Below are positions 1-43,071 of a stretch of DNA of 43,071 nucleotides, piece after piece. Made by a program: the position numbers and the translations under genes. How positions within the stretch are numbered: position 1 is the stretch's first letter; each line of letters starts with the position of its first letter. The stretch is from an uncultured Ectothiorhodospiraceae bacterium. Its GTDB lineage: Bacteria > Pseudomonadota > Gammaproteobacteria > JAABTG01. Location of the stretch: the NCBI GenBank assembly GCA_964461215.1, contig CAYWTP010000002.1:1-43071 (forward strand). Reading direction: 5' to 3'. The notes under the pieces are model-generated. The model was not told the origin of the DNA and did not search any database. It was given only the letters and a program-made list of their open reading frames with translations.

Positions 1-275
1 TCCTCGACCTGAGCCGCCAGTTCGCGGGTGGGGGTGAGGATCAGGGCGCGGATGACGTGGGGTTTGCGGTGCTTGAAATCGGCACCCAGGCGCGCCAGCA
101 GGGGCAGGGTGAAGCCGGCGGTCTTGCCGGTGCCGGTCTGAGCGCCGCCCATCACGTCGCGGCCTTCGAGGATGACCGGAATCGCCTGTTTCTGGATCGG
201 GGTGGGTTTGCTGTAGCCCTTGTCGGCCACGGCGCGCAGGATTTCGGCCGGCAGGCCGAGGGAATCAAATGACAT
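1..275 (-). CDS. rhlE: ATP-dependent DEAD-box RNA helicase, N-terminal part (gene continues past the window start)
   Basis: My own reverse translation from the ATG (complement of 273-275) gives [63 protein letters not shown]...[13 protein letters not shown]. It has the Q motif (GYSKPTPIQ), motif I (AQTGTGKTA) and motif Ia (PTRELA), and is very close to the RhlE N-terminus. It is absent from the ORF track because it runs off the edge. Confidence 0.85.
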
Positions 276-457
276 GCGGAGTCTCGCTGTTGAGTCCGCC
301 CCTTCGGCGCAGGGCGCCGGCCGGTCCGGGCGAAATCTGTGGATATATTGCCGTCGAGGTGAAACCGGAGGGGCGTACCGCGAGGGAGCCGGCGGGGACC
401 GTAAGGTGCCGGGAGAGCCGATCATACCATATTCCGCCGCAGCGGGTGCGAGGCGGC

Positions 458-880
458 TCAACCGTACCAGGTGGGGCAGGCGTTGGCCGCGGCGGGCGGC
501 GCCTCGATGCCGGCGCGCGCCTCGATGCCCTGGCGCCACTCCTCCACGAACCGGGCGATGGACTCGACGAAGTCGGCATCGGCCTCCGGGCGGTTGATGG
601 TGCAGTGGATCAGGATGCGGCCGAGGGGGCTGCTGTCCTCCACGGTCACGGTCCACTGCAGGCCGTTGCGGCAGCCCGGCAGGGTGAAGCGCACGCCGTC
701 GCCGATCATTTCGCGGTTGACCCGGAACTGGCCCCAGATGCAGTAGATCTCGCCCTGCTCGCCCTGCTGCGAGAGGACCCGGTCGATGGAGGCGCACCAG
801 CTGGAGAGGTTGGCTACACGCACATGCCGGTAAAGGTCGTCGACGCGCAGGCGGTTGGCGGTGGTGGCGAAGAATTCCAT
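458..880 (-). CDS. hypothetical protein (140 aa), no family recognised
   Basis: This is ORF 458..919 trimmed to the internal ATG at 880 ([13 protein letters not shown]...), which has a GGAG 8 nt upstream. It lies downstream of, and co-directional with, the DsrC-like gene. It is Cys-containing and ends ...ACPTWYG. Confidence 0.5.
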
Positions 881-1021
881 CGGGCGGGCTCCTGCGGCGA
901 AAGCCCGATCATAATCCATCGGCCGGCACTTGGAGCACCGCTTCGCCGGCGCGGCGCAGGCAAAAAGAGACGCCCGCGGCTTTCGCCGCGGGCGCCCGGG
1001 AGAGAGCCTGGCGTTGCGGAA

Positions 1022-1315
1022 TCAGACGCAGCCGGTCGGCTTCGGCAGCCCGCCGTACTTGGTGATCGGCTTCATCGGACCGGTCATCCAGGTCTTGAAC
1101 ATCGCCTTCTGATCCTCGCCCGCGTACTTGGCGAACTTGCGGATCGGCGGCACCACCGAGTTCTCGTCGTAGTACTCGCGGGCCTTCAGGATGTGGGACC
1201 ACTTGGTATCGTCCAGCTCGACGCCGTCGGCCTCGGCCATGGCGCGGCCAATCTCCGGGGTCCAGTCGTTCATGTTCATGAGGTAACCGTCGCCATCGCG
1301 ATCAGGAAGCTGCAT
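1022..1315 (-). CDS. TusE/DsrC/DsvC-family sulfur-relay protein (single C-terminal Cys type)
   Basis: The start is at MQLPDRDGDGYLMNMNDWTPEIG... (ATG 1313-1315, with GGAGGAA upstream). The C-terminus ...YGGLPKPTGCV is the family hallmark. The second Cys, found about 11 residues upstream in true DsrC, is replaced here (Thr). Confidence 0.85.
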   Translation of the reverse strand: MQLPDRDGDGYLMNMNDWTPEIGRAMAEADGVELDDTKWSHILKAREYYDENSVVPPIRKFAKYAGEDQKAMFKTWMTGPMKPITKYGGLPKPTGCV

Positions 1316-1400
1316 CGTATTTCCTCCGATTTTCCTAGGTCCATGCCGCGAGGAGCGCTGCCCCAACGTCGGCCTGCTTAACAGACTAAATCTGTCAGGT

Positions 1401-1429
1401 ATTAAACAGAGCCAGAGCGTTTTTGTCAA
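1401..1429 (-). promoter_or_regulatory. sigma70-like promoter for the DsrC-like gene
   Basis: On the minus strand: TTGACA (1424-1429), a 17-nt spacer, then TTTAAT (1401-1406). It is immediately followed by the palindrome ACAGActaaaTCTGT (1381-1395). Confidence 0.35.
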
Positions 1430-1588
1430 GAACTACCTGCAGTGATGTTGGGGTAATGGGAGGGCCCGTACGGGACCTGAGGCACGGCGGCCATGCCGCT
1501 CGCGGTGCCGGCGCGCTGGCCTTCCCTGCCATTGGTGGCCCTCCTGCGGTAAAGCCGGGGCCGAAGATCGGACCCGGATGGAGATGTC

Positions 1589-1906
1589 GTGAAGGTTTGC
1601 CTGTACTGCGCCGCCCTGCTCGCCTTCAGCCTATGGCTCTGTTTCAACCTGGCGGCAAGCTTCATCACCATGATCGACCCGAGCCTGCCGGCGGGCATCA
1701 AGCCGATCCACATCGCCATCGTCTGGGCGGTACCCGTGCCGGGCTCCGGAGTCGCCCTGCGCTTCGGCTGGCAGGCCTTGCCGAACCCCTGGCACCGCCG
1801 GCGGGTGCCGCGCCTGCTCGGCCGTTACATCTACGACGAGACCTTCCGCCGCGACAATCCGGACCGTGACAACCCCCGGCCGCCTCCGCCGAACCTTTTC
1901 CGCTGA
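1589..1906 (+). CDS. hypothetical small membrane protein
   Basis: 105-aa ORF with a GTG start and GGAG about 6 nt upstream. The N-terminal half is hydrophobic (CAALLAFSLWLCFNLAASF, IHIAIVWAVPV) and the tail is basic and Pro-rich. No family recognised. Confidence 0.35.
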   Translation: MKVCLYCAALLAFSLWLCFNLAASFITMIDPSLPAGIKPIHIAIVWAVPVPGSGVALRFGWQALPNPWHRRRVPRLLGRYIYDETFRRDNPDRDNPRPPPPNLFR

Positions 1907-1912
1907 CCCGGC

Positions 1913-2461
1913 TCAGGCCCCGGCCTCACGCCATACGACCGGCTCCAGGACGACCGTCTCCGTAGCGGACGCGAGCCAGACCTGACCCTCCTGCACCGTG
2001 CACTGGAGCTGCATGCTGCGGCTGGCGAGGCCGGCCAGGGCCCGGGTCGCCTCCTGGGGCAGGTCGATCACCGTGAGGTTGTCGAAACGCATCAGCTGGG
2101 GCGCGGTGCGCTCCCACCACAGGGCCGCCTGGCGCCCGCCGTAACTGTAGACGGTGACCTGGCGGGCACGATTGCAGGCCTTGCGGATGCGCCGCTCGTC
2201 GGGCAGGCCGACGTCGATCCACAGCTCGATCTCGTCGCTCAGGCTCTTCCGCCACAGCTCCGGCTCGTCGTCGGCACAAAGGCCGCGGGTGAACTCGAGC
2301 CGCTCCGAGGCGTTGAGGGCGAAGGCCAGCAGCCGCACCATCATCCGCTCGTCGGTCTCCGACGGATGGCGGGCCAGGGTCAGGGCGTGGTCGGCATAGT
2401 AGTTCCGGTCCATGTCGGCGATCTGGAGCTCGGCCTTGCAGATGGTGGCGGTGAGGGCCAT
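1913..2461 (-). CDS. yaeQ: YaeQ-family protein
   Basis: Starts at MALTATICKAELQIADMDRNYYADHALTLARHPSETDERMMVRLLAF... (ATG 2459-2461). 182 aa, which matches YaeQ in length and N-terminal signature. Confidence 0.85.
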   Translation of the reverse strand: MALTATICKAELQIADMDRNYYADHALTLARHPSETDERMMVRLLAFALNASERLEFTRGLCADDEPELWRKSLSDEIELWIDVGLPDERRIRKACNRARQVTVYSYGGRQAALWWERTAPQLMRFDNLTVIDLPQEATRALAGLASRSMQLQCTVQEGQVWLASATETVVLEPVVWREAGA

Positions 2462-2491
2462 GGGTGCTCCTGTTGGAGAGTCAAAATCGGC

Positions 2492-2744
2492 CTCACGCAG
2501 AGACGCAAAGGCGCAGAGGAAAACCAGGAAAACCCCGTCTCGCGCCAAGATCGCCAAACACGCGAAGGCAATGCGACAAAAGCTGCATTTCCGGCTCCGA
2601 GCATGAGCGCACCAACGCAATTGCAGCAACGACCTCGGCCGTGGCTGCTAGTCCGACAGGAAGATCTTTGCTTTGCGCCCTTGGCGATCTTGGCGAGAGA
2701 CAATCTTTATTGCTCTTCTCTGCGCCTTTGCGTCTCTGCGTGAG
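2492..2744. repeat. Intergenic inverted-repeat element (two ~65-nt arms in opposite orientation, REP/MITE-like)
   Basis: CTCACGCAGAGACGCAAAGGCGCAGAG (2492-2518) is the perfect reverse complement of 2718-2744 (27/27). A second block, 2538-2557 (TCTCGCGCCAAGATCGCCAA), pairs with 2681-2700 at 19/20. The central ~120 nt are unique. Confidence 0.7.
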
Positions 2745-2760
2745 ACAAGTCTTTTCATAC

Positions 2761-4077
2761 CTATAGCGTGAAACTGAAATCTTCCACCAACGCGCCGGGC
2801 AGCAGGGCGCTGGCCTGGGAGCGGCCGCCGTAGGTGCCGGGATCGAGCAGGCGCTCGCGCTCCCTGGTCAGGCCCAGCAGGCCGTTGCCGAGGGCGTGAT
2901 ACAGGCTTTCGTCGAAGCGCATCACCGCCAGTGGCGCCACCGGGCGGCCCTCCTCCACCCACAGGCAGGCGAAGCGGGTCATGCCGGTGATGCGGCAGTG
3001 GTTGCGATCGGAGTAGTTGCAGTACCAGAGGTTGCTGACGTAGATGCCGGTGCCGAGGGCCTCGTAGATCCCCTCCTGCGGCAGGTCGCCGGCGGCCATC
3101 TCCAGGGAGCGGGGACTCTCAACGGCGCAGTTGACCACGGCACCGTACTCACGGGCGCTGCGCGGCCCGGCCAGGCAGTCGGCATAGGCACCGTCCGTGA
3201 TCAGCGGCACCTGCTCGGGAGTGATGAAGCCGGCGCCGGTAAAGCGCGGGGCGAGGCCGCCGGCATGATGCTCGGTGAGGCTCACCTCGGGGCTCAGGCT
3301 CAGCCCCTCACGCACCATGCGCAGCAACGGGGTTTGGGCGGTGCGGTGGCTCTTGAGGCCGAAACCGCCCCAGCCGAGCAGGCCCACCAGCTCCTCCAGG
3401 GCCGCCGGCGCCAGGTAGACGCGGTAGCGGCCCGGCGGCACCCGCACCGGCTCACGGCCGAGGATCTCCACCGTGGCGCGGGCCTCGGCGATCTTCGCCT
3501 CCACAGCGGTCCGCTCCCAGGCGCTGCCGGCGTAACTCTGCTTGACCGCCTTGTCGCCGTGATCGTAGACGCTGTAGTCCAGGTTGAAGCTGTGGCGGCT
3601 GTGCCAGTTGCGCTGGCCGAGGCTGTTGGCGAATCCGTGCACGCTCTCGCCGCCGGCCCACAGGCCGACCAGATCCAGCCCCTCGGCAATCTCCAGCAGC
3701 TCGGCCACCGCGCCCTCGGCCGGCGGCAGGCCGTTTTCGGCCAGGTCGCGGCTGTCGTGGCGCTCCGTGGCGTAATTGAGGTGGGGGTCCTCCGGCAGGT
3801 GCGGCAGGCGCTCGCGCAGGGCGGCCAGGGCGGCGCGCGCCTCGGCCAGGTCGCGCTCCAGCTCGCCGCAGAGCTCCAGGGCGGCACCGGCCTGACGGCC
3901 GGCGGCGACCAGCTCCAGCCCCAGGCCCTGCTGGCGCACGTGGCCCGCCTGGCGCACGCGCCCGTGGTTGAGGCGGGCGAAGTCGGAATCCTCGCCGGAG
4001 AAACGGAGCAGCAGCACCTCGCCGGCGGCGACTTCGGCCAGCAGGGCATCGCTGAGACGTCGGAAGTGGTGCTCCAT
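2761..4077 (-). CDS. PmbA/TldE-family (TldD/PmbA superfamily) metalloprotease subunit
   Basis: Trimmed to MEHHFRRLSDALL... (438 aa). It has superfamily-typical C-terminal blocks (GIYVSNLWYCNYSD, ITGMTRFACLWVEEG). The start lies 1 nt from the stop of the TldD-like gene. Confidence 0.8.
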   Translation of the reverse strand: MEHHFRRLSDALLAEVAAGEVLLLRFSGEDSDFARLNHGRVRQAGHVRQQGLGLELVAAGRQAGAALELCGELERDLAEARAALAALRERLPHLPEDPHLNYATERHDSRDLAENGLPPAEGAVAELLEIAEGLDLVGLWAGGESVHGFANSLGQRNWHSRHSFNLDYSVYDHGDKAVKQSYAGSAWERTAVEAKIAEARATVEILGREPVRVPPGRYRVYLAPAALEELVGLLGWGGFGLKSHRTAQTPLLRMVREGLSLSPEVSLTEHHAGGLAPRFTGAGFITPEQVPLITDGAYADCLAGPRSAREYGAVVNCAVESPRSLEMAAGDLPQEGIYEALGTGIYVSNLWYCNYSDRNHCRITGMTRFACLWVEEGRPVAPLAVMRFDESLYHALGNGLLGLTRERERLLDPGTYGGRSQASALLPGALVEDFSFTL

Positions 4078-4078
4078 G

Positions 4079-5518
4079 TCACTCCCCTCCGAACAGTTCG
4101 ACATCGTGGAACAGGCAGGCGGGCGAGGCGTGGCCCGTCTGCACCATCTGGTTGGGCTCACCCTTGCCGCAGTTGGGGGTGCCCCAGACCTGGAAGGTGT
4201 CGGCGTCGCCGACCCCGGCCAGGTTGCGCCAGAAGCTGGCCGAGATGCCGCGGTAGTTGGGGTTGCGCACCAGCTCGGCCAGCTCGCCGTCGCGGATCAC
4301 CCGTCCCAGCTCGCAGCCGAACTGGAACTTGTTGCGACTGTCGTCGATGGACCAGGAGCGGTTGCTGTCCATCAGCACGCCGCGGCCGATGCCGGCAATC
4401 AGCTCCGCCATGGGCGTGGTGCCGGGCTCCAGGTTCAGGTTGGCCATACGGTCGATGGGGGGGCGGTTCCAGTCACAGGCCCGGGCGTTGGCGACGCCCG
4501 GCAGGCCGGTGCGGGCCTGGGAGCAGGCGCCGCCCAGGGGGCGCTCCAGGATCCCGTCGCGGATGAGGTACTGGCGCTGCGCGGGCGTGCCCTCGTCATC
4601 CCAACCGTAGCTCGCCACCTCTTCGGGCAGAGTCGGATCGAAGGTTACGTTGAGAAGGTCCGAGCCGTAGCGGTAGGACCCGAACATGTCCAGGTTCACG
4701 AAGCTGGTGCCGGCGTAGTTGCGCTCGTCGCCCAGGATGCGGTCCAGCTCCAGGGGGTGGCCGACGCTCTCGTGGATCTGCAGCATCATCTGGCTGGGCA
4801 GCAGCAGCAGGTCCATCCGGCCCTGCGGGCAGTCGGGGGCGTGCAGCAGCACCAGGGCTTCCTCGGCAATGCGCTCGGCCTGGTCCGGAAAGCCCAGGCG
4901 TTCGAGCTGCTCCAGGCCGCCCTGGCTGGAGCCGTCCCAGCCCCCGGCGCTGCGGCGCTGGGTTTCGGCCCCTTGGTTGGCGACCGCGGCCATGTCGGGG
5001 CGGATGGTGTGAAAGGTCTGCTCGATGCGGGCGCCGGCACTGGTGGCCAGCAGCACGTGGGTCGTGGCACAGGTCAGCGCGGCGTGCCAGTCTACGATGG
5101 CCTCGTGGCGTTTCAGCCTGCGCGAGATCTGGTGAAGCAGCTCGATGCGCTCGTCCAGCGGCTGGTCCTCCCAGGTCCGCTCGACCGGGGTGCGGTAGCT
5201 CCCCGAGGCGGCGGGCCGTGGCAGAAGCGCCGGGGAGAACAGGCCGGCGCCGGCCGTGATCTCGGCCCAACGGCCGGCCCGCTGCAGTGCCTCCCGCAGC
5301 CCGGCCGGGCTCAGGTCCGCAGTGGCCGCATAGCCGGCGCCCTCGCCCTGCACGACGCTCAGCATGGCGCCCAGGCTGTGGCGGATCACTACCGGTTCCA
5401 GCACGTCCTGGCGCACCCGCAGGTGCTCGGTGCGCCCTTGCACCAGACGCAGTGACCAGAAGTCCAGCCTGGCGGCACTGGCGGGGAGGCGCCGGAGCAC
5501 GGTGTCGAGGTCTAACAT
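4079..5518 (-). CDS. tldD: TldD-family metalloprotease
   Basis: Trimmed to MLDLDTVLRRL... (479 aa). Contains the HExxxH metal site HESVGHPLE and the C-terminal block SWSIDDSRNKFQFGCE...GEPNQMV. Confidence 0.85.
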   Translation of the reverse strand: MLDLDTVLRRLPASAARLDFWSLRLVQGRTEHLRVRQDVLEPVVIRHSLGAMLSVVQGEGAGYAATADLSPAGLREALQRAGRWAEITAGAGLFSPALLPRPAASGSYRTPVERTWEDQPLDERIELLHQISRRLKRHEAIVDWHAALTCATTHVLLATSAGARIEQTFHTIRPDMAAVANQGAETQRRSAGGWDGSSQGGLEQLERLGFPDQAERIAEEALVLLHAPDCPQGRMDLLLLPSQMMLQIHESVGHPLELDRILGDERNYAGTSFVNLDMFGSYRYGSDLLNVTFDPTLPEEVASYGWDDEGTPAQRQYLIRDGILERPLGGACSQARTGLPGVANARACDWNRPPIDRMANLNLEPGTTPMAELIAGIGRGVLMDSNRSWSIDDSRNKFQFGCELGRVIRDGELAELVRNPNYRGISASFWRNLAGVGDADTFQVWGTPNCGKGEPNQMVQTGHASPACLFHDVELFGGE

Positions 5519-5639
5519 GGGGAGAGTATCACCAAGAGGCCGGCTCGGAGGCAACATCCGGCGGCCGGTGCCGTCGCTTGTTCGGTACGGGGAGGCGCGT
5601 CTACAATCGCAAGCTGTTGCGAGAGCACGAGGCAAGCCG

Positions 5640-6275
5640 GTGAGCGAAGCAGAGCAGCAGTTGCAGGGTGCGCTGAACGAACGTGCGGGAGAGCTGATCC
5701 AGGCCGGGCGATTTCTCTACGCCAGGGGCTGGGTGCCGGCGACCAGCGGGAACTTCTCGGCGCGCCTGGACGCCACACGCTTTGCCATCACGGTGTCGGG
5801 CCGCAACAAGGGGAAGCTGCGCGAGGCCGACATCATGGCCATCAACGACAAGGGCCATGGCCTGGAGTCGAACAAGCTGCCTTCGGCCGAGACGCCGCTG
5901 CACACCTCCTTGTATCGGCGGCTCCCCCGGGTGGGCGCGGTGCTGCACACCCACTCGGTCAACGCCACGGTCATCTCCCGGCTATACCAGAGCAGCATCG
6001 AGCTGCAGGACTACGAGCTGTTGAAGGCATTTGGCGGGATCGGCACCCACGCCACCTCCGTCAAGGTTCCCATCTTCGGCAACGATCAGAACGTCGTGGG
6101 TCTGGCGGCGAAGGTCGAGGAGTACATGGACCAGGGCGAGCCGATCTACGGCTATCTGATTGAGGGCCACGGCTTGTACACCTGGGGTGGCTCCGTGGAG
6201 GAGGCGTTGCGTCACGTCGAGGCCCTGGAATTCCTGTTCGAGTGTGAGATGCGCGTGCGCGGGGTTCGCGCGTGA
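5640..6275 (+). CDS. mtnB: methylthioribulose-1-phosphate dehydratase (class II aldolase fold)
   Basis: GTG start at 5640 (VSEAEQQLQGALNERAGELIQAGRFLYARGWVPATSGNFSAR...). Contains AETPLHTSLY and AVLHTHS. 211 aa. The longer track ORF (from 5364) would overlap tldD. Confidence 0.85.
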   Translation: MSEAEQQLQGALNERAGELIQAGRFLYARGWVPATSGNFSARLDATRFAITVSGRNKGKLREADIMAINDKGHGLESNKLPSAETPLHTSLYRRLPRVGAVLHTHSVNATVISRLYQSSIELQDYELLKAFGGIGTHATSVKVPIFGNDQNVVGLAAKVEEYMDQGEPIYGYLIEGHGLYTWGGSVEEALRHVEALEFLFECEMRVRGVRA

Positions 6276-6832
6276 GCCGCCTGGCCATCTATCGCGACAG
6301 CGGGGGCGTACCCATTGCGGTGCTCAGGGAACGTGAGGCCATCGCCGGCCGGCTGAATGACATCGGTGTGCATTTCGAGCCCTGGCGGGCCGATTGGGAT
6401 CTGAGCGATACGGCATCGAACGACGACATCGTCGCCGCCTACCGTGGACCCATCGACCGTTTGATACAGGAGTATGGCTTCCAGTCGGTGGACGTGGTAG
6501 CTATGCGTCCGGATCATCCCGACAAGCTCGCTCTGCGCCAGAAGTTTCTCAACGAGCATACCCATGCCGATTTCGAGGTACGCTTCTTCGTCGAGGGACG
6601 CGGGCTGTTCTATCTGCACGCGGGCGCTCAAGTGTACTGTGCCCTGTGCGAGAAAGGGGACCTGATCAGCGTGCCCGCCGATACCACCCATTGGTTCGAC
6701 ATGGGGACGAATCCCACCTTCAAGGCCATCCGGCTGTTCACCACCCCCGACGGCTGGGTCGCCCGGTTTACCGGCAGTGACATCGCCGGCCGCTTTCCGG
6801 ATTTCGATGAGTTCGTGGCCACTGTTGTGTGA
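6272..6832 (+). CDS. mtnD: acireductone dioxygenase (ARD, cupin)
   Basis: 186 aa with FLNEHTHADFEVRFFVEGRGLFYLH and VPADTTHWFDMG. The GTG start overlaps the mtnB stop (GTGA at 6272-6275). Confidence 0.9.
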   Translation: MSRLAIYRDSGGVPIAVLREREAIAGRLNDIGVHFEPWRADWDLSDTASNDDIVAAYRGPIDRLIQEYGFQSVDVVAMRPDHPDKLALRQKFLNEHTHADFEVRFFVEGRGLFYLHAGAQVYCALCEKGDLISVPADTTHWFDMGTNPTFKAIRLFTTPDGWVARFTGSDIAGRFPDFDEFVATVV

Positions 6833-6838
6833 CGGCGC

Positions 6839-7519
6839 TTGATAATTCTCACCGACATCGAAGGCACCACGTCTTCGATCAGCTTCGTGCATGACGTGTT
6901 GTTTCCCTACGCCCGGGAGCGTCTGGCCGACTTCGTGGCTGCGCACGGTGGCGAGCCCCAAGTCAGGGGGCACCTCGACGCGGTTAGGGCCGAGGCGGGC
7001 ATGGCGCTGGATGAAGAAGGCGTCGTTAGGCAGCTCGTGCGCTGGATCGACGAGGATCGCAAGATCACGCCCCTAAAGGCCCTGCAGGGCATGATTTGGG
7101 AGGAGGGATTCGCCCGCGGCGACTTTAGCGCCCACGTGTACCCGGATGCAGTGGAGAATCTCAGGCGCTGGAAAGCGCAGGGCCTGGCCCTGTACGTCTA
7201 CTCTTCGGGCTCCATTCACGCCCAGCGGCTGTTCTTCGGCCACAGCGATTTCGGTGACCTGACGCCGTTGTTCTCCGGCTATTTCGACACCACCATCGGC
7301 GGCAAGAAGGAGGCGGATTCCTACCGCCGTATCGCCGCGGCCGTCGGCGCTGCGCCCGCGGAGATCCTGTTTCTGTCCGACATCCGCGAGGAGCTGGATG
7401 CCGCCAGGGCAGCCGGCATGACCACCGCGTGGCTGGTGCGCGACACCGCACCCGACCCCCACGCGTCTCATCCACAGTTCCTCAACTTTGACGGCATTGC
7501 CGCGGCTCGCGACGCCTGA
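6839..7519 (+). CDS. mtnC: enolase-phosphatase E1 (HAD family)
   Basis: 226 aa with a TTG start. Has HAD motif I (ILTDIEGTT), [10 protein letters not shown] and YVYSSGS, and ends with FLSD...EL.AA.AAG. Confidence 0.85.
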
Positions 7520-7681
7520 GCCGCACCAGCGCCACCGGCACCGGGCCACGCCAAGGAATATCGTCGCTGGTGTAACTGAACGTCAGACCTGTCCGCGCCC
7601 GGCGTGCCCCCGCCGCGGCCGCTTCTACCCTTCCCGCGTCCCGGACCTCATGGCAGGTAACAATTTTGAATTTTGGTGTCA

Positions 7682-8989
7682 CTACAGGAACCCGGACATC
7701 AGCGTGGCGATTCCCAGAAAGCTCATGAAGCCGGTAATGTCGGTTATGGTGGTGAGCACGATGGATGAGGACTGGGCCGGGTCCTGACCGAACACCGTCA
7801 TCAGAATGGGGACCGCGGCACCGGCCACCCCGGCGATGATCATGGACAGCACCATCGAGATCCCGATGACCATGGCCATGCCGACGGAGCCGCTCCAGAG
7901 CCAGACTCCCAGCGAAGTCGTGGCTGCTACCGCGGCGCCGTTCAGGAATCCGGCGGTCATCTCCTTCAGGATCACCCGCGGCCAGTTGCGGGTCCGGATC
8001 TCGCGCAGGGCCAGTCCCCGCATGACCACTGCCAGGGCCTGTGCCCCGGTGTTTCCAGACTGTCCGGCCACCACCGGCATGAGCACGGCCAGGGCGGTGT
8101 ACTTGGCGATGGTGTTCTCGAACAAGCCCACCACGGAGGCGGCCAGGAAGGCGGTGGCCAAATTGATCTGGAGCCATGGCAGCCGCTTACGCACTGCAAA
8201 CGTCACCTTCGACAGCGCGCGCTCGTCCTTACTCACACCCACCATGGTCTGCAGGGCCGCCGTCGCCTCGTCCTCGGCCGCCGCCATGAGGTTGCGGTAG
8301 CGCACCACGCCGATGAGCCGGCCGTCGATATCCACCACAGGCAGATCGGTCAAGCGGTGCTTGTCCAGGGTCTCCACCACCTCCTCACGGGAGGCCAGCG
8401 CGCCGATGGCGGCCCGCGCCGGACGCTGGATGTCGGCCAGTGGCGTGTTGGGCCGCGCCATGGCCAGATCCTGGATGTTCACCACGCCCTCCAGGTGGTT
8501 GTCCGGGTCCACCACGAAGACCACCCGCACGCCCTGGCGCCGGATGCCGCGGATCCGCGACAGGGCTGCGCTCACCGTGGTCTGGGGGCGGAGCAGCAAC
8601 ACGCGGGGATCCATCAAAGCACCCGCGCTGTCGGGTGGGTAGGTCAGCACCGCCCGCAGGTCCGTGGCGGAAGGGGCCTCGAGCAGGTCCAGCAGGTGCT
8701 CCCGCCGTTCCTCGTCGAGTATCAGCAGCAGGGCCGCGGCGGGCGTGGGATCCATGCGGTTGAGCACCGCGACCGCGTCCTCTTCCGGCACCGCATCGAG
8801 CACCTGCACCGCCATGTCCGGAGACAGGCGCTCCCAGATCGGTACGGTGACCTGCGGCGGCTGCTTCTCCAGTACCTCGGCGATCTCCGGCCCCGTGAGC
8901 CGCTCCAGAAACTGGACGGCATCGGCCGGATGATTCTCCAAGAGGTCCCGTTGCAGCAACCGTACGGCGTTGGAGGGTTGGGTAGTCAT
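7682..8989 (-). CDS. mgtE: magnesium transporter MgtE (N domain + CBS pair + 5-TM domain)
   Basis: 435 aa with LMPVVAGQSGNTGAQALAVVMRGLAL and PILMTVFGQDPAQSSSIVLTTITDITGF. Confidence 0.9.
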   Translation of the reverse strand: MTTQPSNAVRLLQRDLLENHPADAVQFLERLTGPEIAEVLEKQPPQVTVPIWERLSPDMAVQVLDAVPEEDAVAVLNRMDPTPAAALLLILDEERREHLLDLLEAPSATDLRAVLTYPPDSAGALMDPRVLLLRPQTTVSAALSRIRGIRRQGVRVVFVVDPDNHLEGVVNIQDLAMARPNTPLADIQRPARAAIGALASREEVVETLDKHRLTDLPVVDIDGRLIGVVRYRNLMAAAEDEATAALQTMVGVSKDERALSKVTFAVRKRLPWLQINLATAFLAASVVGLFENTIAKYTALAVLMPVVAGQSGNTGAQALAVVMRGLALREIRTRNWPRVILKEMTAGFLNGAAVAATTSLGVWLWSGSVGMAMVIGISMVLSMIIAGVAGAAVPILMTVFGQDPAQSSSIVLTTITDITGFMSFLGIATLMSGFL

Positions 8990-8992
8990 GGA

Positions 8993-9820
8993 TCAGTCCT
9001 GGGCATCCGGCTTAATTTGGGACCTGCCCACGAACAAGGAGGCCACGGCCATCCAGAAAACGTCCGACAGTGCCGTATGGGTAGTGGCCGCGTCCTGTTG
9101 CTCCTCTACCGACGAGATGAGGCTGCGGTCCTGGCGCATCACCGCGCTGCGAGGCAGCACACCTTCGAAGATCCCCAGCCGGTTGACCACCGGCAGGTTC
9201 TCGTTGGTGATCCATGCGGGATGATTCTCCACCGTGTGCATACTCGCTCTGGCGTGCAGGATCACCTGGGTCGGCTCCATGATGCGCCCCACCGGCGTGC
9301 GGTCCTTCTCGGCCAGTAGCCGGCACAGGTCCACCATGCCCTTGAGCCGCCGCCGCTCATCGAGCACGTACAGGTGCTGGGTCAGTTGATCGGCCGTCTT
9401 GCGTGTCAGGCGCACCGCCTCAACCACTCGCAGGTCCGGAGTCAGGGTCAGCACGTCGGTGTCGATCACCGAGCCGATGACCCCTTCCGGGTAGCGCATG
9501 CGGATGCGCAGCCGTACCCCAGTGGTGCGGGGCAGGGCGGCAAACAGCTCCCGCAGCCGCGCTCGCTCCATGCCCCGCAGGCGAACCGCCGCGGCTTCCG
9601 TGGGCATGCGGGCCACGATCCGGACCACCGCCTCCCGGTCCATGCGCAGCAGGGCGCGGGATGCCGCCGAAGGGGTCATGTGGCTCAGCACGTCCGCCGC
9701 CAGCCGCGGGGGGCTCTCGCCGAGGAAGGCCGCCAGCTCGCGCTCGTCCAGGCGTGCCAGAACCCGGGCGGCATCGTCGGGATGCAGATCCATGTAGCCG
9801 GCCGTGAGTAGATCAAGCAT
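8993..9820 (-). CDS. stand-alone MgtE-N-like + CBS-pair protein (no transmembrane transport domain)
   Basis: 275 aa. The N-terminal helical repeat resembles the MgtE N domain (DAARVLARLDERELAAFL...VRIVARMPTEAAAV). It is followed by CBS-like segments (LYVLDERRRLKGMVDLCRLL, LPVVNRLGIFEGVLPRSAVM). The stop is 3 nt from the mgtE start. Confidence 0.7.
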   Translation of the reverse strand: MLDLLTAGYMDLHPDDAARVLARLDERELAAFLGESPPRLAADVLSHMTPSAASRALLRMDREAVVRIVARMPTEAAAVRLRGMERARLRELFAALPRTTGVRLRIRMRYPEGVIGSVIDTDVLTLTPDLRVVEAVRLTRKTADQLTQHLYVLDERRRLKGMVDLCRLLAEKDRTPVGRIMEPTQVILHARASMHTVENHPAWITNENLPVVNRLGIFEGVLPRSAVMRQDRSLISSVEEQQDAATTHTALSDVFWMAVASLFVGRSQIKPDAQD

Positions 9821-10655
9821 TGGATTCTTCCTCGTCGTCCCTCAGGACCGAAACCTGCTCGGTAAACAACCGGGCGGGCACCACCGCCGCGCCTTCGTCG
9901 GTCTCGATGACCACGGCAACCGGAGTCAGCTCCAGGATCTCCCCCTTGTACTCCCGGATCTGAACGGTCTGCCCCGGCCTGTAGATCTTGCGCAGGTAAT
10001 GAGAGGCCATGATGTTGCGCACCGAGTCCCCCGCGCCGAGCCCGAAGGCCAGGGCGGCGCTGCCGAAGATGGAGGCGGCGGCCAGGGTGATGATGTTGGC
10101 CAGCAGCGTGACGTCCAGCCCCACCTCGTCAAGGGCCAGCAGGAGCGTGAATGCGAGAATGATCCCCGCTACCACTCGGCCCAGCAGCAAGGCGTGCTTG
10201 AAGCCGCCCGACTCGGCCACCGCCGCGATCAGATCCCGTACCCCGCCACTGACCAGATAGCCGATAAACAGAATCAGCCCGCTGATGAGCAGTCGGGGCA
10301 GATAGCCCACCAGCTCTCGCAGCCAGCGGGCCATGGCCGTCAGGCCCAGAATCTCCGAGGCACCGATGACGGCCCAGAACACCACCAGCCAGAAGGCAAC
10401 GGCAGCCACGATACCCGATAGAGCCCAGCGCAGCCGTACCGGCTCGCGGCCGGCACGCCGGTGAAAGGCCGCAAGCAGGGCATCGAGTCCCTTGCCGAAG
10501 CGCAGGGTAACCCAGCGTGCGACCCGGGCCGCACTCCACCCCAGCAGGATGATGATCAGCGCCCCCGCCAGCTTGGGTAGGTACGCCTCCACGGCGGTGG
10601 CGGACTGACTCACCACCTGCTCGATCCAGATGGTGGGATCTTCCAGGATGTTCAT
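9813..10655 (-). CDS. MscS-family mechanosensitive channel-like protein (TM-helix repeats + MscS beta domain)
   Basis: 280 aa with several TM helices, then GSAALAFGLGAGDSVRNIMASHYLRKIYRPGQTVQIREYKGEILELTPVAVVIETDEG, an MscS pore-helix/beta-domain pattern. Overlaps the next gene by 8 nt. Confidence 0.7.
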   Translation of the reverse strand: MNILEDPTIWIEQVVSQSATAVEAYLPKLAGALIIILLGWSAARVARWVTLRFGKGLDALLAAFHRRAGREPVRLRWALSGIVAAVAFWLVVFWAVIGASEILGLTAMARWLRELVGYLPRLLISGLILFIGYLVSGGVRDLIAAVAESGGFKHALLLGRVVAGIILAFTLLLALDEVGLDVTLLANIITLAAASIFGSAALAFGLGAGDSVRNIMASHYLRKIYRPGQTVQIREYKGEILELTPVAVVIETDEGAAVVPARLFTEQVSVLRDDEEESNA

Positions 10656-10890
10656 GATCGGAGCACTCAGACGGCCAAACCAGGCGAATCCCCGGCCCGT
10701 GTTTCCGATCCCTGCGTTATCCGGAAGCCTGGCGGCGGGTCAGCGGGCCACGCCGGAAACGTATATGTACCCAGGCGGGAAAGCAAGATGACGCGGGCGA
10801 GCTGACACCGGTCAAGGCGCCAGCCGCGCCGCCGGGCTACAAAGAACCGGTGGAAGCAATGGCCGGAATCTATCCAGAGGAGATCGGACG

Positions 10891-11334
10891 ATGAGCGGAT
10901 ATACGCACATATTGGCTGCGGTTGATTTCTCGGCATTCAGCGAGCAAGTCGTGGACAAGGCTACGCGGCTCGCTGCCTTGCACGGTGCCAAGCTCTCGCT
11001 GCTGCACGTGGTGGAGTTCTTCCCGGAGGACATCCCCCTGGAATGGATAGCTCCGGAAAACAAGGATCCCGCGCTGTACCTCCAAGCCCGTGCCCGCGAC
11101 AAGCTGGTGGACCTGGCCAGGCGGGTGGGTGTGGAGTCCTTCGAGGTGGAGGTCTTACTGACTACGCATTCAGCGGGACACGAGATTGCCCGGGTAGCCG
11201 ATGAGCAGCAAGCGGACCTCATGATCATCGGCTCCCACGGCCGTGGCGGCTTCTCGCCGCATACAGGTCCTACCGCCCATGCGGTGCTGCACCGGGCCCA
11301 CTGCGACGTGCTGGTGGTGCGGGTTGCAGCCTGA
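10891..11334 (+). CDS. universal stress protein (UspA family)
   Basis: 147 aa with HILAAVDFS, LSLLHVVE and DLMIIGSHGRGG...GPTAHAVLHRAHCDVLVV. GAGGAG RBS upstream. Confidence 0.85.
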   Translation: MSGYTHILAAVDFSAFSEQVVDKATRLAALHGAKLSLLHVVEFFPEDIPLEWIAPENKDPALYLQARARDKLVDLARRVGVESFEVEVLLTTHSAGHEIARVADEQQADLMIIGSHGRGGFSPHTGPTAHAVLHRAHCDVLVVRVAA

Positions 11335-11440
11335 AACCTTGCGCTTGTTCTCCTTCTAGTGTGCTGGCCCGGATTCCGCCGCCAATCTCGCTGAGTTCGC
11401 CGACCTTGCCAATGCCCGGAAGGGGCGAGCCGTGGCAGTG

Positions 11441-11469
11441 TTGACAATAATAATCGTTCGCATTACGAT
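11441..11469 (+). promoter_or_regulatory. sigma70-like promoter with an overlapping Fur-box-like site, upstream of ftrB
   Basis: TTGACA (11441-11446), a 17-nt spacer, then TACGAT (11464-11469). The 19-mer GACAATAATAATCGTTCGC (11443-11461) matches the Fur consensus GATAATGATAATCATTATC at 14/19 positions (hand-counted). Confidence 0.45.
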
Positions 11470-11515
11470 TCATCCGCAATGAGTGCTCACGATTGAATTA
11501 ATCCACGAGGCCGCG

Positions 11516-11851
11516 ATGACCAAAGCGATCCGGTTGACGATCCCTGCCCTGGTTGCGCTCGGCATCGCCTTGCCGGCGCTGGCCGCGGACGAGGCCTACG
11601 TGCTGGTGATCCAGGACCACCGCTTCGAGCCGGCCGAGATCACGGTGCCGGCGGGCCAGCGCGTCAAGCTGGTGGTGGAGAATCGGGACACCACCCCCGA
11701 GGAGTTCGAGAGCAGTGATCTGCGCCGGGAGAAGATCATTCCCGGCAACGGCAAGGCCACGATCTGGCTGGGGCCGCTGCCGCAGGGGGAATACCAATTC
11801 GTCGGGGAGTTCCATGAGTCCACCGCCCAAGGCAAGCTGATTGCCCAGTGA
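11516..11851 (+). CDS. ftrB: periplasmic cupredoxin-fold protein of the Ftr iron-uptake system
   Basis: Trimmed to MTKAIRLTIPALVALGIALPALAADE (signal peptide), 111 aa. Contains ITVPAGQRVKLVVENRD...EEFES...GEYQFVGEFH. It sits directly upstream of the FTR1 permease gene. Confidence 0.7.
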   Translation: MTKAIRLTIPALVALGIALPALAADEAYVLVIQDHRFEPAEITVPAGQRVKLVVENRDTTPEEFESSDLRREKIIPGNGKATIWLGPLPQGEYQFVGEFHESTAQGKLIAQ

Positions 11852-11858
11852 GGTCAAC

Positions 11859-12698
11859 ATGTTGGGTTCTGCGCTGATTGTGTTTAGGGAAGTTCTGGAG
11901 GCGGCTCTCATCATCGCCATCGTCATGGGGGCTACCCGGGGGGTTGCAGGCCGGGGTCGCTGGGTAACGGCAGGAGTCTCGGCCGGGGTGCTCGGGGCCG
12001 TGGTCGTGGCGGTCTTCGCTGGCGGCATCGCCGACGCCGTGGACGGCAGGGGCCAGGAGCTGCTGAATGCCTCGGTGCTGCTGGCAGCGGTGCTGATGCT
12101 GGCCTGGCACAACGTCTGGATGAGTGCGCACGGCCGGGCGCTGGCGCAGCAGATGAAGCAGGTGGGTCACGACGTGAGCGTAGGGTCCAAGCCGCTCTCG
12201 GCGTTGGCCCTGGTCACCCTGTTCGCCGTCCTGCGCGAGGGCTCGGAGACCGTGCTGTTCCTGTATGGGCTAACCGCCAGCGGCACCGGCGGCGTGACGC
12301 TGGTGCTGGGCGGATTGCTCGGCCTGGTGGCCGGTGCGGCGCTGGGCTGGTTCCTTTACCGGGGACTGCTGAGCATTCCCATCGGTCACTTCTTCTCGTT
12401 CACGGGCTGGCTGGTGTTGCTGCTGGCGGCAGGGCTGGCGGCCAACGCGGCGGGCTTCCTCAGCCAGGCCGGGCTGCTCCCGGTGCTCTCGCCGCAGGTG
12501 TGGGACAGCTCCGGGGTCCTCAGCCAGCAGAGCTGGCTCGGCACGCTGCTGCATATCCTGGTGGGCTACAACGACCGGCCCAGCGGTATCCAGCTTGCGT
12601 TCTATCTGACCACCCTCGGGGCCATTTACGGGCTCATGCGCTTGTTCGGTCCGGCAGCAAGCCGCCGGCGCGCGGCACCCGTCGAGCAGGCGGCGTGA
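11859..12698 (+). CDS. ftrC: FTR1-family high-affinity iron permease
   Basis: ATG at 11859 (MLGSALIVFREVLEAALI). Has two REXXE motifs (REVLE, REGSE). 279 aa, polytopic. Confidence 0.9.
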   Translation: MLGSALIVFREVLEAALIIAIVMGATRGVAGRGRWVTAGVSAGVLGAVVVAVFAGGIADAVDGRGQELLNASVLLAAVLMLAWHNVWMSAHGRALAQQMKQVGHDVSVGSKPLSALALVTLFAVLREGSETVLFLYGLTASGTGGVTLVLGGLLGLVAGAALGWFLYRGLLSIPIGHFFSFTGWLVLLLAAGLAANAAGFLSQAGLLPVLSPQVWDSSGVLSQQSWLGTLLHILVGYNDRPSGIQLAFYLTTLGAIYGLMRLFGPAASRRRAAPVEQAA

Positions 12699-14128
12699 GA
12701 GTGAGGGCGAAGCCCATACAGGAGCTGCCCGTCTTTCCGGTGCCAGTGCGCATCCAGGGCGCCGATGCCGCCGACTCCGGACCCCTGGCCTCGCGGATCG
12801 AGGCCGTTGCCGTTAGCCTGCGTCCGTGGCTGCCGTGGGTGCACGCGGCGATGTTCGTGGCCTTCTTGTGCCTGGTCGTGGGGCCGGTGCTGTTGCCCGC
12901 CAGCAATCTCGCGACGCAGGCGGCAAGCGTGGCCAATTGGCTGATCTGGGGGCTGTGGTTTCCCCTGGTATTCCTGTCGGTCTTGGTTGCCGGCCGAGCC
13001 TGGTGCGGGATCTTGTGTCCTATGGGTGCGGCTTCCCAGTGGATGAACCGCCTGGGGCCGAAGCGCCCCATACCCGGCTGGCTGCGCTGGGAGGGCACAC
13101 CCATCGTCAGCTTTGTGCTGGTTACCGTGCTGGGACAGACGGTGGGGGTACGTGACTACCCCGGTGCCCTGCTGGAGGTGTTCGGCGGTACGCTGCTCGC
13201 CGCGCTGGCCATAGGCTTTCTGTACGGGCGGGGGCGCGATAAGCGTGCCTGGTGCCGGCATGCCTGTCCCATCGGGCTGCTGCTGGGGGTATTTTCGCGC
13301 CTGGGCATTGCCGATTTGGTGCCCAAGCGCCTGCGCGCCGGCGGCGACGCGCACGTGGAGAAGGGCTTGTGCCCCACCATGATCGACATCAACCGCAAGA
13401 CCGAGAGCCGGCATTGCATCATGTGCATGCGCTGCGTGCAGCCGGGGCGGCGCGGGGGGCTGACGTTGCGGCTGCGGGCACCCGGTGAAGAGGTGGCCGC
13501 CATCGAGCGCCACCATCCGGCGGCTTCGGAGCTGTGGTTTCTGCTGCTAGGTACGGGGGTGGCCCTGGGCGCCTTCCTGTGGCTGGTGCTGCCTCAGTAC
13601 CAGGGGCTGCGCCAGTGGCTCGGCGTATGGGCCATCGACCACGGCTGGTATTGGGTCGGTCGTCCGGGCCCCGGGCTGCTGATGGTGGTGCACCCGGAGG
13701 CGCGCGAGGTCTTCGTGTGGCTGGACTTCCTGCTGATCGTCGGCTGGATGGTGGCCGTCATGGTCGTGTTTGCGGCCGGGCTCGCGGCGCTCAACGCCGC
13801 CGCAGTCTGGATGGCCGGACGCCTGGGTGCCAGGGGGCCGGCGCGGAAGCGCTTCGTGAGCCTGGGTTATCAGTTTGCGCCCGTGGCGATGATCTCCTTG
13901 CTCCTGGGTCTGGGCGGCGAGCTGTTTGCCCTGCTGCCTGCCCGCGAAGCCGTTGCATTCAAGTCCACCTTGCTGGCGCTTGCCCTGGCCTGGGGGCTGC
14001 TGCTCGGCTGGCGGATACTGGCCGCCCAGGGCCTGCGTGGCTGGCGGGCGAGCCTGGCGCTGCTCCCCGGGCTGGCGGGGGCCGCGGCAGTGGCCGGTGC
14101 CTGGTGGCCTGCCCTGGGCGGAGCCTGA
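12695..14128 (+). CDS. ftrD: membrane polyferredoxin (4Fe-4S, NapH/MauN-like)
   Basis: GTG at 12695 overlaps the ftrC stop (GTGA); an alternative GTG lies at 12701. Cys clusters: WCGILCPMG, WCRHACPIG, CPTMID...HCIMCMRCV. Multiple TM helices. Confidence 0.8.
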   Translation: MRVRAKPIQELPVFPVPVRIQGADAADSGPLASRIEAVAVSLRPWLPWVHAAMFVAFLCLVVGPVLLPASNLATQAASVANWLIWGLWFPLVFLSVLVAGRAWCGILCPMGAASQWMNRLGPKRPIPGWLRWEGTPIVSFVLVTVLGQTVGVRDYPGALLEVFGGTLLAALAIGFLYGRGRDKRAWCRHACPIGLLLGVFSRLGIADLVPKRLRAGGDAHVEKGLCPTMIDINRKTESRHCIMCMRCVQPGRRGGLTLRLRAPGEEVAAIERHHPAASELWFLLLGTGVALGAFLWLVLPQYQGLRQWLGVWAIDHGWYWVGRPGPGLLMVVHPEAREVFVWLDFLLIVGWMVAVMVVFAAGLAALNAAAVWMAGRLGARGPARKRFVSLGYQFAPVAMISLLLGLGGELFALLPAREAVAFKSTLLALALAWGLLLGWRILAAQGLRGWRASLALLPGLAGAAAVAGAWWPALGGA

Positions 14129-14142
14129 CGGCTCTTTTTTTT
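14121..14142 (+). terminator. weak intrinsic-terminator-like hairpin plus T8 run after ftrD
   Basis: GAGCC (14121-14125) / GGCTC (14130-14134) form a 5-bp stem with loop TGAC, which contains the ftrD stop codon. TTTTTTTT follows at 14135-14142. Confidence 0.35.
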
Positions 14143-14227
14143 GGGCCTTAGATGGTAATGATTCTTGTTCAACAAACGGGTGATACCCGGGGCCTGACCC
14201 CCCATAGCTACTATCACGAGGTGTCCT

Positions 14228-14764
14228 ATGAAGACCAAACTCCCTTCACTATCGCTTGCGATGTCTCTCGCAGTCCTGCTGGCCGGCGGCGCCAGGGCGG
14301 CGGAGTTTCCAATCGGCAAGCCGGTGCAGCGCAACGGTATGGAGATAGGCGCGGTGTACCTGCAGCCGGTGGTGATGCAGCCGATGCTGCCCGGTATGGC
14401 TGCCGATCCCGACGTCCACCTCGAGGCGGATGTGCGTGCGATGCCCAAGAACCCTAACGGCTTCGGGCCGGGGGAGTGGGTGCCGTACCTGGGCATCACG
14501 TATCGGATGCAGAAGCTCGGCAGCGAGTGGGAGCAATTCGGGCCCTTCATGCCCATGGTGGCCAGCGACGGCCCGCACTACGGCGCCAACGTAAAGCTCG
14601 ACGGGCCGGGCAAGTATCGCCTGACCTACCGCTTCCAGCCGCCGCCTTATCAGGGATTCTACCGGCACACGGATAAGGAGACGGGCGTGGCGCCGTGGTG
14701 GTCGCCGTTCGACGTGAGCTGGGAGTTCACCTACATCGGCGTGGGCAAGAAGGGCGGATACTAA
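14228..14764 (+). CDS. ftrA: periplasmic P19/Tpd-family iron (Fe/Cu) binding protein
   Basis: 178 aa with a signal peptide (LLAGGARA|AE). Contains MEIGAVYLQPV, HLEADV...NPNGF..GEWVPYL and GPHYGANVKL. Confidence 0.85.
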   Translation: MKTKLPSLSLAMSLAVLLAGGARAAEFPIGKPVQRNGMEIGAVYLQPVVMQPMLPGMAADPDVHLEADVRAMPKNPNGFGPGEWVPYLGITYRMQKLGSEWEQFGPFMPMVASDGPHYGANVKLDGPGKYRLTYRFQPPPYQGFYRHTDKETGVAPWWSPFDVSWEFTYIGVGKKGGY

Positions 14765-14846
14765 CCGCCGCAAGCCAGCCATATGCGGGTTGCTCTCAGT
14801 GACCACATACTAGCCAACAGGTACGGCACTCTCGGGAGAAGAAGCT

Positions 14847-15014
14847 ATGTCCTGCAAACACAACGACGACTCGAGCCAGGCGGCAAACTTCAGGGATAGC
14901 ATTCCTGTGGAAGCCGCTTCCGTAAAGATTCAACCGATCGCACCGGCGTCTGCGTGCAGCGGAAACTGCTTGCACTGCACACGGCGCCACGCCAAGTCCC
15001 CGACGCGAGCGTGA
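14847..15014 (+). CDS. candidate small Cys-rich protein (55 aa)
   Basis: Not in the track (under 60 aa). ATG at 14847 is preceded by GGGAGAA (14834-14840). My translation is MSCKHNDDSSQAANFRDSIPVEAASVKIQPIAPASACSGNCLHCTRRHAKSPTRA, with a CxxxCxxC cluster. About 40 of 55 codons have G/C in the third position (hand-counted), although the surrounding DNA looks less GC-rich. Confidence 0.3.
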   Translation: MSCKHNDDSSQAANFRDSIPVEAASVKIQPIAPASACSGNCLHCTRRHAKSPTRA

Positions 15015-15096
15015 CATGGGCGGTGGCGGCGTGAAGCAGCGAGAGCGCAGCGTCCGTGCTCCAGTCTCATGGTACCGGCGCTCCATTGGAGGTCTC

Positions 15097-16230
15097 TTGC
15101 CGTCGCCTGGATTTGGGCGTCATCAATCGGGCAGTGCAGGGCTGGCGCATCTCACCTGGCTGGCGGTGGCCGGCGCGGGCCTGCCGGGTACCGCTTGGGC
15201 GGAGGATGGCCTTGGCTTCGAAGGTACAGTCATCGGCACCTATCAGACGGCAGAACACGCCAGTGTCTCGGGGCAGCCGGTGCGCGCGGAAGGCAGTGGT
15301 GCGCTGGACCTCTCCCTGAGCCTGCCCGCTGCCGGCGGCGCCGTGGAGGCCCAGGTCAGAGGAGCCACGACGCCCAGGCGAAACGGGGTGGCCGCCGTGC
15401 TGCCCGAGGCGAACGCTTCCGTAGGCGAAACCCTGGACAACGACGATCAGGGGCGCATTGTCGTCTGGCAGGCATTCTTCCGGCACGACCTGGGTCCGGG
15501 GTCGCTAGCCGCAGGGCTCATCGACCCCAGCGGCTGGCTGGATGGCAATGACGTCGCCAACAACGAGTTTACGCAGTTTCTGGGTGCGAGCTTCGTCAAC
15601 AATCTGACCATCGATCTGCCCAGCGCGACCATTGGTGCCGCCTATACCGCCGGGCTCGCAGATGGCTGGGCAGTGGCGGTCCTGGCGGCCAATGCCACCG
15701 GAATCGAGCCGGATTACGAGCAGGCTCTTCACCTGGGCCGGCACGGCAACGGCATGTTTGCCGCAGTCGAGGTCCAGTGGTCGGGACCGGATCTGGGAGC
15801 CAATCTGGGTGTCTGGACCAATACGCGCAAGCACGACACCGACGGCGACGGCATCGACGATGAGCGGCTGAAGGCGGCCTCGGCCAGCGGTGTCTATGCG
15901 AACCTCTCCGGACCGCTGGGGCGAGGGCGCTGGAACCTGCGGCTGGGTGGCGCCGACGCCGGCGTGCAGCCGGCCGCCGGCTTCGTGGGGCTCGCTCTTG
16001 CCTACCCGGTCGGTAATGCCGTGCTCGGCATGGGGGCCGCGCACACCATCGCCTCACACAAGCTTCCTGCTCCGCATCGGGACCTGAGCCAGGCCGAAGT
16101 GTATCTGCGCGTGCCGCTGGGCCGGGGATTCACCATCAGCCCGGACGTTCAGTACATCGCGCACAGTGACTTCAACCCCTCCCAGAATGGCACCTGGATA
16201 GCTGGCCTGCGTATGGCTTGGAGCTTCTAA
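15097..16230 (+). CDS. outer-membrane porin, OprB/carbohydrate-porin-like
   Basis: TTG at 15097 is preceded by GGAGG (15088-15092), giving the signal peptide ...LTWLAVAGAGLPGTAWA|EDG. Contains NNEFTQFLGASFVNN. It has an alternating beta-strand pattern and an aromatic C-terminus (RMAWSF). Confidence 0.55.
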   Translation: MPSPGFGRHQSGSAGLAHLTWLAVAGAGLPGTAWAEDGLGFEGTVIGTYQTAEHASVSGQPVRAEGSGALDLSLSLPAAGGAVEAQVRGATTPRRNGVAAVLPEANASVGETLDNDDQGRIVVWQAFFRHDLGPGSLAAGLIDPSGWLDGNDVANNEFTQFLGASFVNNLTIDLPSATIGAAYTAGLADGWAVAVLAANATGIEPDYEQALHLGRHGNGMFAAVEVQWSGPDLGANLGVWTNTRKHDTDGDGIDDERLKAASASGVYANLSGPLGRGRWNLRLGGADAGVQPAAGFVGLALAYPVGNAVLGMGAAHTIASHKLPAPHRDLSQAEVYLRVPLGRGFTISPDVQYIAHSDFNPSQNGTWIAGLRMAWSF

Positions 16231-16302
16231 ATTTTGCTTCGTCATACTCGGGCTGGCGGTCCGGAGGGTCTTTCCGCGACACGCTCAGGGGCGAAGCGGG
16301 AC

Positions 16303-16323
16303 CGAAGGGCCGGTGGCCCTTCG
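16303..16323. terminator. GC-rich hairpin between the convergent porin and tauE genes
   Basis: CGAAGGGCC-ggt-GGCCCTTCG forms a perfect 9-bp stem. There is no clear T run. A second hairpin, CATGCCA-aga-TGGCATG, lies at 16340-16356. Confidence 0.3.
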
Positions 16324-16394
16324 CAGCCCGGTGAGCGCCCATGCCAAGATGGCATGGCTTGCTCCGCAATCGACCCTTAACGCTGGTGGGGCGC

Positions 16395-17186
16395 TTAGCT
16401 GCTGAGCAGGTGCATTCCCACGACGATTAGAAATAGGGCGAACACCCGCCGCAAGGTGGCGGTGGGCAGAGTGTGAGCCAGACGTGCGCCGAGGCCGGCG
16501 AACAGGGTGCTGGTGGTTACGATGCCGGCGAATGCCGGCCAGTACACGTAGCCGGTGCTCCAGGCAGGGAGATCCGGGTGAGCCCAGCCGGTCGCCACGA
16601 AGCCGGAGGCGCCCGCCACCGCAATGGGCAGGCCGCAGGCCGAGGAGGTGGCCACGGCGTTGCGCACCTGGACGTTGCACCAGATCAGAAAAGGCACCGT
16701 CAGACTGCCGCCGCCTATACCCACCACCGCCGAGACGGCACCGATGATGCCGCCGGCGATCCCCATGCCCACTGTTCCCGGAAGCGTACGGTGCGGCGCG
16801 GGCCGCAGGCCGAAGCCCATCTGCGCCGCAACCAGCAGCGCGAAGAGGCCGAATACCGTGCGCAGGGCCGGGCCGGATAGGTGCCCGGCCAGGCTGGCCC
16901 CCGCCAGTGCGCCCAGCACGATTCCCGGCGTGAGGCTGGCGAAGGCGCTCCACAGCACGGCGCCGCGGCGGTGATGGGCGCGCACCGAGGCGATGGAGGT
17001 GATGACGATGGTGGCCAGCGAGGTACCCACCGCCACGTGCATGACCAGATCGGGACCCAGCCCGAAGGCGGCGAACGCGTAGGCCAGGGCGGGGACGATG
17101 ATCAGTCCGCCGCCTACACCCAGCAGGCCGGCCAGCACCCCGACTAGGGCACCCAGAACAAGGTAGAGAACGAACGCGGTCAGCAC
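16395..17186 (-). CDS. TauE/SafE (TSUP) family sulfite/anion exporter
   Basis: 263 aa, polytopic, with a repeated GVGGG / GIGGGS motif. Confidence 0.85.
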   Translation of the reverse strand: MLTAFVLYLVLGALVGVLAGLLGVGGGLIIVPALAYAFAAFGLGPDLVMHVAVGTSLATIVITSIASVRAHHRRGAVLWSAFASLTPGIVLGALAGASLAGHLSGPALRTVFGLFALLVAAQMGFGLRPAPHRTLPGTVGMGIAGGIIGAVSAVVGIGGGSLTVPFLIWCNVQVRNAVATSSACGLPIAVAGASGFVATGWAHPDLPAWSTGYVYWPAFAGIVTTSTLFAGLGARLAHTLPTATLRRVFALFLIVVGMHLLSS

Positions 17187-17414
17187 GGGATCTCTTCGTC
17201 GAGCTGCTCCGGCGGTGCCGCCGGCCGTGGGAGGGGGCCAAACTGGACGGCACCCGCTAGGCGCTCATCATGCCCTACGTTCCGCCGGGATGAAATCGGC
17301 TCAACCTGGCCGACAACAGGAGTAAGATGGCCCGGCCCAATGCACGAAGGCGGGTTCGGCCGGGAAACACACACAGAAGCGCTACCAGCCACTGCCGGTA
17401 TTGGCTCATCAACT

Positions 17415-18038
17415 ATGCTGGATTTCTATCTCAACGCCTTTATCCTGCTGTTCGTGGTCCTCGACCCGGTGGGCATGGCGCCCACTTTCGGGGCAATCAC
17501 CCGCGGTAGCTCGGAGCTTCACCGGCGGCCAATGGCGCTGCGGGCGTGCCTGCTGTCCTTCGTGATCCTCGTGCTCTTCGCCGTGGCAGGAAATACGATT
17601 CTGCGGCACCTGGGCATCGGGCTGCCGGCGTTCGGGATCGCCGGCGGTCTGCTGCTGTTCCTGCTTGCCGTCGACATGGTCTTTGCCCGGCAGTCGGGTC
17701 TGCGCTCGACCACCGAGCGTGAGCAGGCCGAGGCCGCGGGCCGGGCCGACGTATCGGTCTTTCCCCTGGCCTTTCCGCTCATTGCCGGTCCGGGGGCCAT
17801 GACGACCGTTCTGCTGCTGGCCGGCAGAGTGCAGGGGCAGCCATGGGCATTCGCCGGGCTGCTGGCCATCCTGGCACTGGAGATTGGACTGGTCCTGGGG
17901 GCTCTGCTGCTGGCAGGCCGGATCACGCGCATCCTGGGAGAGACCGGGGCCAACGTAGTGAGCCGCCTGCTGGGTCTGATCCTGACGGCGCTGGCGGTGC
18001 AGCTCGTGCTGGATGGGATCAAGGCGGCGCTGCTTTGA
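17415..18038 (+). CDS. MarC-family integral membrane protein
   Basis: Trimmed to MLDFYLNAFILLFVVLDPVG (family-typical start). 207 aa. Contains VFPLAFPLIAGPGAMTT. Confidence 0.85.
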   Translation: MLDFYLNAFILLFVVLDPVGMAPTFGAITRGSSELHRRPMALRACLLSFVILVLFAVAGNTILRHLGIGLPAFGIAGGLLLFLLAVDMVFARQSGLRSTTEREQAEAAGRADVSVFPLAFPLIAGPGAMTTVLLLAGRVQGQPWAFAGLLAILALEIGLVLGALLLAGRITRILGETGANVVSRLLGLILTALAVQLVLDGIKAALL

Positions 18039-19519
18039 GAGCTGTCCGCTGGCTACACCTCCTTCCGGGCTTGGTCCTGATGTCGGGCTGCCTTGTCCTG
18101 CCCGCGGCCTCCACCGGCCATGCCGGCGCCACCGCCGCATTTGCTCGTACGCTTGGCACATGGCCCTATCGCGAGTACTGGGCCGGGACCCTCTTTCACG
18201 GGGCCAGGATAGGCTACAGCCACCTGCGCCTGGAGCCGGCGGACCATAGGCCGGGAAGCTTCACCATCCACTCCGAGGCCTTCATGCGCTTTCACTTCAA
18301 GGCCACGGATAAACGGGTGGATTTATCGGCGGTCGACCAGGTGGATGGCGATCTGTCTCTGCGCAGCTTCCATTACGATTTTGACCTGGACGGCAGCCGG
18401 CTGGCCCTGCGAGGCGAGGTACACGACGGCAGCTTGACGGTGGAGGTACGCACGTCCCAGCAGACCAACGCCATTGCCTATGCGCTTGACGGCCCGATCT
18501 ACCCCAGCAGCGCGATTGTCCTGTACCCGCTGCTGCACGGGCTGGCGGTGGGGCGCCGTTACGCTTACACGGTCTACAGCGGTGAGACCAGGACGCTGGA
18601 TGCGGTCACCCAGGAGGTTGTGGCCTACGGCCCGGGTGAGGGCTACCGCGGCAATGCCTACCGGATACGGACGCAGATCGGGAGCAAGCAGGCGAGCACC
18701 TGGATCGACGATTCGGGCCGGCCGGTGCTGGAGAAGGCCCTGGACGGGGTGTTCGAATCCCGCTTGGAGCCTGAGGACCGTGCCCGCAACTATCTCACGC
18801 TCGCCGTGCTGAACAAGCAGGACGCGGTCCTGGATCTGAGCTTGATCCCGAGCGAGCCGCCCGTGCAGCGTCCACGCCAGGTCGGCGTCCTGGATCTGGT
18901 TCTTGAGGGGGTGCCCGACGATTTCCCGGTGCCCAGCGATGCCTTGCAGCACTGCCGGCGGGAACGCGGCGGCGTGCGATGCCGCGTCGATACGAACGAC
19001 TCCCCGGGTACCCCCGTCGGCCCGAGGACTGCACTGGCGTTTCTGGGCGACTCCCTGGCCGTACCCACCAGCCATCCCCGGATCGGCCGTCTGGCGCGCA
19101 CCGTGAACGGCCGCCTGCACGATGCCCGGCAGCAAATCCAGGCCATCCTGGACTGGCTTGGCGAGCACGTCAGGCGCGAGCCCGTAGATGTGTTCTCGGC
19201 GCTGGACGTGCTGGACACCGGCAGGGCCGAATGTCAGGGCCACACCTATCTCTATACCGCCCTGGCCCGCTCTCTGGGCATCCCCACCAGGGTGGTCAAC
19301 GGGATCGTCTATTCGAGCCGGTCCCGGGGGTTTCTTTATCACACCTGGGCCGAGAGCGTGGTGGACGGGCGCTGGGTGGCCGTGGATCCGACCTTCGGTC
19401 AGGCCCGGGCCGATGCGACGCATCTCAAGCTGATCGTGGGCGAGGAGCTGGCGCAGCTCACCCCCCTGGCGCGCTTGGTCGGAAAGCTACGGGTGCGGGT
19501 GATCTCCGCTCGTTACTGA
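18035..19519 (+). CDS. transglutaminase-like (Cys-His-Asp) domain lipoprotein
   Basis: TTG at 18035 overlaps the marC stop. The signal peptide plus lipobox-like sequence is RAVRWLHLLPGLVLMSGC. The C-terminal catalytic core is GRAECQGHTYLYTALARSLGIP...FLYHTWAE...WVAVDPT. Confidence 0.75.
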   Translation: MRAVRWLHLLPGLVLMSGCLVLPAASTGHAGATAAFARTLGTWPYREYWAGTLFHGARIGYSHLRLEPADHRPGSFTIHSEAFMRFHFKATDKRVDLSAVDQVDGDLSLRSFHYDFDLDGSRLALRGEVHDGSLTVEVRTSQQTNAIAYALDGPIYPSSAIVLYPLLHGLAVGRRYAYTVYSGETRTLDAVTQEVVAYGPGEGYRGNAYRIRTQIGSKQASTWIDDSGRPVLEKALDGVFESRLEPEDRARNYLTLAVLNKQDAVLDLSLIPSEPPVQRPRQVGVLDLVLEGVPDDFPVPSDALQHCRRERGGVRCRVDTNDSPGTPVGPRTALAFLGDSLAVPTSHPRIGRLARTVNGRLHDARQQIQAILDWLGEHVRREPVDVFSALDVLDTGRAECQGHTYLYTALARSLGIPTRVVNGIVYSSRSRGFLYHTWAESVVDGRWVAVDPTFGQARADATHLKLIVGEELAQLTPLARLVGKLRVRVISARY

Positions 19520-19706
19520 GCGGTGGCCGGAGCGGCGTCACCGGCCGCCACGGCTTGATTGAAGCCGCATCGCGCCTGTGATACATAGGATACGGACTTG
19601 CCGCCCGCGGGCAGGGGCACGGGTCTGCCACTTCGGTCCCACAGAAAAGCAAGGAAGGCGCTTGTCCCAATCACCGCATGTCAATAAGCTCCAGGGGAGA
19701 TACCTC

Positions 19707-20015
19707 ATGAATTTTTTCAAGCGTTTTGCCCTCGCCTCCGCGTTCGCAGCTCTGGCCGCCGCGAGCGGTGGTCTTCAGGCGGCCTCCGTCGACTTCAACA
19801 GCTTGGTGGGACAGTCCCTGGACAGCCTCAGTCCGGCCGCGGCCGAGCGGGTGCTGACCCGGTACGCCGAGGGCGGGATCCTCGAATTCGCGCCCGCCGA
19901 GCAGCGCATCGAATTCCTCAAGGAGCTGGAGACCAAACTGACGCCCAATTCCACCGGCTACGAGCGGGCCGAGCTGCTCATCGAGTCGGCCCAGTCGGCT
20001 CACCCCCAGAAGTAG
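19707..20015 (+). CDS. small secreted hypothetical protein (102 aa)
   Basis: ATG at 19707 is preceded by GGGGAGA. The signal peptide is MNFFKRFALASAFAALAAASGGLQA|AS. No family recognised. Confidence 0.5.
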   Translation: MNFFKRFALASAFAALAAASGGLQAASVDFNSLVGQSLDSLSPAAAERVLTRYAEGGILEFAPAEQRIEFLKELETKLTPNSTGYERAELLIESAQSAHPQK

Positions 20016-20186
20016 CCGCGGCTCCGGACGACGGGCACGCGATCCCGCCGGCTTCTCCGGGGGCCGGTGGGTCGCGGGTCTTGCCGGCGGATCAGGCTCG
20101 GCGCCGCCAGCCATGGCCGCAGGTGCCAGCATTTCCCGCACCCACACCCGCGAGGATTGGGTTACCGCGCTTACGAGTGCCAGAGC

Positions 20187-20930
20187 ATGAAGAAGAGTAA
20201 ACCGGTGGTGATGGTGGTGGACTCCAGGGAGATCTTCGATGCCGTGGCAGCCACCCTGGACCAGGAGTTTGACCCGGGTAGGCTGATTCACTGTGCAACG
20301 CTGGAAGCGGCCATGGAGATCATCGACTCGGCTACCGCGGTTGACTTCATCTTGAGCGACTGGAAAATCGCGGGCGCTTATTTTCTGGAGGCGGTGCGTC
20401 GCGATCCCGAGACCAGGCATACGCCCGTGGTGGTCCTGTCCGAGAACGACACCGACCAGATCATCGCCGGTGCCATGCGTGCCGGGGCCTCCGATTTTCT
20501 GGCCAAGCCCTTTCTCACGAGAGCGCTGGTGGACCGCGTACGCCGGGTCACCAGGTTTCGCGAGCGCAGGAACCGGAGCCGCGTGCGCCTGCCTGCCGGT
20601 GCCACGGTCGCGCTGCTGCTGCCCGCCGGCGGAGACATGTCGCTGGAGCTTTTCGACATGTCCATCAACGGCTGCAGTGCCAGAGGTCCCGTCGATCTGT
20701 GTGGCAAGCTGCGGATCTACGAGCACGCCGCCTTGCGCTTGAAGTACGCGCAATGGTCCATAGGGCTGCGGGGCCAGCTCATTCGCATGGAGCATGATCC
20801 CGAGGCGGCGCACCCCGGCGGGACCATATTGATCGCTTTCTCCTTCGGCGAGCCGAAGTCCAAGGTCCGCCAGGACTTGGAGGGTCTGCTGGATGATCTC
20901 TACGCCTCCGGGGGAGTGGAGCAGGGGTGA
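20187..20930 (+). CDS. response-regulator receiver domain + PilZ (c-di-GMP binding) domain protein
   Basis: Trimmed to MKKSKPVVMVVDS. REC features: DFILSDWKI (acceptor Asp), VVVLSEN, FLAKPF. PilZ motifs: RERRNRSR (RxxxR) and DMSINGCS (DxSxxG). Confidence 0.7.
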   Translation: MKKSKPVVMVVDSREIFDAVAATLDQEFDPGRLIHCATLEAAMEIIDSATAVDFILSDWKIAGAYFLEAVRRDPETRHTPVVVLSENDTDQIIAGAMRAGASDFLAKPFLTRALVDRVRRVTRFRERRNRSRVRLPAGATVALLLPAGGDMSLELFDMSINGCSARGPVDLCGKLRIYEHAALRLKYAQWSIGLRGQLIRMEHDPEAAHPGGTILIAFSFGEPKSKVRQDLEGLLDDLYASGGVEQG

Positions 20931-20966
20931 TCGACCAGCACCCGCCGTTCCGCCCGGGGGAAAGCT

Positions 20967-21194
20967 TTGCCGACTTGCGATGCGCTGCGTCCAGTGTGCA
21001 TTGACTGGACATCGCCGGTGCCCACCAATCCCCGGGCCGCCCACCAGCACTTCGCGGCCCGCGCCCTGTTGGTGGGCAACCGCCTCGATCTGAAGGCTCT
21101 CAGACACATCGACAGGCTCGCGGCGAGCCCGCCGGCGGTTGCCGTGGTCGAAATATTCCTCACCCTGTATGGGCTGTTCGTTCGCGGTCATTGA
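20967..21194 (+). pseudogene. possible truncated remnant of an RMD1/DUF155-family gene
   Basis: The 75-aa ORF ...HFAARALLVGNRLDLKALRHIDRLAASPPAVAVVEIFLTLYGLFVRGH* resembles, from memory, only the first ~60 residues of bacterial RMD1/DUF155 proteins (..RALLLGERLDLRAL...P..v....FRYGvvV). Those proteins are normally about 260 aa. Confidence 0.25.
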
Positions 21195-21224
21195 AGGTCG
21201 CTATGTCACAAATCAGGAGAAATC

Positions 21225-22001
21225 ATGTCCGACGAACCACTGATTGCCGTGTTTGTGGATTTCGAGAATCTGGCCCTGGGCGTGCGCGACATGAACTGGG
21301 GGGACTTTCAGGTCCAGCTCGTGCTGAAGCGCTTGCTGGAGAAGGGACGCATCGTGTTCAAGCGTGCCTACTGTGACTGGAGCAACTACCGCAGCGCGGT
21401 GCGGGAGTTTCATTCCCAGGGCATCGAGATGATCGATATTCCCCAGAGCAAGATGAGCGGCAAGAACAGCGCCGACATTCACATGGTGGTGGATGCCATG
21501 GATCTATGCTACGCGAAGCAGCACATCGACATCTTCGCGCTGCTTTCCGGTGACAGCGATTTCTCCCCCCTGGTGTCCAAGCTCAAGGAAAATAATAAGC
21601 GGGTCATCGGCTGTGGCGTCAAGAGTTCCACCTCGGATCTGCTCATCGCCGGTTGCGATGAGTTCATCTACTACGATGATCTGGTGCGTGCCGCCCAGAA
21701 GCCCCGTCCGGCGCGCAAGAAGGGCAAGAAGGAGCCGGATACCAAGAAGCAGGAGGCCGTGGACCTGCTGGTGGAGATCGTGCGGGCCCTGGAGGCGGAC
21801 TATGACCCGGTCTGGGGCTCGCTGGTTAAGCAAACCCTGCGCCGTGTGCATCCCGGATTCAGCGAGGGCTACTACGGCTACCGATCCTTCGCCGACCTGC
21901 TCAAGGGCGGCGAGGCGGCGGGAGCCATCCGGCTCGAATACGACGAGAGCCGGGGCAACTACAAGGTGCGACTGGCAGAGGAAGGCAACGACAACGCCTG
22001 A
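21225..22001 (+). CDS. NYN (LabA-like) nuclease domain + OST-HTH/LOTUS RNA-binding domain protein
   Basis: 258 aa. NYN region: IAVFVDFENL, KRAYCDW, GKNSADIHMVVD, FALLSGDSDFSPLVSKLKENNKRVIG. A basic linker (KKGKKEPDTKK) follows. Then a LOTUS-like region: WGSLVKQTLRRVHPGFSEGYYGYRSFADLL. Confidence 0.85.
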   Translation: MSDEPLIAVFVDFENLALGVRDMNWGDFQVQLVLKRLLEKGRIVFKRAYCDWSNYRSAVREFHSQGIEMIDIPQSKMSGKNSADIHMVVDAMDLCYAKQHIDIFALLSGDSDFSPLVSKLKENNKRVIGCGVKSSTSDLLIAGCDEFIYYDDLVRAAQKPRPARKKGKKEPDTKKQEAVDLLVEIVRALEADYDPVWGSLVKQTLRRVHPGFSEGYYGYRSFADLLKGGEAAGAIRLEYDESRGNYKVRLAEEGNDNA

Positions 22002-22022
22002 ACTTTAGGTAGAAGACCGATA

Positions 22023-22049
22023 TTGACCTAGCCACGGATTTGCTATGAT
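22023..22049 (+). promoter_or_regulatory. sigma70-like promoter with extended -10, upstream of the first RRM gene
   Basis: TTGACC (22023-22028), a 15-nt spacer (short), then TGcTATGAT (extended -10, TATGAT at 22044-22049). Confidence 0.4.
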
Positions 22050-22056
22050 TCTACGC

Positions 22057-22106
22057 AACGCCGGGTGGCGTTCCGGGAGAAAGCGGCCGCGGACGGCCGG
22101 CTTTTT
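22057..22106 (+). promoter_or_regulatory. structured leader with two hairpins, the second terminator-like
   Basis: First hairpin: AACGCC-gggt-GGCGTT (22057-22072). Second: a GC-rich stem at 22081-22103 (7 bp plus one bulge, loop CGGA) running into TTTTT (22102-22106). This is about 80 nt upstream of the ATG at 22188. Confidence 0.3.
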
Positions 22107-22187
22107 GGGCAACTGCGGGGCTTCATGCTGCGCGTGGTGCAGGCGGTCCGGCAGTGGGAATGCCTATTGATGGAAAGTGGAGAGCAG

Positions 22188-22457
22188 ATGAAGACGATCT
22201 ATGTGGGGAATCTTCCCTTCAGCGCATCCGAGTCCGAGATTGAAGCCTTGTTCGCGCAGCACGGAAACGTTCACTCCGTGAAGCTCATCAACGATCGCGA
22301 GACCGGCCGGCCGCGTGGCTTCGGGTTCGTGGAGATGGAGGCAGCCGGGGCCGATAAGGCCATCGAGGCCCTGGACGGCAAGGATTTCGGCGGCCGCAAT
22401 CTGCGGGTGAACGAGGCGCAGGAGCGCAAGCCGTCCCGACCACCGCGCCGTTTCTGA
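22188..22457 (+). CDS. RRM-type (RNP-1/RNP-2) RNA-binding protein
   Basis: MKTIYVGNLPFSASE (RNP-2 IYVGNL) ... RGFGFVEM (RNP-1). 89 aa. Confidence 0.9.
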   Translation: MKTIYVGNLPFSASESEIEALFAQHGNVHSVKLINDRETGRPRGFGFVEMEAAGADKAIEALDGKDFGGRNLRVNEAQERKPSRPPRRF

Positions 22458-22464
22458 TTACGGA

Positions 22465-22496
22465 AGCCGGCCAGCCCTTACGAGGGCACGCCGGCT
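22465..22496. terminator. hairpin between the convergent RRM and slyD genes
   Basis: AGCCGGC (22465-22471) / GCCGGCT (22490-22496) form the outer stem, with an inner GCCC/GGGC stem. There is no strong T run. Confidence 0.3.
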
Positions 22497-22977
22497 AGTG
22501 GTCGTGTCCGCCGGGGCCGTGCACGTGACCGTGGCTGAGCTCTTCCGGCGTGGCCGGGCGCACCTCCGCGACGGTGACGTCGAAGTTCAGGGTGACCCCG
22601 GCCAGCGGGTGGTTGGCGTCGACGGTGACCTCATCGCCCTCCACCGCCACTACCGTCACCACCTGCATGCCGCCGGAGGTAGGGGTATGGAACTGCATGC
22701 CCACCGCAATCTCATCGTCCAGTTCGAAGCGTTCCCGCGGTACCACCTGGGTTAGCGCATCGTTGCGCTCGCCATAGCCATCTTCGGGCTGCACGGACAC
22801 CTTCAGGCTGTCTCCCGCGGACCGGCCTTCCAGTGCTCGCTCCAGGCCGGGTATGATGTTGCCGACCCCGTGGATGTACGCCAGGGGCTCGTGGCCTTCG
22901 GACGAATCCAGGACGGTGCCTTCCTCATCGGTGAGCGTGTAGTCAATGGTCACGACGGCGTCTTTGGCAATCTGCAT
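22495..22977 (-). CDS. slyD: FKBP-type peptidyl-prolyl isomerase SlyD with a His-rich tail
   Basis: MQIAKDAVVTIDYTLTDEEG...LAYIHG.GNIIPGLE.AL.G...DANHPLAG..L.F.V.V..VR, with tail HGHVHGPGGHDH. Confidence 0.9.
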   Translation of the reverse strand: MQIAKDAVVTIDYTLTDEEGTVLDSSEGHEPLAYIHGVGNIIPGLERALEGRSAGDSLKVSVQPEDGYGERNDALTQVVPRERFELDDEIAVGMQFHTPTSGGMQVVTVVAVEGDEVTVDANHPLAGVTLNFDVTVAEVRPATPEELSHGHVHGPGGHDH

Positions 22978-23128
22978 GATGGGCCCCGGTTAGTGAAGCA
23001 GGGGCGCAGTTTACCCGTCCCTTGTCCGCCATTCCAGGATTAGGGGCGCGCACTTACCGCTGCCCTGATCCGGACGGCCTTGTCACACCCGCCGCCCGCG
23101 GCGCCCACAGTTACTCCGGAGCACGTGC

Positions 23129-24598
23129 ATGAATGCCCGCGCTGTTGCCCCAAGCGTATCCGCAACCCGTGATCAGCAGCCCGTCAGACCCCAGGGCATC
23201 ATGCCGCCACCTGCTTCTCGTGATCCCCAGGTAGAAAGCAGCCTGCGCGAGTCGCTGCGCGACGCTGCGGCCTTCTCCGTGATGGCCGGCGGAGGCGAGA
23301 GCTATTTCGCGGCCTTCGCGATTTTTCTCAAAGCCAGCACCCAGCAGATCGCATGGCTAGCGGCCCTGCCCTCCCTGGTGGGTTCGCTGGCCCAGCTACT
23401 TTCCGTCTGGCTGGGCCAGCGCGCGGGACGACAGCGGCTGATCGTGACCGGCGCGACGGTGCAGGCGGCCACTTGGCTGCCGTTGATGCTGGTGCCGGTG
23501 CTGCTGCCCGGGGACCCGCTGCCCTGGCTGATTCTCTGTGTGGCGCTCTACCATGCAGCGGGCAATCTGATCGCCCCGCAGTGGGCAAGCCTGATGGGGG
23601 ACCTGGTGCCCGGGCGCCGCCGCGGACGCTATTTCGCCCGCCGTACCCGCCTCGCAAACCTGACCACATTTCTGGCGATGGTGGCGGCCGGTGGTGTGCT
23701 GGACGTCTTCAGCCGTCAGTCCATGGCCCTGGAGGGCTACGTCCTGGTGTTCAGCGTGGCCGCAGCAGCGCGGCTGATCTCGGCACGCTACCTGCGACGT
23801 ATGCACGACCCGTCCCGGCACATGGCTATGTCGCCGGCTGGGGGTGAACTCCGTCGGTGGCTGGGTCGGCTGCGTGGCTCACCCTTCCTGCACTTCTCGG
23901 TGTCAGTGGCGCTGATGCAGGGTGCCGTGGCCATCGCGGCACCTTTCTTCAGCGTGCACATGCTGCGCAACCTCCAGCTCTCGTATCTGCAATACATGGG
24001 CTTGATGGCGGCAAGCGTGCTCGCCCAGTTCCTAACCCTGAATACGTGGGGGCGGATCAGCGATGCCTTCGGCAATCGCCTGGTCCTGGCGACCACCGGG
24101 CTGTTGATCCCGGTGATCCCGGCCCTGTGGCTGGTCTCGGACCACTACGGGTATCTGCTGGCGGTACAGGCGATGTCGGGACTGGCCTGGGGCGGATTCA
24201 GCCTGAGCACCGGAAATTTTCTCTACGATCTCCTGCCGGGGCGCCGGCTCGCGCCGTACATGGCGCTGCACAGCGTGGCTAGCAACCTGGTAGTCTTTTG
24301 CGGCGCGTTGCTGGGAGGCTACCTGGCGGCTCATCTGCCGGTGGTGTTGCAGGTGGCTGGTCTCGAATGGCGCTGGCGCTACCCGTTGTTCGGCGTCTTC
24401 GCACTATCGGCCATCACCCGCCTGGCGGTAAGCGTTGCGCTACTGTCCAGGGTGCGGGAGGTACGCGACGTGCGTCCCATGTCCGTGGGCGGCCTCATCT
24501 TCCGGGCCGCGCGTTTTAACGCGGTGTCGGGCGTGGTCTTCGACATCGTGGGGGCGGTACGGCGCCGCGATCCGCCGCAGCGCCAGGAAGCCGTCTGA
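23129..24598 (+). CDS. MFS transporter
   Basis: 489 aa with about 12 predicted TM segments. It has the loop motif GDLVPGRRRGRYFA (MFS 2-3 loop-like). The start is uncertain; an alternative Met lies at 23201. Confidence 0.75.
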   Translation: MNARAVAPSVSATRDQQPVRPQGIMPPPASRDPQVESSLRESLRDAAAFSVMAGGGESYFAAFAIFLKASTQQIAWLAALPSLVGSLAQLLSVWLGQRAGRQRLIVTGATVQAATWLPLMLVPVLLPGDPLPWLILCVALYHAAGNLIAPQWASLMGDLVPGRRRGRYFARRTRLANLTTFLAMVAAGGVLDVFSRQSMALEGYVLVFSVAAAARLISARYLRRMHDPSRHMAMSPAGGELRRWLGRLRGSPFLHFSVSVALMQGAVAIAAPFFSVHMLRNLQLSYLQYMGLMAASVLAQFLTLNTWGRISDAFGNRLVLATTGLLIPVIPALWLVSDHYGYLLAVQAMSGLAWGGFSLSTGNFLYDLLPGRRLAPYMALHSVASNLVVFCGALLGGYLAAHLPVVLQVAGLEWRWRYPLFGVFALSAITRLAVSVALLSRVREVRDVRPMSVGGLIFRAARFNAVSGVVFDIVGAVRRRDPPQRQEAV

Positions 24599-24652
24599 AC
24601 GTCAGCGACGCGCAATCCGGGGCAAAGCCGTCGAGCGTCCTCAGGCCTTGGG

Positions 24653-25972
24653 CTAGAGGATCGCGGCGTAGTCCGCCTCGATGCGCTTGAGGTCCAGGTG
24701 GTTGATGAAGTTGGAATACGCCATCCAGCTTGTCAGGGCCGCCAGATCCGCGATCTGCGGCGGCACGAAGCGCGGCGGCTCGACGATGCCTTCGGCCACC
24801 AGGTCGGCCAGGGTGCGGACGTCCTCCAGAGTGGTCTTGCCGCAGAACAGTAGCTGGATCCGGCTGGGCTTGCCGCGGCGCACCGCGAGCTGGATGTAGT
24901 TGTAGATGAGCACGAAGCCCTTGCTGTAGACCAGATCCTTGGTGAACGGGCCGCCCGCCGGCGTGCTGCCGCGAAACACGCGGGCGGCGTTGTTGTAGCT
25001 CTCGACCTCCCCGAAGCCCTGGTCACGGAAGAATTCGAAGACCTGCAGGAAGTCGGCACCGTCCTCGGCCATCTTGACGCCCAGTATGCGGTTGGTCAGG
25101 CGCCTTACCCGGGCCGGGTGGGAGGCGAAGCAGAAGATCTCCATCAGTATGGCCAGCCCTTCCTGGGTCACGGTGGAGGATGGGGGGCCTTTGCTCAGAA
25201 AGGTGCAGGCGGGCTGGCGCAGCCCGTTCAGGGTGGTACCGAGGTGTACCCAGCCTTCGTGGATCTCCAGCATGCGCAGGTCGCGCTGGCTGAAGCGGGC
25301 GTCGCTGCGCAGCTTGATATAATCGGCCCCCGCGGCGGCGTCGGAGACGATGCCGTCGCTGAGCTTGACCTCCACCGGCTGCTCCGCGTCCCGGAAGTAC
25401 TCATTCAGGCGCTGCTGGAGCACCTGTACCGCGTCCCGGGCCTCGATGTCCTTCGGGTCCTGCTCCGCGAGCACATCGCGGTCCACGTTGGTCAGCGTGT
25501 CCGAGAGCAGCGCCGCCATGTCGCCCAGGCTGGGATCGCCGGCATGGAAGGCGTCGCTGGAGCTGCCGTAGAGCTGCTGTGAGATCTTGGAGAACTCGGG
25601 CAGACCTCGGTTCTCGAGCATCCGGACCACGTCGCAGTACTCCCGGCACATGCGCTCCATCATCTTGCCCAACGGATTGAACTGGCCCAGGGTACGCCGC
25701 ACGTCGTGAGCGATGTCCTCGAGCTCCAGGCGCTTCTGAGCCGGCTCGAAGGGCAGGGGGCTGCGGGTGTAATAGTCCCGGTCCACCGGAGGCGGCTCTT
25801 TGAAATTGCTTTCGAAGAAGGCGCCCTGTACGCCGGGGTCCCACTTGATGGAGTCCAGGATGCGGATGGGGCGCTGGGCCTGGACGATGCGATCGGACAG
25901 ACCCTTGATGGTGTTCCTGTACTGCTCTAGGCGGCTGGAGTCGATCACTAGCGTTTCCGGATTCGTGCCCAT
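24653..25972 (-). CDS. DUF1704 / QEGLA-motif protein (MATCAP-like putative metallocarboxypeptidase)
   Basis: 439 aa with the exact QEGLA motif (TVTQEGLAILME) and an HExxH site (LEIHEGWVHLG). Confidence 0.8.
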   Translation of the reverse strand: MGTNPETLVIDSSRLEQYRNTIKGLSDRIVQAQRPIRILDSIKWDPGVQGAFFESNFKEPPPVDRDYYTRSPLPFEPAQKRLELEDIAHDVRRTLGQFNPLGKMMERMCREYCDVVRMLENRGLPEFSKISQQLYGSSSDAFHAGDPSLGDMAALLSDTLTNVDRDVLAEQDPKDIEARDAVQVLQQRLNEYFRDAEQPVEVKLSDGIVSDAAAGADYIKLRSDARFSQRDLRMLEIHEGWVHLGTTLNGLRQPACTFLSKGPPSSTVTQEGLAILMEIFCFASHPARVRRLTNRILGVKMAEDGADFLQVFEFFRDQGFGEVESYNNAARVFRGSTPAGGPFTKDLVYSKGFVLIYNYIQLAVRRGKPSRIQLLFCGKTTLEDVRTLADLVAEGIVEPPRFVPPQIADLAALTSWMAYSNFINHLDLKRIEADYAAIL

Positions 25973-26112
25973 TTTACCGGACGGGGACGGTTTGTGACGC
26001 TAGCATAGGGCAGGCCGAACGCGCCGCAAAGCGGCCCGCCTGCGCTGCATTGACCGCCGCGCCCGCGGTGGCTATCTTGGCCGGGTTCTCCAGCCGCGCG
26101 GATGGCCGGCGC

Positions 26113-27030
26113 ATGTCTGAGTGCTTCGTGATGTTGACGCTTGACGCTTCCAGGCGTCCGGCGGTGGGCGGTAGTCGCACGCGTGCGGCGCGCCTGGCCG
26201 CCGTCATGGCCTGCCTGCTGGTTGCGGGGTGCGCTGCCATGGTGCGCTCCGCCGGCGATCGCCTGGCGGACAACCTGTCCATGGCCATTCTCGATCAGAA
26301 TGATCTGGAGACGGTTCGCGAAGGGGCACCCGCCTATCTGCTGATGCTTGACGCAATGGTGGAGGGGGATCCGGACAATTCTCACCTGCTGCTCTCGGCG
26401 GCCCGGCTGTATGGCGCATACGCGGGCGCCTTCGTGAAGGACAAGGAGCGCGCGCTGCGCCTAGTGGTACGGGGCCGGGAGTACGCGCGCCGCGCCCTTT
26501 GCCTGCGAGACCAGGGCCTGTGCCAGGCCGCGGCCCGGCCGCTGGCGCAGTTCCAGGCGGAGCTGGCGCGGGTACCACCGGGCGAGGTGCCCGTGCTCTT
26601 TGGGTTTGCGGCCGCATGGGCCGGCTGGGTCCAGGCCAGCACGGGCGACTGGCAGGCGGTGGCCGACATACCCAAGATCACGGCGGCGATGCAGCGGGTG
26701 GTTGAGCTGAACGAAGCCTACGACGGGGGCGCCGCCCACCTGTATCTGGGGGTGCTGGCCAGCCAGCTTCCGGCGAACCTGGGCGGCAGGCCCGAGCAGG
26801 CCCGCCGGCACTTCGAGCGGGCCGTTGAGCTGTCGGCGGGCCGGAACCTTATGGTCAAGGTGCTCTACGCCAAGTACTACGCGCGCCTGGTATTCGACAG
26901 GACTTTGCACGATAGACTGGTAAGCGAGGTGCTGACGGCCGACCCGGTGCAGCCGGGGCTCACGCTGATGAACACCCTGGCGCAGCGTGAGGCCAGAGCC
27001 CTGCAGGCGAGCGCCGACAGCTACTTCTAG
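26113..27030 (+). CDS. TRAP-transporter TatT-component family lipoprotein (TPR-like)
   Basis: Lipobox LLVAGC. The body is helical and TPR-like (EGAPAYLLMLDAMV, NEAYDGGAAHLYLGVL...GGRPEQARRHFERAVEL..GRNLMVKVLYA..YA). The start is uncertain (ATG 26113 or 26131). Confidence 0.7.
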   Translation: MSECFVMLTLDASRRPAVGGSRTRAARLAAVMACLLVAGCAAMVRSAGDRLADNLSMAILDQNDLETVREGAPAYLLMLDAMVEGDPDNSHLLLSAARLYGAYAGAFVKDKERALRLVVRGREYARRALCLRDQGLCQAAARPLAQFQAELARVPPGEVPVLFGFAAAWAGWVQASTGDWQAVADIPKITAAMQRVVELNEAYDGGAAHLYLGVLASQLPANLGGRPEQARRHFERAVELSAGRNLMVKVLYAKYYARLVFDRTLHDRLVSEVLTADPVQPGLTLMNTLAQREARALQASADSYF

Positions 27031-27054
27031 CGGCCGTGCCGCAAGGATGGAATC

Positions 27055-28065
27055 ATGTTTCAAAGGATTCTCGCAGCTCTTCTTCTCTTGATTGGCATGC
27101 CTGCGGCCGGTGCGGTGACTCTGAAGATCGCCACCGTGGCGCCGGAGGGCACCACCTGGATGACCGAGATGCGCGCCGGGGCCGGCGAGATTACCAGGCG
27201 CACCGATGGCCGCGTCAGCCTGAAGTTCTATCCGGGCGGCGTCATGGGCAACGACAAGGCGGTGCTGCGCAAGATGCGCGTGGGCCAGCTCCAGGGGGGA
27301 GCTTTCACCGGGGGTGGTCTGGCCGAGATCGATGCGGACACCCAGATCTACAGCCTGCCGTTTCAGTTCAGATCCTACGACGAGGTGGACTACGTGCGCT
27401 CGCGCATGGACGCGATGATCAAACACGGCCTCCAGGCCAAAGGCATGACGGCTCTGGGCATCAGCGAGGGTGGCTTCGCCTACATCATGAGCGATGCGCC
27501 CATACGCCGTATCGCCGATCTCGAAGGCCGCAAGGTGTGGGTACCCGAAGGCGACGACATCGCTTACGCGGTGTTCCAGGTGCTGGGCATCAGCCCCGTG
27601 CCGCTGCCCCTGGCCGACGTCTATACCGGCCTGCAGACGGGCCTGCTGGATACCGTTGCTACGTCCCCCATGGGAGCGATTGCCTTCCAATGGTACACCC
27701 GCGTGCGTTATCTCACCGACGTGCCTCTGGTATACCTGATTGGGATCCTGGCCGTGGACGCCCGTGCCTTCGCGGCGCTGAAGCCGGCCGACCAGGCAGC
27801 GGTGCGCGAGGTCATGGGCGCGGTATTCAGCCGGCTGGACCGGCTCGACCGGCAGGACAACAGTCAGGCCCGTAAGGTTCTGCAGCATGAGGGGATCCGC
27901 TTGGTGATCCCCTCGCCTGCGGAGCTGGCGCGCTGGCACGGCGCTGCCGACGAGGCCCTGATTCGCCTCGGCAAGGACGGCGCGTATTCACCCGCCATGC
28001 TGGCGGTTCTCCAGCGTTGCATCAAGGATTACCGCAGCCGGCCAGACCTTGCTCATGAGCGCTGA
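27055..28065 (+). CDS. TRAP transporter substrate-binding protein (DctP family)
   Basis: 336 aa with a signal peptide (LLLLIGMPAAGA). Contains LKIATVAPEGTTW and LKFYPGGVMGNDKAVLRKMRVGQLQGG. Confidence 0.85.
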   Translation: MFQRILAALLLLIGMPAAGAVTLKIATVAPEGTTWMTEMRAGAGEITRRTDGRVSLKFYPGGVMGNDKAVLRKMRVGQLQGGAFTGGGLAEIDADTQIYSLPFQFRSYDEVDYVRSRMDAMIKHGLQAKGMTALGISEGGFAYIMSDAPIRRIADLEGRKVWVPEGDDIAYAVFQVLGISPVPLPLADVYTGLQTGLLDTVATSPMGAIAFQWYTRVRYLTDVPLVYLIGILAVDARAFAALKPADQAAVREVMGAVFSRLDRLDRQDNSQARKVLQHEGIRLVIPSPAELARWHGAADEALIRLGKDGAYSPAMLAVLQRCIKDYRSRPDLAHER

Positions 28066-28576
28066 GCCCTATCGTCCGGCCGGTGCGGCAGGACGGTTTG
28101 TGGCCCTGCTGCACCGGGTCGAGGACACTGTGCTCGCCGTGCTGCTGACGGGAATGATTCTGCTGGCGGCCGCACAGATCCTGCTGCGCGATGTGCTTCA
28201 CGCCGGCTTCACCTGGTCCGCCCCCTTGCTGCGGGTAATGGTGCTGTGGGTCGGGCTGCTGGGGGCTCTGGCCGCGACGCGCGACGACAAGCACATCGCG
28301 ATCGACGTGCTCTCGCGTTTTCTGCCCGCGCGCGCGCGGCTGGCGATCCAGGCCCTGGTCGACGGGTTTGCGGGCGCGGTGGCCGGCTTGGTGGGCTGGC
28401 ATGCGCTGCGCTTTGTGCACATGGAGTACGGGGCGGGCGCAGAGGCCTTCGCGGGCCTGCCGTCGTGGGTCCTGGAAGCGGTGGTGCCGATGGCGTTCAT
28501 ACTCATCGCTCTGCGCTACCTGTTGCTGGGGGCGGGCCGCGTTCAGACCTTGCTGGGCCGCGGAGCCGGACGGTGA
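28055..28576 (+). CDS. TRAP transporter small permease (DctQ family)
   Basis: ATG at 28055 overlaps the end of the P gene by 11 nt. 173 aa with 4 TM helices. Contains WSAPLLRVMVLWVGLLGAALATRDDKHIAIDVL. Confidence 0.8.
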   Translation: MSAEPYRPAGAAGRFVALLHRVEDTVLAVLLTGMILLAAAQILLRDVLHAGFTWSAPLLRVMVLWVGLLGALAATRDDKHIAIDVLSRFLPARARLAIQALVDGFAGAVAGLVGWHALRFVHMEYGAGAEAFAGLPSWVLEAVVPMAFILIALRYLLLGAGRVQTLLGRGAGR

Positions 28577-29847
28577 TTCTGGCGGGGCTGGCGCTGCTGG
28601 GGCTTGCCCTGCTGGGCGCGCCCTTGTTTGCTGTGATTGCCGCCGGGGCGCTGCTCGGATTCTCCCGCTCCGGCGTGGATCTCTCGGCCGTCGCCATCGA
28701 AATCTACCGGCTGGCCGAGATGCCGGTGCTGCTGGCCATACCGCTATTCACCTTCGCCGGCTACGTGCTGGGGCGAAGTAGCGCGCCGGGTCGGCTGGTG
28801 CGCTTGAGCAACGCCGTGCTGGGATGGCTTCCCGGAGGCCTGGCCCTGGTGTCACTGGCCGCCTGCGCCCTGTTCACGGCGTTCACCGGTGCCTCCGGTG
28901 TCACCATCGTGGCGCTGGGGGCGCTGCTCTATCCGGCCCTGAGCCAGGCCGGCTACGGCGAGCGATTCAACCTGGGCCTGATCACGACCTCGGGCAGCCT
29001 GGGCCTGCTTTTCGCGCCATCACTGCCTCTGATCCTCTACGGGGTAGTGGCCCAGCAGCTTGGCGTAGGACGCCCGGTCAGCATCGGCGATCTGTTCGTG
29101 GCCGGAGCGCTGCCAGGCCTGCTGATGCTGGTCCTGCTCGGGGCCTGGAGCGTGTGGCAGTCCCCCGACCGTAGCACGCGTAGCCCAACCTGGAGCACCG
29201 TGAGAGCCGCGGTACTGGAGTCGGCATGGGAGATCCCGCTGCCGTTTGTGGTCCTGGGCGGGATCTACAGCGGCTACGTCGCCGTCTCGGAGGCCGCAGC
29301 GGTGACGGCGCTCTACGTGCTGGTGGTCGAGGTGCTGATTCGCCGCGACATTCCACTGCGCGCGCTGCCGGAGGTGATGCGCGAGTCCATGGTCCTGGTC
29401 GGCGCGATCCTCATCATACTGGGCGTGTCGCTGGCCTCCACCAACTACATGATCGATGCCGAGATCCCTACCCGCATGTTTCAGGCTATTCGCAGCCACA
29501 TCGACGATCGTTGGACCTTCCTTATCGTGCTGAATCTGTTTCTGCTGGTCCTGGGCATGATGCTGGACATCTTCTCGGCACTGGTGATTGTGGTGCCGAT
29601 CATCCTGCCGGTGGCGGTGCAGTATGGGATTGACCCCGTACACTTGGGCATCGTGTTTCTGGCCAACATGCAGCTGGGCTACTTCACCCCGCCGGTGGGC
29701 ATGAATCTGTTCATCGCCAGCTACCGCTTCGAGAGGCCGGTGGTGGAGCTGTACCGCGCCACCCTGCCGTTCTTCTTTATCCTGCTGGCGGCGGTGCTGC
29801 TGATCACGTACTGGCCTGCCCTGTCCCTGGTTTTGCTGCACCGGTAG
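28573..29847 (+). CDS. TRAP transporter large permease (DctM family)
   Basis: GTG at 28573 overlaps the Q stop (GTGA). 424 aa. Contains PLFTFAGYVL, FTAFTGASGVTIVALG and MQLGYFTPPVGMNLF. Confidence 0.9.
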   Translation: MILAGLALLGLALLGAPLFAVIAAGALLGFSRSGVDLSAVAIEIYRLAEMPVLLAIPLFTFAGYVLGRSSAPGRLVRLSNAVLGWLPGGLALVSLAACALFTAFTGASGVTIVALGALLYPALSQAGYGERFNLGLITTSGSLGLLFAPSLPLILYGVVAQQLGVGRPVSIGDLFVAGALPGLLMLVLLGAWSVWQSPDRSTRSPTWSTVRAAVLESAWEIPLPFVVLGGIYSGYVAVSEAAAVTALYVLVVEVLIRRDIPLRALPEVMRESMVLVGAILIILGVSLASTNYMIDAEIPTRMFQAIRSHIDDRWTFLIVLNLFLLVLGMMLDIFSALVIVVPIILPVAVQYGIDPVHLGIVFLANMQLGYFTPPVGMNLFIASYRFERPVVELYRATLPFFFILLAAVLLITYWPALSLVLLHR

Positions 29848-29903
29848 CGGCGCTTGGCCGCAGCTCTTGCCAAAGGCCGCCGGAGGTACTAAACGTTTTA
29901 CCT

Positions 29904-29929
29904 GCGGTCCCATGAACCGCTGTCTTTTT
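29904..29929 (+). terminator. terminator-like hairpin after the TRAP operon
   Basis: GCGGT (29904-29908) / ACCGC (29916-29920) form a stem with a 7-nt loop. This is followed by tgtcTTTTT (T run at 29925-29929). Confidence 0.35.
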
Positions 29930-29998
29930 GCCGCACAGACACGCGCCGGGTTTGCGGCTTCCAGGTTGGTGTGACGGCGTTTCAGGAGCTGACAGCAG

Positions 29999-30271
29999 AT
30001 GAAGACGATCTACGTGGGAAACCTCCCCTTCTCGGCGTCGGAGGAGGAGGTGCGCAGCCTTTTCGCCCAACACGGCAGCGTAAGAACCGTGAAGCTTGTA
30101 TCGGACCGGGACACCGGCCGTCCCCGGGGCTTCGGATTCGTGGAGATGGACGCGCTGGATGCCTCCAAGGCCATCGAGGCCTTGAACGGCCAGGACTTCG
30201 GTGGTCGCACGCTGCGGGTGAACGAAGCCCGCGAGCGTACCGGCGGCGGGCGTTCGCCGTACTTCCGTTAA
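29999..30271 (+). CDS. RRM-type RNA-binding protein (paralogue of 22188-22457)
   Basis: MKTIYVGNLPFSASEEEVRSLFAQHGSV...RGFGFVEM. 90 aa, with a Gly/Arg tail. Confidence 0.9.
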   Translation: MKTIYVGNLPFSASEEEVRSLFAQHGSVRTVKLVSDRDTGRPRGFGFVEMDALDASKAIEALNGQDFGGRTLRVNEARERTGGGRSPYFR

Positions 30272-30360
30272 CCTGCATCGGGTGGGCTGGATCAACTCGC
30301 CGCAGCCAACCGTCTGGCCGGCCGTGCGCCGTCCACCACCGCCGGATTGCGATCTGCAGG

Positions 30361-31068
30361 CTATCGCTCCGGCGCGGCGCCGGCCAAGTCGCGGCGCAGC
30401 TTGCGTATGCCGGCGCCGGGCCCCACGACCACGAGGATGTCTCCGGTGTCGAGCTTGTGGTTGAAGCCCTTGGTGCTGAAGATCACGTCGTCGCCAATCT
30501 CCAGGTCCACCACGCCGAGAACGACCAGGTTGTATTGCTCGCCCAGGTCCACCTCGCGAATATGCCGGCGGTCCAAAAATGAGCTGCGAGGAATCTCGAC
30601 CTGGGCCAGATGCAGATCTGTCCGCCCGAACAGGACATGCTCCAGGATGTCAGCAATCTGCGGATTCTTCAGGATCTGCCATATCTTGCGCGCGCTGATC
30701 TCGTAGGGATCGATGATCTTGTCCGCGCCGGCGGCCTCCAGCTTGGGGATGGCGTCGGGGGTTTCCGCGACGGTGACGATCTTGATGTCGGGAGCCAGAG
30801 CCCGCGCGCTGATGACCATGAAGACGTTCTCGGCGTCATCCGGAAACAACGAGAACAGAGTATCCACGTCCCGGCCTATACCGGCTTTCTGCAGCTCCTC
30901 GTCCACGCGGTAGTCCACCCAGGCCGTCTTCAGGCCTCTGGCCGCCGCCTCGCCAAGGTTCCGCTCATTGCTGTCCATGACCAGAACCTCATAGTCTCGC
31001 GGGTCGAGAAAATTGCTGATCTCCACGGCGAAGCGATAGTAGCCAAACAAGGCGATCTTGCGCTTCAT
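30361..31068 (-). CDS. soluble RCK-domain protein (TrkA-N-like + TrkA-C)
   Basis: 235 aa. The Rossmann-like N-terminus has a degenerate glycine motif (KIALFGYYRFAV). The C-terminal RCK_C block is QVEIP..S....R.I.EVDLGEQYNLVVLGV...GDILVVVG. The start is 4 nt after the channel gene's stop. Confidence 0.8.
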   Translation of the reverse strand: MKRKIALFGYYRFAVEISNFLDPRDYEVLVMDSNERNLGEAAARGLKTAWVDYRVDEELQKAGIGRDVDTLFSLFPDDAENVFMVISARALAPDIKIVTVAETPDAIPKLEAAGADKIIDPYEISARKIWQILKNPQIADILEHVLFGRTDLHLAQVEIPRSSFLDRRHIREVDLGEQYNLVVLGVVDLEIGDDVIFSTKGFNHKLDTGDILVVVGPGAGIRKLRRDLAGAAPER

Positions 31069-31072
31069 CCCC

Positions 31073-32683
31073 TCACGCGGCTCCGGACTTCAAGGTGCTC
31101 TTCTCCATCTCGTCGCGGAAATGGCGCACGCTGTACTCATGGCCGAAGACCACGAGTACGTCGTCGGTCCGGACCACGAATGCGGACGGCGGGTTGAAAT
31201 GGAAGCAGCGGCTGCCCATGGAGAACGAGCCCTCTTCGCGGCCGCCGCTGTCCGCCGCCTCCGAGACAACGCCCAGCAGCACCAGCCGGAACTGGAGGAA
31301 CTTGATCTCCTGCAGCCGCCGGTTCTCCGCGAAGGAGTCGGGCAGCACGCGTATGGTCTCGATTCGAACCCGCCGCTCGCCGCTCAGGATCTGGTAGAGC
31401 ACGTCGAAGGCCACGGGCTGGTGTATATATTCCGCCGCCGCGTGGCCCACGCCTTCGAAGGGAGTGATGACGTGGTTGGCGCCGGCCAGATAGAGCTTCT
31501 TCACGGACTCGCGGCTGTTGGCCCGGGAGATGATCTGAAGCTCCTTGTTCATATGCCGGGTGCTGAGGGTAATGAACACGTTGGTCACATCGTCGCCGGT
31601 GATGCACAGGATGGTCTTCACCCGATCCCGGATCCGCAGGTTCTCAAGCAATGCATTGTCGGCGGCGTTGCCTTGTACCGCCAGGTATCCATCGGAGCGG
31701 GCCCGCTCCGCGGCGTCCGGGTCCTGATCGACGATGACCAGCCGACCCTTTTCCTGGGCAAGCTTTCTGACCACCATCGCCCCGACCCGGCCGTAGCTGC
31801 ATACCACGGTATAGTCGCGGCCGCGCTCAATTTCCGAAAATACCTGGGATTCCTGGAGTCCTCGCAGCTTCTCGGCAAACGCTGAGACGATAATGGACGT
31901 GGAGAAAGAGATCACGCCGATGCCGGAGACGATCAGCACCAGGGTAATGAGTCGGCCCTCGGTGCTGATGGGCACGATGTCACCGTATCCCACGGTCGAG
32001 ATCGTCACCAGGGACCAGTAGACCGCGTCGAAGAAATTGTGGATGTGGGTGCCTTCGCGGCCGCCTTCGAACATGTAGATGGCAGTGCTGGCCGCGAACA
32101 CCACGAAGCCGATGAAGATCCCCAGCGTGTAGAGCTCGAAGCGCTTCTCGGCCAGCACCTTGGCGAATTCGTGGACGCTGCGGGCATAGCGGAACAGCTT
32201 GAACAGGCGGAACAGCAGGAAGATCCGCAGGATTCGGAACGGCCGGTAGCTCGGCAGAATGGCTAGCAGATCGATAATGGCCAGGGGCTGGGTAGCATAC
32301 GCCAGCTTGGAGCTCAGCATCTCCTGCAATGCCAGGCGCAGGCGAAAGCGCGTGTTGAGGAACTCGGCGCGCTCGTAGTGCTCAATAACGATGGCGTGGG
32401 CACTGTTATAGATCCAGGCCCGCAGCAGATACTCCACCACGAAGATCAACGTGGCGGCGACTTCGAACACGTGCAGGGGGTGACCGGGTGGATGCTTGAC
32501 GTCGTGCACCAGCAGCAGCACCGTGGACAGCACCAGGGCAATCATGAATACGTCGAAGTACGGGCGCAGCGGCGACTGGGTGTGTTCCAGCAGGTCGTAA
32601 AAGAATGACTTGGTGCGCCGGTAGCCTTTGGACTCCTCCAGGTAGTAGCAGAAGTGAATGATGCGCTTGGTAAGGACGTCCAT
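31073..32683 (-). CDS. 6-TM voltage-sensor-type K+ channel with a fused C-terminal RCK domain (Kch-like)
   Basis: 536 aa. S4-like helix SYRPFRILRIFLLFRLFKLFRYARS (Arg/Lys mostly at every third position), selectivity filter TVGYGD, then TrkA-N (VVCSYGRVGAMVV) and TrkA-C-like regions. Confidence 0.85.
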   Translation of the reverse strand: MDVLTKRIIHFCYYLEESKGYRRTKSFFYDLLEHTQSPLRPYFDVFMIALVLSTVLLLVHDVKHPPGHPLHVFEVAATLIFVVEYLLRAWIYNSAHAIVIEHYERAEFLNTRFRLRLALQEMLSSKLAYATQPLAIIDLLAILPSYRPFRILRIFLLFRLFKLFRYARSVHEFAKVLAEKRFELYTLGIFIGFVVFAASTAIYMFEGGREGTHIHNFFDAVYWSLVTISTVGYGDIVPISTEGRLITLVLIVSGIGVISFSTSIIVSAFAEKLRGLQESQVFSEIERGRDYTVVCSYGRVGAMVVRKLAQEKGRLVIVDQDPDAAERARSDGYLAVQGNAADNALLENLRIRDRVKTILCITGDDVTNVFITLSTRHMNKELQIISRANSRESVKKLYLAGANHVITPFEGVGHAAAEYIHQPVAFDVLYQILSGERRVRIETIRVLPDSFAENRRLQEIKFLQFRLVLLGVVSEAADSGGREEGSFSMGSRCFHFNPPSAFVVRTDDVLVVFGHEYSVRHFRDEMEKSTLKSGAA

Positions 32684-32896
32684 GGACTCTCACGGCTGTC
32701 GTGTCAAATTCGGCGCCCGCGGGTGTCGCAGGCGCGGCGTTGTTTCCGAAGGCTTTGCACGCGGCACGCCTTGCCAGGGGGCATCGGCTACGATAGCACA
32801 AGACTCTTCGGGCGCCGTAGTGAGCCGCCGAAGACATTTATGGCATGCGCTAGGGTGGCTAGAAGGGGCACATACGTAGGATCTTTAGGCCGTGCC

Positions 32897-32992
32897 GTCC
32901 ATGTGAGGCCCGCAGGACACGCCGTGAACACGTCCGTGTGGGCTCGGTCGCAGCATCCCTGCTGCTCACGGTCCTGCAAACCTCACATGGAC
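32897..32992. other. nested stem-loop element in a long intergenic region (candidate ncRNA or regulatory structure)
   Basis: The outer stem is GTCCATGTGAGG (32897-32908) / CCTCACATGGAC (32981-32992), 12 bp. After a 3x3 internal loop comes GCAGGAC (32912-32918) / GTCCTGC (32971-32977). Then CGTGA (32923-32927) / TCACG (32966-32970). The inner hairpins are ACACG-tc-CGTGT and GCAGCA-tccc-TGCTGC. Confidence 0.35.
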
Positions 32993-33170
32993 ACCGCGTA
33001 CTTTGCTTAAGAACTAACCTATGAGAAGGGGCATGTAGCCGCGATGGGTATGACACGAGGCGAGGGCTTGGCATGCTTTCGGCTGGCGCGATTGTGGTGA
33101 ACGAGATGATTGACACCATCCACCATTCGGTAACGCTCTGAACGCCTCATGTCTCACTCCTCCTCATGAG

Positions 33171-33662
33171 TCACGAGTCACGCACCCGCCCCGTGGGGAC
33201 CCCCCGTTCGTCGATAATCTCATGCCGCTCCAGCCACTCCCGCGCCTCCGGGGCGTCGGCTTCGAACCACGCCCGGGCCGAGCCCAGGCGGAAGCTGTAG
33301 CCCCAGGCGTCCATGTCCTGGAACATACGCTCCCGGCCCATGGCCGGGAGTGAATCGGCCAGCAGGACCTGGAGGTAGCACACGGCATCCTCCTCTTCGT
33401 AGCCGCCCCCTGCGTCCGTGTGTAGCTGCGCGCGGCGAGCCGCATCCATGCACACGAAATGGCAGGCCTCATGCAGTGCCGAGTGCACGGGGGTATCCGG
33501 CCGCAGATGCAGCGCGTTGCCGACGAGGCCCGCTTCGGAGTCCCCCCAGAAGCTGCCGGGAATGGAGGCGCCCGCGGCCACCGGCACCAAGCAGAGCCCG
33601 AACGGAGCGAGCAGACGGTCGAGGATTCCGGGCTGCAGATCGGCGCACAGCAGAACGCTCAT
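33171..33662 (-). CDS. hypothetical protein with an HExxH motif (163 aa)
   Basis: Trimmed to MSVLLCADLQPG... The ATG overlaps the stop of the upstream GT41 gene (ATGA at 33659-33662). Contains PVHSALHEACHFVCM (HExxH). No family recognised. Confidence 0.55.
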   Translation of the reverse strand: MSVLLCADLQPGILDRLLAPFGLCLVPVAAGASIPGSFWGDSEAGLVGNALHLRPDTPVHSALHEACHFVCMDAARRAQLHTDAGGGYEEEDAVCYLQVLLADSLPAMGRERMFQDMDAWGYSFRLGSARAWFEADAPEAREWLERHEIIDERGVPTGRVRDS

Positions 33663-36127
33663 GGTCCCGCCTGCGGCACGTGGAATGAGGCGGGAGGCTG
33701 CCCCGCCATGTGCCGCTCCCACATCATCCGGTAGGCCTGCTCCAGGTGGCGTACCGTGCGGGCGGTGTCGAATAGCGGGTGGGACAGCCGATTCCGGGCG
33801 AGCCGGGCGCGGACGGATTCGAGCTTCTCGGGATGTGCCGCCAGGGTGAATGCCTGCTCGGCGTAAGACTCCGCAGTGTCCGTGATCAGGTCCGGCAGCC
33901 CCAGCGCGGTGAGGAGGCTCGCGGCGACGCGGCTGGGAGGCCGCTCGCCGGCACAGGTAAGAACGGGAAGCCCCGCCCACAGGGCATCGCAGGCGGTGGT
34001 CATGGCGTTGAAATCGAAGGTGTCCAGAAACAGGTTCGCTAGACTATAGCGGGCCAGATGCTCCTTCTTGCGCGGTAGCCGCTCGGCAAACACCAGGCGC
34101 TGTGGCGCCACGCCGCGGGCTGCCGCCTCGCGGCGCAGATTCGGTGCCGCCTGCCGTCCCCCAACGTTGAGCCACAGGACGCTGCGGGGAAGCCGCCGCA
34201 GCAGATCCATCCACACGCCGAACACCACCGGCTCGATCTTGTAGGCATTGTGAAAGGCGCAGAAGACGAAGCCCTCCGGGGGCAGGCCGAGTTGTCCCCG
34301 AGCGGGAGGCATCTCGTTGATGAGCTGCTGATCATCGTAGATGAAGAAGGTGCCGGGTAGGTACACCAGCTTCTCGCCCCACCGATCCTCGACGCCTACA
34401 GGTGTGGCCACGGCATCGGTGAGGCGATACTGCATGAACTCGGCCCCCATGGTGCCCGGCATCCCCAGATAGCTGACCTGTATCGGGGCGGGCTGCATGG
34501 CCAGGATCTCGGTGCGCGAGAACGTGGTATAGCCGGCGAGATCCACCAGGATCTGGATCCCGTCCGCCCTGATCTGTCGGGCCGCCTCGGCGGCGTCCAG
34601 GTGCTGGAGGTCGCGGAACACGTCGCAGCCCTTCTCGATGTCGCGGCGGTAGCGACTGCCGTCGTCGGGTTGCAGGGAGTAGCCATAGATCTCGAACTGG
34701 GTGCGATCGTGCAGAGCGTACAGTCGGCGCGTGAGCTGCCCGTTGGGGTGCTCCCGGAAATCCGGAGAGATATACCCAATCCGCAGCCAGCCCGCGTCAA
34801 AGTTGGTGTGCAAGAAGGGCAACTCTGCCTCACCCTGTACGCTGGCCTGGACTCCTGCCGAGACAGTGCGCGCCAGCAGCGCCGGCAGCTCGTGAGACAG
34901 GGGCAGGGCCAGGCCGTGGTAGACCAGGGATCGCTCGGAAATGGGACTGCCCTGGCTCGCAGCCTCGCGGATGAACCGCTCCATCGTGTTCAGGTAACGC
35001 TCGCGGTCGCCCCAGTCGCAGCGCAGCAGCCGCTCCCAACCCGCATTCAGGTAGATGGGGCGCGGGTCGGGTGAGCCGGGGCCATAGACGTCGGCGAAGC
35101 CCTGGGGGTCCAGGCCCCGGGCGGCTTCCAAGCCGGCGCGGGACTCCGCTAGGCGGCCCAGGGCAGCCAGGGCGAAGGCGCGCTGCATGGCGGCCCGCGG
35201 ATGGCCAGGGCTCAGTGCCAGCGTCCGCTCGCTTGTTTCGAGCGCTGCCGGAAAGTGGCCTAACGCGAACAGGACCTCGGCCTGCGTGCTGTGTACCTCG
35301 GCCACGTCTGGGCTGATCTCGGCCAGCCGGTGGTCGTTGGCCCGGGCCTCTCCGGAGCGGCCCAGAGCAAGCAGCACCACGCCCCGGCGAAGGAGCGCGC
35401 CGGCATGTCGTGGCTCCAGGTCCAGCACCGCGTCGAAGCCGGCCAGGGCCTCTTCCAGCCGCCCCAAGGCGGTCAGGGCCACGGCGCGGTCGAAGGCGGC
35501 ACCAAGGTTGCGCGGGTCGAGCTTCAAGGCCTCGTCGGCGGCAGCCAGGGCCGGCGCGAAGCGCTTCAGCGCCAGCAGAACCTCGGCTCGATTCAAATGA
35601 GCCGCGGCCATGCCCGGATGGGCGCCGGCCAGGCGGTCGTTGTTGGCCAGTGCCTCCTCCATCCGGCCCAGCTGGGTCAGGACCACGCCGCGATTGAGCA
35701 GCGCGTCCGCAAACCGCGAGTCGTGGGAGAGGGCCGCATCATAGTGCTCCAGGGCTTCCGCCTGACGCTGCAGGTGCTCCAGAACCACGCCGGCGTTGGT
35801 CAGTAGCTGCGGATCAGCGGGACTGAGGGCCAGAGCCTGACGGTAGCCGTCCAGGGCTTCGGCCTGGCGGCCGAGCACGGATAGCATGTTGGCGCGCGCG
35901 CTGTGGGCCTGGACGTTGGAGGGCCCGGCGTCCACTGCACGGCTGAAGGCTTCCAGGGCCTCAGGAAACTTTCCCAGCAGGTGGCGGGCGACGCCCAGCA
36001 GGAACCATGCCCGGGACTCGGCGGGGCTGATCTCGCAGCAGCGCAGCAGCAGCGGCTCCGCGACCACTGCTCTCCCGCTCTCCAGCAATGACCAGGCATA
36101 GTCGATGTCAGTAGTAGGGCGGCTCAT
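33659..36127 (-). CDS. TPR-repeat + GT41 (O-GlcNAc transferase/SPINDLY-like) glycosyltransferase
   Basis: 822 aa with about 10 TPR units in the N-terminal ~370 aa. The OGT-type catalytic region follows (IGYISPDFREHPNG, VDLAGYT, QVSYLGMPGTMGA, FVFCAFHNAYKI, FLDTFDFNAMTTACDALWAGLPVLT). Confidence 0.85.
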   Translation of the reverse strand: MSRPTTDIDYAWSLLESGRAVVAEPLLLRCCEISPAESRAWFLLGVARHLLGKFPEALEAFSRAVDAGPSNVQAHSARANMLSVLGRQAEALDGYRQALALSPADPQLLTNAGVVLEHLQRQAEALEHYDAALSHDSRFADALLNRGVVLTQLGRMEEALANNDRLAGAHPGMAAAHLNRAEVLLALKRFAPALAAADEALKLDPRNLGAAFDRAVALTALGRLEEALAGFDAVLDLEPRHAGALLRRGVVLLALGRSGEARANDHRLAEISPDVAEVHSTQAEVLFALGHFPAALETSERTLALSPGHPRAAMQRAFALAALGRLAESRAGLEAARGLDPQGFADVYGPGSPDPRPIYLNAGWERLLRCDWGDRERYLNTMERFIREAASQGSPISERSLVYHGLALPLSHELPALLARTVSAGVQASVQGEAELPFLHTNFDAGWLRIGYISPDFREHPNGQLTRRLYALHDRTQFEIYGYSLQPDDGSRYRRDIEKGCDVFRDLQHLDAAEAARQIRADGIQILVDLAGYTTFSRTEILAMQPAPIQVSYLGMPGTMGAEFMQYRLTDAVATPVGVEDRWGEKLVYLPGTFFIYDDQQLINEMPPARGQLGLPPEGFVFCAFHNAYKIEPVVFGVWMDLLRRLPRSVLWLNVGGRQAAPNLRREAAARGVAPQRLVFAERLPRKKEHLARYSLANLFLDTFDFNAMTTACDALWAGLPVLTCAGERPPSRVAASLLTALGLPDLITDTAESYAEQAFTLAAHPEKLESVRARLARNRLSHPLFDTARTVRHLEQAYRMMWERHMAGQPPASFHVPQAGP

Positions 36128-36216
36128 GGGGGTGTGGGCGGTCGCAGTGGCTGCAACCTACCGGACGCGGGTAGTGGGAGGCAAGCCGTGGAGGGGCTGA
36201 ACGCCGAACATCGCCA

Positions 36217-38367
36217 TCACCGGACGCTGAATGATGCCGGAGCCAGCCCCGCCGCGTGCCGCTCCCACATGATTCGGTAGGCGGCTTCCATGTAGCGTAC
36301 GGTGCGCTCGGTGTCGAACAGCGGATGGCTCTGCCGGCTTGTGGCGAGCCGATCACGCATCGCTCGCAACCGGTCCGGATGGGTGGCCAGATGCAACGCC
36401 TTCGCCAGATAGGCCTGGGGCGAGTCGGTGACCAGCTCCGGCAGTCCCACCGCGTGCAGCAGGCTGGCGGCAATCCTGCCGGCGGTGGCCTGCCCCAGAA
36501 AGGTCAGCAGCGGCAGGCCGGCCCATAGGGCGTCGCAGGCGGTGGTGTGGGCGTTGTAGATGAAGGTGTCGAGGAACAGATCCGCCAGCCGCTGCCGTGC
36601 CAGGTGATCGGGCAATCCCACCCGGGGGGCAAAGACCAGCCGCCGCGGGTCCACCCCTCGAACAGTCGCCTGGGCGCACAGGTTTCCGCGCGCCTGCGGG
36701 CCGGGATCGAGCAGCCATAGCACGCTGCCGGGCAGGCGCGACAGCAGATCCATCCACACGGCGAAGCCCACCGGCTCCAGCTTGTAGGCGTTGTTGAAGG
36801 CGCAGAACACGAAGCCCTCCTCCGGCAGGCCGTGGGCATGCCGCGGCGGCGTGTCCGGCGCAATGGGCTGGGCGTCGTCGTAGGTGAAATACGTGTGGGG
36901 AAGGAACACCAGCTTCTCCCGCCACCAGCGCTCGCTGCCCGCCGGGGTGACGAGGGCATCGGTGAGCCGGTACTGGACGAAGTCCGCGCCCATGGTCCCT
37001 TGCAGGCCCATGTGGTTCACCTGCACCGGCGCGGGCCGCAGTGCCAGGATCTCGCTATGGGCGAAGCTGGTATAGCCGGCCAGATCTACCAGCACCTGGA
37101 TGCCGTCGGCGTGGATGCGCTGGGCCGCCTCGACAGCCGCCAGCCCGTGCAGCTCACGGAACACGTCACAGCTCTGCTCAATATCCCGCCGCAGGCCGCT
37201 GCCGTCATCCGGGTGCAGGGAGTAACCGACGATGTCGAAGGCCGCGCGGTCGTGCAGGGCATAGACGCGGCGCATGAGTAGCGCGTTGGGATGCGCCGTG
37301 AAATTGGGCGACAGGTAGCCGACGCGCAGCCGTCGCGTCGTGCCAGACCAGCGTGTAAACGGCGCCGCCTCGCGCAACGCCGTCGCCTGCACCGCCCGGG
37401 CAACGCCTGTGGCCAAGCTCAGCCGGGTCGCAGGTGACAGGGGCAGGGAAAGCGACTGGAATACCAGTGCACGCTCTGGAATCGCGCGGCCTGCCGCTGT
37501 GGCCTCGTCCACGTAGCCATCGAGCTCGTCCACATAGCGTTCCCGATCGCTCCAGTCGCAGCGCATCTGCCGCTCCCAGGCCATCTGCAGGTAGATCAGC
37601 CGTGGATCGACGCGCTCGGTCAGCGGCGAGTGCAGTGCCGCGAAGCCCTCCGGGTCCAGTGCCCGGGCGGCCTCGAAGGCGGTCTGAGACTCATCCAATC
37701 GCCCGAGCGCGGCCAAGGCCAGACCGCGGTCAAACGCGGCCTTCAGGTGTCCCGGATGCAGGCTCAGTGCCCGGTCCGCGGCCGCCAGGGCGGGCTCGAA
37801 GCGGTGCAGCGCCAGCAGGACCTCCGCCCGGTTGAAGTGGGCATCGGGAAGGTCCGGGTGAGCGGCCGCGAGGCGGTCGTTGTTGGCCAGGGCCTCCTCC
37901 AGCCGCTCCAGGCGGATCAGGAGCACGCCGCGGTTCATCAGCGCCGGCGCATAGTCGGGCACTTGTCGCAGGGCGGACTCATAGTGCGTCAGGGCCTCGC
38001 CGTCGCTGCCCGTCTGCTCCAGGACGATCGCCAGGTTCACGTGAAGCTGCGCGTCCAGGGGGCTGCGGCGCAGACACTCACGGTAGCCTTCCACGGCCTC
38101 GGCCACCCGCCCAAGCAGGGCCAGCATGTGTGCCCGCGCGCTCAGGGCCTGCGGATGGGACGGGTCGTGGTGGATGCTCTGCTCAAAGGCCGCCAGCGCG
38201 CCCTCGAGCCTGCCCTGTTGGTGGCGGGCGGCACCCAGCAGGAACCAGGCCCAGCCGTCGCCCGGCGACGCTTCGCACCAGCATGCCAGCAAAGACTCCG
38301 CCTGTGCGGCCTCCCCGTTTTGCAGGAGGGACGAAGCGTGCCGGATGTCGTGATCAGCTTCGGGCAC
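36217..38367 (-). CDS. TPR-repeat + GT41 (OGT/SPINDLY-like) glycosyltransferase, tandem paralogue
   Basis: It has the same catalytic blocks (VGYLSPNFTAHPN, VDLAGYT, FVFCAFNNAYKL, FLDTFIYNAHTTACDALWAGLPLLT). I chose the GTG start at 38367 because MPEADHDIRHASSLLQNG then aligns residue-for-residue with MSRPTTDIDYAWSLLESG of the paralogue. An alternative ATG lies at 38499. About 3 fewer TPR units than the paralogue. Confidence 0.75.
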   Translation of the reverse strand: MPEADHDIRHASSLLQNGEAAQAESLLACWCEASPGDGWAWFLLGAARHQQGRLEGALAAFEQSIHHDPSHPQALSARAHMLALLGRVAEAVEGYRECLRRSPLDAQLHVNLAIVLEQTGSDGEALTHYESALRQVPDYAPALMNRGVLLIRLERLEEALANNDRLAAAHPDLPDAHFNRAEVLLALHRFEPALAAADRALSLHPGHLKAAFDRGLALAALGRLDESQTAFEAARALDPEGFAALHSPLTERVDPRLIYLQMAWERQMRCDWSDRERYVDELDGYVDEATAAGRAIPERALVFQSLSLPLSPATRLSLATGVARAVQATALREAAPFTRWSGTTRRLRVGYLSPNFTAHPNALLMRRVYALHDRAAFDIVGYSLHPDDGSGLRRDIEQSCDVFRELHGLAAVEAAQRIHADGIQVLVDLAGYTSFAHSEILALRPAPVQVNHMGLQGTMGADFVQYRLTDALVTPAGSERWWREKLVFLPHTYFTYDDAQPIAPDTPPRHAHGLPEEGFVFCAFNNAYKLEPVGFAVWMDLLSRLPGSVLWLLDPGPQARGNLCAQATVRGVDPRRLVFAPRVGLPDHLARQRLADLFLDTFIYNAHTTACDALWAGLPLLTFLGQATAGRIAASLLHAVGLPELVTDSPQAYLAKALHLATHPDRLRAMRDRLATSRQSHPLFDTERTVRYMEAAYRIMWERHAAGLAPASFSVR

Positions 38368-38630
38368 GGGGTGCTCTATTGACGGTTTCTCCGCCGTGAC
38401 ACGCCACAGGCAGACGCCGGCGCGGTAGGAGGCTGGGAGGGTTGCGCCGGCACAGACATGCGATCCTTCAAGCCGTTGGCGGCCACCATGGCCGGCCATA
38501 CGATGCCCAGCACACTGGAGCGAGGGAGGAGTGCCTCCAGCGCGCGAAGGGGACTTGAAGGGACGAGCCTTTCCGGTCCCCTCGCCGGCAACCGGGTCAA
38601 TAGATGATGCGGCCCGCTGCGAAGATCGGA

Positions 38631-40088
38631 TCAGTTCTTCTGGAAGGCCGCCGTACCCGCCATGTCCCCCCCGGCGCTCGCGGCGTCCAGATTGTTGATC
38701 CGGTAGCCGAGTCCGGCACGGGCGGCGCCTGCGCCGGCGAAGAAGCCGGACATGCTGGCGGAGCAGCTGGAGGCGCAAAGCGAGCCACCGACGGCGCCGC
38801 TGCCCGTGCTGACGCTGAAGGTGGGATCGGTTCCGCCCGCGCTGAAGCCGCTCAGCGATGCCCCGCTGATGCTGACATTGTCCCCGTTCGCAAACTGCCA
38901 GGCCATGTTCAGACTGCCGTTGCCAGAGTCGAAGTTGACCCCCATGTTCCCGGTAATGGTCGCGGTGCCCAGGGTGGCTGCGAGGGTGTCGTCGCCGTAG
39001 ACCGGTGCCGTATACCCCATCAGGGAGTAGGTAGCCGAGCCGTGGGGCAGCTCGGGTGTGGGGATGCCGGCCACGTAGGCCAAGCCGGCGCTGTCGTTGC
39101 TGAACGTGAAGCTGTTCGGCGAGCAGCAGGTAATTACACCGCTCTCGGTAATGGTGGGCGGGTCGACCCAGCGGCCCCAGGTGATGATGTCGTCGCCGCC
39201 GGCCCGCTGCAGCTTGGCGTCGCCGTGATCGGCCATGATGCCGCCCGTGCTCGTGAAGTCGGTGATGGCCCCGTTGGCGTCGAAGTGCGCAGTAACGCCC
39301 TCGCCGCCGTCAATCGTGTACTGACCGGAAATGCCACCTTCGACGCCGTCGGCGTAGGCATAGGTCAGGATGCCGTTGTCCGAGGACATGTCAGGGTGCT
39401 CAGTGCCGAGCTGGACAAGGGTCTGATCCCCGGCCACGAAGGTGGTCTCTTCGGACTGGGTGATGGCCTGGTTGATACCCTCCACATCGATCTCGATGCC
39501 CTGAGCCCGGAGAGTCTGAATCACCGAGTCGAGGTTCTTCACGTAACCCTGGTCGCCGATGTACAGGAGCTGGCAGCCGGCGTTGTTGCAGATCTCCACC
39601 CGGCCGTGACCTACCGTCACCGTCAAGCTGTTGCCCAGCTCGGCCAGGTACTCCGTGCCGCGGATGCCGATGGTGGCTACCGGCGTACGCACCCGGTAGG
39701 CGTTGCGGTGCGCTCTGCCGATGAGGCCGGTGATGGTGCGGAATCCCCCCCGGAGCAGGCTGAAGAAGCTGCGTTCCTTGCCGTCGGACTTGCCTTCGTA
39801 GTTGTACGAGTCGACACGGAACTGGCTGTTGGGCTGCACCGACACCTTGGCGCCGTCACTGAAGCGGAGCTGGGCCAGACCGACGGCGGTCTCGATAGTG
39901 TCGCCGGCAAGCACCGGGGCGCCCTTCGTCAGGGGCCGGCGCTGCCCATCGGCGCCAATGGCGACCACCTTGCCGAAGGCGAAGTCTACGCGGCCGGCCG
40001 CGGCAAAGCCTGTGACCGGCAACGCGGCGGCGATGAGGGCCGCCAGGGCGGCCCGCTTGTTGAGCTTGAACTTGTCGCTGGGAGGCAT
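38631..40088 (-). CDS. secreted FecR-domain protein with a TbpB/fHbp-type C-terminal 8-strand barrel (putative T11SS/Slam cargo)
   Basis: 485 aa. The signal peptide has no lipobox Cys (AALIAAALPVTGFAAAG). FecR-like blocks: GKVVAIGADGQRRPLTKGAPVLAGDTIETAVGLAQLRFSDGAKVSVQPNSQFRV and VRTPVATIGIRGTEY. C-terminal signature: ATYSLMGY..MGVNFDSGNGSLNM..ISGASLSGF..MSGFFAGAGAARAGLGYRI..GTAAFQKN. AAGGAG RBS upstream. Confidence 0.7.
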   Translation of the reverse strand: MPPSDKFKLNKRAALAALIAAALPVTGFAAAGRVDFAFGKVVAIGADGQRRPLTKGAPVLAGDTIETAVGLAQLRFSDGAKVSVQPNSQFRVDSYNYEGKSDGKERSFFSLLRGGFRTITGLIGRAHRNAYRVRTPVATIGIRGTEYLAELGNSLTVTVGHGRVEICNNAGCQLLYIGDQGYVKNLDSVIQTLRAQGIEIDVEGINQAITQSEETTFVAGDQTLVQLGTEHPDMSSDNGILTYAYADGVEGGISGQYTIDGGEGVTAHFDANGAITDFTSTGGIMADHGDAKLQRAGGDDIITWGRWVDPPTITESGVITCCSPNSFTFSNDSAGLAYVAGIPTPELPHGSATYSLMGYTAPVYGDDTLAATLGTATITGNMGVNFDSGNGSLNMAWQFANGDNVSISGASLSGFSAGGTDPTFSVSTGSGAVGGSLCASSCSASMSGFFAGAGAARAGLGYRINNLDAASAGGDMAGTAAFQKN

Positions 40089-40107
40089 GCTCGCTACTCC
40101 TTGCCGG

Positions 40108-41463
40108 TTATTGGAAGTCGCGGCGTAAGGTGACGTAGACCATGGTGCGGTTGTAGTCGCTGACCGAAACGTTGGAGTTGTTCCGCGAGTAGCTGATCTG
40201 CGGCGTCACACTCCAGCCCCGGGCCGGCACATAGCGTACCCCTGCCCTCAAATCGTAGTAGTTGTCGCGTCGAGAGACCAGAAACAGCGGCGTGGTGCCG
40301 TCGTAGTTGCGGTGCTCGGCGCTGGCCGCGCCGAAGATCAAAGTCTTGGCGTTCGCCCTGGCCTGGGCGCCCAGCCGCAGCCCGTACAGCTTGTTGCTCA
40401 GATAATCGACACCCGAGGCCAGCGCGTTCTCCTTGCCCACGTAGGCGCCTGCGTAGACCACCGGCGCCCAGTCACCACCCAGCGCCCGGGCATAGGCCGC
40501 GCCGGCCACATACCGGTTGGCGTTCCTCTGGTCGTTGGCGGGCGAGGTGTCCGTATTGGCATAGTCGAGCCGGGTGATCTGGGCGTAGGCGCTTACCTGG
40601 TTGTTGCGGTCCAGGTTGCGCTGCCATTGGCCTACCAGTGCGTACGCGTCCCGATAGGTGTTGCGATCCAGGGTAAACCGCTCTCCCTGCAGGCCTACGG
40701 TATAGGTGTCCTCACCCTGGCTCAGGGCCAGCGCGACGTCGGCGTTGACGCCGCCGGTGTCGAATCGAGAGTTGTCGCCCGCGTTCCAGCGCTGATTCAC
40801 GGCGCCGTTGGCGAGCAGGGTCAGTCGGTCGGACAGGGCGTGCTTGACGCTGGCGCCGGCCGTCACGCGGCCGAAGTTGGCGCTGCTCTTTCTGGCCGTC
40901 GCGTCGAGGGTGGCGGTGAAGGCACCAAAGGGCGTGGACAGAGCGACCGCACGCTCGGAGGTGGCGCTGTTGACGTTGCTGTCGTGCCCCAGGGTCAGGG
41001 ACAGGTAGCCCGTTACCTTGGTGGTTTCCGGCGTCTGAATTCTCTGGATGGCGTCCAAATAACGCTGGATGGTCGCCTGGGCGGCAGGTGGCGGACCTTC
41101 CTTCCTGACCGCTTCCAGCTCTCGCTTGGACCGGTCCAGCTCCCGCAACTCGAAGTAGGCCCGGCCAAGCTCGGCTCTGGCCTGGGCGTGATTGGGGTTG
41201 ACCGCCAGCACCCGCTCCAGGGCGAACACCGCCTCGGCCGGCTGGCCGCTGTCGAGGGCTGCGATGCCGAGGAGGTAGTCGTAGTCAGGATTACCCGCCC
41301 TTTCCGATTCATGGGGGGCGAGCAGCGCGTAGGCGCTCTTGGCATCACCGCTGGTCATCAGACTGTTGGCCTGGTCCAGCAGGTCGTCTGCGGAGGCCAG
41401 ACCCGGAAGAGCCACCAGCAACAGCGCTACGAGCGCCGACCGAAACAGAGCTGAGCTTCGCAT
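40108..41463 (-). CDS. Slam-like (DUF560) outer-membrane protein: TPR N-domain + beta-barrel (type XI secretion translocon candidate)
   Basis: 451 aa. Signal peptide LVALPGLASA|DD. TPR-like region: YDYLLGIAALDSGQPAEAVFALERVLAVNPNHAQARAELGRAYFEL. Then a long alternating-strand region (GYLSLTLGHDSNVNSA ...) ending MVYVTLRRDFQ. Confidence 0.75.
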   Translation of the reverse strand: MRSSALFRSALVALLLVALPGLASADDLLDQANSLMTSGDAKSAYALLAPHESERAGNPDYDYLLGIAALDSGQPAEAVFALERVLAVNPNHAQARAELGRAYFELRELDRSKRELEAVRKEGPPPAAQATIQRYLDAIQRIQTPETTKVTGYLSLTLGHDSNVNSATSERAVALSTPFGAFTATLDATARKSSANFGRVTAGASVKHALSDRLTLLANGAVNQRWNAGDNSRFDTGGVNADVALALSQGEDTYTVGLQGERFTLDRNTYRDAYALVGQWQRNLDRNNQVSAYAQITRLDYANTDTSPANDQRNANRYVAGAAYARALGGDWAPVVYAGAYVGKENALASGVDYLSNKLYGLRLGAQARANAKTLIFGAASAEHRNYDGTTPLFLVSRRDNYYDLRAGVRYVPARGWSVTPQISYSRNNSNVSVSDYNRTMVYVTLRRDFQ

Positions 41464-41598
41464 AGGTCTCTACTACCCCTTGTTCCCCCCAGCCGCGTGC
41501 GGCGTGGAGCGGAGCGTGTTGGATGCCGGAAACCCGTTCACGGGTTCCCCCCTCTCGTTCCGGCGGACACGGACACCGCCACAGATGTTAAGTTATTG

Positions 41599-41610
41599 CA
41601 ACAATTGTTG
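41599..41610. promoter_or_regulatory. perfect 12-bp palindrome in an AT-rich island upstream of the Slam-like gene
   Basis: CAACAATTGTTG (41599-41610) lies inside the AT-rich stretch GATGTTAAGTTATTGCAACAATTGTTGTTTTCC (41584-41616), about 135 nt upstream of the start at 41463. Confidence 0.3.
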
Positions 41611-41704
41611 TTTTCCCGCAATGGTAGCCTGCCGTCCCGACTTCCGCAAGGGGGGCTGGGCAGTCATTGCATGCGGACGGATTGGTGCCTGCGCTCGGCG
41701 ATGA

Positions 41705-43071
41705 TTAATCCGCCGCGGCGACCTGCGCCGTGGTGTCCTGCGCCGCTCGTTCCGGCGGTGGTGTGGATGCCTGCGCGCCCGTTCCTGATCCCGTGGTGAT
41801 GGGCTCCATTCCTGACGGATTGGTGAATTGGTCGTTCAAGGTCTGGACATAGCGATCGGCGTCGGTGAGCACCCGGGTGATGCGTTTGCGCGCGATGCGG
41901 CCCCAGCCCACCGGAGCGGTGAAGAAGACCGAATGCAGCGGCCGGGTGTTCTTGCGGAAGGCATGCACCAAGGCCTCTCGGGTGTGATCGTGGTGGATGT
42001 CCTTGCCCAGCCGTCTGGCGATGCCGGTGGCGGCGATCCGGCGTACCGAGTAGTGCAGATAGCCGGCTCCTACCACCACGGCGGCCAGCAGCGCACCCAG
42101 GCCCAGGGTGCCCCAGGTGCCGATCTGCTGCAGCCACGGCGGGGCGAAGTGCAGGCCCTGCCAGTAGCCGGCGTGGATGCTCCACGCCAGCAGGGCCACC
42201 AGTATCAGGCCGAAGACGATGCCGTCACCCCACAGCACTCGGCGCTTCCAGCGTTCCTTGGCCGCCCGCAGGCGAGGAACCAGGTCATTCTCGATGTTCT
42301 TGGCGGTCTTCTCCAGCACCCCGATGATGCGATACGCGCGCTCCACCTCGACCTGCTGCATGCGGCCGTGGATCTCGGACAGATCGGCGTCACGCTTGGC
42401 CTCGAAGCGGGCGCGGCGGGTGGGATCCTCGATGGGGATCGCGGCCTCCGGACTGTAGATGCGGTAGAAGCGCCCGGCCGTGAGCCCCTTCTGCGCCAGT
42501 GCGCGCTGCCAGGCGGCAAACACCTCCTCGGGGTTGTCCTCCCGGGCGGTGGCGTCGATCTGATTCAGGATATACAGAAACTTGTTGGAATCCGGTCGCC
42601 GGATGGTGTCGGCCACCAGGTGCTGCAAGGTGTCGTGCATGGCTCCCGGCTCCGGGTGGCGCGCGTCGAAGAACACCAGCACCAAGTCCGACAAATCGAT
42701 GATATGGTCGGTGATCCGCAGCGTCGAGGTGCGCTGGGCATCGGCGTCGAAGCCCGGGGAGTCGATGATGATCTTGGCCTTGAGCTGGCTGCCGGGGCAG
42801 GTCTTGAGCTGCAGGTATGCGTCGACCCGGCGGCCTTCGCCGGATGCCACCGCTTCGATGTCGGCGCTGATCTGGTAGAAGGGAAACCGGGGATCGGCAT
42901 CCAGGGCCAGACCGGGCAGGGTCCGCGGCGTGGCGTCACTGCTGAAGCAGATCACCGTGAACTTGTCGTCCACCGCCTGGTTGCCAGTGGACTGCAAGGG
43001 CTGGCCCAGGTAATGGTTGATGAAGGTCGATTTGCCAGAGGAGAAGGTGCCAAGTACCGAGATCAGCGGCC
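41705..43071 (-). CDS. membrane-anchored dynamin-family GTPase (N-terminus lies beyond the window end)
   Basis: The reading frame stays open to the window edge. My own translation there is ..PLISVLGTFSSGKSTFINHYLGQPLQSTGNQ (P-loop GxxxxGKS). Also IIIDSPGF (G3) and LNQID (G4-like). A hydrophobic hairpin follows (GIVFGLILVALLAWSI ... TLGLGALLAAVVVGAGYL), then a low-complexity tail. Confidence 0.75.
   Translation of the reverse strand, partial: PLISVLGTFSSGKSTFINHYLGQPLQSTGNQAVDDKFTVICFSSDATPRTLPGLALDADPRFPFYQISADIEAVASGEGRRVDAYLQLKTCPGSQLKAKIIIDSPGFDADAQRTSTLRITDHIIDLSDLVLVFFDARHPEPGAMHDTLQHLVADTIRRPDSNKFLYILNQIDATAREDNPEEVFAAWQRALAQKGLTAGRFYRIYSPEAAIPIEDPTRRARFEAKRDADLSEIHGRMQQVEVERAYRIIGVLEKTAKNIENDLVPRLRAAKERWKRRVLWGDGIVFGLILVALLAWSIHAGYWQGLHFAPPWLQQIGTWGTLGLGALLAAVVVGAGYLHYSVRRIAATGIARRLGKDIHHDHTREALVHAFRKNTRPLHSVFFTAPVGWGRIARKRITRVLTDADRYVQTLNDQFTNPSGMEPITTGSGTGAQASTPPPERAAQDTTAQVAAAD

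Follow-up and report, generated by a model that had tools for sequence, protein, structure and literature searches.

Conserved Slam, FecR-domain cargo and OGT-type glycosyltransferase gene module in Beta- and Gammaproteobacteria

In this work we identified a conserved gene module composed of genes for a Slam-family protein of type 11 secretion, a predicted cargo of this secretion system (T11SS) and a TPR-bearing glycosyltransferase of family GT41. Such a module is not described in the searchable open-access literature, in which we found no report linking Slam or the T11SS to either a GT41 enzyme or a FecR-domain cargo. The Slam-cargo-GT41 gene order is strongly conserved in Beta- and Gammaproteobacteria; it is specific in direction, and the genes are mostly spaced as tightly as in an operon. 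The example studied here lies in a stretch of 43,071 nucleotides from an uncultured Ectothiorhodospiraceae bacterium (the whole stretch is referred to as the window). We interpret positions 33659-41463 as a three-component system, consisting of Slam, a probable non-lipidated cargo and two paralogous OGT-type TPR-GT41 enzymes, in which the cargo would be O-glycosylated in the cytoplasm before export, and we give this interpretation a probability of about 0.55.

Results

The locus comprises five open reading frames between positions 33171 and 41463, all on the minus strand and at the coordinates given in the initial annotation, which had described five co-directional genes (Table 1). The spacings reported there were reproduced on re-measurement: 19 nt between the Slam stop (40108) and the cargo start (40088), 263 nt between the cargo stop (38631) and the GTG start of GT41-A (38367), 89 nt between the GT41-A stop (36217) and the GT41-B start (36127), and an ATGA at 33659-33662 in which the GT41-B stop and the start of the HExxH gene overlap. 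The GTG start of GT41-A agrees with the N-termini of its homologues; an in-frame ATG at 38499 would cut the gap to the cargo gene to 131 nt. At 263 nt, this gap exceeds that of most relatives, where it is usually 3-170 nt. A search of the spacer for a sigma-70-like promoter and an intrinsic terminator found neither, a comparison with Rfam gave no family match, and the folding z-score was -1.97.

Table 1. Coordinates of the features of the locus, numbered from the first nucleotide of the window
Feature	Position	Strand	Description
Predicted Slam / type 11 secretion outer-membrane protein	40108..41463	-	451 aa; signal peptide, periplasmic TPR region, DUF560 barrel
Predicted T11SS cargo	38631..40088	-	485 aa; Sec signal peptide, no lipobox
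Cargo FecR-like domain	aa ~30-195 (39504-40001)	-	PF04773
Cargo disordered linker	aa 196-232	-	
Cargo beta 'pedestal' and C-terminal barrel (predicted)	aa ~233-485 (38634-39392)	-	
Spacer between cargo and GT41-A	38368..38630	-	263 nt; hairpin at ~38510-38545 without U-tract
GT41-A	36217..38367	-	716 aa; ~7 TPRs; predicted cytoplasmic TPR and OGT-type glycosyltransferase; PF13844 E 1e-91
GT41-B	33659..36127	-	822 aa; ~100 extra TPR residues; predicted cytoplasmic TPR and OGT-type glycosyltransferase; PF13844 E 2e-96
HExxH protein	33171..33662	-	163 aa; start overlaps GT41-B stop (ATGA)

Its domains place the product of the gene at 40108-41463 in the Slam family of outer-membrane proteins of type 11 secretion. 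Residues 154-450 match PF04575 (SlipAM) with an E value of 6.9e-10 and 39.4 bits (the cut-off, Pfam's gathering score, is 22), and the match spans profile positions 5-288 of 288. A TPR_19 match at residues 69-131 (E 1.7e-12) precedes it. The N-terminus, MRSSALFRSALVALLLVALPGLASA, was read by eye, with no predictor, as a signal peptide, behind which the periplasmic TPR region begins. The sequence and gene-order features by which a T11SS outer-membrane protein is recognized, namely, a DUF560 barrel, a signal peptide with a TPR region and an adjoining gene for a barrel cargo, appear to be present.

The cargo has a single Pfam match, to FecR (PF04773; residues 63-165, E 5e-13). Its N-terminus, MPPSDKFKLNKRAALAALIAAALPVTGFAAAG, resembles a Sec signal and has neither a Cys lipobox nor a twin-arginine motif (the signal and the absence of a lipobox were judged by eye); lacking a lipobox, the protein would fall into the soluble class of cargo, like hemophilin. 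An AF2 model reached a pLDDT of 75.4 overall and 80-95 over aa 335-485, where it has 9 strands. With this model, Foldseek matched the N-terminal domain to the FecR/PupR-type anti-sigma domains 4m0h and 6ovk and the C-terminal part, with E values from 9e-6 to 5e-4, to TbpB (E 9e-6), HphA (8glo, E 1.7e-5), fHbp and the barrel of NHBA [TM(target) 0.64]. The C-terminal barrel is therefore predicted to have the fold of these known Slam cargo proteins, which backs the initial annotation in its naming of this protein as the cargo. Sequence matches to PF01298 (TbpB_B_D) are weak and were seen in 4 of 25 cargo family members (best E 0.016). A total of 579 cargo homologues were found, the best with ~40% identity. 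Ser, Thr and Gly make up 30.7% of the residues, compared with 15-21% in the four neighboring proteins, so the protein was correctly described as rich in these residues.

The FecR fold is what the cargo shares with FecR/PupR anti-sigma factors. In contrast to these, the cargo has no cytoplasmic anti-sigma domain, and its FecR domain is fused to a predicted Slam-type barrel; this domain stands alone directly behind the signal peptide, and because that signal is cleavable, no transmembrane helix would remain. Furthermore, there is no ECF sigma gene among the cargo neighbors examined, and none of the module and flanking genes examined matched a sigma-70 family.

Both glycosyltransferases score far above the PF13844 cut-off of 25 (308 and 324 bits), match multiple TPR families, lack a signal peptide and are 54% identical to each other; the window holds no other GT41 gene. 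In a PDB sequence search with GT41-B, the matches were human OGT (hOGT; E 5e-111), SPINDLY (7e-74) and XcOGT (1e-69). By sequence, both proteins are thus best classified as TPR-bearing OGT-type enzymes that are closest to human OGT and not of the HMW1C type. With XcOGT (Xanthomonas; 2jlb and 2vsy), TtOGT (Thermobaculum; 5djs) and eukaryotic OGT and SPINDLY they share a TPR array joined to a GT41 GT-B catalytic domain, in which the catalytic Lys and the contacts to the UDP phosphates are conserved. OGT transfers GlcNAc, and SPY fucose, to Ser/Thr. In a neighbor-joining tree, the GT41 proteins encoded in modules did not form one clade but fell into two or three that are mostly pure (25/0 and 22/1 module/non-module members), a result that is suggestive but not decisive. 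Some of the "non-module" labels in this tree merely reflect truncated contigs (L099, for example).

Conservation of the gene order in relatives, a check that the initial annotation had itself proposed, was examined in 77 cargo loci (20 kb each) from species-level genomes. In 66/72 loci, a Slam gene immediately precedes the cargo gene. A co-directional GT41 gene is present in the 6 kb that follow the cargo gene in 38/55 loci, compared with 2/40 upstream. The background density of GT41 genes in the flanking DNA of these loci is 2 per 673 kb, from which ~0.01 co-directional GT41 genes would be expected per 6-kb window. In 25 loci the gap between cargo and GT41 is tens of bases, with a median bounded at 32-64 nt, and it is 33 nt between the called genes of Sideroxyarcus. 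Azospira oryzae DSM 21223 (NZ_SHKM01000002.1; L020) is a cultured carrier, with the cargo gene at ~89.5-90.8 kb and the GT41 gene at ~90.8-93.0 kb. About 30% of the loci with enough sequence (17/55) encode Slam and the cargo with no GT41 within 6 kb, which means that the enzyme need not be encoded in cis. At the GT41 position, further cytoplasmic enzymes of modification are seen repeatedly, namely, CapK/PaaK-like ligases (13 loci) and GT4 enzymes (9 loci). The gene set can also be multiplied: one locus (L054) carries Slam-cargo-GT41 twice in tandem.

A reverse test that started from GT41-A homologues led back to the same gene order. A Denitratisoma locus (L166) has Slam, a FecR cargo and GT41, and a second locus (L168) has Slam, a 1,277-aa FecR cargo, CapK, GNAT, CapK, two GT41 genes and CapK_C, so that a tandem GT41 pair behind Slam and a FecR cargo is found there as well. 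Among 80 metagenomic GT41 loci, 6 have a FecR cargo directly upstream and the other 74 show no cargo. For the two best GT41-A homologues, the reverse look-up was uninformative, since their contigs break off a short way upstream of the GT41 gene.

The proposal of a secretion-plus-glycosylation module made in the initial annotation is supported for its Slam-cargo-GT41 core of three genes and not for its five-gene extent. A tblastn search for the HExxH gene in the 77 cargo loci gave no match, which makes it a flanking gene, and its homologues sit in unrelated neighborhoods; on these grounds it was rejected as a module member. The protein belongs to a very widespread uncharacterized family with >8,000 homologues at 60-72% identity and has no Pfam, NCBIfam family or PDB sequence match. 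Helix 59-71 contains its invariant residues H64, E65 and H68. The AF2 model (pLDDT 91.9) has no PDB fold match, with a best Foldseek E value of 0.8 and a faint resemblance to ArdC and PprI. The gene may be co-transcribed with the module, but the sequence comparisons mark it as a mere neighbor with no apparent functional tie.

Discussion

As the likely mechanism, we propose that the TPR superhelix of the GT41 enzymes would bind the unfolded cargo precursor ahead of Sec export and that the enzymes would then modify Ser/Thr residues of the cargo with a small, O-linked sugar. The modified chain would pass the inner membrane via Sec, and Slam would recognize the C-terminal barrel and bring the cargo to the surface of the cell or into the medium. 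In this scheme we infer the cargo as acceptor, the O-linkage, the choice of sugar and the timing before export. Several observations weigh against it: the 263-nt gap in the window, the loci that have no GT41 gene near the cargo gene, the division of the module GT41 proteins into more than one clade, and the linker and Ser/Thr comparisons of the cargo described below. Extended to the family as a whole, the proposal would be that environmental Beta- and Gammaproteobacteria possess a widespread and unrecognized three-gene system in which a FecR-domain surface protein is exported via Sec and the T11SS and is O-glycosylated by a cytoplasmic OGT-type enzyme, joined in some lineages by CapK-like ligases, GNAT or GT4 enzymes; for this broader statement we put the chances slightly below even.

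The most serious competing explanation, though an unlikely one, accepts the GT41 enzymes as true members of the module and gives them another acceptor, such as Slam itself (which is also Sec exported), a different protein of the envelope or a regulator in the cytoplasm, so that they would merely be co-expressed with the secretion pair. Synteny by itself cannot name the acceptor, and the loci with Slam and cargo and no adjacent GT41 fit this explanation. So does the cargo sequence: a column-by-column and region-by-region comparison of cargo proteins with and without a GT41 gene revealed no Ser/Thr column that separates the two groups. In the linker, the comparison showed no more than a marginal Ser/Thr enrichment (P = 0.045, with no correction and no phylogenetic independence of the sequences), and the linker of the cargo in the window, unlike that of most homologues, is not Pro/Thr rich. 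However, it is always the cargo gene, and not Slam, after which the GT41 gene lies in the related loci, and one locus (L046), with the order Slam-cargo-GT41-cargo-GT41-cargo-ligase-cargo, combines a single Slam gene with four genes for cargo and two for GT41 and thus repeats the cargo-GT41 pair and not Slam. Both observations speak against another acceptor.

It is less probable still that the TPR-GT41 proteins serve mainly as nonenzymatic chaperones or targeting factors, which would hold the unfolded cargo via their TPRs, with glycosyl transfer being secondary or lost. TPR arrays are well known as scaffolds that bind peptides, the residue of GT41-B at the position of hOGT H920 is a Met, and hOGT H498 is replaced in most module GT41 proteins. 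Against this, GT41-A keeps the equivalents of hOGT H558, K842, H901, R904, H920, T921, T922 and D925, and GT41-B keeps the catalytic Lys and the UDP-binding residues. Across the modules, 45-48 of 49 GT41 proteins retain H558, K842, R904, T921 and T922, of which K842 is the catalytic Lys and the other four are nucleotide-phosphate contacts. In addition, the full catalytic domain is maintained in distant taxa at 37-53% identity, which argues for enzymes that act as such.

The initial annotation had drawn on HMW1C as a precedent and had pointed to three N-X-S/T sequons in the C-terminal part of the cargo. The sequons are present (NDS331, NGS390 and NVS404), and HMW1C is also classed in GT41, so that the pair might add hexoses to these Asn residues; this possibility is already disfavored and appears very improbable. 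The NGT equivalog model NF049992 scores 18.6 and 29.2 bits against the two proteins, with a cut-off of 1,000 and only the last ~90 residues aligned, and both N-termini are TPR arrays instead of an HMW1C-like all-alpha domain; together with human OGT, SPINDLY and XcOGT as the best structural relatives, this makes the precedent a poor fit. Nor do the sequons hint at glycosylation, since their number is at the level expected by chance from composition (3 found, 3.45 expected) and they are not conserved, the three sites recurring in just 1, 2 and 6 of the 58 proteins of the family, respectively. A chance adjacency of common TPR-GT41 genes, which do occur in many other contexts, with an independent Slam-cargo pair, transcribed separately across a 263-nt gap that would permit its own promoter, is equally improbable and is contradicted by the synteny statistics, by the lack of further GT41 genes in the window and by the tandem duplication of the whole unit elsewhere.

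Among known systems, the secretion pair is most similar to hemophilin (Hpl/HphA) with its Slam and to HrpB-HrpC of Xenorhabdus, in which an outer-membrane protein with a TPR region and a DUF560 barrel is likewise encoded directly upstream of a cargo that carries a Sec signal, lacks a lipid anchor and ends in an eight-stranded barrel behind a beta "pedestal" (here predicted). It differs from them in that the N-terminal effector is a FecR-like domain, a cytoplasmic glycosyltransferase gene belongs to the conserved unit, and the hosts are environmental Beta- and Gammaproteobacteria and not animal-associated bacteria. About ten T11SS cargo architectures are described in PMC12282271, and a FecR-like effector is not among them; a T11SS co-occurrence table does list FecR, but solely among regulatory elements with sigma-70 domains.

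The proposed logic of modification has its closest analogy in HMW1C-HMW1-HMW1B of Haemophilus influenzae and in EtpC/EtpA, TibC/TibA and AAH/AIDA-I, where a cytoplasmic glycosyltransferase gene lies beside genes for a Sec-dependent exoprotein and a dedicated outer-membrane transporter. In HMW1C with HMW1, and in TibC or AAH with autotransporters, Sec substrates are glycosylated in the cytoplasm, and the small glycans are added before export, as might also be the case here. Those transporters belong to the T5SS, whereas the system described here uses a T11SS, and HMW1C has an all-alpha N-domain and forms N-linked hexose at N-X-S/T, whereas the present enzymes are TPR bearing and of the OGT type. 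We know of no experimentally established precedent for OGT-type enzymes acting on exported bacterial proteins. Known OGT and SPY enzymes act on nucleocytoplasmic proteins; in contrast, the gene context here points to one adjacent, exported candidate substrate.

TPR-GT41 homologues of human OGT abound in bacteria and have been used as structural models, while to our knowledge no natural substrate of a bacterial OGT homologue has been identified. With a conserved candidate substrate encoded next to the enzyme, the question of what bacterial OGT proteins modify becomes testable with two or three cloned genes. The modification of T11SS cargo before export was raised merely as a possibility in PMC12282271, and the gene order described here is the first genomic evidence that such cargo may be enzymatically modified ahead of export. 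If our proposal is true, bacterial OGT homologues would have their first natural substrate class in the FecR-domain proteins, the module would represent the first glycosylation-coupled type 11 secretion system, and the combination of a FecR effector domain with a Slam barrel would be a new cargo architecture. This work also widens the reach of the T11SS beyond animal-associated bacteria, for example to iron-oxidizing, denitrifying and wastewater Betaproteobacteria.

Results

The initial annotation had proposed five co-directional genes, encoding a Slam protein (DUF560; type 11 secretion system [T11SS]), its predicted export substrate (the cargo), two TPR/GT41 glycosyltransferases (GT41-A and GT41-B) and an HExxH protein, as a possible secretion-plus-glycosylation module. 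The five genes do lie consecutively on the minus strand, with no comparably supported opposite-strand gene in the ORF list, and the spacings reported earlier are exact: 19 nt between Slam and cargo, 263 nt between cargo and GT41-A, 89 nt between GT41-A and GT41-B, and an ATGA overlap between GT41-B and the HExxH gene. The GTG start of GT41-A agrees with the N termini of GT41-B and homologues; starting instead at an in-frame ATG (38499) would leave 131 nt rather than 263 nt between cargo and GT41-A. In this gap (hairpin without a U-tract; folding z-score, -1.97), no promoter-like or terminator-like site and no Rfam family match was found. The 43-kb window contains no GT41, Slam or FecR genes beyond those of the module itself.

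Coordinates of features in the window and in related loci of other genomes (L numbers)
Feature	Sequence	Position	Strand	Remarks
Slam	Window	40108-41463	-	451 aa
Cargo	Window	38631-40088	-	485 aa
LapA/MpIBP-like stretch of cargo	Window	39798-39977	-	aa ~38-97
GT41-A	Window	36217-38367	-	716 aa, GTG start
GT41-B	Window	33659-36127	-	822 aa
HExxH protein	Window	33171-33662	-	163 aa
ORF upstream of Slam	Window	41705-43069	-	430+ aa, co-directional, runs off window, no Pfam match
Ysr224 match	Window	32877-32972	+	Sub-threshold
Voltage-gated-type ion channel with TrkA-N, and a TrkA-N/C protein	Window	30361-32683	-	
TRAP transporter TAtT and DctP genes	Window	25909-28065	+	
MATCAP-family (PF08014) homologue	Window	24653-25999	-	E 1e-131
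Slam-cargo-GT41, twice in tandem	L054	9070-20426		
Slam-cargo-GT41-cargo-GT41-cargo-ligase-cargo	L046	2051-15643		
Extra cytoplasmic enzymes after cargo	L168	343-13863		
Extra cytoplasmic enzymes after cargo	L083	10596-13332		
Extra cytoplasmic enzymes after cargo	L081	10437-16418		
Extra cytoplasmic enzymes after cargo	L046, L051, L063, L071			
Small FecR gene	L081	17665-18213		
Small FecR gene	L166 (Denitratisoma)	7306-8016		
Small FecR gene	L002	~16010-16492		
Small FecR gene	L011	~18028-18519		

The Slam protein matches Pfam SlipAM/DUF560 with 39.4 bits (cut-off, 22) and has a signal peptide and an N-terminal TPR region. The only family that the cargo sequence matches is FecR (PF04773; residues 63 to 165), and 579 homologues of similar length are detectable, the best being ~40% identical. 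In an alignment of 25 homologues, the FecR domain and the C-terminal region are conserved, the latter with the motifs DGIIGWGRW, HYVVGxPT, GxATYSLxG, CxxxC and GFFAGxNAARAGLxY, and the linker between them is variable and mostly Pro/Ser/Thr-rich. In the AlphaFold model (mean pLDDT, 75.4; 80 to 95 in both domains), residues 196 to 232 form a disordered linker and the C-terminal half is all-beta. Foldseek searches of the PDB returned FecR/PupR-type anti-sigma domains (4m0h and 6ovk) for the predicted N-terminal domain and TbpB, HphA, the TbpB C-lobe, fHbp and the NHBA barrel for the C-terminal part (E values of 9e-6 to 5e-4). TbpB, HphA, fHbp and NHBA are known Slam-dependent proteins. The sole recurrent second family among the 25 relatives was TbpB_B_D (PF01298), with weak matches in 4. 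The signal peptide of the cargo lacks a lipobox, which puts the protein in the class of soluble cargo.

The initial beta-strands of the cargo's N-terminal domain are similar to the "retention/anchoring" module found at the N terminus of LapA/MpIBP-type RTX adhesins (NF033682, E 6e-7; sequence match to PDB 5ix9, E 0.0019; Foldseek alignment of 61 residues, 31% identical, with an rmsd of 0.9 A). More speculatively, this stretch in a non-lipidated cargo could be a periplasmic plug that tethers the protein in the Slam pore.

A scan of the cargo alignment against one genome per GTDB species yielded 77 loci, distributed over Gallionella, Sideroxyarcus, Nitrosomonadales, Rhodocyclaceae, Azospira, Propionivibrio, "Ca. 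Desulfobacillus," Burkholderiales, methylotrophs, Woeseiaceae and other Gammaproteobacteria; the proteins of the window served as tblastn queries against these loci. The gene order proved to be conserved: on the upstream side of the cargo gene, a Slam barrel ends at a distance of <400 nt in 66/72 loci, and a co-directional GT41 catalytic domain starts at most 6 kb downstream in 38 of the 55 loci with enough sequence, compared with 2/40 for the same distance upstream. The 518 to 927 nt separating the cargo stop from the catalytic domain in 27 loci are explained by the length of the TPR part; for the intergenic gap itself, the bounds have medians of 32 and 64 nt in 25 loci, and the called genes of Sideroxyarcus are 33 nt apart. 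About 30% of loci have no GT41 in cis. Outside the module windows of the related loci we found 2 GT41 genes per 673 kb, so that chance predicts ~0.01 per locus.

The order is also duplicated, in tandem, in L054 and L046, and in the latter it links GT41 with the cargo gene and not with Slam. Tandem repeats of the module or of the cargo-GT41 pair were likewise seen in L048, L058 and L063. Relatives differ greatly in cargo length (about 450, 730 and 1277 aa), which, together with the tandem repeats, makes this an expanding paralogous family. Viewed from the GT41 side, a FecR cargo lies directly upstream in 6 of 80 sampled metagenomic GT41 loci, all six among the better matches, and in a large protein collection the taxa of the best GT41-A homologues are those of the cargo loci, several of these homologues lying on contigs equal in length to contigs with cargo matches. 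Contexts were looked up for four GT41-A homologues, two of them cut by contig ends. The order in Denitratisoma is decarboxylase, Slam, 730-aa FecR cargo, GT41, small FecR protein and folA; that in L168, a MAG, is Slam, 1277-aa FecR cargo, CapK-like, GNAT, CapK-like, GT41, GT41 and CapK_C, with the GT41 pair in tandem, as in the window.

The three-gene core of the proposed module thus stands, with GT41 doubled here, and its five-gene extent does not: the HExxH gene has no tblastn match in any of the 77 loci, and its homologues have unrelated, housekeeping-type neighborhoods. Its family comprises >8000 homologues of ~165 aa at 60 to 72% identity, with invariant H64, E65, H68, C71, E90, E91 and C95, and is covered by neither a Pfam nor an NCBIfam model. 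AF2 predicts the structure with confidence (pLDDT, 91.9; pTM, 0.89), but no PDB fold matches it (best E value, 0.8, with faint similarity to the zincins ArdC and PprI). The protein seems to be a small, uncharacterized putative metalloprotein whose family merits study of its own.

GT41-A and GT41-B each match PF13844 with >300 bits, carry TPR arrays and lack a signal peptide; the identity between the two is 54%. The nearest relative of GT41-B is human OGT (hOGT; E 5e-111), followed by SPINDLY (7e-74) and XcOGT (1e-69). HMW1C, an N-glycosylating GT41 enzyme, had been cited as a precedent; as a guide to enzyme type it fails, because the pair reaches 18.6 and 29.2 bits with the NGT model, whose cut-off is 1000. 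When 49 module GT41s were aligned with the catalytic lobes of hOGT, the active site was found to be conserved: H558 is retained in 47, K842 in 48, R904 in 47, T921 in 45 and T922 in 47, and the D925 position is Asp or Glu in 48. In hOGT, K842 is the catalytic Lys, and H558, R904, T921 and T922 contact the nucleotide phosphate. Retention of this pattern argues for the module GT41s being enzymes under selection, not degenerate scaffolds. The H920 position is His in GT41-A and Met in GT41-B, and GT41-B has about 100 more TPR residues; the two may differ in donor or acceptor preference.

In the slot downstream of the cargo, 13 loci have CapK/PaaK-like adenylate-forming ligases, 9 have an opposite-strand gene for a GT4 glycosyltransferase, and L168 has a GNAT acetyltransferase; in some loci without GT41, a ligase lies directly 3' of the cargo gene. 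These accessory genes suggest a modification more elaborate than one sugar. Small stand-alone FecR-domain genes (182 to 236 aa) recur a few kilobases downstream of the module, beside folA; their products are about 55 to 57% identical to the cargo N-terminal domain, and the window has no such gene. The MATCAP, TRAP and ion-channel/TrkA genes and the ORF upstream of Slam, in which dynamin-like GTPase motifs were noticed by eye, do not recur in related loci. Between the HExxH and ion-channel genes, a match to the Yersinia sRNA Ysr224 (32.8 bits versus a gathering score of 70; E 1.8e-4) is probably due to chance.

Discussion

The best-supported reading of these data is that the GT41 enzymes O-glycosylate the cargo before Sec export and that Slam then exports it. 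Cytoplasmic TPR-GT41 enzymes would bind the unfolded cargo precursor and modify it, and the Slam protein would subsequently recognize the C-terminal barrel and move the cargo across the outer membrane. Sec substrates are glycosylated in the cytoplasm for type 5 secretion by HMW1C, acting on HMW1, and by TibC or AAH, acting on autotransporters. The analysis establishes what the genes encode, the fold predicted for the cargo, a gene order that is both conserved and duplicated, and a conserved active site, and the gene-context evidence for the module is strong. Glycosylation itself is what we infer, including that the cargo accepts the sugar, which sugar this is, and how and when it is attached.

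A computational search for an acceptor site located none in the cargo. That the GT41 enzymes act on another acceptor is conceivable, and we consider it unlikely given the gene order in L046. A purely chaperone-like role for the TPR-GT41s is a good deal more doubtful, as hOGT residues are kept in 45 to 48 of the 49 enzymes. Literal HMW1C-type N-glycosylation is effectively excluded: the pair does not belong to the N-glycosylating type, and the three N-X-S/T sequons of the cargo, previously noted, are at chance level (3.45 expected) and kept in only 1, 2 and 6 of 58 homologues. Chance adjacency of GT41 and the Slam-cargo pair is effectively excluded by the frequency of GT41 downstream of the cargo.

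T11SS genes have been reported to co-occur with nucleotide-synthesis and one-carbon genes (PMC12282271). In many Betaproteobacteria, dcd and an Orn/Lys decarboxylase gene flank one side of the module and folA/thyA the other (L024, L047, L011, L081 and L166), and because of this the reported co-occurrence might be due in part to a conserved place on the chromosome and not to function.

Neither T11SS survey paper mentions FecR-domain cargo or GT41 in its text, and the published list of predicted T11SS cargo architectures includes no FecR effector (PMC12282271). In the accessible part of the T11SS co-occurrence table, FecR appears solely alongside sigma-70 domains, as regulatory elements, and PF13844 is not found. 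The 2025 paper goes no further than the speculation that "other T11SS-dependent cargo ... may also be glycosylated" (PMC12282271). We found no Slam-GT41 link in the open-access papers searched, and a description elsewhere is possible. We therefore rate the combination as new and its parts, T11SS and cytoplasmic exoprotein glycosylation, as known. With the gene context of the module, a simple experiment can address what bacterial OGT enzymes act on.

What the first reader, a model, noticed from the sequence alone, without database searches (positions are those of the whole stretch)
38631..41463. Slam/DUF560-like translocon paired with a non-lipidated FecR-domain cargo
Seen:
- Two minus-strand genes lie 19 nt apart, with AAGGAG before the second.
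- The first (451 aa) has a signal peptide, a TPR-like N-domain and a long beta-strand region ending ...VYVTLRRDFQ.
- The second (485 aa) has a Sec signal peptide without a lipobox Cys, two FecR-type sequence blocks, and a C-terminal ~130 aa that follows the TbpB/fHbp/HpuA 8-strand-barrel signature (ATYSLMGY, VNFDSGNGSL, FFAGAGAARAGLGYRI, AAFQKN).

Known: Slam (type XI secretion) proteins export neighbouring cargo that carries exactly this kind of C-terminal barrel. Characterised cargos are mostly metal-, heme- or host-factor-binding lipoproteins and hemophilins.

Inference: a FecR-fold effector domain on an unlipidated T11SS cargo is, as far as I know, not a characterised cargo class. FecR-domain secreted proteins are otherwise usually seen (from memory) beside CHASE2 sensors and ShlB-type transporters.
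Basis: partly seen in the sequence, partly recalled or inferred. Interest (0 to 1): 0.8.

Follow-up and report, generated by a model that had tools for sequence, protein, structure and literature searches.

The report
Type 11 secretion pair, FecR-like cargo
Two adjacent genes encode an outer-membrane channel of the type 11 (Slam/DUF560) secretion family and a non-lipidated partner protein that joins a FecR-like domain to a hemophilin/TbpB-like handle-and-barrel module; the pair is conserved in hundreds of environmental Proteobacteria, which makes it a concrete cargo candidate for a T11SS branch with none described in the papers I could search.

Summary

- **Channel gene (40108-41463, minus strand).** It passes Pfam SlipAM/DUF560 over the full profile. 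The model shows a TPR domain and a 14-strand barrel. It is 49% identical to Sideroxydans Slit_2212, which Grossman 2021 placed in T11SS network cluster 2; the papers I found analyse cargo only for clusters 1 and 3.
- **Partner gene (38631-40088, minus strand).** It has a Sec signal peptide with no lipobox, a FecR-like domain, a disordered linker and a C-terminal handle plus 8-strand barrel. By fold, that C-terminal half matches only T11SS cargo-type structures (TbpB, hemophilins) and NHBA. Sequence support is sub-threshold (TbpB E 0.03), and Pfam TbpB_B_D does not hit the window protein.
- **Linkage.** The channel gene sits directly upstream in 72 of 75 cargo-anchored genome loci. The cargo gene sits directly downstream in 65 of 65 channel-anchored metagenome loci.
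- **New points.**
  - OGT-like TPR-GT41 glycosyltransferase genes follow the pair in 56-67% of loci, twice here.
  - The cargo keeps an invariant Gly-Thr that aligns with the FecR self-cleavage site.
  - Its N-terminus resembles the retention module of type 1 secreted adhesins.

Secretion is inferred, not shown. I rate it a new variant of a known kind.

The parts
40108..41463 (-). T11SS-type outer-membrane protein (DUF560/SlipAM). Signal peptide about residues 1-25, periplasmic TPR domain about 25-143, 14-strand beta-barrel 149-450.
   Evidence: Pfam SlipAM 39.4 bits (cutoff 22), profile 5-288/288, plus TPR_19. AF2 model mean pLDDT 84.1, helices 25-143, 14 strands. Homologues are named 'surface lipoprotein assembly modifier' or DUF560. 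The 49%-identical homologue Slit_2212 (D5CUQ3) is in SSN cluster 2 of Grossman 2021.
40089..40107 (-). 19-nt intergenic spacer with the AAGGAG ribosome-binding site for the cargo gene.
   Evidence: Read directly from the sequence.
38631..40088 (-). Predicted soluble T11SS cargo, 485 aa. Sec signal peptide about 1-30, FecR-like beta domain 32-194, disordered linker 196-235, beta 'handle' 239-341, 8-strand barrel 351-484.
   Evidence: Pfam FecR residues 63-165. AF2 model. Foldseek hits to TbpB, HphA, Hpl, NHBA and to FecR-type anti-sigma domains. Profile hits in the PDB are only TbpB and LbpB. Family alignment.
39653..39658 (-). Codons for Gly144-Thr145 of the cargo. This pair is invariant and aligns with the FecR Gly181-Thr182 self-cleavage site.
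   Evidence: Invariant in 31/31 and 61/61 sequences. Pairwise alignment to E. coli FecR. Cleavage site taken from PMC9249621. Cleavage in this protein is not shown.
36217..38388 (-). TPR + GT41 (OGT-like) glycosyltransferase, copy a. The start codon is uncertain: the GTG at about 38352 or the ATG at 38498.
   Evidence: Pfam Glyco_transf_41 E 2e-91 plus TPRs. 48% identical to copy b. Upstream sequence read.
33659..36127 (-). TPR + GT41 (OGT-like) glycosyltransferase, copy b, 822 aa, with no signal peptide.
   Evidence: Pfam Glyco_transf_41 E 2e-96. Human OGT E 5e-111, SPINDLY and Xanthomonas XcOGT by phmmer against the PDB. A GT41 gene follows the cargo in 37/66 and 22/33 related loci.
33171..33662 (-). 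Small 163-aa ORF with an HEACH (HExxH) motif. Its ATG overlaps the stop codon of GT41b (ATGA). Whether it belongs to the module is doubtful.
   Evidence: GC3 0.84 and the ATGA overlap. No Pfam family. No homologue in the 159 related loci.

Best explanation
This is a two-partner type 11 secretion module of the uncharacterised, mostly environmental DUF560 cluster 2, with an accessory glycosyltransferase.

Shown by computation.
- Both proteins carry Sec signal peptides.
- The 451-aa protein is a DUF560/SlipAM outer-membrane protein with a periplasmic TPR domain and a 14-strand barrel.
- The 485-aa protein is a non-lipidated three-part protein: a FecR-like beta domain, a flexible linker, and a hemophilin-like handle plus 8-strand barrel.
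- The two genes are almost always adjacent, in this order, across beta- and gammaproteobacterial genomes.

Inferred.
- After Sec export and signal peptidase I cleavage, the channel recognises the cargo's C-terminal handle-barrel module, as in Slam/TbpB and HrpB/hemophilin pairs.
- The channel then moves the cargo across the outer membrane.
- This leaves a soluble or surface-associated protein whose FecR-like domain acts as a binding module. Leptospira LipL45 and Lsa33 are named as surface FecR-domain proteins and offer a precedent.

Inferred from synteny only.
- The cytoplasmic OGT-like TPR-GT41 enzymes encoded just downstream glycosylate the unfolded cargo precursor before export.
- This would parallel HMW1C modifying the HMW1 adhesin ahead of its outer-membrane translocator.
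For: - Channel family: Pfam SlipAM above threshold with full coverage; TPR plus 14 strands in the AF2 model, mean pLDDT 84.1.
- Link to T11SS cluster 2: the Sideroxydans ES-1 protein P0203 is 49% identical over 94% of the query. It is ADE12440.1 / D5CUQ3 / Slit_2212, listed under cluster 2 in Grossman 2021 Table S1.
- Cargo fold: 8 strands at 351-484 with block pLDDT mostly 77-95, preceded by a handle. Of the 18 best Foldseek PDB hits, 14 are TbpB, hemophilins or NHBA and 4 are FecR-type anti-sigma domains.
- Cargo sequence: a profile of the C-terminal domain finds only TbpB (E 0.031) and LbpB (E 0.12) among 177,635 PDB sequences at E <= 10. The alignment matches GFFAGxNAxRAG to GGFYGPKAEELG. 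Sub-threshold Pfam TbpB_B_D hits in 5/23 and HphA_C in 2/23 homologues.
- Linkage: channel directly upstream in 72/75 cargo-anchored genome loci, median gap about 40 nt. Cargo directly downstream in 65/65 channel-anchored metagenome loci and in 4/4 channel-first look-ups, including cultured Sideroxydans lithotrophicus ES-1.
- Export signals: Sec signal peptides with AxA sites and no lipobox in 68 homologues. Partly conserved Cys pairs at 167/172 and 438/442 fit an extracytoplasmic protein.
- Glycosyltransferase: GT41 downstream in 37/66 and 22/33 loci, with spacers as short as 12-39 nt. GT41b matches human OGT at E 5e-111.
Against: - No experiment shows translocation.
- Sequence similarity of the barrel to known cargo is sub-threshold, and Pfam TbpB_B_D does not hit the window protein.
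- Pfam TPR_Slam is not met: 14.2 bits against a cutoff of 35.2.
- Fold search returned no solved Slam structure. The channel's best structural matches are generic TPR-barrel exopolysaccharide porins (BcsC, PelBC) and 14-strand barrels (OmpG, FadL).
- The known role of a FecR domain is periplasmic.
- The glycosylation idea has no direct support. N-X-S/T sequons are close to shuffled expectation (5.3 observed against 4.6 expected) and are similar in cargo from loci with and without GT41. One third to almost half of the loci (33-44%) lack GT41.
Confidence: 0.68

Rival explanations
1. Tethered-display variant. The cargo is threaded through the channel C-terminus first, and the N-terminal FecR/retention-like domain folds in the periplasm and cannot pass. 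The protein then stays anchored in the channel with only the hemophilin-like module exposed, as the retention module of LapA/MpIBP adhesins anchors them in the type 1 secretion outer-membrane pore. In this reading the FecR-like domain is an anchor, or a periplasmic signalling end, and not the effector.
For: - NCBIfam retention_LapA (NF033682) gives sub-threshold hits to the first ~60 residues after the signal peptide in the window cargo (E 6e-7) and in 5/5 homologues tested. It gives none in E. coli FecR at E <= 0.01.
- Foldseek matches 5ix9, the MpIBP cell-surface anchoring domain, with TM 0.75, rmsd 1.0 A and 31% identity over 61 columns.
- A 40-residue disordered linker follows the domain.
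- FecR domains normally work in the periplasm (PMC9249621).
Against: - All the hits are below the curated cutoff (about 26-32 bits against 50).
- The soluble T11SS cargos described in the papers read here (hemophilins such as HrpC) are released into the medium.
- The direction of threading in T11SS is not established.
- Nothing here shows topology.
Confidence: 0.17
2. Periplasmic partner model. The FecR-like protein is not secreted. It stays in the periplasm and binds the channel's TPR domain as a regulator or adaptor. The channel exports something else, for example a glycan or another protein.
For: - The channel's closest solved structures are TPR-barrel polysaccharide exporters BcsC and PelBC.
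- It gives weak hits to BBP2_2 and EpsL.
- Glycosyltransferase genes lie next door.
- Canonical FecR domains are periplasmic protein-binding modules.
Against: - GT41 enzymes are soluble protein glycosyltransferases related to OGT. They are not membrane polysaccharide synthases, and no synthase or polymerase gene was seen in the module in the window or in the four annotated related loci.
- The pair persists without GT41 in 33-44% of loci.
- The barrel model has 14 strands. The PgaA-type polysaccharide porins that Grossman 2021 removed from the DUF560 network are described there as 16-stranded, against 14 for the T11SS proteins.
- This model leaves the conserved hemophilin/TbpB-like handle-barrel module unexplained.
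Confidence: 0.12
3. The adjacency is incidental and the FecR-like protein is an ordinary iron-signalling anti-sigma regulator.
For: FecR (PF04773) is a frequent neighbour of cluster 1 T11SS genes, listed with sigma-70 and TonB domains.
Against: - The protein has a cleavable signal peptide directly before the FecR domain, with no cytoplasmic anti-sigma domain and no transmembrane anchor.
- No sigma factor or TonB-dependent receptor gene was seen in the part of the window scanned or in the four annotated related loci.
- The gene order is conserved in 72/75 and 65/65 loci.
Confidence: 0.03

Closest known systems
Type 11 secretion systems with soluble cargo (HrpB/HrpC in Xenorhabdus; Hpl, HphA and HsmA hemophilins with their DUF560 secretors)
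   Same: - A single DUF560 outer-membrane protein with an N-terminal TPR domain, encoded next to a Sec-dependent, non-lipidated cargo.
- The cargo's C-terminal part is a handle plus 8-strand barrel. Foldseek aligns about 230 columns of the window cargo to HphA (8glo) and Hpl (6om5).
   Different: - The channel belongs to environmental SSN cluster 2, not animal-associated cluster 1.
- The cargo carries an extra 165-residue FecR-like domain and a disordered linker in front of the hemophilin-like module.
- Pfam TbpB_B_D and HphA_C do not recognise the barrel at threshold.
- No TonB, TonB-dependent receptor or heme genes were seen nearby.
- OGT-like GT41 genes are linked.
Slam1/Slam2 with surface lipoproteins TbpB, LbpB, fHbp and HpuA (Neisseria)
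   Same: DUF560 channel. The cargo's C-terminal barrel shares the TbpB C-lobe motif pattern. TbpB and LbpB are the only PDB sequence hits of the domain profile.
   Different: The cargo is not lipidated. It has a single handle-barrel unit and no transferrin or lactoferrin context. It comes from free-living beta- and gammaproteobacteria.
[quoted passage not shown]
   Same: The same Pfam domain and fold: 4m0n and PupR 6ovk are among the top Foldseek hits. The Gly-Thr that self-cleaves in FecR and FoxR is invariant here.
   Different: No cytoplasmic anti-sigma domain, no membrane anchor, no partner sigma factor or transducer. The domain sits behind a signal peptide and is fused to a T11SS-type module.
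HMW1A/HMW1B/HMW1C of Haemophilus influenzae (adhesin, outer-membrane translocator, cytoplasmic GT41 glycosyltransferase). This comparison is from my own knowledge, not from a paper read here.
   Same: A three-gene logic: a Sec-dependent secreted protein, a dedicated outer-membrane translocator and a cytoplasmic GT41 enzyme encoded together.
   Different: - The translocator here is DUF560, not Omp85/TpsB.
- The GT41 has a long TPR domain and is closer to eukaryotic OGT and SPINDLY than to HMW1C. The NGT model scores only 18-29 bits against a cutoff of 1000.
- Glycosylation of this cargo is unproven, and sequons are not enriched.
Leptospira FecR-domain proteins LipL45 and Lsa33, as named in NCBIfam ('lipoprotein LipL45', 'surface adhesin Lsa33')
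   Same: An extracytoplasmic FecR-domain protein without an anti-sigma part. NCBIfam Lsa33 and LipL45 models give sub-threshold hits.
   Different: LipL45 is named a lipoprotein, whereas this cargo is not lipidated. I did not examine whether those proteins have a handle-barrel module or a DUF560 partner. Scores are far below the family cutoffs.

Membership tests
T11SS outer-membrane protein (DUF560 / SlipAM, PF04575) | Matches PF04575 above the gathering score over the whole barrel domain | tested here: met
   39.4 bits against a cutoff of 22. Residues 154-450 match profile positions 5-288 of 288. All but one of the 120 listed homologues carry PF04575 in the precomputed annotation.
T11SS outer-membrane protein (DUF560 / SlipAM, PF04575) | N-terminal periplasmic TPR domain followed by a 14-strand beta-barrel, with a Sec signal peptide | tested here: met
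   The AF2 model (mean pLDDT 84.1) has helices at 25-143 and 14 strands at 149-450. Pfam TPR_19 is above threshold. The specific TPR_Slam model is not met, 14.2 bits against 35.2.
T11SS outer-membrane protein (DUF560 / SlipAM, PF04575) | Placement in a published T11SS sequence-similarity cluster | tested here: met
   The 49%-identical homologue P0203 is ADE12440.1 / D5CUQ3 / Slit_2212, which is in cluster 2 of Grossman 2021 Table S1. The placement is by homology to a listed member, not by re-running the network.
T11SS outer-membrane protein (DUF560 / SlipAM, PF04575) | Required for translocation of a neighbouring cargo across the outer membrane | not testable with these tools
   Needs co-expression and localisation assays.
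T11SS cargo | Encoded next to its DUF560 secretor | tested here: met
   19-nt spacer here. Adjacent in 72/75 and 65/65 related loci.
T11SS cargo | Sec (or lipoprotein) signal peptide | tested here: met
   The N-terminus reads as a signal peptidase I type signal: a positively charged n-region, a hydrophobic core and an AxA site before the conserved A(A/G)RVDF. There is no Cys in the window protein and no credible lipobox in 68 homologues. SignalP was not available.
T11SS cargo | C-terminal 8-strand beta-barrel of the TbpB_B_D / lipoprotein C / HphA_C type, preceded by a handle or pedestal | tested here: met
   By predicted structure: 8 strands at 351-484 with block pLDDT mostly 77-95, and a handle at 239-341. 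Foldseek E 4e-6 to 7e-4 to TbpB, HphA, Hpl, the A. baumannii hemophilin and NHBA.
T11SS cargo | Sequence-level membership of Pfam TbpB_B_D (PF01298) or HphA_C (PF22829) | tested here: not met
   No Pfam family is reported for the window C-terminus, even with the E-value limit set to 10. Sub-threshold hits occur in 5/23 homologues (best E 1.2e-3) and 2/23 (best E 9.5e-4). Profile against the PDB: TbpB E 0.031, LbpB E 0.12. The domain is a divergent family that Pfam does not cover.
FecR-type anti-sigma factor (cell-surface signalling) | FecR periplasmic domain (PF04773) | tested here: met
   49.6 bits against a cutoff of 24, residues 63-165. Foldseek hits to 4m0n and PupR 6ovk.
FecR-type anti-sigma factor (cell-surface signalling) | N-terminal cytoplasmic anti-sigma domain, one transmembrane helix, and a partner ECF sigma factor and TonB-dependent transducer nearby | tested here: not met
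   The signal peptide is followed directly by the FecR domain. No sigma factor or transducer gene was seen in the part of the window scanned or in the annotated related loci.
GT41 protein glycosyltransferase (OGT / SPINDLY-like) | PF13844 catalytic domain with an N-terminal TPR array | tested here: met
   Pfam E 2e-91 and 2e-96. phmmer to human OGT E 5e-111, SPINDLY E 7e-74, XcOGT E 1e-69. Substrate and sugar were not tested.

The most novel reading that the evidence does not exclude
Cluster 2 T11SS may be a three-component glyco-display system. An OGT-like cytoplasmic GT41 would glycosylate the unfolded precursor. Sec and the DUF560 channel would then export it C-terminus first. The N-terminal FecR/retention-like domain, possibly after Gly144-Thr145 self-cleavage, would stay in the periplasm as a plug or signalling end, while the hemophilin-like module is exposed. 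The result would be a non-lipidated protein spanning the outer membrane through a Slam-type barrel, combining features otherwise known separately from T1SS adhesins, FecR signalling and HMW1C-type glycosylation.
Probability: 0.1. Interest if true: 0.9.

Novelty: new variant of a known kind. Interest (0 to 1): 0.62.

Why it matters
[quoted passage not shown] The same group's bioinformatic cargo survey covered clusters 1 and 3 only.

This locus gives a specific, widely conserved cargo prediction for cluster 2. Cluster 2 has 159 network nodes, and about 79% of them are environmental. I found more than 550 related loci in each of the two collections scanned.

The finding also does four further things:
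- It extends the handle-barrel targeting module to a divergent family that Pfam does not detect. That family has 2,174 representative clusters, including giant proteins with several copies of the module.
- It adds a FecR-like fold to the list of cargo N-terminal domains.
- It links T11SS to OGT-like protein glycosyltransferases. This bears on the suggestion by Grossman and colleagues that T11SS cargo may be glycosylated.
- It is directly testable in a cultured organism, Sideroxydans lithotrophicus ES-1 (Slit_2212 and the two genes next to it).

Tried and rejected
- **Sequon test for N-glycosylation.** N-X-S/T counts in cargo are close to shuffled expectation (5.3 against 4.6) and similar in loci with and without GT41. 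Linker Ser+Thr content is 0.21 against 0.17. I treat this as inconclusive. The glycosylation idea therefore rests on synteny alone.
- **Word-indexed homologue search with the C-terminal profile A2.** It returned only 4 short fragments and no link to annotated TbpB-like proteins.
- **Context of short proteins that consist mainly of the C-terminal module (P0318, P0271).** The contigs were 1-2 kb fragments and gave no context. The 200-280-aa entries in that list may simply be truncated genes.
- **Exact look-up of the window cargo in the contig index.** Not on record.
- **Fold search for a solved Slam structure.** None was returned, only generic barrels and TPR-barrel porins.
- **Upstream dynamin-like ORF 41705-42997.** It has no homologue in the 79 related genome loci, so I excluded it from the module.
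- **The rest of the window.** Genes below 33.1 kb are unrelated housekeeping functions: K+ channel/TrkA, TRAP transporter, MFS, MgtE, FTR1 and TldD/PmbA.
- **RNA and regulatory scans.** Rfam found no RNA family in the window. The promoter and terminator scans were at or below background.
- **A first tblastn query for GT41a.** I cut it out of frame and redid it in frame.

Full report

Yes. ORFs 40108-41463 (451 aa) and 38631-40088 (485 aa) lie on the minus strand. Their codon-position GC pattern is that of genuine genes in this 66% GC window, with GC3 of 0.83 and 0.87. They are separated by 19 nt, ccggcaaggagtagcgagc, which carries AAGGAG 7 nt before the ATG.

- a signal peptide on each protein;
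- the C-terminus ...VYVTLRRDFQ on the first protein;
- no N-terminal Cys in the second protein (its cysteines are at 167, 172, 321, 322, 438 and 442);
- the motifs ATYSLMGY, VNFDSGNGSL, FFAGAGAARAGLGYRI and AAFQKN.

The one correction is that Pfam sees a single FecR domain at residues 63-165, not two blocks.

**2. The outer-membrane protein**

Pfam SlipAM/DUF560 (PF04575) matches residues 154-450 over profile positions 5-288 of 288. The score is 39.4 bits against a curated cutoff of 22. TPR_19 is also above threshold. The specific TPR_Slam model is not met, at 14.2 bits against 35.2.

An AlphaFold2 model built on 30 homologues has mean pLDDT 84.1. It shows helices at 25-143, consistent with the TPR array, followed by exactly 14 beta-strands at 149-450. 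A low-confidence loop sits at 168-190. This is the topology given for T11SS proteins in Grossman 2021.

Homologues at 45-51% identity are named 'surface lipoprotein assembly modifier' or 'DUF560 domain-containing protein'. One of them, P0203, is 49% identical over 94% of the query. It is ADE12440.1 / UniProt D5CUQ3 / Slit_2212 of Sideroxydans lithotrophicus ES-1. Table S1 of Grossman et al. 2021 (PMC8406197) lists it under sequence-similarity cluster 2. That cluster has 159 nodes, 78.6% of them environmental.

Fold search returned no solved Slam structure. The nearest matches are TPR-barrel exopolysaccharide porins (BcsC, PelBC) and 14-strand barrels (OmpG, FadL). Fold alone therefore does not separate a T11SS channel from other TPR-barrel porins. 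The Pfam match, the strand count and the published clustering do.

**3. The partner protein**

Only FecR (PF04773) is found by Pfam. The family is large. There are 579 hits, typically 450-490 aa and 35-42% identical over the full length, in beta- and gammaproteobacterial genomes and metagenome-assembled genomes.

The alignment shows two conserved halves:
- a FecR-like N-terminal half, with RAQxRFxDG, FFSLLKGGxRTITGLIGR and ATIGIRGTEY;
- a C-terminal half, with DGIIGWGRW, HYVVGxPT, GxATYSLxG, NFG, a CxxxC, GFFAGxNAxRAGLxY and GAAAFxK.

The AlphaFold2 model has mean pLDDT 73.8. It gives the following parts:

| Residues | Feature |
|---|---|
| 32-194 | beta domain (FecR-like) |
| 196-235 | disordered linker |
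| 239-341 | beta-rich 'handle' |
| 351-484 | eight strands, block pLDDT mostly 77-95 |

In Foldseek against the PDB, the 18 best hits (E 4e-6 to 7e-4) fall into two groups:
- the TbpB, HphA, Hpl, A. baumannii hemophilin and NHBA C-domain group of handle-barrel proteins, 14 hits (TbpB and the hemophilins are T11SS cargo types in Grossman 2025);
- FecR-type anti-sigma periplasmic domains (4m0n/4m0h and PupR 6ovk), 4 hits.

At sequence level, a profile of the C-terminal 196 residues (alignment A2) finds only two of 177,635 PDB sequences at E <= 10. These are TbpB (E 0.031) and LbpB (E 0.12). The alignment runs through the barrel and matches GFFAGxNAxRAG to GGFYGPKAEELG.

Pfam TbpB_B_D and HphA_C give sub-threshold hits in 5 and 2 of 23 homologues, and none in the window protein. 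The barrel assignment is therefore well supported by predicted structure and weakly but specifically supported by sequence. I treat the domain as a divergent relative of the T11SS cargo barrel that Pfam does not cover.

A full HMMER scan of 1.84 billion representative proteins finds this module in 2,174 clusters at E <= 1e-3. It often occurs in 2-8 tandem copies, in proteins of up to 3,351 aa. Pfam annotates nothing over it.

**4. Lipidation**

The window protein and 68 homologues have classical signal peptidase I type signal peptides that end in AxA just before the conserved A(A/G)RVDF. The few regex 'lipobox' matches lie inside the hydrophobic core and are not credible.

Non-lipidated T11SS cargo is already known in the hemophilins, so this point is not novel in itself.

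**5. Linkage**

| Anchor and source | Neighbour | Count |
|---|---|---|
| Cargo-anchored, GTDB species genomes | channel gene directly upstream, same strand | 72 of 75 |
| Cargo-anchored, GTDB species genomes | TPR-GT41 gene within 3 kb downstream | 37 of 66 |
| Channel-anchored, metagenome contigs | FecR-type gene directly downstream | 65 of 65 |
| Channel-anchored, metagenome contigs | C-terminal module detectable (single-sequence tblastn) | 46 of 55 |
| Channel-anchored, metagenome contigs | GT41 | 22 of 33 |

Counts use only loci with enough flanking sequence. The median gap between the channel and cargo matches is about 40 nt in the genome loci.

Four channel-first look-ups with precomputed Pfam annotation show SlipAM followed by FecR every time. 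Three of them, including cultured Sideroxydans lithotrophicus ES-1, continue with TPR-GT41 after spacers of 12-39 nt where the gene is intact.

Flanking genes beyond this triad differ between loci. The triad is therefore the unit.

In the window the GT41 gene is duplicated. The two copies are 48% identical. Both lack signal peptides and are close to human OGT (E 5e-111), plant SPINDLY and Xanthomonas XcOGT.

**6. How it most likely works**

Shown by computation:
- a DUF560 channel;
- a Sec-exported, non-lipidated partner with a hemophilin-like handle-barrel;
- near-obligate adjacency of the two genes.

Inferred:
- the barrel module is the recognition element for the channel;
- the partner crosses the outer membrane and ends up soluble or surface-associated;
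- the FecR-like domain is a binding module. NCBIfam models named for Leptospira 'surface adhesin Lsa33' and 'lipoprotein LipL45' are the nearest named relatives, far below their cutoffs.

Inferred from synteny only: the cytoplasmic OGT-like enzymes modify the unfolded precursor before Sec export. The known parallel is HMW1C acting on HMW1 (established knowledge, not tested here).

I looked for a glycosylation footprint and found none that is convincing. Sequons are near expectation and do not differ between loci with and without GT41. Linker Ser+Thr content is only slightly higher with GT41.

**7. Two features that could change the mechanism**

First, Gly141, Arg143, Gly144 and Thr145 are invariant in 61 of 61 sequences. 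Gly144-Thr145 aligns with Gly181-Thr182 of E. coli FecR. That bond undergoes non-enzymatic self-cleavage in FecR. The equivalent Gly191-Thr192 bond does so in FoxR (PMC9249621). The cargo may therefore self-cleave. I did not check how widely Gly-Thr is conserved across other FecR domains, so conservation within this family alone does not prove cleavage.

Second, the first ~60 residues after the signal peptide give sub-threshold hits to the NCBIfam LapA retention-module model. This holds for the window protein and for 5 of 5 homologues tested, but not for E. coli FecR. Foldseek also matches the MpIBP anchoring domain 5ix9, with TM 0.75 and 31% identity over 61 columns.

These two features motivate the tethered-display rival. 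In that model the N-terminal domain stays in the periplasm and only the hemophilin-like module is exposed.

**8. Comparison with what is known**

According to Grossman 2025, T11SS channels with verified cargo all belong to cluster 1. That paper (PMC12282271) predicted cargo for clusters 1 and 3 only and defined about ten cargo architectures, none of which has a FecR domain. In its supplementary co-occurrence list for cluster 1, FecR appears together with sigma-70 and TonB domains, not among predicted cargo. The hemophilin preprint likewise treats FecR as a neighbouring regulator.

No paper in the library mentions Slit_2211 to Slit_2214. None of the T11SS papers from 2024 onward listed by the search points to a FecR-type cargo in its title or abstract.

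The locus is therefore a member of the T11SS kind, with three new elements:
- a cargo architecture of FecR-like domain plus divergent handle-barrel;
- assignment of that cargo to cluster 2;
- a linked OGT-like glycosyltransferase.

**9. Verdict**

| Item | Rating |
|---|---|
| Observation | confirmed |
| Novelty | new variant of a known kind |
| Interest | 0.62 |

It is a clear, testable lead for T11SS specialists. It opens an environmental branch of the system and a possible link to protein glycosylation. It does not overturn current understanding.

Noticed in passing
window 33659-36127 and 36217-38388 (minus strand): Two tandem paralogous TPR + GT41 (OGT/SPINDLY-like) glycosyltransferase genes, 48% identical, directly follow the cargo gene. 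A GT41 gene follows the pair in 37/66 genome loci and 22/33 metagenome loci. Neither protein has a signal peptide. The target is unknown.
   Followed up: partly
window 39653-39658 (cargo Gly144-Thr145): An invariant IRGT motif (61/61 sequences) aligns with the Gly181-Thr182 bond of E. coli FecR, which self-cleaves by N-O acyl shift. The cargo may therefore be autoproteolytically split.
   Followed up: partly
window about 39798-39987 (cargo residues 34-97): The N-terminal ~60 residues give consistent sub-threshold hits to the LapA retention-module model (NF033682) in this protein and in 5/5 homologues, but not in E. coli FecR. Foldseek also matches the MpIBP anchoring domain 5ix9.
   Followed up: partly
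proteins P0248-P0393 (hits of the cargo C-terminal profile, window 38634-39221): The handle-barrel module forms a large family that Pfam does not annotate: 2,174 representative clusters. It includes proteins with 2-8 tandem copies of up to 3,351 aa. Some carry FecR at the N-terminus (P0248, P0255) and others do not.
   Followed up: partly
window 33171-33662 (minus strand): A 163-aa ORF with an HEACH (HExxH) motif and GC3 of 0.84. Its ATG overlaps the GT41b stop codon (ATGA). It has no Pfam family and no homologue in the 159 related loci.
   Followed up: partly
L047 11654-16276; second FecR hits also in L008, L010, L043 and L058: In several Rhodocyclales-type loci a short (244 aa) FecR-only paralogue lies 2-6 kb past the GT41 gene. 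Its N-terminal domain is 55% identical to the cargo's. In L047 it is followed by a histidine kinase and a sigma-54-dependent response regulator.
   Followed up: partly
L049 4354-7165 (Ca. Desulfobacillus denitrificans); also L032, L039, L042, L056: Some genomes carry two tandem cargo genes behind one channel gene. Others carry two complete channel-cargo pairs within 10 kb, which points to paralogous expansion of the module.
   Followed up: no
L080 9078-9830 and L082 5052-5805 (Sideroxydans-type loci): A TylF-family O-methyltransferase gene sits immediately upstream of the DUF560 gene. It is intact in ES-1 and split in L082. It is absent from the window.
   Followed up: no
window 41705-42997 (minus strand): The upstream 430-aa ORF has a weak Dynamin_N hit (E 0.008). 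It has no counterpart in the 79 related genome loci and is separated from the channel gene by about 240 nt, so it is probably unrelated.
   Followed up: partly
window 32684-33170: About 490 nt between the K+ channel gene and the small HExxH ORF has no convincing ORF and no Rfam match.
   Followed up: no
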